A DNA stretch of 64,000 nt from a virus: the IMG/VR virus record IMGVR_UViG_3300044997_000902, positions 4,076 to 68,075 of that record, one strand, 5' to 3'. The position numbers and the translations under genes are program-made. The notes below the pieces were generated by a model that worked only from the letters and a program-made list of their open reading frames with translations, was not told the origin of the DNA and did no database searches. Positions 1 through 64,000 of this stretch are shown piece by piece (within the stretch, counting starts at the first letter, position 1; each line of letters starts with the position of its first letter).

Positions 1-2
1 AT

Positions 3-1025
3 ATGGTTGATTATTTGCTGAAACATACTAATTATATCATATTTGGTGGAGTTAGAAGATTAAGCGTATATAATCATAACAATATTAAACATATTGATTC
101 AGATAGATTTCACCTTATTAATTTTGATCTTACGGACGCTCACGCTATAGCTAGAACAGTAGAAAAATTAAAACCAGATTACTTCATCAACTTCGCTGCT
201 CAAAGCTTTGTAGCAAGTAGCTGGGATTTTGCAAGACAAACATGGGCGACAAATTCTACATCAATATTAGATATATTAGAAGCAATTAGACTTCACAAGC
301 CTAACTGTAGACTATATCAAGCTGGTTCCAGCGAAGAATTTGGTAATGTTTTATATTCTCCTCAGAATGAAGATCATCCACTTAGGCCAAGAAGTCCATA
401 TGGAGCAAGTAAAGCTGCATCTAGACAACTAATTAAAGTTTATAGAGAGTCTTACAATCTTTATGCAATCCAAGGATGGTTATTTAACCACGAAGGGACT
501 CGAAGAGGAGAAGAATTCGTTACGAGAAAAATAACTAAAAAAGTTGCACAGATTTTTAACGCTATAAAAAATGAACAATCTTTTTCTCCACTTCAACTTG
601 GAAATGTTGATGCTAAAAGAGACTGGAGTGATTCAGAAGATTTTATTGATGGAGTCTGGAGGATGTTGAATCAAGATAAATATAATGCAAATTACGATGG
701 AAAACCCAAAGAATATGTTTTCTCATCAAACGAAACCCATACAATAAGAGAATTTGTGGAATTAGCATTTGGATTTTGTTACATGATGGGTAAGTGGGAA
801 AATAAAACGGGTAAACCAGAAGATGAAAAATATTATGTTTATATACAAAATAAACCAGTATTAGTTGTAGAAATAAATCCTAAATTTTATAGACCAGCAG
901 AAGTGGAATTGCTTTTAGGAGACTCTAGCAAAGCTCGAAAAGAATTGGGATGGAAACCTTACTGCAACTTTCCATCCTTAGTAGAAAAGATGATTAGAAG
1001 TGATTTAGAAGTTTATGAAGATTAA
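3..1025 (+). CDS. gmd: GDP-mannose 4,6-dehydratase, probably 5'-truncated by the window edge
   Basis: NFAAQSFV, SSEEFG, catalytic SPYGASK (YxxxK), LFNHE, FVTRKIT, RDW and FYRPAEVELLLGD motifs; the N-terminal GxxGQDG is absent. Confidence 0.95.
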   Translation: MVDYLLKHTNYIIFGGVRRLSVYNHNNIKHIDSDRFHLINFDLTDAHAIARTVEKLKPDYFINFAAQSFVASSWDFARQTWATNSTSILDILEAIRLHKPNCRLYQAGSSEEFGNVLYSPQNEDHPLRPRSPYGASKAASRQLIKVYRESYNLYAIQGWLFNHEGTRRGEEFVTRKITKKVAQIFNAIKNEQSFSPLQLGNVDAKRDWSDSEDFIDGVWRMLNQDKYNANYDGKPKEYVFSSNETHTIREFVELAFGFCYMMGKWENKTGKPEDEKYYVYIQNKPVLVVEINPKFYRPAEVELLLGDSSKARKELGWKPYCNFPSLVEKMIRSDLEVYED

Positions 1026-1031
1026 AAATAT

Positions 1032-1631
1032 ATGAATATAATTAATATATTCCCAATCCCAATTGCAAAATTTAAACTAGAAAGACAATTGACTCAGGAC
1101 GAAAAAAACCATTTAATTAATCTGGACATCAAGCCAAATAAAGAAAACTTTATAACTTTAGATTCATATGTATTAGAACATAAAAAATGCAAGATTTAAA
1201 AAATGGATAACACTACAATTAATTGAGTATTATAATAAAGTTTATCAGCCTAAATATTCTAGTCAAATTTACATTACTCAATCTTGGGTTAATTATTCTT
1301 CTAAGGGATAATCACATCATAAACATTCTCATAAAAATTCTTTTTTAAGTGCGGTTTTTATATAAAATCAAATCCAAATAGTGGAAGAATTGTATTCCAT
1401 AAAAATAATTTTAGAGACATAGACATTGAGCCAGGAGCGATAAATGAATACAATGGAGATTCATATAATTTGCCCGTTAACACGTTAGATTTGATAGTTT
1501 TTCCATCTGATTTAATTTATTCTGTAGAATTATTAACTTCAGATGAAACTAGAATAAGTTTAGGTTTAAATACTTTTATTAAAGGAATGTTTGGAGATTT
1601 AGAAAAATTATCAGAATTAAAAATTTCTTGA
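1032..1631 (+). pseudogene. Degraded TIGR02466-like 2OG-Fe(II) oxygenase
   Basis: Manual translation across frames: MNIINIFPIPI...ITQSWVN...H.HSH.NSFLSAVFY...LIVFPSDL..SV...RISLGLNTF. Three -1 shifts in A/T runs (~1185, ~1201, ~1358) and an in-frame TAA at 1309-1311. Confidence 0.8.
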
Positions 1632-1656
1632 GTGAAATTAATATTAATGCTACAAT
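1628..1656 (+). promoter_or_regulatory. sigma70-type promoter
   Basis: TTGAGT-N17-TACAAT with TGn extended -10; ATG at 1666. Confidence 0.55.
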
Positions 1657-1665
1657 AGTCTTATT

Positions 1666-2013
1666 ATGTTAAGAGATTCTTTAACTCCATATAAATTATG
1701 CTGTTATATTGTAAAGAAATTTGTTAAATCTAAAAATATAGCTTGGGGCTATGAAATTAATCAAGCCAAGAAATTGTTGAAATTTGAATCAAAAGACACA
1801 TTTTGGTTTAAAATTAAATCAAAAGAATTAAAATCTTTAGATTGGTTATTATCTTATGAGGGAAAAAAGTTTCTTTTAAAAGAAAAAGCGTTATTAGATG
1901 TTGACAAAACTAATAAAATCACATATAATTTAAAAGATGATAAAATCGGAAATGATAAACCTATCATAAAAAAACCAAAAACATTAAAGGAGTTTTTAAA
2001 TGGCAAGACCTAA
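1666..2013 (+). CDS. Hypothetical Lys-rich protein
   Basis: 115-aa ORF in operon context, overlapping the recombinase start. Confidence 0.6.
   Translation: MLRDSLTPYKLCCYIVKKFVKSKNIAWGYEINQAKKLLKFESKDTFWFKIKSKELKSLDWLLSYEGKKFLLKEKALLDVDKTNKITYNLKDDKIGNDKPIIKKPKTLKEFLNGKT
1901..1929 (+). promoter_or_regulatory. Consensus sigma70 promoter for the recombinase gene, inside the upstream ORF
   Basis: TTGACA-N17-TATAAT; AAGGAG Shine-Dalgarno before ATG 2000. Confidence 0.75.
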
Positions 2014-3142
2014 AGCAGTTGTAGAAGAATTAGCTCAAGGACCTATATCAAACGATAGGTTAAAAGCATTTTTAAAAGATAATAAAGAAGACCATTATAA
2101 TTTTGAAGATGAAATTTACTATAAAGTATCATCTGGCAGCTTAAATTTAGATTTTGTAATGGGAGGAGGATTTAGTCCGGGGTTACATAGATTTCTTGGA
2201 ATGAATGAAGGTGGAAAAACATCCGAAGCCTTAGAAGTCATGAAAAACTTTCTTAAAACAGTTACAAATGCAAGAGGAGTTTTAATTAAAGCTGAAGGTA
2301 GACTCTCAAAAGAGATTCAAGAAAGGTCGGGAATCGAATATATAACAGATCCGGACAAATGGAAAGACGGAAATTGTTTTGTATTTGAATGTAATATATT
2401 TGAAACAGTTTCAGAATTGATGCTTGAACTTGTAAAAAATAACCCTGAAAATAAAAAATATTTATTCATTCTAGATTCTGTAGATGGATTAATGCCAAAA
2501 AATGACGTAGGGAAAACCCTATCAGACGCAACGAAGGTCGCTGGTGGAGCAGTAATATCCTCAGTTTTAATGAAAAAAATGTCTATTGCCTTATCTAAGA
2601 GAGGCCACATGGCAATCTTTATTAGCCAAGTTCGATCAGATATTAAACTTGATCCATATGCAGCAAATAAAGATATCAGACAAACTACTGCTACAGGCGG
2701 AAATGCATTATTACATTTTGCAAATTGGATTATTGAATTTGAGCCACGTTTTAATAGAGATCTTATATTAGAGAAACCAAACGAAAAATATGACCCAATT
2801 AAAAACAAAATCATTGGTCACACAGCAAAACTTACAATTAAAAAGTCGACAAATGAAACAACAAATCATAAAGTAGAGTATCCAATTAAGTATGGACGTA
2901 AAAGCGGAACATCTATTTGGAGAGAATATGAAATTATTGATCAACTTATTGCTTGGCAATTTGTTACAGCAAAAGGAGCTTGGATTACAGTAGGTGATGA
3001 TCTAATCAAAGAATTAAAAGATGCAAATCTAGATTTAACTAAACAACATCAAGGAATAGATAATTTTAGAAAATATTTAGAAGAAAATCCAAAGATCACA
3101 GAATATTTATTTGATAAATATAAAAAATTAATACCTGCATGA
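2000..3142 (+). CDS. recA: RecA/UvsX-like recombinase
   Basis: SSGSLNLD..MGGG, Walker A GMNEGGKTS, Walker B FILDSV, IFISQVR, TGGNALLHFA, C-terminal KGAW. Confidence 0.9.
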   Translation: MARPKAVVEELAQGPISNDRLKAFLKDNKEDHYNFEDEIYYKVSSGSLNLDFVMGGGFSPGLHRFLGMNEGGKTSEALEVMKNFLKTVTNARGVLIKAEGRLSKEIQERSGIEYITDPDKWKDGNCFVFECNIFETVSELMLELVKNNPENKKYLFILDSVDGLMPKNDVGKTLSDATKVAGGAVISSVLMKKMSIALSKRGHMAIFISQVRSDIKLDPYAANKDIRQTTATGGNALLHFANWIIEFEPRFNRDLILEKPNEKYDPIKNKIIGHTAKLTIKKSTNETTNHKVEYPIKYGRKSGTSIWREYEIIDQLIAWQFVTAKGAWITVGDDLIKELKDANLDLTKQHQGIDNFRKYLEENPKITEYLFDKYKKLIPA

Positions 3143-3558
3143 GGTTATATAGCCTAAACGGAAGACTTGTAAACAAAAATGTTTCAAGATATCTTGTTGA
3201 TTGGGATAAATCCAGCAGAAGTAAAATTCAATTTAATATAAAAAAATTTTTTGAACAATACTGGAAAAGTCATATTGTATATGAAGAATTTCCCGTTTAC
3301 GGATCTTTAATGAAAGTTGATTTACTTAACGCTACAAAAAGAATTGCAATTGAGGTAAACGGTGAACAACATGAAAATTTTAACGAATTCTTTCATGCAA
3401 ATTCACGAATGAATTATTTGCAAAGCATAAAAAGAGATTGCAAAAAAGCAGAGTGGTTAGAAAAAAATAATTTTAAATTTATTGAATTATATCAAAAAGA
3501 TTTAAAAAATTTATCACCAAATTTCTTTTTAGAAAATTTCGATATAAACATATTTTAG
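3139..3558 (+). CDS. PD-(D/E)XK (Vsr/DUF559-like) endonuclease
   Basis: EEF...KVDLL...IAIEVNGEQH...RD..K..W pattern. Confidence 0.75.
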   Translation: MRLYSLNGRLVNKNVSRYLVDWDKSSRSKIQFNIKKFFEQYWKSHIVYEEFPVYGSLMKVDLLNATKRIAIEVNGEQHENFNEFFHANSRMNYLQSIKRDCKKAEWLEKNNFKFIELYQKDLKNLSPNFFLENFDINIF

Positions 3559-3571
3559 TGTAAAATTTTAT

Positions 3572-3820
3572 GTGCAGAAAGATTTTCCGAAGTCGTTGCT
3601 TGAATCATTAAATGAAAATTCATTTGGAGGATTCATTTTATTTAATTTTAATGCAGAAGGCGACCCTCAAGTAATGACAAAATTTGATAATCAATTAAAC
3701 GCTATGGCTTTACAGCAATATGTTAATTATTGGGCAGAAGCTATGAATTTATTAAATATAGACTGCACAATACAAAATATTGCGGAGATAGGTAAAAAGA
3801 AACGCAAGAAAAAAGATTAG
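3572..3820 (+). CDS. Hypothetical protein with basic C-terminal tail
   Basis: 82-aa ORF, GTG start, ends KKKRKKKD. Confidence 0.6.
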   Translation: MQKDFPKSLLESLNENSFGGFILFNFNAEGDPQVMTKFDNQLNAMALQQYVNYWAEAMNLLNIDCTIQNIAEIGKKKRKKKD

Positions 3821-3849
3821 TTGACTAAAAATTAAATAGATACTAGAAT
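3821..3849 (+). promoter_or_regulatory. sigma70-type promoter (helicase)
   Basis: TTGACT-N17-TAGAAT; ATG at 3858. Confidence 0.65.
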
Positions 3850-3857
3850 TAGATGTT

Positions 3858-5348
3858 ATGCCTATTTATTCCGTACAGGTCGAGAGACATGTTCTAGGTG
3901 GCCTCATAAGGAATCCAGAAATATTTTTTGATATTTCAAAATTTATATCTGAAAAAGATTTTTTTAATGATGTTCATAGTACTATATTCTCTTGTATTAA
4001 AGACGAACTTAATAAGAATAATAAGATAGATAAAGTTCTATTGGCTCAAAAAATTAAAAACCTTGGCATATCTTTCAAAGACGAGATTGATATATTTTCA
4101 TATATTGATGCACTTGCATTAACTCAAATTAATTCTCAAGGAACAATTAACGCATGCAAAGAATTAAGCAAATTAAAAGTGAGAAGAGAGTTAATGGAAA
4201 CAGCAGAAAATGTAAAGAAATATGTTAAAGAAAATGCAGAAGAAAATATAGATGCAATTGTATCTAAAGTAGATGGGATATATAATAATAAAATTAGTCA
4301 ATATTATATTGAAGGAGAACCTATCAATTTATTTGAAGAATTGGAGAGCATTATAGAAGAAATAGGTAATAATCCAAGAGATGAAACTGGATTAAAAACT
4401 CCATATAATAATTTTAATAATCTATATGGAGGTCTAAAACAAGGGAATATTTATTCGATAGTGAGTAGACCAGGCCAAGGAAAATCAACATGGCTTAATG
4501 ATATTGGTTATAAGACATCAAATGTATCTAATAAAAATACAAAAGCTTTAATCTTAGATACAGAAATGAGCACTTTAGATACTCAAATGCGTTTAGTAGC
4601 AAGTATCTCTGGAGTACCACTTTGGTTTATAGAAACTGGAAATTGGCGAAAAAATCCAGAGATGATTCAGAAAGTCAGAGATGCTTGGCCCAAAGTAAAA
4701 AATATGACTCATTATCATTATCATGTTGCTAATAAAAATATTGACGAAATTTCTTCTATTATAAGAAGATGGTATTATACAAAAGTAGGAAGAGTGAATC
4801 AAGCAGTAATCGTATATGACTATATTAAATTAACTGGCGAAAAAGTTGGTCAAAACTGGGCCGAGCATCAAGCTATTGGAGACAAAATTGATAAACTTAA
4901 AAGAATTTCAGAAGAAATTAAATGTCCGGTTATTACTGCTATGCAATTAAATAGAACTGGAGAAAATTTTAATAGAAATGCTAATCAGGTAACAGACGAC
5001 AGCTCTGCAATTGCACTTTCTGATCGTATGCAATGGTTCGCATCTTTTGTTGGAATCTTTAGAAGAAAGACTCAAGATGAGATACAAGTTGATGGTGAAC
5101 AATTTGGTACTCATAAACTTATAGCGATTAAAACTAGATTTCAAGGAAAAGATGGCGCGGGTCATCATGATTTAGTTCGTAGAAGAGTCGGAGAAAATGA
5201 ATTTAAATATTTCAATAATTATATTAATTTTGAAGTTAATAATTTCAATGTAGAAGAAAGAGGAACTCTAAGAGAAATTGTAGACGCAGAAAATGAAAGA
5301 TTGGATTTTGATCAAGAAGGTCAAAGTGAAGATGGAGAATTACTATGA
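3858..5348 (+). CDS. dnaB: DnaB-like replicative helicase
   Basis: N-terminal ERHVLGGL domain, Walker A SRPGQGKST, DTEMS, VYDYIKL, AMQLNR, KTRF. Confidence 0.93.
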   Translation: MPIYSVQVERHVLGGLIRNPEIFFDISKFISEKDFFNDVHSTIFSCIKDELNKNNKIDKVLLAQKIKNLGISFKDEIDIFSYIDALALTQINSQGTINACKELSKLKVRRELMETAENVKKYVKENAEENIDAIVSKVDGIYNNKISQYYIEGEPINLFEELESIIEEIGNNPRDETGLKTPYNNFNNLYGGLKQGNIYSIVSRPGQGKSTWLNDIGYKTSNVSNKNTKALILDTEMSTLDTQMRLVASISGVPLWFIETGNWRKNPEMIQKVRDAWPKVKNMTHYHYHVANKNIDEISSIIRRWYYTKVGRVNQAVIVYDYIKLTGEKVGQNWAEHQAIGDKIDKLKRISEEIKCPVITAMQLNRTGENFNRNANQVTDDSSAIALSDRMQWFASFVGIFRRKTQDEIQVDGEQFGTHKLIAIKTRFQGKDGAGHHDLVRRRVGENEFKYFNNYINFEVNNFNVEERGTLREIVDAENERLDFDQEGQSEDGELL

Positions 5349-6001
5349 ATGTAGAATTAATTTCAATTACAAACCCAGAGATTCAAGTAATAAAAAATGC
5401 AGAAGATCTTGTTGCTTATTGCGCCAGAGTCAGTAATCCATCAAATCAAATGAATATTGAAACATCTCCTAAATTACTTGCGTTTCTCATAAAGCATAAA
5501 CATTGGTCTCCATTTGAAATGGTGGATATGACAGTTGAAATTAAAACAAGTAGAGCAATTGCAGCGCAAATTTTAAGACATAAATCATTTTCATTTCAAG
5601 AGTTTAGTCAAAGATATAGTGTTGCTACAGAATTTGAAGACATTGAATTAAGACTTCAAGGAGATAAAAATCGTCAAGTAGGAGAAAAACTTTTTGATAC
5701 AAATGATGCAAGATATGAAGATTTAAAGTCTTCTATCAAAGAAGCTATTTCACTTTCTTCAACTACATATGATAAGATGATAGAGAATGGAATAGCTAAA
5801 GAAATCGCAAGAATGATATTGCCATTAGCAACTCAAACAACGATGTATATGAAAGGATCTTTGAGAAGTTGGATTCACTATATCGAGTTGCGAACAGAGC
5901 AAAACACACAAAAAGAACATAGAGTAATAGCAGATAAATGTAAAAAGATCTTTACAAAACAATTTCCTGTCATTAGCGAAGCATTAAAATGGACAACATA
6001 A
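5345..6001 (+). CDS. thyX: FAD-dependent thymidylate synthase
   Basis: HWSPFEM, QILRHKSFSFQEFSQRY, EIARMILP, GSLRSWIHYIELR, QKEHR. Confidence 0.96.
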   Translation: MNVELISITNPEIQVIKNAEDLVAYCARVSNPSNQMNIETSPKLLAFLIKHKHWSPFEMVDMTVEIKTSRAIAAQILRHKSFSFQEFSQRYSVATEFEDIELRLQGDKNRQVGEKLFDTNDARYEDLKSSIKEAISLSSTTYDKMIENGIAKEIARMILPLATQTTMYMKGSLRSWIHYIELRTEQNTQKEHRVIADKCKKIFTKQFPVISEALKWTT

Positions 6002-6897
6002 AAGAATTATTATCTAATCTAGGCTACAATTTAAAAGAATATTCAAAAGAATATCGTACAAAGCCTTTGTATAGAGATTCAGATAATGAAAATGTTTTGG
6101 TAATCTATAAGGATAGTGGAAAATGGATTGATTACAAGGAGAATATAACTGGTAATCTTCAAGATTTAGTTAGAATGACACTCAATTTACCTAATAATTT
6201 AGAAGCAAAGGAATGGATAAATCAAAAAACTCCAGTAAATAATACTTTTACAGTTTATAAAAAACCAGAGATTAAACAAGTCAAATGCTATTCCCACGAC
6301 GTTTTATCAAAGTTAGTCAAAGATCATGCATTCTGGCATAAACGTAATATTAGTGATACAACTATGGAAATTTTTGAAGGTGGAATTTTAAAAGAAGGTA
6401 GGATGAAAGGTAGATATGTTTTTCCTATTCTTAATAAAGAAAGACAATTAATAGGAGTAGCAGGAAGAGATATTTTAAATAGAAATGAGAAACTTTGTCC
6501 TAAATGGAAATTGGTAGGAGATAAAGTAGATTGGAAATATCCACTTCAAGTTAATTCTAAAATACTAATTAAATCTAAAGAAGTTATCTTAGTAGAAAGT
6601 ATAGGAGATATGTTGAATTTATGGGAAAATGGAATTAAAAATACTATAGTAACTTTTGGACTTAATCTTAGCGTGGGAATTTTAAATACATTATTAATAT
6701 TAAATCCTAATAAAATTTATCTTTCATTTAATAATGATTCAAATAAAAATAACGCAGGAAATCTCGCGGCAGAAAAGACTAAAGAAAAATTACTAAAACA
6801 TTTTGATCATCATCAAATTAAAATTAAACTTCCTTCAAAAAAAGACTTTGGAGAAATGTCAAAAGAAGAAATAAATCAATGGAAAACAAACCTTTAA
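5989..6897 (+). CDS. DnaG-like DNA primase (Toprim)
   Basis: RYVFPI...GVAGR, ILVESIGD, FNND, KDFGEM; follows the helicase. Confidence 0.88.
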   Translation: MDNIKELLSNLGYNLKEYSKEYRTKPLYRDSDNENVLVIYKDSGKWIDYKENITGNLQDLVRMTLNLPNNLEAKEWINQKTPVNNTFTVYKKPEIKQVKCYSHDVLSKLVKDHAFWHKRNISDTTMEIFEGGILKEGRMKGRYVFPILNKERQLIGVAGRDILNRNEKLCPKWKLVGDKVDWKYPLQVNSKILIKSKEVILVESIGDMLNLWENGIKNTIVTFGLNLSVGILNTLLILNPNKIYLSFNNDSNKNNAGNLAAEKTKEKLLKHFDHHQIKIKLPSKKDFGEMSKEEINQWKTNL

Positions 6898-7871
6898 AAG
6901 TTTTATCTGCTTCTAGAATTAAAACCCTAGAGACTTGTTCTTGGGTATATTGGAATAATTATCATACAAAAATTCCACAGACTCAAAACGATGGTGCATT
7001 AAGAGGTACGGTTTGTCATAAAATATTTGAGATTTTATTAAATAAAAAACACAAAAAACATTTTACATCAATTATAAAAAACAACTCTATCAAAGGAAGT
7101 AAACCGATTGAAAGATTAACAAGAAAATTAATAAATCAAGCTCCATTAGATATGAGCAATTTTGAAATCATTGACGAAATGATATTAGTTGGATTAAAGC
7201 ACGATTTTTATGGTCAAGATGGTAAAATTGTAGCACCAGAATATGCTTTTGAAATCAAGAGTGATAGCCCCAGATATCACGTTAAAGGCTTTATTGATAA
7301 GCCTATTAAAATGAAAAATAAAATGCTTATAATTGACTACAAGAGCTCCAAAGCTAAATTTAGGGGTGATGACCTTGAAGCGAATATTCAAGCCATGATG
7401 TATAGTCTTGCTAGTAAAAAATTATGGCCTAAATTAAAGCCTATTGTAAGATTCCTATTTTTAAGATTTCCAAAGCAGCCAATTCAAGAGCTTGAGTTTG
7501 ACGACAATCAAATTAAAGGATTTGAACACTACCTTGAATATGTTAATGCTCATATTAATAACTTTGATATTAATAGTGCAGAATCTAATTTTGCATCAGA
7601 TAACCCAAAAAATAAATGGATGTGTGGAGTAGGAAACTGGAAATGCCCTTACAAAGACTCTTTTGAATATTACGTTAAATTAAATGATAAAAATGAAATT
7701 ATTGAATCTAATTTTGATGGTAAATTTAAAGTCATAGAAGGATTTAAAATAGAAAAAAGAAAATACGCTGGATGCCCAAGGTTTAATAATGTTTCCATAA
7801 ATCAATCAACAGACGATATTTTAGATGAAATGACGTCAAAATCAAAAGACACTTTTGATGATTTATCTTGA
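6879..7871 (+). CDS. RecB/Cas4-like PD-(D/E)XK exonuclease
   Basis: LSASRI...C, RGTVCH, E...GFIDK, IIDYKS, QAMMY, C-terminal Cys cluster. Confidence 0.85.
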   Translation: MENKPLKVLSASRIKTLETCSWVYWNNYHTKIPQTQNDGALRGTVCHKIFEILLNKKHKKHFTSIIKNNSIKGSKPIERLTRKLINQAPLDMSNFEIIDEMILVGLKHDFYGQDGKIVAPEYAFEIKSDSPRYHVKGFIDKPIKMKNKMLIIDYKSSKAKFRGDDLEANIQAMMYSLASKKLWPKLKPIVRFLFLRFPKQPIQELEFDDNQIKGFEHYLEYVNAHINNFDINSAESNFASDNPKNKWMCGVGNWKCPYKDSFEYYVKLNDKNEIIESNFDGKFKVIEGFKIEKRKYAGCPRFNNVSINQSTDDILDEMTSKSKDTFDDLS

Positions 7872-7896
7872 CATGACAACTACAATATAGTATAAA
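7868..7896 (+). promoter_or_regulatory. sigma70-type promoter
   Basis: TTGACA-N17-TATAAA; ATG at 7903. Confidence 0.65.
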
Positions 7897-7902
7897 TAAA
7901 GC

Positions 7903-8664
7903 ATGTACAATACAATACCTTTATTTAAAAGCCACTTTTCAATAGGTAAAAGTATATTAACTCTTGAAGAAAAGAATGAAGAAGAAAATGAACCAGATTC
8001 AATTATACAAATCGCTAGAGATAATAAATTAAAAAAATTATTTCTTGTCGAAGACTGCTTTAGCGGCTTTTTGCAAGCTTATAAAAATCTAAAAGCAGCG
8101 AATATTGATCTCGTATTCGGTATTAAATTTGTATTTTGTGACAACATATCAAATAAGAATGAGGAAGAATTAAAAAAGCATCATAAATTAATATTATTTA
8201 CTAATGGTGACGAAGGGTATAAGACGTTAATTAAATTATGGACAAAAGCCAATGTTGATGGTTTTTACTATACGCCTAGATTGGATATGAATATTTTAAA
8301 AGAAAATTTTAACGATGGTATTAAAATTGCTATACCATTTTATGATAATTTTATATTTAATAACTCTTTTAAAGGATATCAATGTTTGCCTTTTATTGAA
8401 AATTATAAACCATCTGTTTTTATAGAAAATAATAAATTAATTTTTGACGGTTTAATCAAGAATAAAATGGAAGATTTTGCAAAATTAAACAAATTAGATT
8501 TAATAAAAACAAAAAGCATTTATTATAAAAATAGAAAAGATTTTAAAAGTTTTTTAACTTTTAGATGCATTAATAATCGAACCACACTAAATAAACCAGA
8601 GATGGAACATATGTCTAGTAATGAATTTTGTTTTGAAAGCTGGAAGGAACAAAATCATGGATGA
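7903..8664 (+). CDS. Stand-alone PHP domain of DNA polymerase III alpha
   Basis: SHFS, LILF.....GYK.LIKL, GFYYTPRLD match the DnaE N-terminal PHP domain. Confidence 0.85.
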   Translation: MYNTIPLFKSHFSIGKSILTLEEKNEEENEPDSIIQIARDNKLKKLFLVEDCFSGFLQAYKNLKAANIDLVFGIKFVFCDNISNKNEEELKKHHKLILFTNGDEGYKTLIKLWTKANVDGFYYTPRLDMNILKENFNDGIKIAIPFYDNFIFNNSFKGYQCLPFIENYKPSVFIENNKLIFDGLIKNKMEDFAKLNKLDLIKTKSIYYKNRKDFKSFLTFRCINNRTTLNKPEMEHMSSNEFCFESWKEQNHG

Positions 8665-9298
8665 ACATCTTTTAAGATTTGATAAAAGCAAGACTTTTTT
8701 ATTTATAGATTGCGAGACGTTTAATCTATGTTTAAATTTTTGTCATAATTTACCTTGGCAAATCGCTATGTTAAAATGTCAAGGCGATAGGATTATAGAA
8801 TCCAAGGATATACATCTTAGATGGAAGACTCATTTAAAAATAAGTAAAGATGCAGCAAAAATTACAAGATTTGATCCCAAGACAATAGAAAAGAAAGGCA
8901 TTGATCCAGAAGCATTTTTTCCTACATTAAAAGATTGGATAGATAAAACAGATTATATCGTTGGTCATAATATAATAGGATTTGATTTATATATAATTAA
9001 TGAATATTACAAATTTATGGAAATTGAACCGGTTGATCTATTATCTAAATCTATAGATACAAATTTATTATATAAAGGAATCAAAACTGGAAAATCTTAT
9101 AACCCTAAAAAAGAGAGTTTACAAGAATATATGTATAAACTTTATCATACGAAATTTAAAAATATAAGAACAAATTTAACTGCTACTGGAAAAGATTTGA
9201 ATATTCAGCATGATTATGATTCTTTACATAATGCTCTTTCAGATCTAGAATTAAATTTTAAAGTCTGGAATAAAATTAAATATATGGTCAACATTTAA
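8657..9298 (+). CDS. DEDDh 3'-5' exonuclease (DnaQ-like)
   Basis: FIDCET, VGHNIIGFD, IDT, LHNALSD; start re-called to ATG 8657. Confidence 0.88.
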   Translation: MDEHLLRFDKSKTFLFIDCETFNLCLNFCHNLPWQIAMLKCQGDRIIESKDIHLRWKTHLKISKDAAKITRFDPKTIEKKGIDPEAFFPTLKDWIDKTDYIVGHNIIGFDLYIINEYYKFMEIEPVDLLSKSIDTNLLYKGIKTGKSYNPKKESLQEYMYKLYHTKFKNIRTNLTATGKDLNIQHDYDSLHNALSDLELNFKVWNKIKYMVNI

Positions 9299-9327
9299 TT
9301 GCATTCTAAATAAGAAAGGAATATAAT
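9299..9327 (+). promoter_or_regulatory. sigma70-type promoter
   Basis: TTGCAT-N17-TATAAT; ATG at 9336. Confidence 0.65.
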
Positions 9328-9335
9328 AACTAATT

Positions 9336-9590
9336 ATGGCATCAATGGATTTTATATACGATATTCTCAATAAATTTGAGAAAGAAAATATTGATTATCT
9401 TTTAATAACATTACAGCATGGAAAAACGAATAGTAAAGCTGACGTATTTTACTCATTAAATAATGAAGAGAGATCATTTGAAGCCTTGAAAGAGGGTTTA
9501 ACTGAATTTCAATCAAATATAGATAAATCTATAAATAAACATAGATCAAATAAAAAGCGTAAAAGAAAAAAGGATGACGACGAATATTGA
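9336..9590 (+). CDS. Hypothetical protein with basic then acidic tail
   Basis: 84-aa ORF ending KKRKRKKDDDEY, overlapping the dnaE start. Confidence 0.6.
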   Translation: MASMDFIYDILNKFEKENIDYLLITLQHGKTNSKADVFYSLNNEERSFEALKEGLTEFQSNIDKSINKHRSNKKRKRKKDDDEY

Positions 9591-12111
9591 TTTTATAAAT
9601 TCATTCAAAAAGATTGAATTACCTCTTTATGGGGTAAGACTACCAGAATTTAAAGTTAAATCAGAGTATAAAAGGGGTCTAGCTTTATCTGAAGACGCCT
9701 CTAATACAGATTTCTTAAAGAAGCTGGCATATTCTAAATTGCCAGTAGGCAAAGACTATAAAAAACGTCTTGATCATGAATTTGAAATTATAGAAGATTT
9801 AGGTTTCATTGACTATATAATCTTAGTCTGGTTAGTTATTAATTATTGCAAGGAAAATAAAATTCCTACAGGTTTAGGAAGAGGAAGCGCAGCGGGAAGT
9901 CTTATTTTATTTTTAATAGGAGTAACTAAGATTGATCCAATTAAACACAATCTTTACTTCGAAAGATTTATATCTAAAATTAGAGCTAAAAAGCAAGTCG
10001 TAAATGGAATAACATATCTGGATGGAAGTTTGATGTGTGATGTTGATTTAGATATTTGTTATTATAATCGTCATAAAGTAATCGATTTCTTAAACGAAAT
10101 ATTTCCAAATAGAATTAGTAAAATATTAACCTTTAATACTCTTAGTGGAAAGTTATTAATCAAGGAGTGCGGAAAAATAGTAGAAGAAAAAAGTGAAACA
10201 GAGATGACTAGTGTTAGCTCTTTGATTCCAAAGATATTCGGACAGGTTAAAGATATCTCTGAAGCCTATCGAGATGTTGAAAAATTTAAAGAATGGTGTG
10301 ATGAAAATCCTGATATTTATAGTATAGCTTTGAAATTAAGAAATTTAATTAAGAATAAAGGTGTTCATCCTTCGGGAGTTCAAATTTCTCATAGTCCTTT
10401 GTCAGAAACTTGCCCATTAGAATTATCTTCAGATAAAGAACAAGTAAGCGCTTTTGATATGAACGATATTAGTCAGTTCAATGTCAAGTTAGACCTTTTA
10501 GGCTTAAGGAGTGTTTCTGTAGTTTATGATGTATGCAGCATGATAAATAAAAATATTGAAGATATAGACATAGAAGATAATTTTATATATCAACAATTAC
10601 AATTTTTAAGAAGTCCACATGGACTGTTTCAGATTGAAGCAGATACAAATTTTAAAGTTTGCAAAAAAGTTAAACCAAGAAATTCAGAAGAGCTGAGCGC
10701 AGTACTAGCATTGGCAAGACCTGGAGCTTTGCAATTCGTAGATCAATATGCAAAATATGTAGAAACTGGAGAATTCCAATCTATCCATCCATTTTTTGAC
10801 GATATCTTAAAACGAACAGGTGGAGTAGCCTTATATCAAGAACAGTTGATGCAAATGGCAAGTAAGATAGGTTTCACTTTAGATGAAGCAGAAATTTTAA
10901 GAAGAATCGTAGGAAAGAAAAAAGTAGAAGAAATTAAGGCTTGGAAAGAGAAAATTGAAAAGAAATGCGTTAAGAATAATTTACCAAAAGAGGTAGGCGA
11001 AGTTTTATGGAAGATTTTAGAAGATTCTGTGAATTATTCTTTTAATGCAAGTCATAGTCAAAGTTACGCAGCATTAGCTGCAATAACTATTTATTTGAAA
11101 TTTAAATATCCTAAAGAATTTTTTCTCTCCTTGCTTAAAATGACAAGATTCGAGCCTGACCCAATAACAGAAATATCTAAAATTCATAAAGAAATGGATT
11201 TATTCGATATCAAATTATTACCTCCACATATTGTTAAATCTGAAATGGATTTTAGTGTAGAAGGAAATAATATAAGATTTGGTCTTCTTTCTATTAAAGG
11301 AATTTCAGATAAATCAATTGAAAGACTAAATAATTTTAGGAATAAATATGCTACAAAATTTGATGTATTTAAATCTGCTCAACAGGCTAAATTATCTATT
11401 AGAGTTTTATCTCCTCTTATACAGGCTGGAGCATTAGAAAATTTTAAACAATCAAGAAGTAAAGTTGTATTAGAAGCTCAATTATGGAATATATTAACTC
11501 AGAATGAGCAAAAATACGCGATGATGTATGGAGAAAAATTTGATTATGATTTATTCAAAATTATTAAATTTTTGAATGCCACGAAAGATGAAAAAGGCAA
11601 GTTTATAATTAAAGAAGCTAGGCTTGAAACAATTAGAAAATCTTATGATCCATACAAAAAGATATACGAACAAAATAGCAAAAATGAAAGATTTGCAAAT
11701 TGGTATTATGAAAATAAATTATTAGGTTATACATATAACACTACATTAAAAGATATTTTCTCAGATCAAAAGCCAGATCTTCTCAATATAAGAGAAGTCA
11801 ATGAAGCTCCTCAAAACCTACCAGTACTATTTATAGGAGTTATTAAAGATGAATATTTGGGTACATCTAATAACAGTAAGAAAACAAGATATTTAAGATT
11901 AAATGTCCAAGATGAAACATCTACAATTAACGCTCTTATATTTAATGATAAGATTGAAGAATGTAAAGAGATGAACAGTTTTCTGCCCGAAGAAAATAAT
12001 ATTGTTATTGTAAAAGGTAAAAAGAAAAGTGAAGATGCGGTTTTTGCAGACCTAATAGCCGTTCAAGATCATAAAATATTTATGAAATTAGGAGAAATTA
12101 AAGAAAAATAA
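9574..12111 (+). CDS. dnaE: DNA polymerase III alpha catalytic core (family C), lacking PHP
   Basis: GRGSAAGSL, FERF, DVDLD, HPSGV, KLDLLGL, YQEQLM, YSFNASH, IRFGL..IKG, C-terminal OB fold. Confidence 0.96.
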   Translation: MTTNIDFINSFKKIELPLYGVRLPEFKVKSEYKRGLALSEDASNTDFLKKLAYSKLPVGKDYKKRLDHEFEIIEDLGFIDYIILVWLVINYCKENKIPTGLGRGSAAGSLILFLIGVTKIDPIKHNLYFERFISKIRAKKQVVNGITYLDGSLMCDVDLDICYYNRHKVIDFLNEIFPNRISKILTFNTLSGKLLIKECGKIVEEKSETEMTSVSSLIPKIFGQVKDISEAYRDVEKFKEWCDENPDIYSIALKLRNLIKNKGVHPSGVQISHSPLSETCPLELSSDKEQVSAFDMNDISQFNVKLDLLGLRSVSVVYDVCSMINKNIEDIDIEDNFIYQQLQFLRSPHGLFQIEADTNFKVCKKVKPRNSEELSAVLALARPGALQFVDQYAKYVETGEFQSIHPFFDDILKRTGGVALYQEQLMQMASKIGFTLDEAEILRRIVGKKKVEEIKAWKEKIEKKCVKNNLPKEVGEVLWKILEDSVNYSFNASHSQSYAALAAITIYLKFKYPKEFFLSLLKMTRFEPDPITEISKIHKEMDLFDIKLLPPHIVKSEMDFSVEGNNIRFGLLSIKGISDKSIERLNNFRNKYATKFDVFKSAQQAKLSIRVLSPLIQAGALENFKQSRSKVVLEAQLWNILTQNEQKYAMMYGEKFDYDLFKIIKFLNATKDEKGKFIIKEARLETIRKSYDPYKKIYEQNSKNERFANWYYENKLLGYTYNTTLKDIFSDQKPDLLNIREVNEAPQNLPVLFIGVIKDEYLGTSNNSKKTRYLRLNVQDETSTINALIFNDKIEECKEMNSFLPEENNIVIVKGKKKSEDAVFADLIAVQDHKIFMKLGEIKEK

Positions 12112-12112
12112 C

Positions 12113-12141
12113 TTGATTTCTTTTATAAAACTTGATAATAT
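12113..12141 (+). promoter_or_regulatory. sigma70-type promoter
   Basis: TTGATT-N17-TAATAT (TATAAT also at 12141-12146); ATG at 12149. Confidence 0.5.
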
Positions 12142-12148
12142 ATAATAT

Positions 12149-12733
12149 ATGATACAAATATATAAACCAACACCTCGTAATACTGGTACAGCTTGTAGCT
12201 TTTCATTCAATAATCTTGATGGTAATTTTTATTTAAATTTAATTAAACAAGCCTCTTGGAATGATCAAAAGAAAATCGGTAGTTTTGCTGAAAACGCTCA
12301 AAATCCAGAAAAAAAGGTAGTAGTTAAATTATCTAAAATTGAAGCGTGTGGCATTTTAGATGCTCTCGACCACAATAGAACAGCAGATTTTTTTCATAAT
12401 TCAGAAAATCAAAAATTAGGTATTAAATTTTCTCCCTATATTAGGGAGGACAAACAAATTGGGTATAGCCTAAATGTTATAAAAAATTCCAAAACTCAGA
12501 CCGCTCAGCCAGCAGTAAGTTTTCTTATCGGATTTACATTCTCAGAAGCGAGACTTGTCGCAGAATATATTAAATTTGGCTTGGGGCATATATTCTCTAC
12601 AGAGCGTAGCGAAGAAATAAAAAAGTTAAAAAATATTAAATCAAAAGCTATCGAAGATAGAAAGCACAAGGACCAAGTAGAAGACTTAACAGAAGAAGGC
12701 AATCTCTCAGAACAAGAAGACGATCTTTGGTAA
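12149..12733 (+). CDS. Putative ssDNA-binding protein, Whirly/PC4-like fold, acidic tail
   Basis: IYK...KVVVKLSKIEACGIL...DFFH...IGFTFSEARLV..YIKF resembles Whirly; ends EQEDDLW; directly follows dnaE. Confidence 0.55.
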   Translation: MIQIYKPTPRNTGTACSFSFNNLDGNFYLNLIKQASWNDQKKIGSFAENAQNPEKKVVVKLSKIEACGILDALDHNRTADFFHNSENQKLGIKFSPYIREDKQIGYSLNVIKNSKTQTAQPAVSFLIGFTFSEARLVAEYIKFGLGHIFSTERSEEIKKLKNIKSKAIEDRKHKDQVEDLTEEGNLSEQEDDLW

Positions 12734-12738
12734 AAAGA

Positions 12739-14658
12739 ATGCGAAAAAAGATCGTCTTTCAATCTGATTTCTCATTAGCAAAAACTGGTTTTGGCAGAAA
12801 CGCCAAAGCAATTCTAAAATATCTATATAAAACTAATAAATATGATATTGTACATTATTGCTGTGGAATGCAGAAGGGTAATAATCAGCTGGAAAGAACT
12901 CCCTGGAAAAGTTGTGGAGCCTTGCCGAACACACATCAAGAACTTGAGAAATTAAATAAAGATCCTCATCTGGCTAGACTGGCGAGTTATGGAGCCCATC
13001 TTTTAGATGAAGTAATTAAGGAAGAGAGACCAGATGTATACATAGCTGTGCAAGATATATGGGGTGTAGATTTTGCGATTAATAAGCCATGGTTTAATAA
13101 AATTAATTCTGTTATATGGACTACATTAGATTCTTTACCGATTTTAGATTCTGCTGTAAAATGTGCACCAAAAGTCAAAAATTATTGGATTTGGAGCGAT
13201 TTCGCTACCAAAGAGTTGCATAAGCATGGCCACGTTCATGTTAAAACTGTCCATGGAGCTTTAGATATAGAAAATTTTTATCGTTTATCAGATGAAAAAA
13301 GATTAAATCTTAGAAGAAAGTTCAATATTGAAGAAAATAAATTTATTGCTGGTTTTGTTTTTAGAAATCAATTAAGAAAAAGTGTTCCCAATTTGTTAGA
13401 AGGGTATGCCATATGGAAAAAAGAAAATAATATTAAAAATTCTGGTTTACTTTTGCATACCAGTTTTGGAGAGGGCTGGAACATAATGAAATTAGCAAAA
13501 GAATATAATATAGATGAAAAAGATATTTATACTACATATATATGCAAATTATGTGGAGATTATAAAATTAAAAATTTTACGGGACAAGATCAAAATTGCG
13601 AATCGTGTGGATTAGAAAAAACTTTAAGTACGACCAACGTTGGATTAGGAGTCTCTGAACAAGAATTGAATGAAATATATAATTTAATGGATGTTTATTG
13701 CCATCCATTTACAAGCGGTGGACAAGAAATACCTATTCAAGAGGCAAAACTTACAGAATTAATTACTTTAGTTACAAATTATAGTTGCGGAGAAGAAATG
13801 TGTAAGAAAGAAGCGGCAAGTTTACCTTTAAATTGGTTTGAATATAGAGAGCACGGAACAGAATTTATTAAAGCATCGACAGATCCAAAATCTATATCAG
13901 AAAATTTAAAAGTTGTTTCTTCCATGAGCGCAGAGGAAAGAAAAAGACTTGGTAAGCAAGCGAGAGAATGGACGATTAATAACTATTCAGTAGAAATTAT
14001 AGGCAAATTTATAGAAAATTTTATAGATTCTTGTGAAGAAACAAATAAAGATTTAACTTTTAAAACAGAAGAAAAAGATCCTTATATTCAAATTCCAGCA
14101 ATAGAAAATGATTCTGATTGGCTTAAGTTTATGTATGAAAACATATTGAAAATGAAAAATATTGATGAAAATGATGATGGACATAAGTATTGGATGAATG
14201 AAATTAAAAAGGGTATTAAAAGAATAGACATAGAAAGTTATTTCAGACAAGTCGCTTTACAAGACAATAATAAAAATAAATCTAGATCTTTTGATGATCT
14301 TCTAGATAAGAACGATGAAGGTAAAAGACTTCTTTATGTAATGCCAGAAAGCATTGGAGACGTATTCTTATCTACGAGCTTATTTAAATCTATAAAAGAA
14401 CAGTATCCAGAATATAATTTATATGTAGCAACAAAACCAGAATATTTTGATGTTTTGGAAGCGAATCCATATGTACATAAAGTCATTCAATATATACCTC
14501 AAATGGATAACCTAGTTTGGTTGGAGGGGATAGGACCCCATAAAGGATATTTTGATATTGCATTTTTACCCTATACTCAAACTCAAAGAGTTTTGACTTA
14601 TCTTCATAATGGAAAAACTAATATAGCTTATAAGGATTATAAATATGCATCTAGTTGA
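12739..14658 (+). CDS. GT4 glycosyltransferase with CxxC/CxxC insert, DUF4214-like segment and C-terminal GT9 N-domain
   Basis: KTGFGR, RNQLRK, IYNLMDVY..P...GGQEIPIQEA; CKLC/CESC; IGDVFLSTS..KSIKEQYP...NPYV. Confidence 0.85.
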   Translation: MRKKIVFQSDFSLAKTGFGRNAKAILKYLYKTNKYDIVHYCCGMQKGNNQLERTPWKSCGALPNTHQELEKLNKDPHLARLASYGAHLLDEVIKEERPDVYIAVQDIWGVDFAINKPWFNKINSVIWTTLDSLPILDSAVKCAPKVKNYWIWSDFATKELHKHGHVHVKTVHGALDIENFYRLSDEKRLNLRRKFNIEENKFIAGFVFRNQLRKSVPNLLEGYAIWKKENNIKNSGLLLHTSFGEGWNIMKLAKEYNIDEKDIYTTYICKLCGDYKIKNFTGQDQNCESCGLEKTLSTTNVGLGVSEQELNEIYNLMDVYCHPFTSGGQEIPIQEAKLTELITLVTNYSCGEEMCKKEAASLPLNWFEYREHGTEFIKASTDPKSISENLKVVSSMSAEERKRLGKQAREWTINNYSVEIIGKFIENFIDSCEETNKDLTFKTEEKDPYIQIPAIENDSDWLKFMYENILKMKNIDENDDGHKYWMNEIKKGIKRIDIESYFRQVALQDNNKNKSRSFDDLLDKNDEGKRLLYVMPESIGDVFLSTSLFKSIKEQYPEYNLYVATKPEYFDVLEANPYVHKVIQYIPQMDNLVWLEGIGPHKGYFDIAFLPYTQTQRVLTYLHNGKTNIAYKDYKYASS

Positions 14659-15817
14659 AACATATGCTTTAAATTGCGGTTTAAAGATTGATAAGCCATT
14701 CATATATGAGAAGTATTGTCCAATACCTTTCGATAAATACATATCTTTTCAATCTTGTAGCAAATACACATCTAAAAACTATGATTTTTGGCAAGAAGTA
14801 ATCAATCAGCTTATACCAAAGTTAAATGAAAAAAATATTCACATAATACAAATTGGTGGCAAAGATGAAAAACCAATAGATAACTGTTATCATCTGCAAG
14901 GTAAAACCACCATTAATCAAGCCGCTTATTTAATTAAAAGAGGTTTACTGCATTTTGGTGCGGATAGCTTTGGCGTTCATATAGCTAGCAGTTATGATAA
15001 ACCTATAGTTGTATTATATTCAAATAGTAGACCAGAAAATGCTGGACCATATTTTAACTCTAAGAATAAAGTTAAAATTCTAGAAATCGATAAACAAGAT
15101 AGAAAACCAAGCTATTCCGCAGAAGAATCGCCAAAGACAATTAATGAGATCGACCCAATTGAAATTGCTAATTCTATTTTAGAATTTTTAGATTTGACTA
15201 AATGCAATATGAAGACTGTGCATTTAGGTCAAGATTATAATAGGAAATTAATAGAATCTGTACCAAATTCAGTAATAGCAGATATATCTAAATTAGGCAT
15301 TAATTCATTAATAATGAGAATGGATTACGAATTTAACCAAGAGGTTCTCGAAGAGCAATTAAAAAGAAATAATTGTTCTATAGTAACGTCCAGACCTATA
15401 AATTATGATTTACTTAACAAATATAAAAATAATATTTCTCAAATTATTTACGATATCGGTGAGAATCAAAACTCTGATTTTGCAAGAGACCTAAAAAGAT
15501 TAGGAAAACCATTTGTATTATCAAGTTTTTTATCAGAGGATTTTATAAAATTAATTAAATTAGAATATATGGATTATGCTCAAATTATAAAATTAAATAA
15601 AACTACTAAAAATGATATTAAAAATTTAAAAGATAATCTAAGTGATTTATATTACAAATCAAATAAAATAACAATTAGTCAGGGTAAGATTTACAATTCT
15701 AAAGCCGCTTATATGAATAAGATTCCTTATAATGGCAATTCTATGAAGATTATAGATATTCCAGAGCTTTGGGAAGAGTCTAAATATTTATATATATTTG
15801 AGTTGACAAATAATTAA
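14645..15817 (+). CDS. GT9 (heptosyltransferase-like) C-terminal domain plus unknown domain
   Basis: HLVETY, KNYDFWQEV, IIQIGG, TTINQAAYLI, GADSFGVHIA...KPIVVLY. Confidence 0.8.
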   Translation: MHLVETYALNCGLKIDKPFIYEKYCPIPFDKYISFQSCSKYTSKNYDFWQEVINQLIPKLNEKNIHIIQIGGKDEKPIDNCYHLQGKTTINQAAYLIKRGLLHFGADSFGVHIASSYDKPIVVLYSNSRPENAGPYFNSKNKVKILEIDKQDRKPSYSAEESPKTINEIDPIEIANSILEFLDLTKCNMKTVHLGQDYNRKLIESVPNSVIADISKLGINSLIMRMDYEFNQEVLEEQLKRNNCSIVTSRPINYDLLNKYKNNISQIIYDIGENQNSDFARDLKRLGKPFVLSSFLSEDFIKLIKLEYMDYAQIIKLNKTTKNDIKNLKDNLSDLYYKSNKITISQGKIYNSKAAYMNKIPYNGNSMKIIDIPELWEESKYLYIFELTNN

Positions 15818-15831
15818 ATCTATAGTAATAT
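15803..15831 (+). promoter_or_regulatory. sigma70-type promoter
   Basis: TTGACA-N17-TAATAT; ATG at 15838. Confidence 0.6.
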
Positions 15832-15837
15832 TAACAA

Positions 15838-16626
15838 ATGGAAGAAACAATTTCAATTGGTAGTTCGGAACTCTCTAAAATAGAGCCTATTAAAACAGAA
15901 GTGATAATCCCTAAAACAACTATATCTCCTCCAAAACTTTTTATTAGAAATCAACATGGCCTACTAGAGAATGATAATATTAATTATCAATTTAATGATG
16001 ACGGCTCTATTAATTGGAGAGCCATGATAAAACAAAATTATCTTGTGCCAAATCGTCAAAAGACGCAAGAAACAGATATTTCGAAACTTGAAGACAAAGA
16101 TTTATTAATTCTTTTGGGAGGAATTAAAGAACTAGCTCAAATAAGAGGTTTTACTAGCGTTGAATATAAAGTAGTAACTGCCACAGAAAATTACTTTGCT
16201 ACATCTTGTAGGATTACTTGGGTGCCAAATTACGAAACAGAGAATCGTTCAGTTACATTTGAGGCGCTTGCAGATGCTTCTCTTGTAAATACAAAAGACT
16301 TTGCTAGATATTTTCTAGCTGCAATTGCAGAAAATAGAGCTTTTGTAAGATGTGTTCGTAACTTTTTGAAAATTAATATTGTTTCTCAAGAAGAACTAGG
16401 TGACGCAAAACTTGGTCTTGTTGTCAAGGAAGATACAGAAAAAGAAAACCCAATGAATCCTACGGTTCTTCTGGAAAAGATTATGCAAGAAAAAAATATT
16501 ACATTCGAAGTCTTAAAGAAGAAACTTGTAAAAGAAAAGTTTGAGAATGCTGAGTCTTTTAATTTTATCAAAGATGTACCCAAAAGCAAAGTGTTTGAAT
16601 TGATAGAAAGACTTAAAAAAGTTTAA
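15838..16626 (+). CDS. Putative single-strand annealing protein (Rad52/Sak-like)
   Basis: GGIKELA..RG, beta strands, ADAS and AIAENRAFVRCVR resemble the AE.RA..RA.R helix of phage annealases. Confidence 0.45.
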   Translation: MEETISIGSSELSKIEPIKTEVIIPKTTISPPKLFIRNQHGLLENDNINYQFNDDGSINWRAMIKQNYLVPNRQKTQETDISKLEDKDLLILLGGIKELAQIRGFTSVEYKVVTATENYFATSCRITWVPNYETENRSVTFEALADASLVNTKDFARYFLAAIAENRAFVRCVRNFLKINIVSQEELGDAKLGLVVKEDTEKENPMNPTVLLEKIMQEKNITFEVLKKKLVKEKFENAESFNFIKDVPKSKVFELIERLKKV

Positions 16627-19600
16627 TTTTTAATCATTAAGAAATTACCACTACGGTACACTCCACCAACAGGTAAAGAAGATGTACTTGTATGTTGTGG
16701 TAATTTACTAACATCTAAAATTATTGGGGACATATTAGTTCTATTTCCAGTGATATAAACTCCATTAGCAAAATTTAAAACCATAGTATTTTCTTGTGAT
16801 ATTTTTTTGATGCCACTAGAAGCATCACTAAATACAGTAGACCCAGAATTAGTTATATTAATATTATTACCCAAAGCAACACTATATGCTCCGCTGATTA
16901 TATTATTTGCTCCTCCCAAGATATTGGAAAATATTCCAGATACTATATTTGCAGTACCACCCAGTATTGAAGAATAGCCACGCTCTTCAATTTGGTCATT
17001 ATTAACAATTAGATTTCCGGAGCCGCCTAAAATATTAGTATATTGTAAATTGCCAGTAATTAAGTTATTGCTACCTCCTACAACAGTACAAAATGCACTT
17101 TTAGGATATTGAGCATCTAAATTAGTTACATCTATTATTCGATTGCTTCTTCCGCCAGGTATAAGATTAAAATCACCAACAATAGTATTATTAACTCCTC
17201 CAGCTATACTCGAAACTAATCCTTTAATATAATTACCTGTTCCTCCTCCGATAGTAGAACTACCTATATCATTAAATCCAAACGCCGCTAGTCGAGCATA
17301 ATTAAATATGCTTAGATTTGCTTTTGCAATATTAAAATCTCTATCAAGGTCTGTAGCCATATAATCGCATCTTAAACCAGTCATATTATCATAGGATAAT
17401 CTATCAGATAAAGATATCGAAAAACTATTGCTATCTTTATCATATACGTTCCATAAATAGACATAATTTTGAGTATAAACTTTAGTAAATACTCTTAATT
17501 CAGAATGATCAAATGTAGCAGGTAAATCTATATGAATTCTACCCGTAAAATCGATGTTTTTATCTACGATTTTAAGATTTTGAGCGCGGAATGAATTGTT
17601 TCCAGTATGATCTATAGCTAAGCAATTTATTTTTATAGATTCTCCAGAGCTAATTGAATTAGAAAGTTTTACGAATATTCCCGTTGTTGAAATATGATCT
17701 AAACTTAATAAATAATTATTTTCAATATTAGTATTTTCTACAGATAAAAATACAATTGGCAAGTTAGTTAAAGATCTATTAAAATTAATAGGAACAATAT
17801 TATCATGATAATTACCGCTACATGTAATTTTATTGACATAGAAGTTAGCATTATCAAAGGAATAGTATCCGGTTTTATATATTCCGACATTTAAAACGTG
17901 AGGCTCTTTTATTTTTTCAGTATAGTTTAAAAAGAAAAGCCCCGTTTTTAATCCAGATGTATAATAATTATAATAATTTTCTAATGGAGCTCCTGTCTGA
18001 ATGACGTTAATGAAAGTTGAATAGTCTTGAGTTATACCAGATATTAGATTGATTTGATAGCTACCAGATCCAGAAGGTATACCTGTTTGATATATTTGAA
18101 TATTATTATTAAATATATTTCCAGTATAGCCTAATGCATTTACATGTAAATATCCATCACTATGAGGATTGATTTCTGTAGCTAAATTAAACTTTAATCT
18201 ATTGTCTCCAGATCCAGAACATTGAGCAAGATAAAAGTATTCACTTCCTCGATCATATACATTAAAGAAATTTATCCTAGATCTTGCTTTTAAATCTAAA
18301 TCAAAATAGTTTTTATTACCAGAAGCTAGATTACTAAAAGGATAAACGTAAGAGATCTGCAAAGAAGCTCCGATATTTTCATCTGTACCCGTATAATAAC
18401 CTGTAGGCCCAATAAAATAGTTAATATATCCATTCGTATTTAAAGTATTAGGAAGCTCTATATTAAACCCACTTCGATCAATTTCACTTATAGTGGATAA
18501 TTTATAATTTCCGTCTGCCGAAAGAATGTAATCCATTAGAACAAGCGTATTTCCTCCAGTATAATTTACGAAATTTTTATTAAACTTAACTCTTTGATTT
18601 TTTATTCCTAAATTTAAACCCGTTCTAGCAGTTTTAAATTCACATACTTTATTCGTTCCATCTGCAGCAATAAAAGAGCCAGAATATAAATTCTCAGAAA
18701 GTAAACTGATCCAAGAATGAACTTTAATTACATCATCATTTTCTAATGAGGGAGATATGTTTAAAGTATAGTCTGTTGTTTTAATATCAGAAATATGTTC
18801 TATTTGATAAACGTTTTTATTACTTTCTAAGTTAACTAAAAATACTAAGTCGTTTGTAAAAATCTGAGCTAAATATTCAATTAAAAACACATCTCCACCA
18901 CTAATACTGGTTATGAATGATTCATTTGCGATTGCAGATAAGCCCGTGGAAGTTGCATCAATAACGTTTCCATATCCACCCACAATATTACAATAAGATC
19001 CATATAGAACATTACTTTCTCCACCCCCTATTGTAGAACTATCACTAAGAAAATTTTGAACTGTAGTAATCTTATTGTCTTTACCAGCTACAATACTACA
19101 CCTTCTTGATCCTGTTATTATATTAGAAGTCCCAAATATAAATACGTTATCATTTTTTCTATTTATCTTATTATTAATTCCTAGGGCCACAGAAGAATCA
19201 GCCTCTACAATATTATTCGCATTCTTAATATTTTTAGAAGTTGTTATGACTCCAGATAAAGGACCTAAAATATCTAAGCCTTCTCCATCAAATTTTATAT
19301 AACTATCTTGATTTCCAACCCTAAATTTTGGTTTTCCAAAATTATATCTATTATCATAACCCAAAAAGAAGCCACTTCCTTCATCTACATTTTTATCATT
19401 AACAGTTTTTATATATCCACTTGGAATACCTTCTTGTCCTATATTTAACGCTTCGGTAATGTTTGATTCTTCAGCTAATAATATTTGAGTTGCTGTTGCT
19501 GCAAATTCATTAGTAAACGGTATCCAATTTGGATTACCAGCTTGAGGTTCCGAATCTATATTTGTGTAAGCTGCGTACCAATAATTTACTCCTTCTCTTG

Positions 19601-22124
19601 AATATTTAACGACATCTCTTCTTAAATTACTACCAACATATCCAACTCCATATCTCCAAGGACCCCTGTAAGTAATGCCTGGACCACTTAATGATCTGCC
19701 AGAATATCCAACTGCAAGGTTCAATATCATTCCTTCATTTGGTCTTTCACCATCCAAAGCTCTAATTTTTAAGTAATAGATTCCTCCGACTAATGGCTGA
19801 CCAAAGATTTGATTAGCGCTATTTAGATATGTTTCTAAACCCGTAGGCCAATCTCCCTCTCCAACACCAGAAATTGTAGTTGCAGAAAATTCAAATCTTG
19901 TAGTCCTAGAATTAGTCTGTATTTGGTAAAAAAATGCATTTTCTAATGGAGTAGTTACATATGCAGGACTAGTAAATATATCTGAATTAGGTGGTCTAAA
20001 TCCGCTTATAGCAGCTACTCTTACATTTTTATTTTTAGTAATTACTAAATCTTCATATCCAATCCCAGTATCATAATAGTTATTAAATAAAAATAATTCT
20101 CCAGAGCCAGTGATATCTCCACCTAATTTAGCTTCAAAAATTGAATATCCATTAAGATTATTTCCTCCTACTCCATTGATACCAGTTATTTGAGTTAAAT
20201 CTTTGCTTACTATTTCTAATGGAAAATTTCTTATTTCTTTATATCCTAATAAATTTTGAGTACCAGGATAACCACTAAAATAAATTAAATTAGCGTTAGA
20301 AGCATTAATTCCAGAAATAGTAATATATCCTAAATTATTATATAGAGTATTTGAAGAAGAACAGCTGTGTATAGTTGGTAAAATATCAATAGATTTATTC
20401 GAAGGCAATATATAGCTTTCACCAAAACGATTTCTTTTTATCCTAATTCTTGCTTGAGGATTTCTTACTTCTCTTGGAACTCTAAATCTAATTCCTGTAG
20501 CAGAATTTTTTAATTTGATTCCACTTATTAAATAATCATTTGCTGCGTCAACATGGCCCGTAATACCCAAGAAAAATACATCTGAGTTTGTTAAATTACC
20601 ATAATCTCCAGAAGTTCCGCTAGAACTATAAATTTCTATTTCATCTAAATATTTTGCTCCTTGTATACCGGACAAATATCTTATATTAACATTATTTTCC
20701 GATAGCCTGACTGTAGAAATCAAAAGATTATTTGAACTAGGAGATTCTATTAATGTACCAGAATCTGGAAAATCTACAGAAAATATACGAAGAGATGTGG
20801 TAGTATAATTATTGGGTAAAATAAATGATGCTCTATCTGCATTAGCATTTACTGTTATGTCTTTTCTTAAAATATTTGGTTGTCCAAGATTAATATAATT
20901 AATACGCTGTAAATATTTTCCACTTATATTGACAAGAGTTCCTGTTCCAGCGAGAACATCATTTGGAGTAAACCCACTAGCTAAAACTGGAGGATAGAAA
21001 ATATTTAAAATATTTCTGCTTTTATCTACTCCATACTGTCCAGATAAAGTAACATAATTTGAAGAACTATAATTAGGTATATTAAATATTATTCCTGTGT
21101 CTTGTATAATGTTAAAAGGAGGGATTATTTTTTGATCTCCAATTTTTATTTCTTGGACAAATGATAAATTATCACCGCTTAATAAAATCTGCGTTGTTTC
21201 TATTTGTCCAGTCTCAGGATAAAATCCATATATGTTTGGATATCCTGCGATATAAAAACTACTAAATTTTGCTCCGCTAGTAACGCCTCTATATTTAAGA
21301 TTTTCTACAATACCGCTTTGATTTTTCCTTATATTATATGGGACTTGAAATTCTAAAAATTCTATTGTTCCTGTATTTTCATATTTCTCATAAGATACAT
21401 CAATCAACGCATTTGTTCCTGTCCCGTTATTAGGAGTGAATTCTATTCCTGAACTTTGATTAGGTACGGTAAAAATACCAGAATTATTTATATTGAAACT
21501 TCCTAAAGAACCATTTATACCAGTCGTGGTAACAGTAAATACTGCATAAGAATTTGAATTATAATTTTTTAAACCTTGTAAATGAAATATATCTCCTACA
21601 TTATATCCTGATCCATAATTTTGAATTTGAGCTCCTGTAACTCTATATAAACCAGTTTCTTGAAAAGATGGGGTGACTTTATTTCCACTGACATCAATAA
21701 ATGTTATATTTGCACCTGGAAGAAAATTAGAACCAGAAACTCTTACATATTGTCCAGGTAACACATTAACATCGTCAAAACCACTAATAGAAGGCCGATC
21801 TAAAATTTTTAAATTAATATAATTGCTAGAGACATCTGCATCATTATAAACATATATTTTATATTTTGACGATGTAAGCCCAGACAAAGTAAATCCAACG
21901 ACATCGTCTCCAATAGTGTTATTGATTCCCGATACATTTTGATTACTAAGCCCATTAATAGAAAAATTTAAACCAGGATTATATATATTTTCTCCAGAAA
22001 TAGCGATAATATTTTTCTTAAATTGTTCTCCAGATATAAAAATAGTTTCTCCATTTATAGCTAAAACGCCTGTAGAAGAAGTTATTACTGGTTGAGCAGA
22101 TTGTATTGTGAAAAATACGCTCAT
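16623..22124 (-). CDS. Large tail fibre/adhesin (IPT/TIG, Ig-like, CBM-like and GGxxN repeat domains)
   Basis: Repeated P.ISGF.P...G..V.ISG.NL units, an He_PIG-like segment, YRGPW...NPNW, and two blocks of IxGGxxNxI repeats. Confidence 0.75.
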   Translation of the reverse strand: MSVFFTIQSAQPVITSSTGVLAINGETIFISGEQFKKNIIAISGENIYNPGLNFSINGLSNQNVSGINNTIGDDVVGFTLSGLTSSKYKIYVYNDADVSSNYINLKILDRPSISGFDDVNVLPGQYVRVSGSNFLPGANITFIDVSGNKVTPSFQETGLYRVTGAQIQNYGSGYNVGDIFHLQGLKNYNSNSYAVFTVTTTGINGSLGSFNINNSGIFTVPNQSSGIEFTPNNGTGTNALIDVSYEKYENTGTIEFLEFQVPYNIRKNQSGIVENLKYRGVTSGAKFSSFYIAGYPNIYGFYPETGQIETTQILLSGDNLSFVQEIKIGDQKIIPPFNIIQDTGIIFNIPNYSSSNYVTLSGQYGVDKSRNILNIFYPPVLASGFTPNDVLAGTGTLVNISGKYLQRINYINLGQPNILRKDITVNANADRASFILPNNYTTTSLRIFSVDFPDSGTLIESPSSNNLLISTVRLSENNVNIRYLSGIQGAKYLDEIEIYSSSGTSGDYGNLTNSDVFFLGITGHVDAANDYLISGIKLKNSATGIRFRVPREVRNPQARIRIKRNRFGESYILPSNKSIDILPTIHSCSSSNTLYNNLGYITISGINASNANLIYFSGYPGTQNLLGYKEIRNFPLEIVSKDLTQITGINGVGGNNLNGYSIFEAKLGGDITGSGELFLFNNYYDTGIGYEDLVITKNKNVRVAAISGFRPPNSDIFTSPAYVTTPLENAFFYQIQTNSRTTRFEFSATTISGVGEGDWPTGLETYLNSANQIFGQPLVGGIYYLKIRALDGERPNEGMILNLAVGYSGRSLSGPGITYRGPWRYGVGYVGSNLRRDVVKYSREGVNYWYAAYTNIDSEPQAGNPNWIPFTNEFAATATQILLAEESNITEALNIGQEGIPSGYIKTVNDKNVDEGSGFFLGYDNRYNFGKPKFRVGNQDSYIKFDGEGLDILGPLSGVITTSKNIKNANNIVEADSSVALGINNKINRKNDNVFIFGTSNIITGSRRCSIVAGKDNKITTVQNFLSDSSTIGGGESNVLYGSYCNIVGGYGNVIDATSTGLSAIANESFITSISGGDVFLIEYLAQIFTNDLVFLVNLESNKNVYQIEHISDIKTTDYTLNISPSLENDDVIKVHSWISLLSENLYSGSFIAADGTNKVCEFKTARTGLNLGIKNQRVKFNKNFVNYTGGNTLVLMDYILSADGNYKLSTISEIDRSGFNIELPNTLNTNGYINYFIGPTGYYTGTDENIGASLQISYVYPFSNLASGNKNYFDLDLKARSRINFFNVYDRGSEYFYLAQCSGSGDNRLKFNLATEINPHSDGYLHVNALGYTGNIFNNNIQIYQTGIPSGSGSYQINLISGITQDYSTFINVIQTGAPLENYYNYYTSGLKTGLFFLNYTEKIKEPHVLNVGIYKTGYYSFDNANFYVNKITCSGNYHDNIVPINFNRSLTNLPIVFLSVENTNIENNYLLSLDHISTTGIFVKLSNSISSGESIKINCLAIDHTGNNSFRAQNLKIVDKNIDFTGRIHIDLPATFDHSELRVFTKVYTQNYVYLWNVYDKDSNSFSISLSDRLSYDNMTGLRCDYMATDLDRDFNIAKANLSIFNYARLAAFGFNDIGSSTIGGGTGNYIKGLVSSIAGGVNNTIVGDFNLIPGGRSNRIIDVTNLDAQYPKSAFCTVVGGSNNLITGNLQYTNILGGSGNLIVNNDQIEERGYSSILGGTANIVSGIFSNILGGANNIISGAYSVALGNNINITNSGSTVFSDASSGIKKISQENTMVLNFANGVYITGNRTNMSPIILDVSKLPQHTSTSSLPVGGVYRSGNFLMIKN

Positions 22125-23827
22125 TCGAAAAGTCCTCCATCTTCAGAAATCATCTGTATAATATATTTACCTGTAGGTATATTATTTAAAGGAATAGATC
22201 CGCTCAATAAATCTTTATCTATAATTCTAAAAGATGTTTGAAATGTGCTTTTACTTTCTGGATAAATATTATCAGAATATTTGAAACGCACAAAACAACT
22301 ATCATATTGATATGGATTATCAATTAATATTGGTTTTTTGAAACTTTTTCCTTGGATCATTACATTAGTACCTCTATATCCGCTGTTAGGCAATACGGCT
22401 GAAGGAGAAGGAGTCTCTATAAAATTATTTTGTGAAATTTTTGATATTTGAGCGCTATTTATTAGTTTAATTTTTCCATTTATATAATAACTTGTCGATG
22501 GAAGTTCGAAAGATATTTTATTTTTATTGTATATTATTAAATTTGATAATGGAATCGATTCTTGAAAAGCGTTAGCATCTCCAGTTAGTAAATAAACTTT
22601 TTTATAATATGAAGAATTTCCATTATAAGTGAATGTAGATAAATTTATTCCTGTATTTGCAATTGTAAAATAATTTAAACGAAAATTTTTATTATTGCTT
22701 GCATTAGGGATATTTAATTCAAAATAATTTTTTTGCAAATTATATAAATTTACAGAAACGTAAGTTGTTCCAATATCAATTGCATTAATTTTTTCTATAC
22801 TTGAAAATATAAAAGGAGGATAAAGATTGCTGTCTACTCTATTAGTTGGATCAAGATAAATTGTTTGACTAGAGTAATTGGGAGTAACATCTACATAATT
22901 TCTTTCGAAAAATCCAGAATCAAATATGAATCCACTATTTTTAAATAAAAATACATTAACATCCGCATCATATTCAAGAGTATTATTTATGTTTATATTA
23001 AATGATCCCGTAGTCTTATTGCTTATATAACTATCATTGTAATTTAATCCTGTTTGAACAATGTTATAAAAGACCGCATAATCAGTGTCTGAATATTTAT
23101 AAGGCAAATCAATTGTATAAGTAGATGATCCAGATAATATTCCGGTTCTAAAAAATTGAAAACCAGAACTAATTATTCCTGATGTAGAAAAAAGATGATT
23201 TTCATAATATTTTTTATATAAATTTACAGGAACATCATATTTAACAGTTATTGATCTTCCGCTACTATAATTAAAATTATTTATATTTAATATTTTAAAA
23301 TTATTTATTTCGGACGCTAAATTAAAATTTTGAACTAAATTCACTTCTGCAATTCCACTCTTAGTAGACATAGGTATTGTAAATGTATTTGTTTCTCCAC
23401 TAAAATAATAATCTATATCATCTAGAACTGGTATTGCAGAAATGGCACCAGTTGTTATAGATGTTAAAACTTTTCCAGTAATATTTATTACATCTCCTTC
23501 GGAACCATTTTTAGGATCAAAATCCTCGAAAGTAAATATAGGTAAAAATGGTAAATTATTTTGACCTGTAATTTCAAAACTATTAGATGCTATAATTAAT
23601 TCTCCTGTATCTGGATTTGAAGGAACTACAAAATCCATTCTTTGTGTTCCGTTAATTAGCGCAAAATTTAAACTTTCTCCAGCAAAAAACAGCTTATCAA
23701 CATAATCTAGATCTTCACCATAAATTGATATAACTTGACCTAAGTCTCCTGTTGGGCTAGATGTAGAAGTAATCTTTGGGTTAGGAGGTATGTATTTAAA
23801 AAATTCTGTCGATACAATAAGTCCCAT
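22121..23827 (-). CDS. IPT/TIG-domain virion protein
   Basis: PKITS.SSP.G..G.VISIYG, FDP.NGS.GDVINITG, P.SGYRGTNVMIQG. Confidence 0.7.
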   Translation of the reverse strand: MGLIVSTEFFKYIPPNPKITSTSSPTGDLGQVISIYGEDLDYVDKLFFAGESLNFALINGTQRMDFVVPSNPDTGELIIASNSFEITGQNNLPFLPIFTFEDFDPKNGSEGDVINITGKVLTSITTGAISAIPVLDDIDYYFSGETNTFTIPMSTKSGIAEVNLVQNFNLASEINNFKILNINNFNYSSGRSITVKYDVPVNLYKKYYENHLFSTSGIISSGFQFFRTGILSGSSTYTIDLPYKYSDTDYAVFYNIVQTGLNYNDSYISNKTTGSFNININNTLEYDADVNVFLFKNSGFIFDSGFFERNYVDVTPNYSSQTIYLDPTNRVDSNLYPPFIFSSIEKINAIDIGTTYVSVNLYNLQKNYFELNIPNASNNKNFRLNYFTIANTGINLSTFTYNGNSSYYKKVYLLTGDANAFQESIPLSNLIIYNKNKISFELPSTSYYINGKIKLINSAQISKISQNNFIETPSPSAVLPNSGYRGTNVMIQGKSFKKPILIDNPYQYDSCFVRFKYSDNIYPESKSTFQTSFRIIDKDLLSGSIPLNNIPTGKYIIQMISEDGGLFE

Positions 23828-23832
23828 ATATT

Positions 23833-24804
23833 TTATGCTAAAGTTAGCATCCTTATTTGTTGATTAGTAGCGTTTTTGATACGAGGAACAGTCGCAGTAA
23901 TATAATTATTATTAGAAATAGTAAAATTATCCGCTTCATATTCTCCAAAAAAAACTTGAGCAACATATTGAAAATTATTTCCGGAGATCTGTATTTTATC
24001 TCTATAACGGCCAGACGTAGGAGAAAAACCAGAAATCGTAGCTTCTTCAATCACATTATATTGTTTTATAGTTAATTCATTTGTTAAAAATTCTTCTGCT
24101 CTAACTTGAAATGCTTTTTTCGTTAAAAATCCAGTTACGCCATAACCCTGAGTAATTAAAGAAGTTCCAAACGGAGCCGTACCTAATACAACACCGACTT
24201 TTGATCCAGATATTTCTACTAAAGGATTTAAATTATCACAAGTTATTGTTAAAGTAGTTTCTTTTGGACCAAAAACTCCTCTTCTCTCTTCTATATCTCC
24301 AATATATATTTCAGGTCGAATATCTGTTGTATAAGTATAATTTGCATTTAAATAAGATCCAGTTAAATTTTGATTGCTAAAGTTAGTAATGCTTATTTCA
24401 TTAATATGCACAACAGAATTTGAAAAATCAATATGATCATATGTCGGAATAAAATTTCCTGTTGGAGTTCTAAAAAATATAATTTCAGTTGTACAAATGA
24501 CTGGATTGTGTGGAGCAAATCTAGCATTATAGCTTTTAATATAGCCCAGTTCTTGAATACCTCCTAAATTAAAAGTAACGGCTTCGTCTAAATTTAATAG
24601 ATTTTTTATTGGATCTACACCAGTATAATAATAACTAAAACTCAAAGACCCTTGAATAGAATTATTAGGTCTAACTTCATCCGAATACCTCTGACCGATT
24701 TCTAAATATGGAGATATTTGAGCCTCATATGACATTTGAGCTTCGGATGCAATAATCGATTGATTATTTATTTGTAGATTTACATTTTTTCCATTGTAAA
24801 ACAT
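23833..24804 (-). CDS. Tail-tube-fold paralog with C-terminal IPT/TIG domain
   Basis: Two tube-like halves (MSYEAQISPYLEIG / YTYTTDIRPEIYIG), then ISGFSPTSG...IQISGNNF. Confidence 0.55.
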   Translation of the reverse strand: MFYNGKNVNLQINNQSIIASEAQMSYEAQISPYLEIGQRYSDEVRPNNSIQGSLSFSYYYTGVDPIKNLLNLDEAVTFNLGGIQELGYIKSYNARFAPHNPVICTTEIIFFRTPTGNFIPTYDHIDFSNSVVHINEISITNFSNQNLTGSYLNANYTYTTDIRPEIYIGDIEERRGVFGPKETTLTITCDNLNPLVEISGSKVGVVLGTAPFGTSLITQGYGVTGFLTKKAFQVRAEEFLTNELTIKQYNVIEEATISGFSPTSGRYRDKIQISGNNFQYVAQVFFGEYEADNFTISNNNYITATVPRIKNATNQQIRMLTLA

Positions 24805-24805
24805 A

Positions 24806-25636
24806 TTAGTAATATTGTACTATTGTTTTAGTCGCTCTTATTATATCATCCAGATTTGATTCTGTTGTAGAATTATTAATAAATGCGTCGGGCATTTCTA
24901 TTGTAAAGCTATTTGAATCTAAAAGTCCAGACATTTGTATTCTTAAAGGTATATTTTCTCCAGTATAAACTAATTTTGTAAATAGACTTTCTGTCATATT
25001 TACAGTTTCTTGAGCTCTAATAGGTTTAACCTCTACAGGAGTTTGCTGACCTAAAACATAAATTGGCGTTAAATTACAGCTAAATGTATATGTTAAATTA
25101 TATAAATCTGCAGTTAATTCGCTTGCGGTTCCTTTAGCAAATACATTTCTTCCAGAAATTAAATTTGTTTTTGAACTATGAGCAATGCTATCCGCAGAAG
25201 CGTTATTGGGATTAGTCAAATCTCTAGGAACAGGGAACAAAGAGTTCGTTATTATTGGTTCATAAGTTATATAACTGGCCTGAGCAGTAATTACATTATT
25301 AGGTTCTACTTTAAGGCTATAATTATTTAAATAACATTTCTGACCACTAACCCCTGCAAATCCTATATTAACACCATTATAGTTCTGAGGAGCAGAAATA
25401 AAATTTTTGATTTCTTTAACTGTATTAAAAGCTGGATCACCAGTTGGGTTTATTAAGTATGATATTTGAAATGTGCTTGAACTTGGTCCTGTAGTTATCT
25501 GTTTTTTAAATGGTTTTCTTTTGCCTAAAGTATAAACAGGCCCCATAGTTATATCTGAATTAAAACTTGCGGATATTGCTAATACCCCAGTATTATTGAT
25601 CCTCACCTCACATTGATCATAGTATATTCTAGACAT
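24806..25636 (-). CDS. Tail-tube-fold paralog
   Basis: Duplicated motif SASFNSDITMGPVYTLG / NLTYTFSCNLTPIYVLG, as in 53115-54218. Confidence 0.55.
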   Translation of the reverse strand: MSRIYYDQCEVRINNTGVLAISASFNSDITMGPVYTLGKRKPFKKQITTGPSSSTFQISYLINPTGDPAFNTVKEIKNFISAPQNYNGVNIGFAGVSGQKCYLNNYSLKVEPNNVITAQASYITYEPIITNSLFPVPRDLTNPNNASADSIAHSSKTNLISGRNVFAKGTASELTADLYNLTYTFSCNLTPIYVLGQQTPVEVKPIRAQETVNMTESLFTKLVYTGENIPLRIQMSGLLDSNSFTIEMPDAFINNSTTESNLDDIIRATKTIVQYY

Positions 25637-25660
25637 ATTCCTTATTCCTTTTTCCTATTA

Positions 25661-25670
25661 AAATTACACT
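25661..25670 (-). promoter_or_regulatory. Putative late promoter motif GTGTAAT
   Basis: AGTGTAATTT about 25 nt upstream of ATG 25636. Confidence 0.6.
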
Positions 25671-25671
25671 A

Positions 25672-26478
25672 TCATCTTGAGATAGTGCTTTCATAAGTTA
25701 ATTGCATTAGAGCGCTTCCGTCTACATCAGTATTGTAATCTTCTTTGACTAATAATGCATCAGTTATATTAAACGAATTGACTATAGTAGACGAATTATT
25801 TTTCTTTAAATTAATGTCAAAATTATATATATTTTCTTTAACGGGATAATCAAATAAGCTCTTATTTTTATAATCATGCAAAGATATTGAAAAGCTTGTT
25901 GTTATTGATATAGGATATTGGAGTTTAACATCTACGGGTTTTATAGAAGTTGCATCGAAAATAGGAAGCCTATTCGATCTAATAGTTATATTTAAATTAT
26001 TTATTTTCTCCGATTCTAATTCGCTAAAGTTAATTTCTATATCTCCAGGATTAACTATATTTAATTTACCCTCTTCCATAACGAATGGTAATTTTGAAGA
26101 TGAAGCATTACCAAAATCACTATAAAAGTTCCATTTTGTAGCTAGATTTGGTATTGTACCTACTCCGCATGAAAATTGATATTCTGCCAGGTAGCCACTA
26201 TTCATTACAAATGTATTTTTGTCGTATTGAATCTTCAAATTTGCTGCTTTTTCACCTGTATACTCTATAAATTGATCAGTATTAATAAATAAAGATTCCA
26301 AATTTAAAGCTCCCACGAACATTCCTATAGGCACTGTATTTAAATGATTATTATTACATCCTAGATATTTGACATTTTCTATTGGTAGATCATAACTGGC
26401 AGCAATAGATTGCGCCCCTGTGATAGGCACATCATTAATATAAATTCTATTGAATTCTCTTGTAAATCTAGATAACAT
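25672..26478 (-). CDS. Tail-tube-fold paralog
   Basis: QSIAASYDLP...LG, FSCGVGTIP, LNPGDI-like, NRLPI...QYPISITTSFSI parallel the major tail protein. Confidence 0.6.
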   Translation of the reverse strand: MLSRFTREFNRIYINDVPITGAQSIAASYDLPIENVKYLGCNNNHLNTVPIGMFVGALNLESLFINTDQFIEYTGEKAANLKIQYDKNTFVMNSGYLAEYQFSCGVGTIPNLATKWNFYSDFGNASSSKLPFVMEEGKLNIVNPGDIEINFSELESEKINNLNITIRSNRLPIFDATSIKPVDVKLQYPISITTSFSISLHDYKNKSLFDYPVKENIYNFDINLKKNNSSTIVNSFNITDALLVKEDYNTDVDGSALMQLTYESTISR

Positions 26479-26494
26479 ACCTTATACCTGATAA

Positions 26495-26520
26495 TAATTA
26501 CACCCCTTTAAGTGTAATTA
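26495..26520. promoter_or_regulatory. Back-to-back GTGTAAT motifs (divergent late promoters)
   Basis: TAATTACAC-N8-GTGTAATTA inverted repeat between divergent ORFs 26478(-) and 26544(+). Confidence 0.65.
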
Positions 26521-26543
26521 CTAATATAAAAGGAGCAAGGTTT

Positions 26544-27038
26544 ATGCAAGGAATATATGAAGAATTATATACATTCTTACTAGCCGAGAATGTCGAAGAA
26601 ACAAAGGTTTACTGTTTCAAAGATTGGCTAACGTGGTATATAGAGAATAATCTATATCATATTCAAAAGAATCAAGATGGGTCTATTGAAAAAGTTGTCT
26701 TTATAAGAAGATTAAATTCAAATGATATTGCTGAATTTCCCGAATATCTTCACCCAGAAATACCTAATGTTGATAAAATTACAAAATATAATCTACATAG
26801 ACCAGACGGCAATATATTTTATTGCGAATTACTCGTAGATAAGATAGAGAAAGTTGATGATCTAAAGATAGAAAATATGAAATTTGCATTTGAATGGGCA
26901 AAGAATAGGTTTAATATCACAACAGACCAATTAAGCCCTGCAGATATACTCTTGTATTATAAAAAAGGTCACAAAGCGAAAATTACTTTAAGAGACATGA
27001 GTACTTTAATTGACAAGATCTTAAATTATAGTTCATAA
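26544..27038 (+). CDS. Hypothetical protein
   Basis: 164-aa ORF with AAGGAG Shine-Dalgarno; first gene of the tail-tip block. Confidence 0.7.
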   Translation: MQGIYEELYTFLLAENVEETKVYCFKDWLTWYIENNLYHIQKNQDGSIEKVVFIRRLNSNDIAEFPEYLHPEIPNVDKITKYNLHRPDGNIFYCELLVDKIEKVDDLKIENMKFAFEWAKNRFNITTDQLSPADILLYYKKGHKAKITLRDMSTLIDKILNYSS

Positions 27039-27054
27039 CTAAAGGGAAAAATAT

Positions 27055-27645
27055 ATGGGAATGGGTTTACCAAAAATTGATTTAAGACAAGAAGATACGG
27101 GATCTATTAATGATCCCATGGTTCAATGGGCAAATAAATCATTGGGGCATAATTTTTTAAAAAATGATATTGTAAAATATAAAGGATATTTTTGGTATTG
27201 CCTTAAAGATCATTTTAAAACCTCACAGAGCGAGCCAGATACAATTTCTGGAAATGAATATTGGGGAGGAATAATTACATTATCTAGTGATATAAGAATT
27301 ACAAAATTTGTTTGGATTCCTTCTTATACATCTACTATTCAGCATAAACCTAGCGTAACAACAATAAGATTTGGAAACGGATATGAACAAAGAATCGCTA
27401 AAAGTATTAATCCAGATTTAAAAACTCTTCAATTAAACTTTGATCAGAGGACTTCTCGAGAAGCTAGAGCAATTATACATTTTTTAAAACAAAGAGCCGG
27501 AGTACAAGCTTTCGCTTATAATCCTGGAGATATTTATTCTGAACAAACATATAGAACAAAATATGTTTGCAGAGAATGGGAAACTAATTTTACATTTAAA
27601 GAAAACTATTCTGTTCGAGCAAAACTTGAAGAAGTTTCTGCATAA
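27055..27645 (+). CDS. Minor tail protein, lambda gpM-like, with N-terminal CBM5/12-like module
   Basis: F.W.P...P.V...RFGNGYEQR...INP, AIIHFL, A..EEV; DIVKYKG.FWYCLKDH....P...YW. Confidence 0.85.
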   Translation: MGMGLPKIDLRQEDTGSINDPMVQWANKSLGHNFLKNDIVKYKGYFWYCLKDHFKTSQSEPDTISGNEYWGGIITLSSDIRITKFVWIPSYTSTIQHKPSVTTIRFGNGYEQRIAKSINPDLKTLQLNFDQRTSREARAIIHFLKQRAGVQAFAYNPGDIYSEQTYRTKYVCREWETNFTFKENYSVRAKLEEVSA

Positions 27646-27669
27646 TGAAAATATTGGAGAATTTATAAT

Positions 27670-29979
27670 ATGGGAATGGGATCAAGTCCTAATCAAGTTG
27701 TACAGGCTAGCGAATACTTTCTTCAAGCCCTTGAAGCTCAAAGATCTATTAATTCTCATATCCATGAGATTGAGCCTACAACCCCTATATTTTTATATGA
27801 AATAGATTTAAATGAAATTAAACCTGCGACGATCTTATACCCAAATAGAAATGGCCCAGTTAAAGATGGTGTGATAAGAATTCATAATGATTTTAATCTT
27901 TTTCATATTAATAGAGGAATTATAAAATGGAGAGGAAATCTTTACTTTCCATTTCCTGTCTATGGAGATCAATTTGATATAACTTCTAATGGAACAATTC
28001 CAACTCCGAAAGTAAAATTTTCTAGTCAGTTTTTAGATGATGAATTTAATTCTTTTTATAAATATATAAGAATGCAGATTCAAGAGCTGAAAGATATAGT
28101 CGGCTCAAAAGTTACAAGAAGAAAAACTTTTGTTAGATATCTAAGTCCAGACAATTTTCCAGCGGCAGTAAATCCATTTAATACTTTCTCAGATACTCCA
28201 TGGGCGTCAAGAGATGGAGAAGTATTAACTGTGAGATCTTTAGAGAGATTACCAATAGGATTCTCCAAATGGTTAATTTACGGAGTAAAGCCTATACAGA
28301 CTTCTAATAAGGTTTTTACATGTTTAAGAACAGACGATAGGTTAAAAACTTTAGAAATTAATCTTCAAAAGTATAATTATCATTTAAATTCTTTAGACTT
28401 TTTCAATCTATTTGTAAATGAAGATATAAATCTAACTGACGATGTAATAGATGTGTTTTCTTCTGATGTTTTCATTATTCCTGCGAATAATACGTATACT
28501 AGCATAATTCCTAATGTTGAAAAAGAATTTAAAAAAATAAATTCAAATTCAACGATAAAAGCTTTATGTTATTTTAATTCTATATCTTTTAATAATACAT
28601 CTAGTTCTACTATAAATTATCCCGTTACATTTTCTGAAGATGGCTCTAAATTAGTTACGTTTATTTCTTTAAAATCAAATAATGAAACCATAGCAGAAAG
28701 ATTTAATTATTCTATATCTACCCAAACATCCACTAGTTTTAGTGCAGCTTTTTCTAAACCTTTAAATAATAATTTTGAAATTAATTATTTAACAATTCCA
28801 AGCGGGAATTATACTGGAATTAATCCGTATTCAAATGAGAATACAAAACTGGTTGCATTAAAATTAAATCCTAATTTTGGCGTATCTACCTCTGGAGAAT
28901 ATAACATCATTTTTCCCACAATATTCTCTAATACTCCAAAAATATTATTTAATAGTTGGGGAAGCGCGGGATTCTTGTATAATCAATATTTAAAAGATAT
29001 TAGTTCTAGCGGTTGTACATTTGTTGCAACTCATACGGGCAATAATGTTGCATTACAAACTCAAAATATTCATTTAATTGCAACGGATTATATAACAGAA
29101 GAATTAACTATCTCAAATACAACTCAAATATATACTTCATATCAAAATATGGCAAGAGATTATTTAGATCAAATTAATCAAAAGAAGATTGATATTTATG
29201 AAGTAGAATTAACGCCAGATATATATTACATTGATCGGAAAGTTCAAGAAGACTCTCAAAATGTTGTTTATGAGTTAGCTTCATTATTGGATATAGAAGG
29301 AGTTAAATTACCAGGAAGAATCCTTCTATCTAAAAATTGCCCATTTACATATCGAGGTGAAGGGTGTGTATATGAGAGGCATGATAGATTAAATGAAATG
29401 CATTCTGGGGTATATGGGATAGTTAATTCTGTGATAAATCCAAATAGTACAGCGGGATCAGATGGAGTATCAAGAGTTAGCGTTTCTTTATCTCAATCAT
29501 GCAGAGGATTGCGAAGTGCTCCGCCGGTAGCAAATGGTTCTGATTCAACTTTTACCCAATATAGACAAGGCAACTGGATTGATAGAGATGCTTGGCAACA
29601 AGGAGTAAATTATGCATATGGAAATTATATTCATATAGAAAAAAATAAAATAAAATATTATTTTGTATGCAAACAAAATCATACGGCAGATTTAATAAAT
29701 TCTCCTCCAAATTTCGAGTATTGGGAATCAGATACATGTTCTAAAACTCTAATTGGATGTAGACTAAGATGGAAAGATAATATAAATTTTGAAACAAAAA
29801 CCTTAGCGATAAATCATATGTTTGGACCAAATGAAAGTATCCCTGATACTTTATTAAAATTTCAAATCAGAGCTCCATTAGCTGCCGACGGTACTCAATT
29901 AGTTGGAGTTTTGCCATTTGGTGGATTTCCATCTGTAGAAGGGAAATTCCAATCTCAGCGAAGCATGGAAGGACCATAA
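27670..29979 (+). CDS. Minor tail protein, lambda gpL-like, with large inserts
   Basis: LYEIDL, VGSKVTRRKTF.RYL, YYIDRK, YELAS.LD, CPF.YRGEGC.Y, DTCSK...GC.LR, LPFGGFP. Confidence 0.9.
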   Translation: MGMGSSPNQVVQASEYFLQALEAQRSINSHIHEIEPTTPIFLYEIDLNEIKPATILYPNRNGPVKDGVIRIHNDFNLFHINRGIIKWRGNLYFPFPVYGDQFDITSNGTIPTPKVKFSSQFLDDEFNSFYKYIRMQIQELKDIVGSKVTRRKTFVRYLSPDNFPAAVNPFNTFSDTPWASRDGEVLTVRSLERLPIGFSKWLIYGVKPIQTSNKVFTCLRTDDRLKTLEINLQKYNYHLNSLDFFNLFVNEDINLTDDVIDVFSSDVFIIPANNTYTSIIPNVEKEFKKINSNSTIKALCYFNSISFNNTSSSTINYPVTFSEDGSKLVTFISLKSNNETIAERFNYSISTQTSTSFSAAFSKPLNNNFEINYLTIPSGNYTGINPYSNENTKLVALKLNPNFGVSTSGEYNIIFPTIFSNTPKILFNSWGSAGFLYNQYLKDISSSGCTFVATHTGNNVALQTQNIHLIATDYITEELTISNTTQIYTSYQNMARDYLDQINQKKIDIYEVELTPDIYYIDRKVQEDSQNVVYELASLLDIEGVKLPGRILLSKNCPFTYRGEGCVYERHDRLNEMHSGVYGIVNSVINPNSTAGSDGVSRVSVSLSQSCRGLRSAPPVANGSDSTFTQYRQGNWIDRDAWQQGVNYAYGNYIHIEKNKIKYYFVCKQNHTADLINSPPNFEYWESDTCSKTLIGCRLRWKDNINFETKTLAINHMFGPNESIPDTLLKFQIRAPLAADGTQLVGVLPFGGFPSVEGKFQSQRSMEGP

Positions 29980-29983
29980 ATGT

Positions 29984-30730
29984 ATGGAGTTTAACCCCCA
30001 AATTAAAAATTACATTAAAGATCTTGCAATTAGAAAAGCTCATGAAGAAATCTGTGGGTTTATATACTTCAAATCTAAAGAATATAAATTTGATATATAT
30101 CCATGCAAGAATAGAGCAGAAAATAGAAGTAATAATTTTATAATATCTCCACAAGATTATTTGAATTGTTCAAATTTAGGTAAAATTATTGCTTGTTATC
30201 ATTCACACGTTAATGAAAGTGTTGATTTTAGTGAGATTGATAAAAATAATAGCAATGTTTATAATATTCATTATATATTATATAATGTAAAATATAATAT
30301 GTTCAACTTCTACTCTCCAAATAAAGAAAGTAATCCATATATAGGAAGACCATTTGTCTTGGGCAAGTCAGATTGTTTTACATTAATGCAAGAATATGCA
30401 TTAAAAGAGGAAAAGGTTAAAATTAATTTTCCTCGAGATTTAATTTATCCAAGACATTTAGAAGATATAAAAGATTTATACGAAATTAATTTCAAAAATC
30501 AAGGTTTTATCAAATTAGATAAATCAGTAAAATTGAATAAATCAGACGGAATTATGATGATGTTTCCTGGAGTTTCAGATAAATTCCCTACGCATGCGGC
30601 AGTATATATAGGAGATGGATTGATCTTGCATCAGCCTTTTAATTCTTTTTCTTGTGTAAATATATATGATAACTTCTTCAAGAAACATACTAGTTATGTT
30701 TTGAGGTATAAGGAGCGCATGAATGGTTAA
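29984..30730 (+). CDS. Tail assembly protein, lambda gpK-like (JAB/MPN + NlpC/P60)
   Basis: EEICG, HSH-x7-S-x2-D; GRPF..G..DCFTL, HAAVY.G.G.ILH. Confidence 0.92.
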   Translation: MEFNPQIKNYIKDLAIRKAHEEICGFIYFKSKEYKFDIYPCKNRAENRSNNFIISPQDYLNCSNLGKIIACYHSHVNESVDFSEIDKNNSNVYNIHYILYNVKYNMFNFYSPNKESNPYIGRPFVLGKSDCFTLMQEYALKEEKVKINFPRDLIYPRHLEDIKDLYEINFKNQGFIKLDKSVKLNKSDGIMMMFPGVSDKFPTHAAVYIGDGLILHQPFNSFSCVNIYDNFFKKHTSYVLRYKERMNG

Positions 30731-32039
30731 AGTTAAATTACATGGATATTTAGGTCAAGAGATTGGCGAAGAATGGGATTTAAATGTCTCTAGCGTTGCA
30801 GAAGCTTTTCGAGCTATAGAAGCTAACACAAAAAAGCTAACAAAACTTTTTATAGATCAATCTGAAAAGAATGCAAAATATGAAATATTAATTAATCATA
30901 GACCTTTGTGGGTTCCTAAAGCGGAAGAAATGCCTCTCAATTATAAAGACGTTAATAAAAAACATTTTGCAAGATTATCTGAGTCTGAAATGTTTATGGA
31001 TTTTGGATCAACGTTAAAAACTATTGATATTATCCCTATCGTAGAAGGTGCGGGTGGAGGAGGCGGTGGTGGTGCGCAAGGATGTTTTCCAGCTGGAACA
31101 AAAATTTCCACACCCCAAGGTGAAAAAAATATAGAAGACCTAAAAGAAGGAGACGAAATATATTCTTTTGATAAAGATAAAAATATACAAATTGACATAA
31201 TTGAGAAAGTTTTTGAACATGAAAATAATAAAATTTTAAAAATTACGTTATGGGATGGATCAGTAATTAGAAGCACAGGAAATCACTGGTTTTTTAATGA
31301 GTATAATAGATTTACTCCTCTTGAAAATTTTCAAGTTGGAGATGTTCTAATTCATAAAAGTGGAGACGTAATGCCTATTGAAAGAATAGAAGAAGATGGA
31401 AATGAAAAAGTTTATAATTTTCATGTGATGAAAAATCATACATACATAGCTAGTAATATTTTTGTGCATAATGGAGGAGGAGGAAAACAAGGTGGAGGAG
31501 CTAAAGGAGGAGGCGGTGGAAGTGGATTTAAAAGTGTTTTCGCGGTATTCCTAGCTATAATTTTAGCTCCAGTTTCTGGTGGAGGTTCATTAGGTATATT
31601 AGGCATGTTAGCTCCAGCCATTTTAGGATTAGTAGCTTTAGGAGTTTCTATGCTGTTAATGAAACCACCACCTATGGTTAGCCCGCAACAAATAGCGAAT
31701 CCTTCAGCAGATTTCGAAGCTTCTCCAGATACTGGAGGAGGAGAACCATCTTACACTTTTAATGGTCCAGTAAATACAATTGGAGAGGGAGGACCAGTAC
31801 CAATAGGTTATGGCAGATTAATCATAGGTAGTCAACAAATTTTTAGTTCGTATGATCAAATATACAGAATTCAATCAAGAGCAAATAAATATGAAAGCGA
31901 TGGAAAAGCTCCAATTGGCGCAGGAGCATCAGAAAAAAATTATCCTACAAAAAGTTTTTATTTTACTCATCACGGATATCCCATAAATATTCAAGATATT
32001 CAAGGGAATTCAATGAGCGATAACTCATTATCAATTTAA
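30723..32039 (+). CDS. Tail assembly protein, lambda gpI-like (ubiquitin-like N-domain), containing a Hint domain
   Basis: VKLHGYLG...SVAEA.RAI...IIPIVEGAG; C-terminal SYTFNGPVNT..EG.PVPIGYGRLIIGS. Confidence 0.9.
   Translation: MVKVKLHGYLGQEIGEEWDLNVSSVAEAFRAIEANTKKLTKLFIDQSEKNAKYEILINHRPLWVPKAEEMPLNYKDVNKKHFARLSESEMFMDFGSTLKTIDIIPIVEGAGGGGGGGAQGCFPAGTKISTPQGEKNIEDLKEGDEIYSFDKDKNIQIDIIEKVFEHENNKILKITLWDGSVIRSTGNHWFFNEYNRFTPLENFQVGDVLIHKSGDVMPIERIEEDGNEKVYNFHVMKNHTYIASNIFVHNGGGGKQGGGAKGGGGGSGFKSVFAVFLAIILAPVSGGGSLGILGMLAPAILGLVALGVSMLLMKPPPMVSPQQIANPSADFEASPDTGGGEPSYTFNGPVNTIGEGGPVPIGYGRLIIGSQQIFSSYDQIYRIQSRANKYESDGKAPIGAGASEKNYPTKSFYFTHHGYPINIQDIQGNSMSDNSLSI
31083..31472 (+). other. Hint (intein-like/BIL) domain, 130 aa, +1 residue Gly
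   Basis: CFPAGT, TGNH (block B), VYNF.V...HTY, FVHN followed by G; no endonuclease. Confidence 0.9.
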
Positions 32040-32042
32040 TTT

Positions 32043-35000
32043 ATGGCAAAAAAATGTAAAGATTGTGATCCAAATAAATATATCGAAGGAGTTTCCTGGA
32101 GAGGAAAAAATGGTATTTCTTATGATGGATATACAGTTTATAATGATGTAGGCAAACCTAGTTCAACAGATATAACTTTAGCAGATGTGTCAGATTTAGT
32201 AGATGCATATAATCCAATATTTTCTGCAAGCACAACTTACCCTAATCCTTTACCAGAATCATCTAATAATCAAATTAATATAGACGGAGTTGATAGAGGA
32301 AATGGATTTTGGTTTGTATGGAGTCTTGTGAATGGATTAGTCATGTATGGCACTCCTGGCGTAAATCCAACTCCTTCAGCTATTTTAAGTTCTGCAACAA
32401 CAACAGCCAAGTACGGATCTGCTTTTTCTTTTAATGTCGAATTAGAACAAGTGGTATCATCATTAAATTATACTGATTTTGGAATTTTAGCAGATTTAAA
32501 TTCTAGTGATAGGTTGAGATTCGTAGGAACAAATAGTACGATTATAGAATTTAAAAAAAATTTAATTAACTATGTTGGATATTATACGGGTATTATTGAA
32601 TCCATATTAAATGGGAATAGATATATAAGCGTAGGCAGTGGTAAAAATAAAACAACTCGATTAGAAACGTTTAAAGCTTTTAAAAGTTTAACAATAAAAA
32701 GCAAGGATCAATATGGGAATGATCCTATATATGTAAATAGTGCACCAACAGTTCATGCATTTAGAGGGCAAGCTTTTGGCTATAGTTTAACTACTAATTT
32801 GCCTAGTAATCAGTATAGCGCTAGTTTAGATGCAAACTCTTTAAATATCTTACAAAATTTAGGATTAGTATGGAATCCGAATACTAAAACTATTACTGGA
32901 ACAGTAGCTCTTAATGTCGAAGCAGATATAAAAACTTCAACTTTAAGTTTTATAATCTATGGTCCAAATTCAGACGCAGGAAATAGAAAAAATTTTAATT
33001 TATCTATACTATATGGCGAGCAGAAGACCACAGATGTTTTACCAACTATATCTGCTAAAACTTATAGTGGTACGGTAGGAACTGCAATTGGAAATCAAAC
33101 TTTAGCCGGACTAAATAATAAACATACTATTTTAGCTGTCTCTTCTTTACCTGAAGGTTTAGTTTTTAATTCTACTAGTAAAACTATTACAGGAATTCCA
33201 AGGCATGCGGGTACATTTTACGCTTACGCAAGCTGTTCTAACGCTAAAGGATCTAGTTCAAAAGTCACATTAACATTTAATTTTAATCCGTATACTAAAG
33301 ATAATAGACCTACAGGGGCGAATAGTTATCCAAGTCGATTAAATTTGCCTTCCTGGAATTTTGATATTATTAAAAACAATAAAATTATTTTAAATTTAAG
33401 AAGCGCTGGAGATGAAATTTTAAGCTTTAAAAAAATAAGCATAAATGAATTTGAGACCATAAGAAAAAATGGAAAACCAGACGGAATTACAAATATTGGT
33501 GGATCTATACCAGATACTACTTTTTCTCCTGGGCAAGGAGTAGAATCTGAAAGTTGCTTCTGGCTTAACATTGATGATCCAACCGCTGCAAACGCAAGGG
33601 CAAGAAGAGTCTCTGGAGTTTTAATACAACCAGAATTTAGCATATCAATCTTAGGAAACTATGCTATAAGATACGCTTCTGTAAATCAAGTAGATCTTCT
33701 TGGAAATGTTTGCTATACTCCAGATGCTAACTCTAGTGGTCCAGCTTCTACTCCTTTTGTAGAGAATCTAACAGTCATAGCAACAAGTACGGTCAAAAAC
33801 TCTATTAGCGCTAATCAAGCTGAAAATGTTCCAACAATAACTATTAGTCCAACACAAATAGAGCATCAAGTTATCTTTACAGGAGGCTCTTTAGAAACGA
33901 GTTCCCCAACAGCAACAACACGATTATCAAAAAGTAATCTTTTGAAGTATCCAAATGGCATTCCCAATAGAAATGGGACATATCCATTTTATGTACAAAT
34001 GGCAGATACTTGCGCATTTAATTTAAGATCAGATAGATTTAGTATGTTCATAGGCACATATACAACAAGAGCTGGAGATGTGTATACATGCACTTATTCA
34101 AGTACATGCTTTCCAGCTGGAACAAAAATTTATACTCCTTATGGATTAAAAAATATAGAAGAGTTAAAACAGTCTGATGAAGTGTATGGTTACGATGATA
34201 AAACTCAAGATTTAAAAATTTCTAAAATATCAGAAATTTTTGATGAAGGTCAAGATCTTGAACCTATAACTAAAGTGACTTTAGAAGATGGATCACAAAT
34301 AAGATGTACAAAATGTCACCCGTTTTTAACTGATAATAATGAATATAAGCTTCTTTTAGATATAAAAGTTGGGGAGCATTTGTATACATTCAACAAAAAG
34401 AAATTAAAAATATTAAAGATGGAGCACGACGGTTTTGAAAAAGTATATAATTTTGAAGTAGAGAAATATCATAATTATATTGCAGAAGGAATTTTTGTTC
34501 ATAATAGATATGGTGGCGTCAGAAAAGGGACAAGAACATGGAACGATAATTATACATTACCAAGCTCTTCGATTCCAAGGAATTGTCACACTTTAGTAAG
34601 TAGAGTGGGAGATAGACAACAAATAGATCGGTATGGTTTTAGATATGGAAATACGTTAAAAGATACAAAAGATATAGGCATAACTTCTTTAACAAATATA
34701 TCTTTGTTAGACGTTCTTGGAGAAGGTCCTATCGAAGGTATTGTAGATTATGAAATAGTCCCTAATCCAGGAGCAACAATAGGAGATATAGGTTATAAAA
34801 ATGGAGTTAAAATAATTAAATATCAAGGACCAGATTCTTTATTAAGATCTGTATATTGGAATGAGATACCTATAGCAGATAATACTTATCCAGCTAAGGG
34901 AAGTTTAAATTTTGAATTTATTAGACTCGCATATGATTATGGTGATTCAGCCCCAAGACATACAAGACTAAATGAATTAAAAAATATAAAATTAGAAGAA

Positions 35001-37436
35001 CCATTCTACGCAAGAAAAGTAAACAATGGGCAATATCTTGATACGGTGTCTTTATATGATGAAAATGCAAATACTTTATTATCTAAAATAAAAATGCCCA
35101 GAAGGTTAACTAGTACGAAAATTGTTGGAACAAGACTTTTTGGTAGAAGAAAATTCCAAGATGGAAGTTCTAGAACTTATAAAAAATCTTTAACAATTCT
35201 TACTAAAGATTTATATGGTTTAAGACTCCATCTAAAAGCTTTAAGTTTATTTAAAAGTATTGTTGATCTAACCATTTGGGAAAGCGCCGATGATGCTTCA
35301 AAAAATTCAGTCAGCGGTAGAATGGATCGACAGGAAATGACTTTTTATCTTTATTTAAAAAGAATAGATTATATTCCAAATGTAGGAAAACAAGTCACAT
35401 TAATCCCTAATCCAAATTATACAGGAAGTTCATCAGGAGCATTTACAATAAGCGAAGAAGAATATTATAATACAGTTTTTAGTAAAGAATATGATGTTTT
35501 GGGTTTATTCTGGCCCCCTGATAGTCCTGGAGGTGGATCTGGTCCAGACGGATATAAAAGAAAACCAGCAAACTTTACTGAATTCATAAATGGAAGAACA
35601 ACTTATTCTCATAGACATGATGGTAAGATATATACAACATACGCTAACGATGTTAATAAGTTGCAACGTGATTTTCGAGCTTCTTTACAAGATTATAAAG
35701 ATAAAAGACAAAGACTATTAGTAGGAGAAGCTAGAGATTACGCTACGTTAACAATCGCAGGTAAATTAAATCAAGGACCTTATATCGAAACATTTGAATG
35801 GACAGGTTTAAATAGATACACAAGATCAACAACTGTTGGATGGGAGATAGAAATTGAGCCTGTTTATGATGAAAGCGTTGATCCAAATATAGTAGTAAGA
35901 AGTGCAATAGATTCTATTACTGAAATTTACGATGATTTTCTTGTTTTACCCCATACAGCTGGAATTTTAACCACTTTTGATTCTAGGTATTTTACTAGTA
36001 TACCACAAAGAGCCTATGACACAAGATTGTTAAAAGTAAAAATCCCCAGTAATTATAATCCTTATTCTAGAACTTATGATGGTATTTGGGATGGAAATTT
36101 TAATTTAGGATGGACAGATAATCCTGCTTGGTGTTTTTATGATTTAATTACTAATAGAAGATATGGATTAGGAAAATATGTAGATCCAAACCTAACAGAT
36201 AAATGGACTTTATATGAAATTTCAAAATATTGTGATCAATTAGTCAGTTCGGGAGGAACAGGAGATGGAAAAGAGCCAAGATTTACTTGTAATGTACTCA
36301 TTAGCACCAGAGAAGACGCTTATAAAGTTGTTAATGATATGGCAAGTATTTTTAGAGCAATAGTTTTCTATAATGCCGGATTAATATTTACTTCTCAAGA
36401 TAGACCAAAAGATCCATTGTATATATTTAATAATAGTAATGTAAAGGATGGAGAATTTACATATAGTAATACTAGTAAAAGAGTTAGAAGAAATGTAGCG
36501 TTAGTCAGATATAATGATAAAGAGAATTTTTATAAACCTGCAGTAAAATATGTAGAGAGTAGAGAAGGGCTAATTAGATTTGGGATAAAAGAAATTGAAG
36601 TTAGTGCCTTTGGATGCACAAGCGAAGGTCAGGCTGAAAGATTAGGGAAATGGACTTTGTTATCAGAGAATCTAGAATCAGAATTAGTTACTTTTGAAAC
36701 GAGTTTACCCGCGATGTATTTGAAGCCTGGAGATATAGTTTTTATACAAGACCAGAATAGGCAAAATAAAATTTTAGGAGGAAGAACATACGTATTAAAT
36801 AAAAATTATGCAATTTTAGATATTAAGTACGAAGATATATCTGGATTTTTACAAGCTATAAACGGATGTAATTTTAACGTATTAACTCCAGCAGGAAATA
36901 TTGAGATAGGAACAGAAACAGGAAATGCGGTCTTAGAATTTTCTGCAGATAATAATAGCCCATTTACCGTAGCAAAGCCAGATGGACAAAAGACATTGGT
37001 TTCAGGGTTAGACACGTCTTTAATAAGAAAAAAGCAGATTCAAACAATAAAATTTGAATCAAATTACTCGATTCTTGATCCAACTGACACAAATGTTTTT
37101 GGTAATTATGTGACGATAGAAACTACTGGTAATTTTGAGGGATATACCAAGATTGATTTTGGAGGTCAATCTTTAGACGATACAGAGCATACGTTAATGC
37201 AAAATACAGTTTGGACTATAGAAATAGAACCAGAGAATTACGATTATAATAAAAGTCCAAGTGTTTCTGGAATTAGCGATCCAGGAGTTAAATATCCAGG
37301 AGCGTCATTAGAACCTTATATGGATAAAACACAGAAATTTAGAATCTTAGATATTGAGGAGCAAGAAGAATATAGATATAAAATAACTGCCTTGCAATAT
37401 GATGAAACTAAATATAATTTAGGAGACAATGTTTAA
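32043..37436 (+). CDS. Central tail fibre/tip protein, lambda gpJ-like, with N-terminal Ig-like extension and Hint domain
   Basis: DVLGEGPIEG, KVKIPSNY...Y.G.WDG.F...WTDNPAWCFYDL, LYEISKYCDQLV, EPRFTCN, FGCTSEGQA.RLGKW, LKPGD. Confidence 0.93.
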   Translation: MAKKCKDCDPNKYIEGVSWRGKNGISYDGYTVYNDVGKPSSTDITLADVSDLVDAYNPIFSASTTYPNPLPESSNNQINIDGVDRGNGFWFVWSLVNGLVMYGTPGVNPTPSAILSSATTTAKYGSAFSFNVELEQVVSSLNYTDFGILADLNSSDRLRFVGTNSTIIEFKKNLINYVGYYTGIIESILNGNRYISVGSGKNKTTRLETFKAFKSLTIKSKDQYGNDPIYVNSAPTVHAFRGQAFGYSLTTNLPSNQYSASLDANSLNILQNLGLVWNPNTKTITGTVALNVEADIKTSTLSFIIYGPNSDAGNRKNFNLSILYGEQKTTDVLPTISAKTYSGTVGTAIGNQTLAGLNNKHTILAVSSLPEGLVFNSTSKTITGIPRHAGTFYAYASCSNAKGSSSKVTLTFNFNPYTKDNRPTGANSYPSRLNLPSWNFDIIKNNKIILNLRSAGDEILSFKKISINEFETIRKNGKPDGITNIGGSIPDTTFSPGQGVESESCFWLNIDDPTAANARARRVSGVLIQPEFSISILGNYAIRYASVNQVDLLGNVCYTPDANSSGPASTPFVENLTVIATSTVKNSISANQAENVPTITISPTQIEHQVIFTGGSLETSSPTATTRLSKSNLLKYPNGIPNRNGTYPFYVQMADTCAFNLRSDRFSMFIGTYTTRAGDVYTCTYSSTCFPAGTKIYTPYGLKNIEELKQSDEVYGYDDKTQDLKISKISEIFDEGQDLEPITKVTLEDGSQIRCTKCHPFLTDNNEYKLLLDIKVGEHLYTFNKKKLKILKMEHDGFEKVYNFEVEKYHNYIAEGIFVHNRYGGVRKGTRTWNDNYTLPSSSIPRNCHTLVSRVGDRQQIDRYGFRYGNTLKDTKDIGITSLTNISLLDVLGEGPIEGIVDYEIVPNPGATIGDIGYKNGVKIIKYQGPDSLLRSVYWNEIPIADNTYPAKGSLNFEFIRLAYDYGDSAPRHTRLNELKNIKLEEPFYARKVNNGQYLDTVSLYDENANTLLSKIKMPRRLTSTKIVGTRLFGRRKFQDGSSRTYKKSLTILTKDLYGLRLHLKALSLFKSIVDLTIWESADDASKNSVSGRMDRQEMTFYLYLKRIDYIPNVGKQVTLIPNPNYTGSSSGAFTISEEEYYNTVFSKEYDVLGLFWPPDSPGGGSGPDGYKRKPANFTEFINGRTTYSHRHDGKIYTTYANDVNKLQRDFRASLQDYKDKRQRLLVGEARDYATLTIAGKLNQGPYIETFEWTGLNRYTRSTTVGWEIEIEPVYDESVDPNIVVRSAIDSITEIYDDFLVLPHTAGILTTFDSRYFTSIPQRAYDTRLLKVKIPSNYNPYSRTYDGIWDGNFNLGWTDNPAWCFYDLITNRRYGLGKYVDPNLTDKWTLYEISKYCDQLVSSGGTGDGKEPRFTCNVLISTREDAYKVVNDMASIFRAIVFYNAGLIFTSQDRPKDPLYIFNNSNVKDGEFTYSNTSKRVRRNVALVRYNDKENFYKPAVKYVESREGLIRFGIKEIEVSAFGCTSEGQAERLGKWTLLSENLESELVTFETSLPAMYLKPGDIVFIQDQNRQNKILGGRTYVLNKNYAILDIKYEDISGFLQAINGCNFNVLTPAGNIEIGTETGNAVLEFSADNNSPFTVAKPDGQKTLVSGLDTSLIRKKQIQTIKFESNYSILDPTDTNVFGNYVTIETTGNFEGYTKIDFGGQSLDDTEHTLMQNTVWTIEIEPENYDYNKSPSVSGISDPGVKYPGASLEPYMDKTQKFRILDIEEQEEYRYKITALQYDETKYNLGDNV
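34107..34505 (+). other. Hint (intein-like/BIL) domain, 133 aa, +1 residue Arg
   Basis: CFPAGT, TKCHPF, VYNFEV..YHNY, FVHN followed by R. Confidence 0.9.
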
Positions 37437-40400
37437 ATGAGTAATCCAACAACATTACCTTCTACAGAGATAGATATAATTAATATCACAAAAAATACTC
37501 AAGGCTTTAAGATCAGGATAAACCCAATTAATAATATAGAAAATATAGAAACATATAATCTATATCTTAGTGATTATACTTATAATCTCGAGCCAAATAG
37601 TAATCCAGTCAACTTTTTAATAAAAGAGTTGCCTGTTTTAGAAACGGATCAGTATTTCTACTATATTCCTAAAAATACAGGCATGCACTATTTAACTATT
37701 TTTTCTAAAAATAATATGGGATTAGAATCTTCTGGAATTCTATTTACCGGAATAATTCCTTATCAAAATTTAATAAAAGAAGTTAGTCTAGAGAATTTAA
37801 ATTATTATACTAGTGGATATATGCGATTATGCGATAATGCTAGCACAATCACTTTAAATGAACCTTATGCTTTATTAGGATATCAGTTGAATTACTCTTC
37901 TGCAACAACTCAAGATTATATCAATAATCAAGGTTTTTTATATAAAGATTTTGCCCCGTATTTCAAAAATAAATATACAAGAATATATAACAGAGTAATC
38001 CCAGCCATAGATAATAATAGCGGTATCCTTTTTGATCAAACTATATTAAGAAATTCATCAAATGATATTTATGCAATTCAATCAGTTGGCAACTCTGTAA
38101 ATAAAGATTTTTCTGTAAATGAAAGTATTTCTATTTCTGATGTAAATATAGTTCGTTCTCCAGAATATTCATCGATATCTTCTGATAATAATAGATATTT
38201 TATTTTTGATTATAGTAGTAATTATAGTGCATTTTTAACTTCTAATACAAAATATATCCAAGGTACTTCAGATGAAAATACAATATTGTTTAATCCAGAC
38301 ATGGATACGACAGGTTCATTTTTTAATAAAATATTAAATTTAACTGGAACTACTGGAGAAATACCAACTAATTATGTCAGAATAAGTGAGCCAGGGCATT
38401 ATAATTCATATTATATAACTAGCGAGGCGATTGACGAAGATGGTTTTTCTTCTGCTGGTGGAAATATAAATAAAAAGGATGATCCAGAAAGGTATACAAA
38501 TCAAGATGGGTATAGAATAGTTAAAATACAACATAATACAATATCTAGAGATCATGTTAGTAAAATGTTTAAAAATTATAAAAGAGTGGATGAGAATAAA
38601 ATCACTTTTGATATAAAAGGAGATTTATTACCTGTTGATATTGGCCTAGAAGCTATAGTAATTATTCCTCAAAAATACGAACAAAACATCAATATTAAAC
38701 AAAATAAAGTTTATTCTGATGATTTTATATTCTTAAAAAATCTAGATAAGTTAGAAAACAATACAGAGAAAAATTACTCTGTTGAATTAATCGATTCTCA
38801 AACTGAAACGAAATACCGAATAACAACATATTTAAATCCAGATAGTCCTTTATTAAGAGATAACATTTTCTCTGCAAGAATATATTACTTAAACGCTTTA
38901 CAGTCATATTCATTGTATGCTTATCTTAGCGAAATAGGATTTACAAATGAAGGTTTAGAATATTATATTCAAAATACAGAATTAATTAGTAAATATATTA
39001 CTTTAAATAAATTTATAAAAGATACAAAAAATTATACTTCTATAATTGCGGCAAGTTATCAAGGTTTAGTTTACTTTTTTACTCCAGAAAGTCTTCCTTA
39101 TATAGCTTGGCCTAATCAAAATTATAGAGATCTCTATCTTAAAAAAGGTGGTGCAAGAATGTTAGATTTTGAATACGATGGATTAGCTTCTGGACCAGAA
39201 TTTTTTGATTATTTTCCATTATCGAATGCTCAAGAAAATAATAACTTTTTGCTTGGAGATAAATATAAAACTACTTATAGATGTTTAGATTCTTATAAAT
39301 ATATAAGTAATGCAAGCTATGCGTTTTTAACTCCAGAAGATGTGCCAAGCTCTGGTATTTATGGCAGTGAAAGTTATCTTGGGGTTTATGATCCTGGTAA
39401 TATTGGAGATGCACAATCTCCAAATACTGCTGATTTTAAAAGCGTAAATTATGATTTAAATTATTTTAAAGCCAAAAATATATTAGCAGTTAAATTTATT
39501 CGTGCAGGAATCCAAAAAGATGATGCTTATGCAATAATAGAATTTATATTAGATATACCAGATGCAGAAGACTTTATTATACAAGGGATATCTGGAACAG
39601 ATACAATATTAGAAAAAGGTATAAAAGAAATAAATGGAGTAAATTATCATTATTTTGTAGCAAAATTTGTATCTTCTTGCGGTGTAGATACAGATCCAGT
39701 TTTAGATGGAGTAATAATAGATCAAAAAAATATCGTTGATTCAAAAAAAATGATATCATTTTTAGTCTATCCTACTAAATTTAAACTTGTTGAAGATCCA
39801 GATGATGTTCCTTTCTTTGGAGATATTTATCTCTTAGCCACGAATTTAGATAATAATCAATTTAGCATATTAAAAGAATGTCCATATACGATATTAAATA
39901 ATAACATGGATTGCACTAAAGGCTGCTGCGTTCAAGATATTAATCCAATAACTCTTAGAGCACCATATAAACAATTTTATATATTGTCTAAATTTATAGC
40001 TAATCAAACAGAAAATAACTATCCTTTTGGTAAAATAGATGGAACTACAAATTACGTTCTAGGATCTGCAGCATGGAGATATAAAGTTTTAGATTATAGC
40101 GAATCAGTTCATCAAATAAAATATAAGAAACCAACAATATCAACTAATAGATTTAGTTTTGGAATAGTATGCTATCCCGAGCATAATGTTGGATTAGATA
40201 AAATATTAATTTATATGAAAAATATTTATAATATAAATGATATTACATGGAAAGGCTCAGATTTAATTGATTCTTACACTTTTGATGATATTGTTAAAAC
40301 ATATCCAATCTACTTATCTATACCTGATTTTTCATTCTCTAAAAAAGGAACACAATTATTCGAAAAAATAGCTAACGATTATAATTCTTGGATTAAGAAT

Positions 40401-40493
40401 GGTAATATGTTCGCTATTAAAATTCATCTTGTAGATAAAAGCGGAGATGTTTTATCTCAAACTTTCGCTTTTATTAATGACGAAAATATTTAA
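37437..40493 (+). CDS. Putative tail-tip protein (may correspond to the distal part of gpJ)
   Basis: 1018-aa ORF starting immediately after the gpJ stop, in frame; FN3-like N-terminus (YNLY...HYLTIFSKN..GLES). Confidence 0.6.
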   Translation: MSNPTTLPSTEIDIINITKNTQGFKIRINPINNIENIETYNLYLSDYTYNLEPNSNPVNFLIKELPVLETDQYFYYIPKNTGMHYLTIFSKNNMGLESSGILFTGIIPYQNLIKEVSLENLNYYTSGYMRLCDNASTITLNEPYALLGYQLNYSSATTQDYINNQGFLYKDFAPYFKNKYTRIYNRVIPAIDNNSGILFDQTILRNSSNDIYAIQSVGNSVNKDFSVNESISISDVNIVRSPEYSSISSDNNRYFIFDYSSNYSAFLTSNTKYIQGTSDENTILFNPDMDTTGSFFNKILNLTGTTGEIPTNYVRISEPGHYNSYYITSEAIDEDGFSSAGGNINKKDDPERYTNQDGYRIVKIQHNTISRDHVSKMFKNYKRVDENKITFDIKGDLLPVDIGLEAIVIIPQKYEQNINIKQNKVYSDDFIFLKNLDKLENNTEKNYSVELIDSQTETKYRITTYLNPDSPLLRDNIFSARIYYLNALQSYSLYAYLSEIGFTNEGLEYYIQNTELISKYITLNKFIKDTKNYTSIIAASYQGLVYFFTPESLPYIAWPNQNYRDLYLKKGGARMLDFEYDGLASGPEFFDYFPLSNAQENNNFLLGDKYKTTYRCLDSYKYISNASYAFLTPEDVPSSGIYGSESYLGVYDPGNIGDAQSPNTADFKSVNYDLNYFKAKNILAVKFIRAGIQKDDAYAIIEFILDIPDAEDFIIQGISGTDTILEKGIKEINGVNYHYFVAKFVSSCGVDTDPVLDGVIIDQKNIVDSKKMISFLVYPTKFKLVEDPDDVPFFGDIYLLATNLDNNQFSILKECPYTILNNNMDCTKGCCVQDINPITLRAPYKQFYILSKFIANQTENNYPFGKIDGTTNYVLGSAAWRYKVLDYSESVHQIKYKKPTISTNRFSFGIVCYPEHNVGLDKILIYMKNIYNINDITWKGSDLIDSYTFDDIVKTYPIYLSIPDFSFSKKGTQLFEKIANDYNSWIKNGNMFAIKIHLVDKSGDVLSQTFAFINDENI

Positions 40494-43400
40494 CGTCCTA
40501 AGTCTCTTCCTTTGCTACCTTGATATAATACTCCACCTGGACGTTGTTCTTCAACGATAACTTTCAATACTTGTTGTCTTAGTAATTCCGCAAGGACTCT
40601 AGATCTTTCCATAGTCTTCTTGAATTTTTCTTGATCTGTTTCTTGATTTGTTCCAGAGCCTTGATCTTCTTGTGTAGTTGAATTTGTTGTTTTTCCATTT
40701 TGATCCACGTTAACATTTATATTAATATTATTTGTAACTCCACCTCCACCAGATTCTGTAGTATCAGTTGCTCCTTCGTTTTGAGTTTTAGTTTCTCTAT
40801 TTTGCTCTTCAATGCCTTTATTCAATTGCTCTAGAGATTTAACTAATTTAGTAATTGATTCTACAAATTGATTTCTTGAATTATCTTGCTGGGTATTTTG
40901 ATCCATACCAACTGATGGTAAATTAGTACCTACTGGTCCTCCTTCTGCAAACCCTTGAACTTGTCCTCTATTTAGACGATTAAAGAAGGGCTCGCCCATC
41001 TTATCTACAATATCTTTGCGAATAACATATTCGCCACCCATTAACATTGCTGGAACATCATCTTTATAAGATGTTCCTCCATATATCATACCTCCAATAG
41101 CCCTACTTGCCCAGCTTGGAGTTATGCCTAATCTACTGCCAGTCGAAAACCAGTTACTAAAAGGAGTTCCAAAAGAATTAAATCCAGATTGATATCCTGT
41201 TCCGCCAAATCCACCAAAATATCTACTACCAAATGCAAATGGACTATATGTATTTGGAGTCATTGGAAATTTAAAAGCATTTAATTGAGAGAGAGATGAG
41301 AATGGACTTGCGCCAATGTAATTTAAATAATTATTAAATCCTTTTTCTCCAAATGAAGAATATCTATTCTTGAAATTATTCCCGTAGAATGAAGAAAATC
41401 TTGCGGCTAATTTACCATAATCTCCTTTATTTTTTACATCATATAGACTTCCAACACTTTGATAAAGATTTGGAGCATTTCCTGTCGCCATATCTACCAT
41501 ATTTCTTAAATCTCTGAAATATGGAAGTTGCATCATTGAAGCCTGAGCAGCTTCTTCAAAAAGCTGAGACTGACTTTTTACATATTCTGCAATTATAGGA
41601 TCATTAAGATCAAGCGGAGTTTGGTTTGCTCCTGGTATATTAACTTGGGTAGAGGGTAATCCACCTCTTTGCGATGTTGTAGGCGCATTAACTTGAGGTC
41701 CAATTATAGGAATATTGCCTGGACCTTTTGAGATAGTAGGAATTGCTCCTTTCCCCAATCCTCCACCAGATGGAAGTATACCTAAAGGATCACGAAAATA
41801 TTCACTAACTTTTTTAGCAAAATTTTGCGTAGTTGCTCTTGCATTAGTTGTTATCGGAGGTTGCGCTACTCTAGGCGAAGTTATAATATCCTCGCCCATG
41901 CTGTACATGATGGGGCTTTTAGTAGGGCCTATAGATACATCAGGGATTTGAGTTGTTGGCATTCCTCCCATAGGCATTTGCGAAGCTAGTGTACCTATTC
42001 TAGACCCTCTACTACCAACATATGGCATGTCTGAACGTGTAGGTCCATATGGGATAGCAGAACGAGTAATATAGCTAGGCGCATTCGTCATAGATCCTTG
42101 ACTACCAACATATGGCATATTTGAACGAGTAGGTCCGTCTGGAGTAAGATAGCGAGTAATAGGATTAGTGTTAGTGAAAGGATTAGCTTGAGGACCAACA
42201 GTGGATATGTTCGTTCCAGCTATAGTATTTGTATTTGCTCCAGGAAAAGGTGCATTTAGAGGTAAATTTAGATATTCTGCTACAGCTTTTTTACTTAGGA
42301 TCATGCCCGCGATCTGAGTATTATCTGCGGGAATACCCATATTCATCATTCTTATTTTTTTAACTCCTGATTTTTTTAATTGAACATCAAAATGTTCTCC
42401 TGTAGAACCAGGAGTTCCAATTCCTTCATAATTTAATGCATAATCTGCTCCAGCCTGCAGTCCATATTCTTTTTCTAAATTATCTACTATCATGCTCTTT
42501 TGCTCTTGGTAAAACTTATTTTGGCCTTTTAATGTAAAATCTACTTTATATCCTGTTCTATGAGATGTGTCTGGAGCTCTTCTAGTCATATGATATAGAT
42601 CATTTACTCCAGTGATTCTATTAAATCCACCTCCTGGTAATCCAGACATACTACTTATCATGGACACAAATTGCATAACTTCTGGACTATTAAATCCTCC
42701 TCCAAAAGCTTGTTGATTCATTTTATTTAAATCTGCATAAGTACTATTAGTTGTCAAACCTAATTGTCTTAATGTAGTTGTTTCTCCAAAATTTCCTTTT
42801 ATAGGAAGATCGAGTTGATCAGGAGTAATATATTTGCTTGCTCCACCTCCATCAAAATAACCTCTAATTAATCCACCTTTTGCATATCCTCTGCTATAGC
42901 CAAATGGATTTGTATTTTGATTTAAGAAATCGTAAACTAAATTATTACGACCAGGAGCAATCGGTGTTACTGGTGAAGCAAAATTTAAGAGGTAATCTTG
43001 TTGTGCATTTTGAGTATAAGTTTGAAAACCTGCTGGAGCACCTAACCCAACTCCAAATTGAAATCCACCTATGCTTGAAGTTGGTAAAAAATTTGATCCA
43101 CCTCCCATACCGCCTCCAAACCCTCCTTGATTACCAAATTGAGGGAAAAGATTTGCTTGTTTTCTAAAATCATTAAATCCATAATTTTGATACGAAGTTA
43201 TGGCTTGTTCGTTCTGCTTAGCTATCATCTCTTTTTGAAAAGCGCTCATTGTTTGAGATCCACCGCCTTGACCAGCGCCACTAAAGATTCCTTGAACAAC
43301 ATTTTGAGCTATGTTCTGTATTCCTCCAAATATTCCTCCAAAACCTCCACCTCCTCCCATGCCTCCTAAAAATGGTGAGACCGCTGAAAATCCTACGCTT

Positions 43401-46400
43401 AATAATCCTCCTATAAGAGTTCCCATTCTTTGTTGATTATAAGCTGCCATTCTTCTCGCGTTCTCTTCGTCTGCTAAGCGTTGAGCTTCTTTTCTCTGTT
43501 CTTCTACTTGACGATATTGTTCATTATATCCAGTCTTAAAATTTGCTACTTGTTCTTGATAACTTTGCATACCAAGAAATCTTTGAGTTCTAAGAGCATT
43601 CATTGGATTATTCTCATCAGTTACAGCTCTTGAACTTAGAAGATCTGATATATTAAATCTTCCTGTTAATGCTGGTACATTAGCTAATTCTTTTGGAGAA
43701 CCAACCGTTGTTTTGAATGCTTCGGGCATATAATATTCATTTAATTTTTCTCCAGCTGCTCCATAAAAATCATATTGATTTACAAGCAGACTGTTAATAC
43801 TTCCACCTGTTGCATAACCTCTAATTCTGCCACCTTTAGACAAGATATTATTTCCACCGCCAGGAAAATATCCTAGTTCGGCCATCGATTGATCAAATAA
43901 ATCAAGATTACCAAATATTCCTCCTGCAACTCCAAGCATTTTGACTCCTGTCTTTAATAAAGGACTACCAAATCTTGTGGCTAGTCCTTTGGCAACATTG
44001 TTGCCTAAACCCAAAAGCGATTTCCCAATTTTTTGAAGCCTTGGGGATACTGGTTTGTATTGACCTCCCCCAATATGTTTCCATATTTTGGTTTTTTTGG
44101 CATCCATTTCTTTTAAATGGTTTCCAGCTTCATCTGTCGGGAAATGAGTACCGGCTTTGCCGTGTCTTCCCATTTTAGAGGGTTGTAGTGATTTATCCCC
44201 AGTCTCAATAATGTAGTGATTCGGATCACCTGAAGCATAGCTCATGCTTGCCTGTCCCTTGGCGAAAGACGGAAACGTAGTTGGCCTACCATCTAGTCTA
44301 ATTTTTCCCGATGCCGTTGGGTCATAATCAGCTCCCCGATATGTTGGACTACCTGCCGTTCTAATTTTTTGTGACTCTACGATATCATCGTAAACATCTT
44401 GCCCGCGCACAACCCTGTAAAATTTGTTAGGGTCTGAGAAATAATCTATGTTTTGGTTGCCAAGTGGCTTTAATCCTCTACTAAATAAAGAAGGTTTTGC
44501 TACAGAGCTCATAGTGGGAGAAATAGTTGGTGTTGTACCAGGTTTTGAAACTTCTATAGGCTTTTGTAAACTCCAGGCCATTCTTACATCATCAAGAAAT
44601 GCAGATGTAGGTCCCATGCCTCTTGCATTTTTAGCGCTTTTTAAAGAATCAAAATAACGACCTCTTGCAGCTTTATCCATGTAATTTGGATTAGATCTTT
44701 TTGCGTCTTTAATTTCTCTATCTATTTGTCTTCTAAGAAATGCTGGCATGTTTACAGCTTTATCTCTCATTACTAAAAATGTTCGATCTTTTCTTCCTCC
44801 CATAGCATTTAATTCTAGTCCATCATATTGTGAAAGTGAAGTAAGCTGTCTTTGATATAAGGGTAAATTATTTAGGACTTTATCTGAAACTCTTGCATCG
44901 AAATAATCTCCTAATTTTACTCCAGATACTTTTAAGCCCATAGCTTGCGAATATACAGATCCTCCCATACCAGGACGCATTACAAGCCGCTTTTCTAAAC
45001 CTGAAAAAGCTTGAACCGTCTTTGCTTTTGATGCAAATGGTACATTATCTTCTGATCCACTAACATAAAATAGTTTTCCTGCTACGTTCTGGAATCGCAT
45101 AGCAAGCGCACTGTTTGCATATCCTGCGGCCTGTTGAAAATGTGGAGTAGCATGTAAAGCTTTACCGGTAACTGGTATTCCTCCTTGTAAAGATTTTGTA
45201 AAAGGAATGGGCATACTTAACATTTTTCCACCTTTGCCTCCTCTAAACACCATTCTGTTATTAGCTTGTAAAAATCTATCGTTTAAATAACTTGATACAT
45301 CATTTCTGGGAAAAAATAATTCTTCAATAAATGTTGAAGCGCTTCTATCTGCGCCTCGGATACCCATTGCTTGTATTCCACCCCCACCACCATATCCTTT
45401 TATCATTCCGCCCTGATTAAGCATATTTAGAGCATTTATACCATATTTATTAACAGCGCTTTTTCTTAATACATATTCGCCATCTGTAAGCATAGCTGGA
45501 ACGTCATCTTTTACTCCACTCCCGCCATCTACATAACCGCCACCACTATATTTTTTAATTAATCCTCCTTTAGCTTTGCCACCGCCAAATATACTGTTAA
45601 ATATTCCTCCTAAAAATCCACCACTATTTCCTCCACCTGCAGATCCAAATCCACCTCCACCTGTAAATGCGCCTATAAGACCACGCATACCAATACTAAA
45701 TTGTTCCTTAATAATTTGTTGAGATATGCTAAGTAACATATCTTTAAAAGCTTGATCTGCGGTTTTTGTTCCATCGACAAATGCTCCAAAAGCGTCTTCA
45801 AATCCGGTTTGTAAATTTTCAGCTAGATTACCAAAAGATTTATTAATTTTATCTGCAGTCGTAGCCGCATTATCTCCAAAGCGATCAAAGAAAGAATTAA
45901 GAGGATCTAACCCTTCTGCAAAATTACCTTGTTTTAATTGTTTTTCTAATATGTCTTGTCTTGCTTGAGCTCTTTCTCCAGAAAACATAAATGGCGCATT
46001 TTTTTCAAACTCAATTTTATCTATAGCTATTTTTAATCTTTCAAAAGCTTGAGTTGTTGATATTGCACCATTATTCCAATCTTTTTGTATCTCTGCTGCT
46101 TGCTGAGTATATTCACTGAGATATTTTATTCTATCTGCTCCGTATCCCAACGAATCACTCAACTCTCTATATCCGGTAGCAAATTGTTCAGCAAAATTCT
46201 GATTTTTTTGACCACTTAAATTTTGTTCCATCTTATTAAAATCTATTCTTCCTAAAGCGGCAGGAGTAATTCCTCCAGGCATAGCGAATTGTCTTTGTAA
46301 GTCTTCTATTCTTGTTATAGGCATTTCTCCTCTAGCAAATGCTGCATTTGTTTCTGCTATTAATTTTTCTGTTCTTTCTGCAGATTTTTGTAGCTCTAAC

Positions 46401-49400
46401 CATTTATTAAAATATCTCTCTAAAGTATCAGGATTAATTTCATTAAGTATTTCCGAAATATAAGCTGCGTCTTCTCCATTTTTTACAAGTCCCGATATAA
46501 GATCTTTTAATCCTGAAAGACCTTTAGAATTAAAAGTATTTATTAATTCTTGAATTTTTGAACTTTGAATATTTCTTTCCGTATTACTTAAATTATTAAA
46601 TAATCCAGCCACACTTTCTGCACCAATCCTTACGTCTTCATTTAATTGTCTTCTTTCCGTTGGTTTTAATTGTTTTTCATTTGCAATTTGTAAATCTCTC
46701 AAATCAATATTGGGAGATAATCTTAATAACTGAGAAGGACTAAACATTCCTGGGCTAAGCAAATCTTCTATTTTTTTCGAGCTTGAAACTACTCTTGTGC
46801 CAGATATTACTGCTTGAGAAGATTTTTGAGCTTCTGCTTGAAGTTCTGAAATTTTAGTTTTTAATTCGGAGGTATCTCCAACTTTACGATAAAGATTCTC
46901 GATTTCAGCCCCTGCTCCTGGAAGAGCTTCATTTAATTTTGCTATACTACTTGCAAGATCTTCCGTTGCTTTTTCTTGTAGTCTTACTCTTTGTTCCGTG
47001 CTCAAACTTGTATTATTTTGGATACTTGAAAGAGTTTCTAAAGATGTAGAAAGCAACTGAGTTGCAGAATTTACATTATTTAAACTTTCTTGAGCTTTTT
47101 CTGCTCTATTTTTTAATTCTGGCATTATGTCATTAAATTCTTTAATCGCGGTAGTTGCAGCAGAAATTGCTCCTAACCCGCCACCGATTATAGCTCCTGC
47201 TCCTGTGCCTAAACCTGGTATAGCACTTCCTACCATTGCTCCTATTCCAGCATAAGAAGCTACCGTACCTAGACCTGTTACTCCAGCTTTAGTTGCTCTA
47301 CCTCCACGAGTAACATCATCTCCAACAAATTCGCTAGCTACGCCAGAAAGTAATGGCGCAGCTAACGCTATTCCTGTTCCATATCTCCCCATAAATCTTC
47401 CTGCTGCTCCGCCTATTCCACCAACAATTCGACCTCTAGGATTTCTCGCAAATACGCCCATTTGATTTTCCATAGAAGCTCTTTGACGACTTTCTGCTGC
47501 TTCAAATTCTGCTTTCTCTTGAGTAAGCGTTGTAATTAATTTTTGATCTTTAACTTCTGCTTTTTCTGCTTGAGCTAATAATTGTTGAGCAGCTCTTCTT
47601 TCTTTTAAAATTCTAGCCAATTTATTTCTTTCTTCTTGCATTACAGCTTGATCCATAGTATTCTGGCCCATTCCCATAAAACTTTGCATTGTAAAAAATA
47701 AAGTCATTGGATCAAAACCGGCTGGAGCAAAATTAGGCACAAATCCATTTGATACTAAACCTTGCATATTTTTGGAGTTTTTAATTGCTTTCTGTAATCC
47801 CTCTGGATGGTCTTTCATTACTGCTGCGAAATTTGGTTGAGTTGCTCTATCTCTGACATATAATCCAAGTCCTTCTTTATAATCTAAAGTAGGCTGACCA
47901 CCAAGATTTTTTTCTGTTTCAAAAGCTCTTTTTAATGGAGAAAAATTAGGTATAAATCCAAGAGCTTTTTCCATGCTGTTAGTAATAATTTTTTCAGCCA
48001 TGCTATTTCTATTGTCAAGGGAAAGAGAATTTTTAAAATCTCCTCCTTTCCATTTCTCATTATCTAATACTGGATTTTTAAAAGTTTTTCCTAGCTGCTG
48101 TAATTCTTTACTAGTTAAATCTAAAACACGAGTACGATCAGATGGAACTATATTTAACGCAGCTAAAATTCCTCCTTCAAAAGCGTTACCAACTATTGTA
48201 CCAATTTGATCTTGAGATATGTTACTTTTTAAATATCTTTTAAATTGCGCTTTTTTAATAATCTCTGGATTAACTCCCGCTAAACCAGTTAAAAAGTTAG
48301 AAGACGAATCTACTAAAGCATTAATTGCATTTCCATAAATACCTGGACCTATAATTGAATTTTTTTTACTTTTTAATTCCCCTGGAAATGGAACTGCATA
48401 AAAACCAACTTGTTTACCATCTTTAGATTTGCCTATAGTTGGAAAAGACATATCTGCATTACTAAATCCAGGATATACCAATACATAATCTCTTATTTTA
48501 CCTCCACCTTTTTCATATAGTCTTCCTTTTTTTGCTGCGGTATCTTCTAAATATTTTTTAGAATTAAAAACTAATTTATTATATTTTGATTCTGGCACCC
48601 AATATGATCCATATAGTGGTACAACTCCTAATTTTGCCCCTTCTATTTTGCCTTCTTTTGTATCTAAATATTGTTTTAATTCATTACCACTAGCTTTTAC
48701 ATATCCTTTTTTTATCATTATGTCTGTTTGAGCTTGAGTAGTTGGTCTACCTGCAAAATTAGGAATAAATCCGCTACTAGCATAAGGATCAATTCCATAT
48801 TTATCTTTAAATTTTTGTTTATAATTCTTGCCAGCTTCGCTACTTTCTGGAGGCATAATTCCAGGCTGTTTTAATCCTTCGAATTTTTTTACTTCTTCAG
48901 CGCTATTATAAGTAACTCTTCCATAATTAGGGATATTCATAGAACGAATTTTTCCTGGCATATAACCGCCAGCTATTGCTCCCATTATTTCTTTATTTGC
49001 GCTAAAATTAGGAATAAAACCTTGGCTTTTTGCTCTAATAACGCCTTTTTCAGATGTTACTCCACGAGACATTAAACCACGAGAAAGTGTCGCAGCTATT
49101 GCGGTAGATTGTTGGCGAGCTTGAGTTTGAGCTTGTATTACAGTGAGAATATCTTTTTCTACCTGCAAAAGAGATACTTGTTTATTTAAAATATTTTGAA
49201 CTAAAGCCGGATTTTGAGATAAAATAGCGTTTATTCTTTCTTGTATCTGGGCTTGAGCTTGAGCTTCTCTATTTAAGCCTAATACGGTTTTAACTGCGTC
49301 AGTAGTAAATTTAGCAAGATTAAGAAAAATCTTTCCAAATACTCCAATTAATAAAGCTAATCCTGGACCAGAGATAAAAGATCCAATACCATCAAAAATT

Positions 49401-50656
49401 CCTTTTCCTATTTTACTTCCTATGCTATCTCCCTTAACATCAAATGATTCTAAAGCCGTATTTAATCCTCCTAAAACTTTTTCTATGGCTGGTTGAAATG
49501 ATAAAGCGCCGATTTCACTTCCAACCTTAGTAAGATTTGCAAAAGTTTTATTTAATAGAGCCGCTAAAGTTTTATTTAATTCTTCATTTCTTCTAATAGC
49601 CTCATCACCCGCATTTGTAGCTGTTTTTAAAGCATTTCCATAAATTGAATATTCTTTACTTAAATCTCCTAATGCAGCTTTTAATACGTTAATTTGAAAT
49701 ACGCCGCCGACCAACTCTGCAATTTGAGCTTTTTGAGCTGCTCCTAATTGATCGAATTTAGTAGCAAGACCGGTTAAAATTTGAATCGCTGGAGCTGTAT
49801 TTCCTTGCAGATCTCTAACAGCAATACCTAAACCTTCTAGTTGATCTAATACATCAGTTCTTTGAACTCTAGTAAAAATAGTTTTTAATGAGTTACCGAT
49901 AACTGCTCCACCTCGCGCGGTAGTTTGATTAACGCTAGCAACAATAGCTAATAATTCATCGAAACTAACTCCTACATCTTGCGCTGAACTACCAACTCGT
50001 TTTAAGGCTTCAGCAAGATCTGCAGAACTTACTGCAAATGCAGCATCAACGCTAGCTAATTTATTTACAATTTGAGTAGAATCTAAAGCTGAATTATTAA
50101 AAGAATTTATTGAAGCTGTTAAAGCTTCTACGCTTGAAGCTGCATCTAAACCAGAAAGACGAGCTAAAATTAATGCATCGCTTGTTCTCTTTAATGTTTG
50201 TTCTAAAGTTAAACCCTGACGAGCAAGTTCTCCAGCTGCTGTGGCTACTGTAGCAAATGTTTGACCACTGTTTTTAGCTATTTCAAATAATTGATCTCCA
50301 AATTGGCTTAATGTTTTTGTGCCAGCATTTAATATGACATTAATATCTGTTAAAGATTTTTGAACTTCTATAGTGCTAGATATTAAAGCTGTGAAGGCTC
50401 TTTGAACATTGTAAATAGCTCCTGCAGATGCACCGAATGCAATAACACGAGCATTTGAAGCGTCCAATGACTTTTGGAACTCATTTGCTGCCCCAGTAAT
50501 ACGACCCAGAGGTTGAGTAAAAGCTCTAGAATTAATTCCTTGACCTAAATTAAAACCTCTACTTTCTAGTCTTTTTAACGCAGCTGAAACTTCCCTTTCC
50601 ATTTGGGAAGTATTAACTGATAAATTAATCTGCGCCTCGCCAATATTTTGAGCCAT
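40490..50656 (-). CDS. Tail tape measure protein with multiple inserted domains
   Basis: N-terminal TP901-type core (ELARQG, V.KLA.VD...AVSS.DLAEAL.R.GS, GNSLKTIFTR), hydrophobic Gly/Ala segments, two DDVPAML..GEYV.RK motifs. Confidence 0.93.
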   Translation of the reverse strand: MAQNIGEAQINLSVNTSQMEREVSAALKRLESRGFNLGQGINSRAFTQPLGRITGAANEFQKSLDASNARVIAFGASAGAIYNVQRAFTALISSTIEVQKSLTDINVILNAGTKTLSQFGDQLFEIAKNSGQTFATVATAAGELARQGLTLEQTLKRTSDALILARLSGLDAASSVEALTASINSFNNSALDSTQIVNKLASVDAAFAVSSADLAEALKRVGSSAQDVGVSFDELLAIVASVNQTTARGGAVIGNSLKTIFTRVQRTDVLDQLEGLGIAVRDLQGNTAPAIQILTGLATKFDQLGAAQKAQIAELVGGVFQINVLKAALGDLSKEYSIYGNALKTATNAGDEAIRRNEELNKTLAALLNKTFANLTKVGSEIGALSFQPAIEKVLGGLNTALESFDVKGDSIGSKIGKGIFDGIGSFISGPGLALLIGVFGKIFLNLAKFTTDAVKTVLGLNREAQAQAQIQERINAILSQNPALVQNILNKQVSLLQVEKDILTVIQAQTQARQQSTAIAATLSRGLMSRGVTSEKGVIRAKSQGFIPNFSANKEIMGAIAGGYMPGKIRSMNIPNYGRVTYNSAEEVKKFEGLKQPGIMPPESSEAGKNYKQKFKDKYGIDPYASSGFIPNFAGRPTTQAQTDIMIKKGYVKASGNELKQYLDTKEGKIEGAKLGVVPLYGSYWVPESKYNKLVFNSKKYLEDTAAKKGRLYEKGGGKIRDYVLVYPGFSNADMSFPTIGKSKDGKQVGFYAVPFPGELKSKKNSIIGPGIYGNAINALVDSSSNFLTGLAGVNPEIIKKAQFKRYLKSNISQDQIGTIVGNAFEGGILAALNIVPSDRTRVLDLTSKELQQLGKTFKNPVLDNEKWKGGDFKNSLSLDNRNSMAEKIITNSMEKALGFIPNFSPLKRAFETEKNLGGQPTLDYKEGLGLYVRDRATQPNFAAVMKDHPEGLQKAIKNSKNMQGLVSNGFVPNFAPAGFDPMTLFFTMQSFMGMGQNTMDQAVMQEERNKLARILKERRAAQQLLAQAEKAEVKDQKLITTLTQEKAEFEAAESRQRASMENQMGVFARNPRGRIVGGIGGAAGRFMGRYGTGIALAAPLLSGVASEFVGDDVTRGGRATKAGVTGLGTVASYAGIGAMVGSAIPGLGTGAGAIIGGGLGAISAATTAIKEFNDIMPELKNRAEKAQESLNNVNSATQLLSTSLETLSSIQNNTSLSTEQRVRLQEKATEDLASSIAKLNEALPGAGAEIENLYRKVGDTSELKTKISELQAEAQKSSQAVISGTRVVSSSKKIEDLLSPGMFSPSQLLRLSPNIDLRDLQIANEKQLKPTERRQLNEDVRIGAESVAGLFNNLSNTERNIQSSKIQELINTFNSKGLSGLKDLISGLVKNGEDAAYISEILNEINPDTLERYFNKWLELQKSAERTEKLIAETNAAFARGEMPITRIEDLQRQFAMPGGITPAALGRIDFNKMEQNLSGQKNQNFAEQFATGYRELSDSLGYGADRIKYLSEYTQQAAEIQKDWNNGAISTTQAFERLKIAIDKIEFEKNAPFMFSGERAQARQDILEKQLKQGNFAEGLDPLNSFFDRFGDNAATTADKINKSFGNLAENLQTGFEDAFGAFVDGTKTADQAFKDMLLSISQQIIKEQFSIGMRGLIGAFTGGGGFGSAGGGNSGGFLGGIFNSIFGGGKAKGGLIKKYSGGGYVDGGSGVKDDVPAMLTDGEYVLRKSAVNKYGINALNMLNQGGMIKGYGGGGGIQAMGIRGADRSASTFIEELFFPRNDVSSYLNDRFLQANNRMVFRGGKGGKMLSMPIPFTKSLQGGIPVTGKALHATPHFQQAAGYANSALAMRFQNVAGKLFYVSGSEDNVPFASKAKTVQAFSGLEKRLVMRPGMGGSVYSQAMGLKVSGVKLGDYFDARVSDKVLNNLPLYQRQLTSLSQYDGLELNAMGGRKDRTFLVMRDKAVNMPAFLRRQIDREIKDAKRSNPNYMDKAARGRYFDSLKSAKNARGMGPTSAFLDDVRMAWSLQKPIEVSKPGTTPTISPTMSSVAKPSLFSRGLKPLGNQNIDYFSDPNKFYRVVRGQDVYDDIVESQKIRTAGSPTYRGADYDPTASGKIRLDGRPTTFPSFAKGQASMSYASGDPNHYIIETGDKSLQPSKMGRHGKAGTHFPTDEAGNHLKEMDAKKTKIWKHIGGGQYKPVSPRLQKIGKSLLGLGNNVAKGLATRFGSPLLKTGVKMLGVAGGIFGNLDLFDQSMAELGYFPGGGNNILSKGGRIRGYATGGSINSLLVNQYDFYGAAGEKLNEYYMPEAFKTTVGSPKELANVPALTGRFNISDLLSSRAVTDENNPMNALRTQRFLGMQSYQEQVANFKTGYNEQYRQVEEQRKEAQRLADEENARRMAAYNQQRMGTLIGGLLSVGFSAVSPFLGGMGGGGGFGGIFGGIQNIAQNVVQGIFSGAGQGGGSQTMSAFQKEMIAKQNEQAITSYQNYGFNDFRKQANLFPQFGNQGGFGGGMGGGSNFLPTSSIGGFQFGVGLGAPAGFQTYTQNAQQDYLLNFASPVTPIAPGRNNLVYDFLNQNTNPFGYSRGYAKGGLIRGYFDGGGASKYITPDQLDLPIKGNFGETTTLRQLGLTTNSTYADLNKMNQQAFGGGFNSPEVMQFVSMISSMSGLPGGGFNRITGVNDLYHMTRRAPDTSHRTGYKVDFTLKGQNKFYQEQKSMIVDNLEKEYGLQAGADYALNYEGIGTPGSTGEHFDVQLKKSGVKKIRMMNMGIPADNTQIAGMILSKKAVAEYLNLPLNAPFPGANTNTIAGTNISTVGPQANPFTNTNPITRYLTPDGPTRSNMPYVGSQGSMTNAPSYITRSAIPYGPTRSDMPYVGSRGSRIGTLASQMPMGGMPTTQIPDVSIGPTKSPIMYSMGEDIITSPRVAQPPITTNARATTQNFAKKVSEYFRDPLGILPSGGGLGKGAIPTISKGPGNIPIIGPQVNAPTTSQRGGLPSTQVNIPGANQTPLDLNDPIIAEYVKSQSQLFEEAAQASMMQLPYFRDLRNMVDMATGNAPNLYQSVGSLYDVKNKGDYGKLAARFSSFYGNNFKNRYSSFGEKGFNNYLNYIGASPFSSLSQLNAFKFPMTPNTYSPFAFGSRYFGGFGGTGYQSGFNSFGTPFSNWFSTGSRLGITPSWASRAIGGMIYGGTSYKDDVPAMLMGGEYVIRKDIVDKMGEPFFNRLNRGQVQGFAEGGPVGTNLPSVGMDQNTQQDNSRNQFVESITKLVKSLEQLNKGIEEQNRETKTQNEGATDTTESGGGGVTNNININVNVDQNGKTTNSTTQEDQGSGTNQETDQEKFKKTMERSRVLAELLRQQVLKVIVEEQRPGGVLYQGSKGRDLGR
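42002..42136. repeat. 90-bp-period duplication inside the tape measure gene
   Basis: GPTRSNMPYVGSQGS / GPTRSDMPYVGSRGS; ACTACCAACATATGGCAT occurs twice, 90 bp apart. Confidence 0.85.
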
Positions 50657-50675
50657 AATGCCTTTTTCCTATTAT

Positions 50676-50685
50676 AAATTACACA
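50676..50685 (-). promoter_or_regulatory. Putative late promoter motif
   Basis: TGTGTAATTT about 20 nt upstream of the tape measure ATG. Confidence 0.6.
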
Positions 50686-50725
50686 TTTATTGGAAAAATA
50701 TTAGGCAAGTATATAATATTATCTC

Positions 50726-51736
50726 TTATAATCCATGCAATTTAATAAGGTCTTGCATATCTAATTTGCCACCCTTTTTAGATGCTTCTTTAGCTAAATT
50801 AATATCTGTAGATTTGTCTTCATTTTTAATACCCAAACGTTTAAGATCTTCTTCTGTAGCTCCTACAATAGACGAAGCGATGTTATCTTTTTGAGTTAAT
50901 TTGCTATTCTTATTAAGAACATTTTCAACATTTTTGCTTCCTTCAAACCATTCTATTAGACCTTCTGGATCAGCCATTAGATATGATGGTGGTTTTGTTT
51001 TTGCATTGCTAATAATACTTTTAAAATATTTGCCATAACTAAATAATTCTATTTGATAAAAACTTAACTCAACTAGCGGTTTTCCATAGAAAATATATGG
51101 ATCATCATTGCTAAGATAAAATATATTAGAGAAATATCCAGCTAAACTAATTCTTTTTAAATTTCTATCATTAAATTTATCATTAACTTCGTTATAACTT
51201 CTAATTAATAAAACTATATCTTTATTGTCTAATTCATCATAATCTTCTTTTTTAAAGAATCTATTTTGAAGCTTTTCATCTTCAAATAAAGAAACATACA
51301 TGTAGTATTCATTTATTTTTTTTGCAGCATATTCTTCTACAGTATATCCTATAAGATCTTTCTTTTCATATTTTAGAGCTTTTAATTCTGCATCATTTTT
51401 ATCAATCTCGGTGTTAATTTGATCAATTTGAGCTTTAAGAAATAGTTTACTTTTAGTCGTTTTTAAATTTGATATAAATTTATCTAATTCTATAATTTTT
51501 TTATTTTTATCTTCAGACCATAATCCTTCTTTTATTAAATATTCTTCTTGTTGTTTAGCTGTAGGCAAACCCATGCTTTTCGCTTTTTCAAAAAATTGCT
51601 CATGATATATATCAATATCAGCAGAATCTTGATTATTTATATGCTTAAAAAATAAAGTCCCAATACCTTCGATATTCTTTTTAGAATATCCTTTGATTAT
51701 TTCAGAAAAAATAATCTTTAGGTTTGGATCTATCAT
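50726..51736 (-). CDS. Putative tail assembly chaperone
   Basis: Position just upstream of the tape measure; helical; FYGKPLVELSFYQIEL...PP....DP motif. Confidence 0.5.
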   Translation of the reverse strand: MIDPNLKIIFSEIIKGYSKKNIEGIGTLFFKHINNQDSADIDIYHEQFFEKAKSMGLPTAKQQEEYLIKEGLWSEDKNKKIIELDKFISNLKTTKSKLFLKAQIDQINTEIDKNDAELKALKYEKKDLIGYTVEEYAAKKINEYYMYVSLFEDEKLQNRFFKKEDYDELDNKDIVLLIRSYNEVNDKFNDRNLKRISLAGYFSNIFYLSNDDPYIFYGKPLVELSFYQIELFSYGKYFKSIISNAKTKPPSYLMADPEGLIEWFEGSKNVENVLNKNSKLTQKDNIASSIVGATEEDLKRLGIKNEDKSTDINLAKEASKKGGKLDMQDLIKLHGL

Positions 51737-52530
51737 TCATTCTTATCTGTAATCTTTATTTCGCCTTTTGATTCTACTAGAGGTTCATCTACTTCTAACG
51801 TAGCTGCAGCAAGTTTTTCAAATTCTTCTTGAGAAGATGCGCGACCCACGTACCAAAAGCTTACGAAATAAGCTAATTTACGACATACAAGATTTTCAAA
51901 ATCCGTTCCATTTTCTTCGATATTATCGTAAACTTTAATCTTTGAATAATAATCTCCTTCTCCAAAAAAAGGATATTCTCTTCCCTTTTCATCAAAAGCA
52001 TAAGCTAATTGTAGTACCCACCATAAGATGGTTTTGTTTCTTGCTCTATTTTCTGCTGTTTGATCGAAAAGACTTGCTTGAGCTGTTTCAAAGTCTTGAA
52101 TTTGAGTCCTTAACTCAGTTAATTCTCCTACGACTTCTTTATATCTTATTTTTTCTTGTTCTGTTCTTTCAGATTCGTCTTTAATGCTAAGCTTTTGAAA
52201 TTCATTTTGTCTTTCAAATAAAGCTACATAAAGTGTGGCGTATACATTTTTTTCTTCTTCGCTAAGTACTCCACCATCATTTGTAAACCTTTTAGATAGT
52301 AAAGCTCTAGTTAACAAGCCAGCTTTAATTCCTTCTGATAAGCGAACTCCATAAAATAATTCTGCTTCATCAAAAAGCGCGCGTGTTGGTTTACGAAGAA
52401 AAACCTTAACTTGCTCTTTCTTTTTAACCTTTTTAGTAGTTTTTACTTCTTCACCTTTTTCATTTTTAGAAGTCTCAATTTCTTCAATCTCAACTTCTTT
52501 TGGTACCATAAATTCAAATAGCTTTTTCAT
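51733..52530 (-). CDS. Putative tail assembly chaperone
   Basis: Between major tail and tape measure genes; V.LRKPTR then helices; start re-called to ATG 52530 (AAGGAATAAGGAATATG). Confidence 0.5.
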   Translation of the reverse strand: MKKLFEFMVPKEVEIEEIETSKNEKGEEVKTTKKVKKKEQVKVFLRKPTRALFDEAELFYGVRLSEGIKAGLLTRALLSKRFTNDGGVLSEEEKNVYATLYVALFERQNEFQKLSIKDESERTEQEKIRYKEVVGELTELRTQIQDFETAQASLFDQTAENRARNKTILWWVLQLAYAFDEKGREYPFFGEGDYYSKIKVYDNIEENGTDFENLVCRKLAYFVSFWYVGRASSQEEFEKLAAATLEVDEPLVESKGEIKITDKNE

Positions 52531-52789
52531 ATTCCTTATTCCTTTCAATTGATTCTATATATTTTTTTATTTTTTTAAATTGCACTCTGCCTCCTAGCAA
52601 AGATATAAATTTATTTTGTTTATCCTTATGCCATCTATCATAATTTTTACTTAAAAAATTTGGATTTGTTACAACTTCAAATGTAGGTTTTAATACTCCA
52701 TATTCTTTAAGAGATCTTTGAATAGTTTGTAATTCAAGATTATTACGAATAACAGCTTCTTCTGAATATTTAAAAATCATTTTTTTCAT
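52514..52789 (-). CDS. Hypothetical protein
   Basis: 91-aa ORF overlapping both neighbours. Confidence 0.55.
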   Translation of the reverse strand: MKKMIFKYSEEAVIRNNLELQTIQRSLKEYGVLKPTFEVVTNPNFLSKNYDRWHKDKQNKFISLLGGRVQFKKIKKYIESIERNKEYEKAI

Positions 52790-53016
52790 TTTAAATTAAA
52801 ATCAAATTTTTCTAATTCTTCTTCTATTTCACGAATCGTATCGTTTCCGTGATCGAGTATTCTTTTACGATATTTTTGATATGATTCATTATCCATATTA
52901 TATTGAGAATTTACAGCATCTTCAAGAATAAATAAACAATGTTTATATAAATTTGTTATTTTTCTACGAAATTGGAATAGCACGTATTCCCTTAATTTTG
53001 GGTCACCTTTTTCCAT
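52786..53016 (-). CDS. Hypothetical protein
   Basis: 76-aa helical ORF with RBS and upstream GTGTAAT motif. Confidence 0.65.
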   Translation of the reverse strand: MEKGDPKLREYVLFQFRRKITNLYKHCLFILEDAVNSQYNMDNESYQKYRKRILDHGNDTIREIEEELEKFDFNLK

Positions 53017-53040
53017 AATATTTACCTTTTTCCTTACCTT

Positions 53041-53050
53041 ATATTACACT
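53041..53050 (-). promoter_or_regulatory. Putative late promoter motif
   Basis: AGTGTAATAT immediately after the terminator U-tract. Confidence 0.6.
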
Positions 53051-53087
53051 AAAAAAATACCCCGCCAAGTTACCTTGACGGGGTATT
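53051..53087 (-). terminator. Rho-independent terminator after the major tail gene
   Basis: Minus strand AATACCCCGTCAAG-GTAA-CTTGGCGGGGTATTTTTTT. Confidence 0.9.
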
Positions 53088-53114
53088 AAGTCTAATTATT
53101 TATCTATCTATATA

Positions 53115-54218
53115 TTAATCTTTAACTCCGCTCATGAACAATCCACGATCATTTTGATTTGGACCGCCAATTTGAGAAGAGAATGTTAATGTTACCAATT
53201 TGTTATCACCGATAGAACTGCTAAATTCTTGACTATCAAGTTTAGCTCGTTTAAGAGTGTATTTTGCTGCAACTGTAGAATCAGTTGGATTCTTGAGGGA
53301 AACACTCAAATCGTAATTCTTATCTGATGTAACGATATCTGATAGATTTCCTGTAGTTAAATCACCAAGTAATGCGTCAACAGATAATATTACGGTTACT
53401 GGGAATGTGATTTCGCGAGCAAATGCGAATTTGCTGCCTAACTTCTGGAGGGGTTCACGAGCAAGATCAAAGCTTAATGTATAGCTTTGAATCTTGGCGT
53501 CGCTAATTTTTGCACCACCGTCATCATCAGTTGCAAATGCTCCTAGATCAAGAGTAATATCTCCTGGACGAAGAGCACTAACGCTATCAGCACCAATTGA
53601 ACTTACAACGGTTGGTAAAGCATATTTAACGCCAGTAATCTTAGAACCATCTGTTGGGTTAACTGCTGGAACATGATTGCCCGTAGTTCCTGCGTCAAAA
53701 GCCATATTAAGAGCTTCTATATTAACTGTGACTGTTGGGAAATTACCAACAGAACCTTCTGTAGAATAAGAACTAATAAATCCGTTGCCAATACCGATAA
53801 CGCTTTGATTAGCTGCGCCAGTAGCAACTCCTAGAGCATCTACGCCTTCACTTACTGTACGAATAAAATAATTTCTTTCGTCTTGAGTTTTGTTTAAGAT
53901 ACCAGAAATACAAGAAGAAGTGCCATCTAGCGGAGCGAAACCAAGTTCCTCTTCGTTTGCTAAACTATTTAGTAGGTAACTAAAATCAAGAGAAACTGTT
54001 GGGGATTCTAGGATCACTCGATCAATAGCTGCTAGCTCACCAAATTGATTAACGTCTTGACGAGCAATATTAAAACTATAATTAGCGCTTTGAACACGAT
54101 GTAATTGTTTAACTAAATTGCCACTCAAATTTTCTTGATCTGTAAAATGATTGCCCGTTGCTGGACTTGGTCCTGCATAAAGGGCTTCAGATTGATAAAT
54201 GATTCTATTTCTTGCCAT
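53115..54218 (-). CDS. Major tail tube protein (two tandem tube domains)
   Basis: VQSANYSFNIARQDVNQFGE / IQSYTLSFDLAREPLQKLG internal duplication; strong RBS, own terminator, position after the neck genes. Confidence 0.8.
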   Translation of the reverse strand: MARNRIIYQSEALYAGPSPATGNHFTDQENLSGNLVKQLHRVQSANYSFNIARQDVNQFGELAAIDRVILESPTVSLDFSYLLNSLANEEELGFAPLDGTSSCISGILNKTQDERNYFIRTVSEGVDALGVATGAANQSVIGIGNGFISSYSTEGSVGNFPTVTVNIEALNMAFDAGTTGNHVPAVNPTDGSKITGVKYALPTVVSSIGADSVSALRPGDITLDLGAFATDDDGGAKISDAKIQSYTLSFDLAREPLQKLGSKFAFAREITFPVTVILSVDALLGDLTTGNLSDIVTSDKNYDLSVSLKNPTDSTVAAKYTLKRAKLDSQEFSSSIGDNKLVTLTFSSQIGGPNQNDRGLFMSGVKD

Positions 54219-54242
54219 ATTAAAATTCTCCTATATCTACTT

Positions 54243-54252
54243 TAATTACACT
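54243..54252 (-). promoter_or_regulatory. Putative late promoter motif
   Basis: AGTGTAATTA about 25 nt upstream of ATG 54218. Confidence 0.6.
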
Positions 54253-54282
54253 TATTTTTTGATATTTATACTTATTTTTTAT

Positions 54283-55134
54283 TTATGATCTTGGGTATCT
54301 ATATATTTCAAGCTCAAAATCAATAAAAGATGATATTGCATCTGGGTTAAGATCTTGATATTGACTTCTATTAGCCACATTTTTGCTAATATATATATTT
54401 TTTATATATACGCTATTAGAGCTACCAGCTCTGCCTGTGGTTAAAAGATCATAATTATAGCCAGATTTTAAGCCATTTAAGCTATTAAAGGGCATTTCAT
54501 TTGGCTGAATAAGAGGGATATATGTACGGACCACATCTTTAAATATGCTAGTTACTGCATCCATACTAAATATAGAGTCTGATATTACTATAGCTCTTAC
54601 ATTAATGTTGGTGCTATCTAAACCACCAAAAGCAAGGGGCTCATTGTTGCCACCATTATTTTTAAGATATATTGCAGGATAAGTTTGGGCATTAATTGGT
54701 AATCCTGTGGGGCTTTCTATAGTTTTTGGATTTAAATTAAATTTAGTTTCAAATAAAATCTTTTCTTCATTTTCATTAGTAAGATATACGCCATAGTCTT
54801 TAACAGCATATGCTCCACTTATTGTATGAGATGATTGATCGCTATCAAAATATAATTGTCCTTGATCTGCATTTATAGCCACAAGACCACTTTGACCAGT
54901 AGTAATAAATGTATTATTAATATAAACTCCACTTATAATATTAGATTCAATTATAGATTCATCTCTTACTAGATTTCTAAATGGTGCACCATAAGTATAA
55001 TAACCATTATATATATTTGTAATAGGATAAAAATTACTGACATGATTAGAAAATGCTTCACCTTTTTTGACCAATGTATGATCAAACCAAAGAATCATGC
55101 TGCTCATTAAAACATTTTCAAATTGTGGTTTCAT
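54283..55134 (-). CDS. Putative tail terminator/completion protein
   Basis: Position before the major tail gene; YPAIYL...EP.A.GG, FIDFELEI.R.PR. Confidence 0.5.
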   Translation of the reverse strand: MKPQFENVLMSSMILWFDHTLVKKGEAFSNHVSNFYPITNIYNGYYTYGAPFRNLVRDESIIESNIISGVYINNTFITTGQSGLVAINADQGQLYFDSDQSSHTISGAYAVKDYGVYLTNENEEKILFETKFNLNPKTIESPTGLPINAQTYPAIYLKNNGGNNEPLAFGGLDSTNINVRAIVISDSIFSMDAVTSIFKDVVRTYIPLIQPNEMPFNSLNGLKSGYNYDLLTTGRAGSSNSVYIKNIYISKNVANRSQYQDLNPDAISSFIDFELEIYRYPRS

Positions 55135-55748
55135 ACATTAAACTTAGCGTTAACCTTTGAATAAAATTTCTTTAAAATAGTTGACATATATGATGTTGGC
55201 TTAAATGAGCCAGGTCTAATTTCAGATTCTGTTTGAAGCCCTGTTCCAGAACGACTTCCTTTAAGATATTTTTTAAATATATAATAGCTAAAACCAGATA
55301 TACCTTTTTCTATACCTCTAACCCAACTACGACCTCCTTCAAATGGCATAGGCGTAACAGATTCTATCTCATTTAATGTTGGCCCAGATATTGGAAAACT
55401 TATTTTTAAATCTTTGCCAGTAGCAGTAATAGTTGGCTTATTGTCTACTCTAACATCATTAGCAAGAATATCTTTTATGATTTCAGTTGGATTACTCCCA
55501 TCATTAAAACCAATATAACTAAAAAGATTGCCTTCACCGCCAAGAGTATTAGAAATATTGGAAGCTTCTGGCCCCGCCTCAATTTCTTTGGTAACAGGAT
55601 GATTTTCAAATTCATTTATCATTTGCTGCTTATTTTTCTCTACATATTCTTCAACAAGATCTTTTACTTGTTCACGAATAATCTTAACTACTCTTGGATT
55701 ATTTGAGATTGATTTAGACAATTGGTTTTTATTTAATTTTAATCTCAT
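55131..55748 (-). CDS. Putative neck/tail completion protein
   Basis: Synteny in the neck module; HPVTKEI..G, GNLFSYIGF, SW..GIE.GISG. Confidence 0.5.
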   Translation of the reverse strand: MRLKLNKNQLSKSISNNPRVVKIIREQVKDLVEEYVEKNKQQMINEFENHPVTKEIEAGPEASNISNTLGGEGNLFSYIGFNDGSNPTEIIKDILANDVRVDNKPTITATGKDLKISFPISGPTLNEIESVTPMPFEGGRSWVRGIEKGISGFSYYIFKKYLKGSRSGTGLQTESEIRPGSFKPTSYMSTILKKFYSKVNAKFNV

Positions 55749-56191
55749 TATGATGCAGCCTCTAAAAAAAATACAAAATATTCAGAAGTAAGAAAACGCT
55801 TCATTGTATCATCTGTAACAACATTAAATGGTTTATTATCAATAACTATTCTCTCTGTTTTGCCATTTTGCATTATAAAATCTCTGGCTTCTCTTTGGAC
55901 TCTAATCTTAACAATCCCTTTACTAACTCTGCTTTTTAATTCTGGCAATAATTCAAGTTCTTGTTTTGGATTATATTTTACTTTAGCATCAAAAGTTCCG
56001 CTAACTGGAATATAAGTAATATTTGTTTTAATTGCAGCTTCACCATATCCAGGAAGGCTATTTGTAGAGACTTGATTAATTATCTTTTTAGGTTCTTTGT
56101 ATACTACTATTGGTCTAGAGAAAGTGTCAAAAAGATCACCCATTACTCCTGTGGCATTTGTTATCTCTATATCTGAAAGAAGACTTGGCAT
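55748..56191 (-). CDS. Putative head-closure protein
   Basis: 147-aa beta-rich ORF, second gene of the neck module. Confidence 0.45.
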   Translation of the reverse strand: MPSLLSDIEITNATGVMGDLFDTFSRPIVVYKEPKKIINQVSTNSLPGYGEAAIKTNITYIPVSGTFDAKVKYNPKQELELLPELKSRVSKGIVKIRVQREARDFIMQNGKTERIVIDNKPFNVVTDDTMKRFLTSEYFVFFLEAAS

Positions 56192-56703
56192 TAGATTGAC
56201 CTATTATAAGTATTAACAGATTGATCTCCTCCGGTTGATAATCCAGGAATTGTGTCGTCTCCTGCAACTTGCAAAGGAGTAATTTCATTTGTTGAATAGG
56301 CTTTAAGCATATCAGATAGTTCAAGCATTTCTTGCTTTTTAATACTAGCAAAAGTTTTGCTAAGTTCATTTTTATTTACTTTTGTTACAGAACTGCCTTC
56401 ATCTGAAATACTAACAACACTATCAAGATTTACGCTCACAAGAGTTTTTCTTAATTGGCGATCATAATAATGTATTGTATATAATTTCTTAAAAATAACT
56501 TTTTCATTTATATTAAATGGATCTGTTGATGTATCTTCAACTTCAAGAGAAGATTGATTAATAGTATAAGGTTTATTTAAAAGCACATTTAATGAACCAA
56601 TATTGGTTCTTAGCCAAAAAGCTATAGAAGGAACGCTTATATCATCTGGCTCGCCAAGTTCATGAAAAAGCTCATCTGCTATATCAACAATTTTAGTAGT
56701 CAT
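56191..56703 (-). CDS. Putative head-tail adaptor
   Basis: Helical N-terminal part then SISDEGSSVT hairpin; first gene of the neck module. Confidence 0.45.
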   Translation of the reverse strand: MTTKIVDIADELFHELGEPDDISVPSIAFWLRTNIGSLNVLLNKPYTINQSSLEVEDTSTDPFNINEKVIFKKLYTIHYYDRQLRKTLVSVNLDSVVSISDEGSSVTKVNKNELSKTFASIKKQEMLELSDMLKAYSTNEITPLQVAGDDTIPGLSTGGDQSVNTYNRSI

Positions 56704-56711
56704 AGTACACT

Positions 56712-56721
56712 AAATTACACT
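56712..56721 (-). promoter_or_regulatory. Putative late promoter motif
   Basis: AGTGTAATTT, followed by a partial AGTGTA, just before ATG 56703. Confidence 0.55.
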
Positions 56722-56768
56722 ATTTTAGGAGTAATATTAATATAGGTTATGCTAAACTAAAATAATAC

Positions 56769-57392
56769 TTATTTTTCAGCCCTGCCAGGTTTATGTACCT
56801 TAATTTGTAGGCGTAAACTTTCTGCCACATTACTCTTTGTATTTAAATCAATGTTTAACTGCCGTGCACCTAACATACCGTCTTTTACCATATTTTGAAA
56901 AATACTTGTTATATCATAATCGGCGCTCAAGACCTCTAAATCTATCCCGTTTTGAATACCATGAAGACTATGACTTAATTTCTTTTTTCTAGTATTTTCG
57001 TTTAAAACTTGATCAAACATTCTAAAAGTATTTTCCGTTATAATTCGTACATGGGTAAAATCATTAAAAAAATTATCACACCGGTGATGAGGAGTCAATA
57101 TAGTCCATACACACCCCGGTACACTAACACGGTACATTTCTTTTATAATCTCCAAAAATTTTTGAGGAGTTTGCCCCAGATGTTCGAGTATACTGTCAGC
57201 ATTAATTTTAATGAAAAAACTATCCTTAAAGGGCCAAGGAGTTTGTTCAAAATTCAATACCTGATCGGGGTTACAGTCTTTCCAGATGTCCACATTCCAG
57301 TAGTCTAACAGCTTACGGTATCCACACCCCATGTTTAGTTGGTTGTGTTCAGGAACTAAAACAGTTGAGATATTTTCTTTCGTTTTCTTCAT
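56769..57392 (-). CDS. Class I SAM-dependent methyltransferase
   Basis: LNMGCG, NVD, PWPF.D, ILEHL, EMYRV..PG, D.THVR; start re-called to ATG 57392. Confidence 0.85.
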   Translation of the reverse strand: MKKTKENISTVLVPEHNQLNMGCGYRKLLDYWNVDIWKDCNPDQVLNFEQTPWPFKDSFFIKINADSILEHLGQTPQKFLEIIKEMYRVSVPGCVWTILTPHHRCDNFFNDFTHVRIITENTFRMFDQVLNENTRKKKLSHSLHGIQNGIDLEVLSADYDITSIFQNMVKDGMLGARQLNIDLNTKSNVAESLRLQIKVHKPGRAEK

Positions 57393-58053
57393 GGTTGTTA
57401 AAGGTAGGGTGTTGAATGGTAGAAACCGGACCCTCATCATATGCATATATGTCATCTTGTAGAATAGAAAAAATATCTCCCCGGATAAAAGCATCCAAAG
57501 AAGTGGTAATTCCGTATTTAATAACCTGGGATAACATATTTTTTGCCACATACGGGTCAATGGCATAAGCATGGGCACAATACATAAACCGGTAATTAGG
57601 ATTAAGTTGTCCGTAAATCATACGGGTATCATTTCTTTCCAATTGATATTTACATCCCAAATAAGCAATACAGTTATATGCTTTATGGGTCTTGTAGGGT
57701 TTAATAACGATTGCATCATGTTCCAGCACAATAATAGGTTTATCCAATTCAACACATTTCGCCCAAACCGATACATGACTTAAAAAGCATGCCACCTCCG
57801 AGGGAGTAAGCCATTGATTCATTTTTTTAATCCACTGTATCCAGGTTTGTTTTTTTAGATTATTAGGCACGACAATATGGTCGTTTTTCGTGCTAAAAGC
57901 ATCATGAAAATAATAGGGTATGTTGTTTTGGTTACAAGATTCCGCACACCTTTGTGCGTATTTTTCAGATACCTTATTACCTTTTATGGTAATAATATGG
58001 GCTGAATCTATATCTTGATTAAATTTAAAATCTAAACTATTCACTATATCCAT
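57349..58053 (-). CDS. Glycosyltransferase family 25
   Basis: EVACFLSH.SVW.KC, IIVLEHDA, AHAYAI.P..AK. Confidence 0.85.
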   Translation of the reverse strand: MDIVNSLDFKFNQDIDSAHIITIKGNKVSEKYAQRCAESCNQNNIPYYFHDAFSTKNDHIVVPNNLKKQTWIQWIKKMNQWLTPSEVACFLSHVSVWAKCVELDKPIIVLEHDAIVIKPYKTHKAYNCIAYLGCKYQLERNDTRMIYGQLNPNYRFMYCAHAYAIDPYVAKNMLSQVIKYGITTSLDAFIRGDIFSILQDDIYAYDEGPVSTIQHPTFNNHEENERKYLNCFSS

Positions 58054-58829
58054 GCATCCCAGAAGATTTCCCGGTTATACTGCTCGTATAAATCCAATCC
58101 GATATACTCCACACAGTTAGTCACAGTTCTATCCACCGACGGTTTTATTTTATGTAGATCGGGTAAACTGGTGGCCAGATCATTATAAGTCTCGGTTTGT
58201 TCTATCTTTTTAAAATTATGTTCAAATTTAGGCAGTTGAAAAAAATCATATATTCTTTTCATTTGACTCTTGGGACTATTACAAAATCTATTGTAATCAA
58301 CAAATAACATATTGTCTTTGTGACCTTGAATGCATGCATCCTTAATGCCTGCATGGGCCAGACCTAAAATACCAGCTGGTCCAGAGTAGTATAATGCCCG
58401 GGCAGCAATGGTCAATCCTCCGGTGTCTCCGGCAACCACTGAAAGGGGGTTATTCCTTTTAATCTTTTCAAAAGAAGTAATAATTTCCGCTGGGCTTCTT
58501 ACCGGACACAACATTTTAATATCATAAGGTAATAGTTTTTTAAGCAATCCAATCTGGGTAACCCACATTCTGTCTTTATCAAAAACTATTTCTTTACTAG
58601 AAGCATTATGATAATTATTTAAAACAGCTTTCAATACATTTATTTTTGCATTTTCATCGGGAAATTCACGATTGGCTTCCATATTATTCCAATTGGCAAT
58701 AATATTGGCAATCAACGAACTCAAGGAGCTCACCGCATATCCTTCTACCTGGGGGTTTTGTTTTAGCAGATTAATTATCATGGTACTCCCTGAACGAGGC
58801 AGACCGGCCACAAAATAAAGGGTCTTCAT
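58044..58829 (-). CDS. Sulfotransferase
   Basis: PAPS-binding GLPRSGST, VFDK, VRSP....TSF, V.Y..FC..P...M.RIY.F. Confidence 0.9.
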   Translation of the reverse strand: MKTLYFVAGLPRSGSTMIINLLKQNPQVEGYAVSSLSSLIANIIANWNNMEANREFPDENAKINVLKAVLNNYHNASSKEIVFDKDRMWVTQIGLLKKLLPYDIKMLCPVRSPAEIITSFEKIKRNNPLSVVAGDTGGLTIAARALYYSGPAGILGLAHAGIKDACIQGHKDNMLFVDYNRFCNSPKSQMKRIYDFFQLPKFEHNFKKIEQTETYNDLATSLPDLHKIKPSVDRTVTNCVEYIGLDLYEQYNREIFWDAWI

Positions 58830-58845
58830 ATTATTATTATAATAT

Positions 58846-59862
58846 CTAGACCAAGGTTTTCAATTTTTTTTCAATTTCTTTAAAAGGTTTTTTCCAACAA
58901 CCAAATTTTTTCTGTCTAAACACCTGAGTGGATTTTTGGTACCACGGAGAATGTTTGTCTCCATAAGCCCAAATATGATAAGGTAAAATAGGTACTACCA
59001 CCCAAGTGGGTTTGCCCATGGCACTGGCAAGATGGGCAATGCTGGTACAAGAGGTTATCACTAAATCCAGGTTGGCAATACAGGCGGCGGTATCTTCCAG
59101 GGAAATCAATAGATATTGAAGATCAGTAATGTGAGGGGGTAATTCCAAGGTATCATTATCTCTTTGTAAACTATAAAATTGTATGTTTTCATGATTGCAA
59201 ATATTAACTAAATCTTGTGGAGGAAAGTACCGGAACTGTTGATGCTCATACTTGGGATTCCCACTCCACTTAATACCCACCTTAAATTTATCTGACTTTA
59301 TAATTTGTTTCCAATTGGTCACGCTCAAGGGGTTGGGAAAAATATAAGGTTCATTGGGAATGGTATCTCGGGTATGTCCAAAAATCCAGGAAGTGCTAAA
59401 TCCAGGTATCCAATAATCAAATTCAACACTGGTTATTTGAGTGGGATCAATGGCATGATGAACCCCCGGGACCCGTTGAAACAGACTTTTCAAATGAGGT
59501 GAGCACACCACTATACATTTGCCTTTGCGGGCAAGTATTTCTTTGGCAAATCGTACAAATATAATTTCATCCCCCAACCCTCCCTCTCCATTGATCAGCA
59601 CAGTTTTATTGGTGATATCGTGATTGTTCCAAATAGGTTTTTTATGAGTAAGAAACTCACCTCCATACACCCCCACATGACGACCTGCTTCCAATAATTT
59701 AAATCCATTTTGAAAATCACCTTGGTGGATGATAAACCATGCCCGGTTGAACATGTGACGGAGATTGTCTGGTTCAGTTTCCTCTAATTTTTGACTAATT
59801 TGCCATGCCTCTTTAAACCGTCCTCGTATCATGAGATTCAATTGTTGATCAATCAAATGCAT
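58846..59862 (-). CDS. TPR-like plus GT-B (GT9-like) glycosyltransferase
   Basis: Short TPR-like N-terminus, EGGLGDEI.F.RF, VGI.WSGNP, YSLQ, DTAA.IANLDLVIT..TS.AHLA.A.GKP.W, SPWY. Confidence 0.85.
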   Translation of the reverse strand: MHLIDQQLNLMIRGRFKEAWQISQKLEETEPDNLRHMFNRAWFIIHQGDFQNGFKLLEAGRHVGVYGGEFLTHKKPIWNNHDITNKTVLINGEGGLGDEIIFVRFAKEILARKGKCIVVCSPHLKSLFQRVPGVHHAIDPTQITSVEFDYWIPGFSTSWIFGHTRDTIPNEPYIFPNPLSVTNWKQIIKSDKFKVGIKWSGNPKYEHQQFRYFPPQDLVNICNHENIQFYSLQRDNDTLELPPHITDLQYLLISLEDTAACIANLDLVITSCTSIAHLASAMGKPTWVVVPILPYHIWAYGDKHSPWYQKSTQVFRQKKFGCWKKPFKEIEKKLKTLV

Positions 59863-59897
59863 ACTACTATTATATAATAATCTGTAAAAATTTCAAA

Positions 59898-62800
59898 TTA
59901 TACTGCAGCTATGGCTATATGATGTGAAGCTCCTGCGGCCACTGCCGTCCAGCTTCTGTTGTCTATTCTATGAGGGAACAAATTACTTAAATTGTTACCT
60001 AATTGACCCACACTATTAAGCCCCCAGGCAAATAACATTTTATCTTGACGAATGGCCAGGGGATGATTAGCTCCTCCGGCCACTGCCGTCCAACTGCTGG
60101 TTCCTATTTGTACCGGAGATGATTTGTTTATAACGGTACCATCACCTAATTGACCCGAAGTATTAAGCCCCCAGGCAAATAACATTTTATCTTGACGAAG
60201 GGCCAGGGAATGATTAGCTCCTCCGGCCACTGCCGTCCAACTGCTGGTTCCTATTTGTACCGGGGATGATTTGCTTATAGTGGTACCATCACCTAATCGA
60301 CCCGAACCACCATATCCCCAGGCAAATAAACCACCATCTTGACGGATGGCCAGGGAATGAGTACCCCCACCGGCCACGGCTGTCCAACTGCTGGTTCCAA
60401 TTTGTACCGGAGATGATTTGTTTATAGTGGTATTATCACCTAATTGACCCGAATTATTATACCCCCAGGCAAATAAACCACCATCTTGACGGATGGCCAG
60501 GGAATGACTAGCTCCTCCGGCCACGGCTGTCCAACTGCTGGTTCCTATTTGTACCGGAGATGATTTGTTTATAGTGGTATTATCACCTAATTGACCCAAA
60601 CCATTAAGCCCCCAGGCAAATAAACCACCATCTTGACGAATGGCCAGGGAATGATACCTACCCCCGGCCACTGCCGTCCAACTGCTGGTTCCTATTTGTA
60701 CCGGAGATGATTTGTTTATAGCAGTACCATCACCTAATTGACCCGAAGTATTAAGCCCCCAGGCAAATAAACCACCATCTTGACGGATGGCCAGGGAATG
60801 ACTACTTCCTCCGGCCACGGCTGTCCAACTGCTGGTTCCTATTTGTACCGGAGACTGTCTAAAAATAACAGTATCATCACCTAATTGACCTTGTCTATTA
60901 TCCCCCCAGGCAAATAAACCACCATCTTGACGAAGGGCCAGGGAATGACTGAATCCTCCGGCCACGGCTGTCCAACTGCTGGTTCCTATTTGTACCGGAG
61001 AAGACCGATTAATAGGTCTTCCTAATAAAAATGCTGTATCGGTCCCCCAAGAATATAAAAAATTATTAATATCAATGGCAAAAAATTGCATGCTTGTACC
61101 ACCAGCTTGACCTGCGGCTATTACCGTCCAACTGCTGGTTCCTATTTGTACCGGAGATGATTTGCTTATAGCGGTACCATCACCTAATTGACCCGAAGTA
61201 TTAACCCCCCAGGCAAACAACATTTTATCTTGACGAATGGCCATACTTGCACTATTGTTGGCAGCTATCACCGTCCAACTGCTGGTTCCTATTTGTACCG
61301 GGGATGATTTGCTTATAGTGGTACCATCACCTAATCGACCCGAACCACCATATCCCCAGGCAAATAAACCACCATCTTGACGGATGGCCAGGGAATGAGT
61401 ACCCCCACCGGCCACGGCTGTCCAACTGCTGGTTCCAATTTGTACCGGAGATGATTTGTTTATAACGGTATTATCACCTAATTGACCCGAACTATTACCT
61501 CCCCAGGCAAATAAACCACCATCTTGACGAAGGGCCAGGGAATGACTAGCTCCTCCGGCCACGGCTGTCCAACTGCTGGTTCCAATTTGTACCGGAGATG
61601 ATTTGCTTATAACAGTACCATCACCTAATTGACCAAAACCATTACCTCCCCAGGCAAATAAACCACCATCTTGACGGAGGGCCAGGGAATGACTGAGTCC
61701 TCCGGCCACGGCTGTCCAACTGCTGGTTCCTATTTGACCTGGGTAAACCTGTGATTCATTATTACCTAATTGACCAAAAGTATTAGCCCCCCAGGCAAAT
61801 AAACCACCATCTTGACGGATGGCCAGGGAATGATAAGCTCCGGCCACGGCTGTCCAACTGCTGGTTCCAATTTGTACCGGGGATGATTTGCTTATAACAG
61901 TACCATCACCTAATTGACCCACACTATTAAACCCCCAGGCAAATAAACCACCATCTTGACGAAGGGCCAGGGAATGAACACCTCCTCCGGCCACGGCTGT
62001 CCAACTACTGGTTCCTATTTGTACCGGAGATGATTTGTTTATAGTGGTATTATCACCTAATTGACCGTCACTATTAACCCCCCAGGCAAATAAACCACCA
62101 TCTTGACGAAGGGCCAGGGAATGATACCTACCCCCGGCCACGGCTGTCCAACTGCTGGTTCCAATTTGTACCGGGGATGATTTGTTTATAACGGTATTAT
62201 CACCTAATTGACCCGAACTATTACCTCCCCAGGCAAATAAACCACCATCTTGACGAAGGGCCAGGGAATGACTAGCTCCTCCGGCCACGGCTGTCCAACT
62301 GCTGGTTCCTATTTGTACCGGGGATGATTTGTTTATAACGGTATTATCACCTAATTGACCCGAACTATTACTTCCCCAGGCAAATAAACCACCATCTTGA
62401 CGAAGGGCCAGGGAATGAACACCTCCTCCGGCCACGGCTGTCCAACTACTGGTTCCTATTTGTACCGGAGATGATTTGTTTATAGTGGTATTATCACCTA
62501 ATTGACCCGAACTATTAACCCCCCAGGCAAATAAACTACCATCTTGACGAAGGGCCAGGGAATGACTAAATCCACCGGCCACCGCCGTCCAACTGCTGGT
62601 TCCTATTTGTACCGGGGACTGTCTAAAAATAACAGTATCATCACCTAATTGACCTTGTCTATTATCCCCCCAGGCAAATAAACCACCATCTTGACGGATG
62701 GCCAGGGAATGACTAATTCCTCGGGCCACTGCCGTCCAACTGCTGGTTCCTATTTGTACCGGAGAAGACCGGTTAATAGGTCTTCCTAATTGACCCGAAG

Positions 62801-63050
62801 TATTAAGCCCCCAAGAATACAATAATCCTTTACTATCTATTGCTATATTCCATGAATTACCTGCAGTCGAAAATTTACCCACATATACTTTATTCCATGT
62901 CTGAAGCAATGAGACTCCTTGTATGGTGGGTGAAGATTTAGATACCGTATCACCAGAACCCAATTGACCTGTAAAATTTAGCCCCCATCCAAAATAAAAT
63001 TTACGATTACCTCGGGCTTGTGAGGTTAATGTTTTTTTAGCTAATCCCAT
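59898..63050 (-). CDS. RCC1/BLIP-II repeat beta-propeller protein (21 repeats)
   Basis: 21 WG.N..GQLG-type units; consensus SPVQIGTSSWTAVAGG..HSLA.RQDGGLFAWG.N..GQLGD.T.I.KS. Confidence 0.95.
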   Translation of the reverse strand: MGLAKKTLTSQARGNRKFYFGWGLNFTGQLGSGDTVSKSSPTIQGVSLLQTWNKVYVGKFSTAGNSWNIAIDSKGLLYSWGLNTSGQLGRPINRSSPVQIGTSSWTAVARGISHSLAIRQDGGLFAWGDNRQGQLGDDTVIFRQSPVQIGTSSWTAVAGGFSHSLALRQDGSLFAWGVNSSGQLGDNTTINKSSPVQIGTSSWTAVAGGGVHSLALRQDGGLFAWGSNSSGQLGDNTVINKSSPVQIGTSSWTAVAGGASHSLALRQDGGLFAWGGNSSGQLGDNTVINKSSPVQIGTSSWTAVAGGRYHSLALRQDGGLFAWGVNSDGQLGDNTTINKSSPVQIGTSSWTAVAGGGVHSLALRQDGGLFAWGFNSVGQLGDGTVISKSSPVQIGTSSWTAVAGAYHSLAIRQDGGLFAWGANTFGQLGNNESQVYPGQIGTSSWTAVAGGLSHSLALRQDGGLFAWGGNGFGQLGDGTVISKSSPVQIGTSSWTAVAGGASHSLALRQDGGLFAWGGNSSGQLGDNTVINKSSPVQIGTSSWTAVAGGGTHSLAIRQDGGLFAWGYGGSGRLGDGTTISKSSPVQIGTSSWTVIAANNSASMAIRQDKMLFAWGVNTSGQLGDGTAISKSSPVQIGTSSWTVIAAGQAGGTSMQFFAIDINNFLYSWGTDTAFLLGRPINRSSPVQIGTSSWTAVAGGFSHSLALRQDGGLFAWGDNRQGQLGDDTVIFRQSPVQIGTSSWTAVAGGSSHSLAIRQDGGLFAWGLNTSGQLGDGTAINKSSPVQIGTSSWTAVAGGRYHSLAIRQDGGLFAWGLNGLGQLGDNTTINKSSPVQIGTSSWTAVAGGASHSLAIRQDGGLFAWGYNNSGQLGDNTTINKSSPVQIGTSSWTAVAGGGTHSLAIRQDGGLFAWGYGGSGRLGDGTTISKSSPVQIGTSSWTAVAGGANHSLALRQDKMLFAWGLNTSGQLGDGTVINKSSPVQIGTSSWTAVAGGANHPLAIRQDKMLFAWGLNSVGQLGNNLSNLFPHRIDNRSWTAVAAGASHHIAIAAV
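59930..62820. repeat. Coding tandem repeat array, ~147-bp unit
   Basis: Near-identical units (e.g. CCAGGCAAATAAACCACCATCTTGACG, GTCCAACTGCTGGTTCC) every 147 bp. Confidence 0.95.
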
Positions 63051-63484
63051 AGTTTATGCGGCCAAACTACTAAATTTGGCTCCTCAAAAGTCTGGGGTAT
63101 GTCTCGGAGTTGTTGCCGGTAATTTTTGATTTGTTGTTGTTGTTCCTGGCTAAACTTTTCATACACATCAAACAGTACCAATTTATCAGTTTCCGCAAGC
63201 AAATGGTTTCTTTCATTTCTAATGTTTTGCCACTCTTCTTCCGGGGAAGGTTCATTATCGATCTGGGGAACTTCATCTTGTTTTATTAATAATACATAAT
63301 CGGGGTAAATATGAAATCCTAAATCTAAAGTACCATCATACCCTACTTCCTTCACTGGAAGCCATCCATGTTTTTTTAACTCCTCATTTGGCAACACATA
63401 CATGTTGCTAATATTTCTCCATTGGGTAGGTAATGGGTCTACCATTTGCTCAACATTATTATTTTGTATATAACAGTATTTCAT
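63041..63484 (-). CDS. Tail fibre assembly chaperone-like protein
   Basis: W..IRNERN.LLAETD...YRQ.LRDIPQ......V.WP. Confidence 0.85.
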   Translation of the reverse strand: MKYCYIQNNNVEQMVDPLPTQWRNISNMYVLPNEELKKHGWLPVKEVGYDGTLDLGFHIYPDYVLLIKQDEVPQIDNEPSPEEEWQNIRNERNHLLAETDKLVLFDVYEKFSQEQQQQIKNYRQQLRDIPQTFEEPNLVVWPHKLWD

Positions 63485-63486
63485 AA

Positions 63487-63999
63487 TTATGAATTAAAAC
63501 CAGCAGGAAATGCAAAGTATTCAATTCCTCCATTATATGAGAATATAGTGTGTGTATCAATTTTTCCTTGAGTACTAGTAATAATAGGTGCAGTACCTCC
63601 TGGCCATCTAAAATAATTTGGCCAAACAATAGATCTTATTGTTCCATCTCCAGAAAGTTGCAACACAAAACTAGTTATCTCAGGAATAGATTTTGGATTA
63701 TTAATATTTATTGTTGTTATATTGCCAGTTAAAGGAATCAAAAAATAACTAGAAGTATTTAAATCTAAATTAATAGTATTAGTATTAATATTAATTGTTT
63801 GACCAAAATCTTTTACTTGAGATAAATCTACTCCTGTTATTAAATTATTTCCACTTAAAATTGGTGCAATATTAAAAGTTTTAACTCCACTTATAGTTTG
63901 ATTCCCAGTATTATATACAAGATTAGAGGCAACTATAGGAAAATTACTATCTATATTTAAATTTCTTACAAATATTCCACTTACTTCATCTTTAAGATG
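63487..63999 (-). CDS. Tail fibre protein, C-terminal part (open to the window edge)
   Basis: Frame stays open from 63999; LVYNTGNQTISGVKTF fibre motif and C-terminal WP..FRWPGGTAP..T...GK.D domain. The ORF track shows only the last 84 aa. Confidence 0.8.
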   Translation of the reverse strand, partial: HLKDEVSGIFVRNLNIDSNFPIVASNLVYNTGNQTISGVKTFNIAPILSGNNLITGVDLSQVKDFGQTININTNTINLDLNTSSYFLIPLTGNITTININNPKSIPEITSFVLQLSGDGTIRSIVWPNYFRWPGGTAPIITSTQGKIDTHTIFSYNGGIEYFAFPAGFNS

Positions 64000-64000
64000 A

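Follow-up and report, generated by a model that had tools for sequence, protein, structure and literature searches.

The stretch of DNA analyzed here, called the window throughout, comprises 64,000 nucleotides of an uncultured phage (positions 4,076 to 68,075 of IMG/VR record IMGVR_UViG_3300044997_000902). Its tail-tip genes are all on the forward strand and, as judged from ORFs, Pfam, and PHROGs, follow the K-I-J order of lambda-type tail-tip operons, with a JAB domain in gpK. Genes for a gpM-like minor tail protein (27055..27645; PF05939, 71.5 bits in Pfam) and a gpL-like tail-tip protein of 769 aa with a large insert (27670..29979; PF05100 in two stretches, E 2e-25; phrog_18) precede those for gpK (29984..30730, 248 aa), gpI (30723..32039, 438 aa), which overlaps gpK by 8 nt, and gpJ, which starts at 32043. 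gpK contains a JAB/JAMM metalloprotease domain (Prok-JAB, PF14464, residues 15-106; 30.8 bits, cut-off 25) and an NlpC/P60 peptidase domain (PF00877, residues 121-240; 26 bits, cut-off 23), and matches phrog_30 (E 7.3e-57); it had no match among PDB sequences up to E 0.1. The JAMM motif, HSHVNESVDFSEID, starts at residue 73.

gpI is a lambda-type tail-tip protein I. Its match to phrog_32 'tail assembly protein' (E 5.3e-24) is split into two stretches by a Hint domain, and in a profile search (E 1.5e-18) it matches 8iyk_I, the lambda tail tip assembly protein I. Residues 1-106 (30723..31040) correspond to a ubiquitin-like (Ubl) beta-grasp domain, as indicated by phrog_32, 8iyk_I, AF2 (pLDDT 68-91), and VIA. 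In VIA, residues 1-110 of the whole-gpI model gave Z scores of 7.0-5.8 to MoaD, CysO, SAMP1, and Urm1, and a Foldseek search with the Ubl-only model returned no row at E 1e-3 or better, with MoaD, CysO, and SAMP leading at E 4.8e-3 to 0.1. These middling scores point to a beta-grasp of the ThiS/MoaD type. The junction alignment places the Ubl tail and poly-Gly N-flank, VEGAGGGGGGGAQG, at residues 107-120 (31041..31082); G109 is invariant in 72/72 sequences, and the last residue is the -1 Gly of the Hint, so that the Ubl domain lies directly N-terminal to it. The Hint itself spans residues 121-250 (31083..31472) and is followed by a Gly/Lys C-flank, GGGGKQGGGAKGGGGGSG (residues 251-268, 31473..31526), with Gly at +1 and Lys at +5 in an alignment of 21 homologues. 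By AF2 modelling and profile alignment, residues 269-313 (31527..31661) hold two hydrophobic helices that are counterparts of H1/H2 described in lambda gpI (PMC11101478); they are modelled at 274-281 and 290-311 and align with the membrane-helix region of solved gpI homologues. The conserved C-terminal plug/strand part (residues 314-438 plus the stop codon, 31662..32039) carries the invariant block KPPP...SY.F.GP.NT.GEGGP.P.GYG and matches the profiles 25vf_9, 9l9p_A, and 8iyk_I. Features common to this locus and lambda gpI/gpK are the K-I-J order, a Ubl whose terminal Gly is conserved, and, after it, a linker rich in Gly, the pair of hydrophobic helices, and the conserved C-part; a Hint is absent from lambda-type gpI.

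The Hint domain in gpI

The best-scoring Pfam family for the gpI insert was PT-HINT (PF07591, residues 128-247; 42.3 bits, cut-off 27.7). Hint_2 also scored above its cut-off (29.6 bits against 28.4), whereas Intein_splicing (31 bits, cut-off 35.8) and the hedgehog Hint (PF01079; 21.8 bits, cut-off 29.7) remained under theirs. Among solved structures, the top sequence match was the 'bacterial intein-like domain' (BIL) of Clostridium thermocellum (2lwy_A, E 4.6e-12), and the best intein match was gp41-1 (E 9.2e-8). The Hint was modelled by AF2 with a pLDDT of 81-96. Foldseek ranked 2lwy first (TMt 0.86, rmsd 1.7, 32% identity) and BIL2 of the Tetrahymena BUBL1 locus second (TMt 0.77-0.79), and in VIA 2lwy tied with the NpuDnaB intein at Z 20.6, with BUBL1 BIL2 at Z 19.7. 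The gpI insert is a type A BIL domain, sharing with the C. thermocellum BIL the Cys1, the block B T-x-x-H, the VYNF..HTY..VHN C-terminal blocks, the terminal His-Asn, and the lack of both a +1 nucleophile and an endonuclease.

The insert of 130 residues sits within the poly-Gly linker between the Ubl domain and the membrane-helix/plug part. From the junction sequence, GGGGGAQG/CFPAGT...IFVHN/GGGGKQGGGA (slashes mark the junctions), Gly is at -1, Cys121 is the first residue of the domain, H249-N250 are its last two, and Gly251 is at +1. Because of its short length and because no endonuclease family matched it in Pfam, we classify it as a mini Hint. Position 1 is Cys and +1 is Gly in 23/23 gpI rows, none of which has Cys, Ser, or Thr at +1; in the window's gpI the earliest such residue of the C-extein is at +17. 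The residues C121, T185, H188, H249, and N250 are invariant in 21/21 Hint-bearing gpI homologues, with identity down to 54%, and the C-flank is similarly constant (Gly at +1, +2, and +4 and Lys at +5 in 21/21, Gly at +3 in 19/21). In a wider set of 254 related domains, Cys, Ser, or Thr is at +1 in only 8 members, Lys is the commonest +1 residue (142/254), and 246 end in HN. Read from its sequence, the gpI Hint keeps all residues required for an N-S acyl shift at Gly120-Cys121 (Cys1 and the block B T-x-x-H) and the His-Asn required for Asn cyclization at Asn250-Gly251, and lacks the +1 Cys, Ser, or Thr that intein-type transesterification requires. It is likely an active, self-excising BIL.

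An earlier note on this DNA had described a Ubl-Hint-polyGly gpI next to an intact gpK, which Pfam, PHROGs, and the junction sequence confirm, and had compared the insert, with its non-nucleophilic +1 residue and no homing endonuclease, to type A BILs, which agrees with the junctions, the 2lwy match, and the invariant catalytic residues. An inert Hint, kept in gpI only to act as a spacer or to sit at the surface or in the lumen, appears very improbable. The remaining 8/254 domains of the wider family are Hint-like without the terminal His-Asn, but nothing of this kind is specific to gpI, where all catalytic residues are invariant. Among 16 distinct gpI genes, the Hint had the lowest median dN/dS (0.095, against 0.149 in the Ubl and 0.152 in the C-part), and space for three more domains of 130 residues would be difficult to find inside the tail-tip cone.

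Other Hint families resemble the gpI domain in part. Class 1 mini-inteins such as gp41-1 and NpuDnaB share its fold (Z 19.8-20.6) and, like it, are inserted cleanly in frame and occur sporadically. Unlike them, the gpI and window-type gpJ copies examined have no Cys, Ser, or Thr at +1 and no homing endonuclease, and these Hints lie in a linker of low complexity or at one end of the protein and not in a conserved active site. A Gly|Cys-Phe N-junction is the hedgehog autoprocessing motif. The gpI Hint shares this junction with hedgehog Hog but has no sterol-recognition region, and ends with HN followed by a Gly linker. It resembles the PT-HINT of polymorphic toxins in scoring above the PF07591 cut-off, but its C-extein is the C-part of gpI, with no toxin domain downstream. 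A review places BILs within bacterial proteins, commonly secreted ones, in regions that vary. In contrast, the hosts here are the phage tail-tip proteins I and J, which are conserved even though the gpI Hint is placed in a low-complexity linker and the gpJ Hint in a hypervariable junction; the oligo-Gly flanks and the re-use of the same sites by several Hint lineages also set these domains apart from type A BILs.

A second Hint in gpJ and the distribution among relatives

The window's gpJ (32043-37436) begins with an N-terminal extension with an Ig-like domain (residues 1-688, 32043..34106; weak He_PIG match in Pfam) and ends with the core of the tip attachment protein J (residues 822-1797, 34506..37436; PF13550, 66.4 bits; phrog_31 'central tail fiber J', E 3.3e-121). 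Between them lies a second BIL/Hint (residues 689-821, 34107..34505) with Thr at -1 and Arg at +1, which matches Intein_splicing (PF14890; 45.4 bits, cut-off 35.8) and PF07591 (32.8 bits) and shares 46% identity with the gpI Hint (E 1e-32). The earlier note did not mention this domain. In 14 rows of such gpJ Hints, the +1 residue is Arg (5), Met (2), or Gly (7), and never Cys, Ser, or Thr. The insertion site is a hypervariable junction: in seven relatives the two parts are fused without a Hint, and in two others (L006 and L012) they are separate genes, with a stop codon, an SD-like sequence, and an ATG. The window's gpJ Hint is probably not a recent copy of the gpI Hint, because it groups with other gpJ Hints in the Hint tree (SH-aLRT 91, quick search). 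A recent foreign origin of the two Hints was ruled out by their GC3 (0.14-0.16), which is close to that of the flanking parts (0.16-0.21).

A sister class of Hints is found at the extreme N-terminus of gpJ, in at least 550 confirmed viral-contig stretches in one scan. Their +1 residue is Ala in 74, Gly in 5, and Thr in 1 of 80 cases, and this N-terminal set shows that Hints of the family in tail genes mostly have an N-extein of 4-18 residues and no Ubl. The C-extein re-creates the native N-terminal motif of gpJ, which fits release via C-terminal cleavage. When the 80 closest relatives of one such gpJ were inspected, 57 had no Hint, 20 had one, and 3 were cut by the contig end; the Hint is absent even from alleles that share 95% identity with the query, which bears one. 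Another gpJ, P0123, which carries Hints in tandem, had no relative in viral contigs.

The gpI Hint is likewise sporadic. Among the 150 best matches, only 2/35 gpI-like cluster representatives bear a Hint, and the close gpI relatives P0030-P0034 have none and an unbroken Gly/Lys linker. On an extein tree of 31 rows the Hint state changed at least three times. The same site is also occupied by a second Hint lineage (P0025/26/28/29) and by a third (the P0132 clade), which has Lys at +1. One locus (L026) has the gpJ Hint without the gpI Hint and seven loci show the opposite, so the two occur independently. The gpI Hint is thus best explained as a mobile element that the tail machinery can do without, and not as one of its fixed components. 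This result does not support the 'domesticated device' proposed in the earlier note: close relatives are without the Hint, different lineages hold the same site, the gpI and gpJ Hints come and go separately, and N-terminal gpJ Hints are polymorphic between nearly identical alleles. In the survey of gpI homologues that the note had suggested, the +1 Gly is constant in the 23 Hint-bearing rows, and the presence of the Hint follows the sporadic pattern that the note had named as refuting its proposal.

We also searched outside the viral contigs. With tblastn, the Hint hit 24 of 50,697 GenBank phage records, none of them within gpI or gpJ; the hits were inteins of helicases or portal proteins, plus hypothetical proteins from three Ruminococcus phages, and the latter locus was set aside as it carries only 'hypothetical protein' labels. 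An alignment of gpI found no relative in species genomes, and an alignment of N-terminal-Hint gpJ found two clear matches and seven weak ones, the clear ones being MAGs of a Betaproteobacteria bacterium and a Pseudomonadales bacterium. Among CC-licensed PMC papers and bioRxiv, we found no paper describing Hint/BIL domains in gpI or gpJ.

Processing of gpI by the Hint and gpK

Iyer et al. (2006) predicted that the JAB domain cuts at the Ubl tail of gpI. In 24/24 loci gpK carries the JAMM motif H[ST]Hx7SxxD, whether or not gpI has a Hint, and C131, H204, and H216 of the NlpC/P60 domain are invariant in 19/19 distinct gpK sequences, in line with the earlier statement that both sets of catalytic residues are kept. 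The JAMM motif is also intact in the six P0132-clade loci with gpK on the contig, which rules out that the Hint replaces the JAB. We modelled the gpK-gpI complex from custom alignments, with the zinc ion included passively. gpI residues 104-113 were placed in the JAMM site and groove of gpK with a score of 0.78 against 0.00 for the best of three controls; in a benchmark, the mark was reached by 58/80 solved complexes and 2/110 mismatched pairs. At least 77% of contacts agreed between runs, with a partner pLDDT of at least 75. The pass may reflect likeness only, because JAB-Ubl complexes of other families are solved. The model is consistent with the cut predicted by Iyer et al. and with the view in the earlier note of gpI and gpK as a Ubl/JAB pair.

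The account that we favor, and consider moderately probable, is that the gpI insert is a mobile and active BIL element that removes itself, chiefly by cleavage, and is tolerated at natural break points. After translation, the BIL would form a Gly-thioester at its own N-junction and cut its own C-junction, and would thereby remove itself from gpI. The main products would be the Ubl domain with an oligo-Gly end and the virion part of gpI (membrane helices and plug) starting with GGGGK. The same two pieces are expected from a gpK JAB cut of the Ubl tail in Hint-less relatives. In lambda virion structures, as described in PMC11101478 and PMC12617516, gpI is visible only from about residue 101 or 134 and its N-terminal domain never; the part just past the linker is inside the tail-tip cone (PMC11101478). 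The element would be tolerated in gpI because its site is one where a new N-terminus is natural, and the same rule would cover the gpJ paralogue and the sister class at the gpJ N-terminus. In gpI the insertion site lies just past the predicted JAB cut; in gpJ the sites are the very start of the protein and a junction at which some relatives are split into two genes. Strong purifying selection, together with the threefold independent colonization of one site, could, however, indicate a benefit and not mere tolerance, and early N-cleavage would be harmful if the Ubl must remain in cis until assembly.

That cleavage rather than ligation is the productive outcome has chances close to even at best. 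BILs yield mostly cleaved products according to PMC7664689, and PMC4031507 likewise has cleavage dominating; the latter also reports splicing of type A BILs, with a proposed mechanism in which the amino group, once released, attacks the thioester. Applied to gpI, this aminolysis would make the element a passive mini-intein: after the cut at the C-junction, the alpha-amine of Gly251 would attack the Gly120 thioester and restore a full 308-residue gpI whose poly-Gly linker is unbroken, for gpK to process later as it would in Hint-less phages. Such an element would be expected to insert cleanly relative to Hint-less gpI relatives, to be sporadic like an intein, and to be under selection on its catalytic residues if it must restore the host protein, all of which is seen here. 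As counterpoints to cleavage, Gly at both -1 and +1, present in nearly all gpI copies, is sterically ideal for an aminolysis splice, and the sequence of Hint-less relatives is what a clean splice would yield. We nevertheless consider restoration of gpI rather unlikely, since none of the three kinds of site needs ligation, and for Hints at the gpJ N-terminus splicing would leave a duplicated, non-native N-terminus while C-cleavage leaves a native-like one. Linker length does not discriminate between splicing and cleavage (22-28 residues in Hint-less relatives, and 24-37 when the two flanks of a Hint-bearing protein are added up).

A thioester at the Ubl tail could instead be used for conjugation that is independent of E1 and ATP. 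The BIL would then pass the Ubl from its Gly-thioester to Lys255 or to a lysine or N-terminus of another tail protein, from which the gpK JAMM isopeptidase could remove it. The model for such a reaction is BUBL1 BIL2 of Tetrahymena (PDB 6y75, 6tmm). Located between two Ubl domains, it is reported to form a Lys-epsilon isopeptide with the Ubl and to attach ubl4 to other proteins without ATP (PMC8616854, section 2.4). The comparison, drawn already in the earlier note, is apt, as BIL2 is the second-best structural match of the gpI Hint and both have a Ubl directly before the BIL and a lysine near the C-junction. The intact gpK JAMM modelled on the Ubl tail, the invariant Lys at +5 (in itself a further counterpoint to cleavage), the Lys at +1 of the third lineage, and the prevalence of +1 Lys in the wider family would also suit conjugation. 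The two systems differ in that the gpI C-extein consists of a Gly/Lys linker and then membrane helices, with no second Ubl or known acceptor downstream of the Hint in the AF2 model, that the gpI Ubl is of the ThiS/MoaD type with a JAB protease gene adjacent, and that the Hint in gpI is dispensable, being absent from close relatives. The Lys at +5 is not tied to the Hint, because a Lys-rich linker is also present in Hint-less relatives; the JAB is as intact in loci with a Hint as in those lacking one, and most tail-gene Hints of this family have no Ubl before them. Conjugation therefore seems improbable to us, and cleavage at a natural break point is the reading that we retain.

BIL-type Hints in the lambda-type tail tip

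BIL-type Hints are a known kind of domain, and the lambda-type tail-tip proteins I and J are a new and very common setting for them, with at least 550 stretches, as well as a direct means of testing the maturation of these proteins. This class of Hints has been invisible to bench work because no example turned up among the 50,697 deposited phage genomes. The sites of the element mark where tail-tip proteins tolerate breaks, which bears on whether the JAB of gpK cuts off the Ubl of gpI. Small Hints that work between Gly flanks and release an oligo-Gly N-terminus would be of practical interest for protein ligation and tag removal. The trio of Ubl, BIL, and JAB in one operon offers a compact test of viral thioester-based Ubl transfer, as shown for the ciliate BIL. 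If conjugation were true, gpI would be a viral counterpart of Tetrahymena BUBL, with a Ubl that is removed by the gpK JAMM during tail-tip assembly. The bacterial Bil defence targets the central tail fibre with a Ubl, and conjugation by the phage Hint, if true, would act in this same protein neighborhood.

The Hint domain of gpI

The window lies in an IMG/VR record of 68,075 bases with an estimated completeness of 44% (CheckV) and contains a lambda-type tail-tip module on the + strand, which encodes gpM-like (27055-27645), gpL-like (27670-29979, 769 residues), gpK (29984-30730), gpI (30723-32039) and gpJ (32043-37436) proteins. gpK has Prok-JAB and NlpC/P60 domains, both over the Pfam cut-offs, with a complete JAMM motif and invariant Cys131, His204 and His216. 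gpI matched the tail assembly protein I family (phrog_32, E 5.3e-24) in two stretches, and a profile of 95 gpI homologues matched three solved homologues, among them lambda tail tip assembly protein I (8iyk_I, E 1.5e-18). The two halves of gpI are separated by a Hint (intein-like self-processing) domain of 130 residues with the junctions GGGGGAQG/CFPAGT...IFVHN/GGGGKQGGGA. The earlier note had described, from the sequence, a ubiquitin-like (Ubl) domain joined through poly-Gly to this Hint, beside a gpK with all its catalytic residues; the latter are indeed kept, and the junction sequence and domain matches bear out the gpI arrangement on every point checked.

The closest solved chain to the gpI Hint was 2lwy_A, a 'bacterial intein-like domain' (BIL) of Clostridium thermocellum (E 4.6e-12), and the best intein matched at E 9.2e-8. 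In an AlphaFold model of gpI, pLDDT was 81-96 across the Hint, with disordered linkers and an overall pTM of 0.39. Foldseek ranked 2lwy first (TMt 0.86, rmsd 1.7 Å, 32% identity), followed by BIL2 from the BUBL1 locus of Tetrahymena, which is near in fold (TMt 0.77-0.79), then mini-inteins and, far lower, hedgehog. With VIA-align, 2lwy and the NpuDnaB mini-intein were level (Z 20.6). All 21 Hint-bearing gpI homologues (≥54% identity) have Cys1, the Thr and His of block B and the His-Asn end, as well as Gly at -1, +1, +2 and +4 and Lys at +5 relative to the Hint. The Hint is under purifying selection, with a median pairwise dN/dS among 16 distinct genes of 0.095 (Ubl, 0.149; C-terminal part, 0.152).

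The earlier note had proposed to survey gpI homologues for the presence of the Hint and for the residue that follows it. Cys, Ser and Thr are absent from +1 in all 23 gpI rows and also in the 14 gpJ rows discussed below. As His-Asn is present and a +1 nucleophile absent, the gpI Hint is by its features classed as a type A BIL. According to reviews, a thioester forms at the N-terminus of type A BILs and the Asn at their C-terminus cyclises; their products are mostly cleaved, and ligation is possible if the thioester is attacked by the freed amine (PMC4031507; PMC7664689; PMC7765530). We consider it probable that the gpI insert is an active self-excising BIL, which would form a thioester between Gly120 and Cys121, cyclise Asn250 and thus remove itself.

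BIL domains, the gpI/gpK Ubl/JAB pair and ciliate Ubl-BIL fusions were already known, and the background given in the earlier note agrees with the literature as far as it was consulted. The literature searched and 50,697 deposited phage genomes yielded no description of BIL-type Hints as recurrent and polymorphic features of the I and J tail-tip proteins of the lambda type, of several Hint lineages at the gpI Ubl/helix junction, or of a copied native N-terminal motif in the N-terminal gpJ class described below.

The surroundings of the module have features of their own. The Phage_tail_L profile matched the gpL homologue twice with about 350 residues between, hence this normally small protein contains a large insert. 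A tape-measure protein of 3388 residues (40490-50656, - strand; PF10145, E 8.2e-30) is encoded convergently with the gpM-gpJ module; at the rule of thumb of 1.5 Å per tape-measure residue, the tail would be roughly half a micrometre long. The window has a single GC-rich stretch (GC 0.48 versus ~0.30 elsewhere), which contains a gene for an RCC1-repeat protein of 1050 residues (59898-63050, - strand; PF00415 in 19 stretches). The module is flanked by six large ORFs of 1833, 568, 323, 276, 268 and 1018 aa (16623-26478, - strand, and 37437-40493, + strand), which had no match to PHROG families at E 1e-5. A Pfam scan took in the 1833-, 1018- and 268-aa ORFs and found no family at E 1e-3 for the first two and none at E 1e-2 for the third.

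Sporadic Hints in gpI and gpJ

Among the best 120 database matches to gpI, 117 were gpI-like and 28 of these had the Hint; the best 150 cluster representatives from a search of 1.8 billion proteins included 35 gpI-like proteins, two with a Hint. No relatives of the window gpI were found in species genomes. An extein-only tree of 31 rows, built from the flanking host-protein parts, required at least three changes of Hint state, so the survey of gpI homologues revealed a sporadic distribution. Hint-bearing P0029 groups with Hint-less P0032-P0034 (SH-aLRT 99; this and all other trees come from quick searches with SH-aLRT as the only support). In the nearest relatives without the Hint (P0030-P0034), the Gly/Lys linker is uninterrupted and 22-28 residues long, and the summed flanks in Hint-bearing proteins measure 24-37 residues. 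Such clean insertion and the Gly flanks fit splicing by aminolysis, the chief rival to cleavage as the outcome of processing; we regard splicing as rather unlikely.

The tree of the Hints themselves contains three lineages. Window-type gpI Hints form one (SH-aLRT 98), a second gpI type (P0025, P0028, P0029) joins N-terminal gpJ Hints of another phage (SH-aLRT 100), and a third type, from a distant gpI clade (P0132), joins cellular tandem Hints (SH-aLRT 96). P0132-clade Hints occupy the same Ubl/helix junction, have Lys at +1 and are immediately followed by a membrane helix; in this clade the JAMM motif is intact and gpJ lacks a Hint. Hence, a single site has been colonised by three lineages.

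The earlier note had missed a second Hint in gpJ (residues 689-821, window 34107-34505), which shares 46% identity with the gpI Hint (E 1e-32), has Thr at -1 and Arg at +1, and separates the gpJ core from an N-terminal extension of 688 residues. This junction is hypervariable among the window and 24 loci on viral contigs: 15 have the Hint, 7 (L004, L007-L011, L014) a Hint-less fusion via a variable linker of 10-50 residues, 2 (L006, L012) two separate genes, and in 1 the contig ends before gpJ. Counts of loci, here and below, do not equal independent events because several loci are near-identical contigs. The splits (L006:7890-7975 and L012:11340-11420) consist of stop codons, an SD-like AAGG and a new ATG starting M-G-Y; at two other loci (L021, L022), the residues after the gpJ Hint also begin M-G-Y. 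One locus (L026) has the gpJ Hint and lacks the gpI Hint, and in a tree of the gpK and gpI exteins the gpJ forms without a Hint make up a grade nested between lineages that have one. Therefore, the gpI and gpJ Hints come and go independently.

A wider class of Hints in tail genes

An HMM of these Hints found 254 full-length domains in 146 of 265 proteins. Residue 1 is Cys in 253 of them, 246 end in HN and 193 have Gly at -1; at +1, Lys (142), Gly (74) and Ala (16) predominate, with Cys, Ser or Thr in 8. A rough motif test sorted the 115 Hint representatives without a gpI part into 34 gpJ proteins whose extreme N-terminus bears one or two Hints, 38 proteins with at least three tandem Hints, 42 others and 1 with an internal Hint. 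Several proteins (P0122, P0124-P0126, P0128, P0130 and others) have 3-5 tandem Hints spaced 2-5 residues apart (HN/KG/CF, HN/KGGG/CF), mostly with Lys at +1, after a signal-peptide-like start; the two scanned against Pfam (P0122, P0128) have a Tim44-like domain after the array. Three gpJ proteins (P0123, P0127, P0141) have two N-terminal tandem Hints, each with oligo-Gly flanks.

An alignment scan of viral contigs for N-terminal-Hint gpJ yielded at least 600 stretches, at least 550 of them confirmed. At 80 loci (L033-L112) among the matches listed, the order is gpK, gpI without Hint, and gpJ with a Hint after a leader of 4-18 residues; Cys1 and HN are present in 80/80, Gly at -1 in 79/80, and +1 is Ala (74), Gly (5) or Thr (1). 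The best 80 relatives from a search with the gpJ core of one such locus (67-100% identity) comprised 57 Hint-less proteins, 20 with the Hint and 3 ended by the contig, and the Hint was missing from alleles with 95% identity to the query, which has it. Hint-less alleles begin M-T-x-S-K-Y-I-A-G-A-G-G-G...K; Hint-bearing alleles have this start motif as leader and repeat it after the Hint (A-G-L-G-x-R-I-A-G-A-G-G-G...K). Of 65 distinct gpJ N-termini, 22 have the motif in the same register, and in 56 its offset is no more than 3 residues. The leader motif is I-x-G-[AS]-G-G-G, and the Ubl of the adjoining gpI ends in a shorter form, [IV]-x-G-[AS]-G. Because of the copy after the Hint, a C-terminal cut would free a native-like N-terminus; splicing at the same Hint would yield a duplicated one.

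The Ubl/JAB pair and the likely products of gpI

Residues 1-110 of the gpI model align to MoaD-related, CysO, SAMP1, MoaD and Urm1 structures (Z 7.0 to 5.8); a Ubl-only model (pLDDT 77) gave the same families as top Foldseek matches, but at no better than E 4.8e-3. These modelled beta-grasp matches agree with Iyer et al. 2006, who described tail assembly protein I as a ThiS/MoaD-like Ubl, a Gly-rich linker and a C-terminal domain and predicted that the JAB of protein K frees the Ubl at its last glycine (PMC1779556). gpK with a zinc ion was predicted to bind gpI residues 1-120 with a score of 0.78 (runs 0.78, 0.69, 0.79), and the best of three controls scored 0.00. The score mark it passed was attained by 58/80 solved complexes and 2/110 mismatched pairs, counts that calibrate only roughly because the prediction used its own alignments and a riding zinc; the pass may also reflect likeness only, since JAB-Ubl complexes of other families have been solved. 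The runs shared at least 77% of contacts with a partner pLDDT of at least 75, and gpI 104-113 (tail IPIVEGAGGG) was placed against gpK residues including E22, H73, H75, S83 and D86. If the model is right, JAB would cut somewhere in residues 109-113 of the tail, 8 to 12 residues before the Cys of the Hint. In lambda virions, the tip has three gpI copies, of which nothing is visible before about residue 101 or 134; the gpI N-terminal domain is never seen (PMC11101478; PMC12617516). The Hint thus lies exactly between the part retained in the virion and the part unseen there.

A thioester at the end of a Ubl could also serve conjugation, the most interesting rival reading. It has a precedent in Tetrahymena BIL2, which is reported to link ubl4 via a Lys isopeptide without ATP (PMC8616854, section 2.4). 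However, the dispensability of the Hint and the lack of a preceding Ubl at most Hints of this class in tail genes argue against conjugation as the reason for the Hint's presence; we consider conjugation improbable, more so than splicing.

Cleavage rather than ligation has roughly even chances of being the main productive outcome. It is favoured because at all three kinds of site (downstream of where JAB is modelled to cut gpI, at the gpJ start, and where some relatives have two genes instead of one) the virion needs the downstream piece, and a free N-terminus is natural there. Cleavage of gpI would leave a Ubl with an oligo-Gly tail and a helix/plug part starting GGGGK, the same pieces that would be expected in phages without the Hint.
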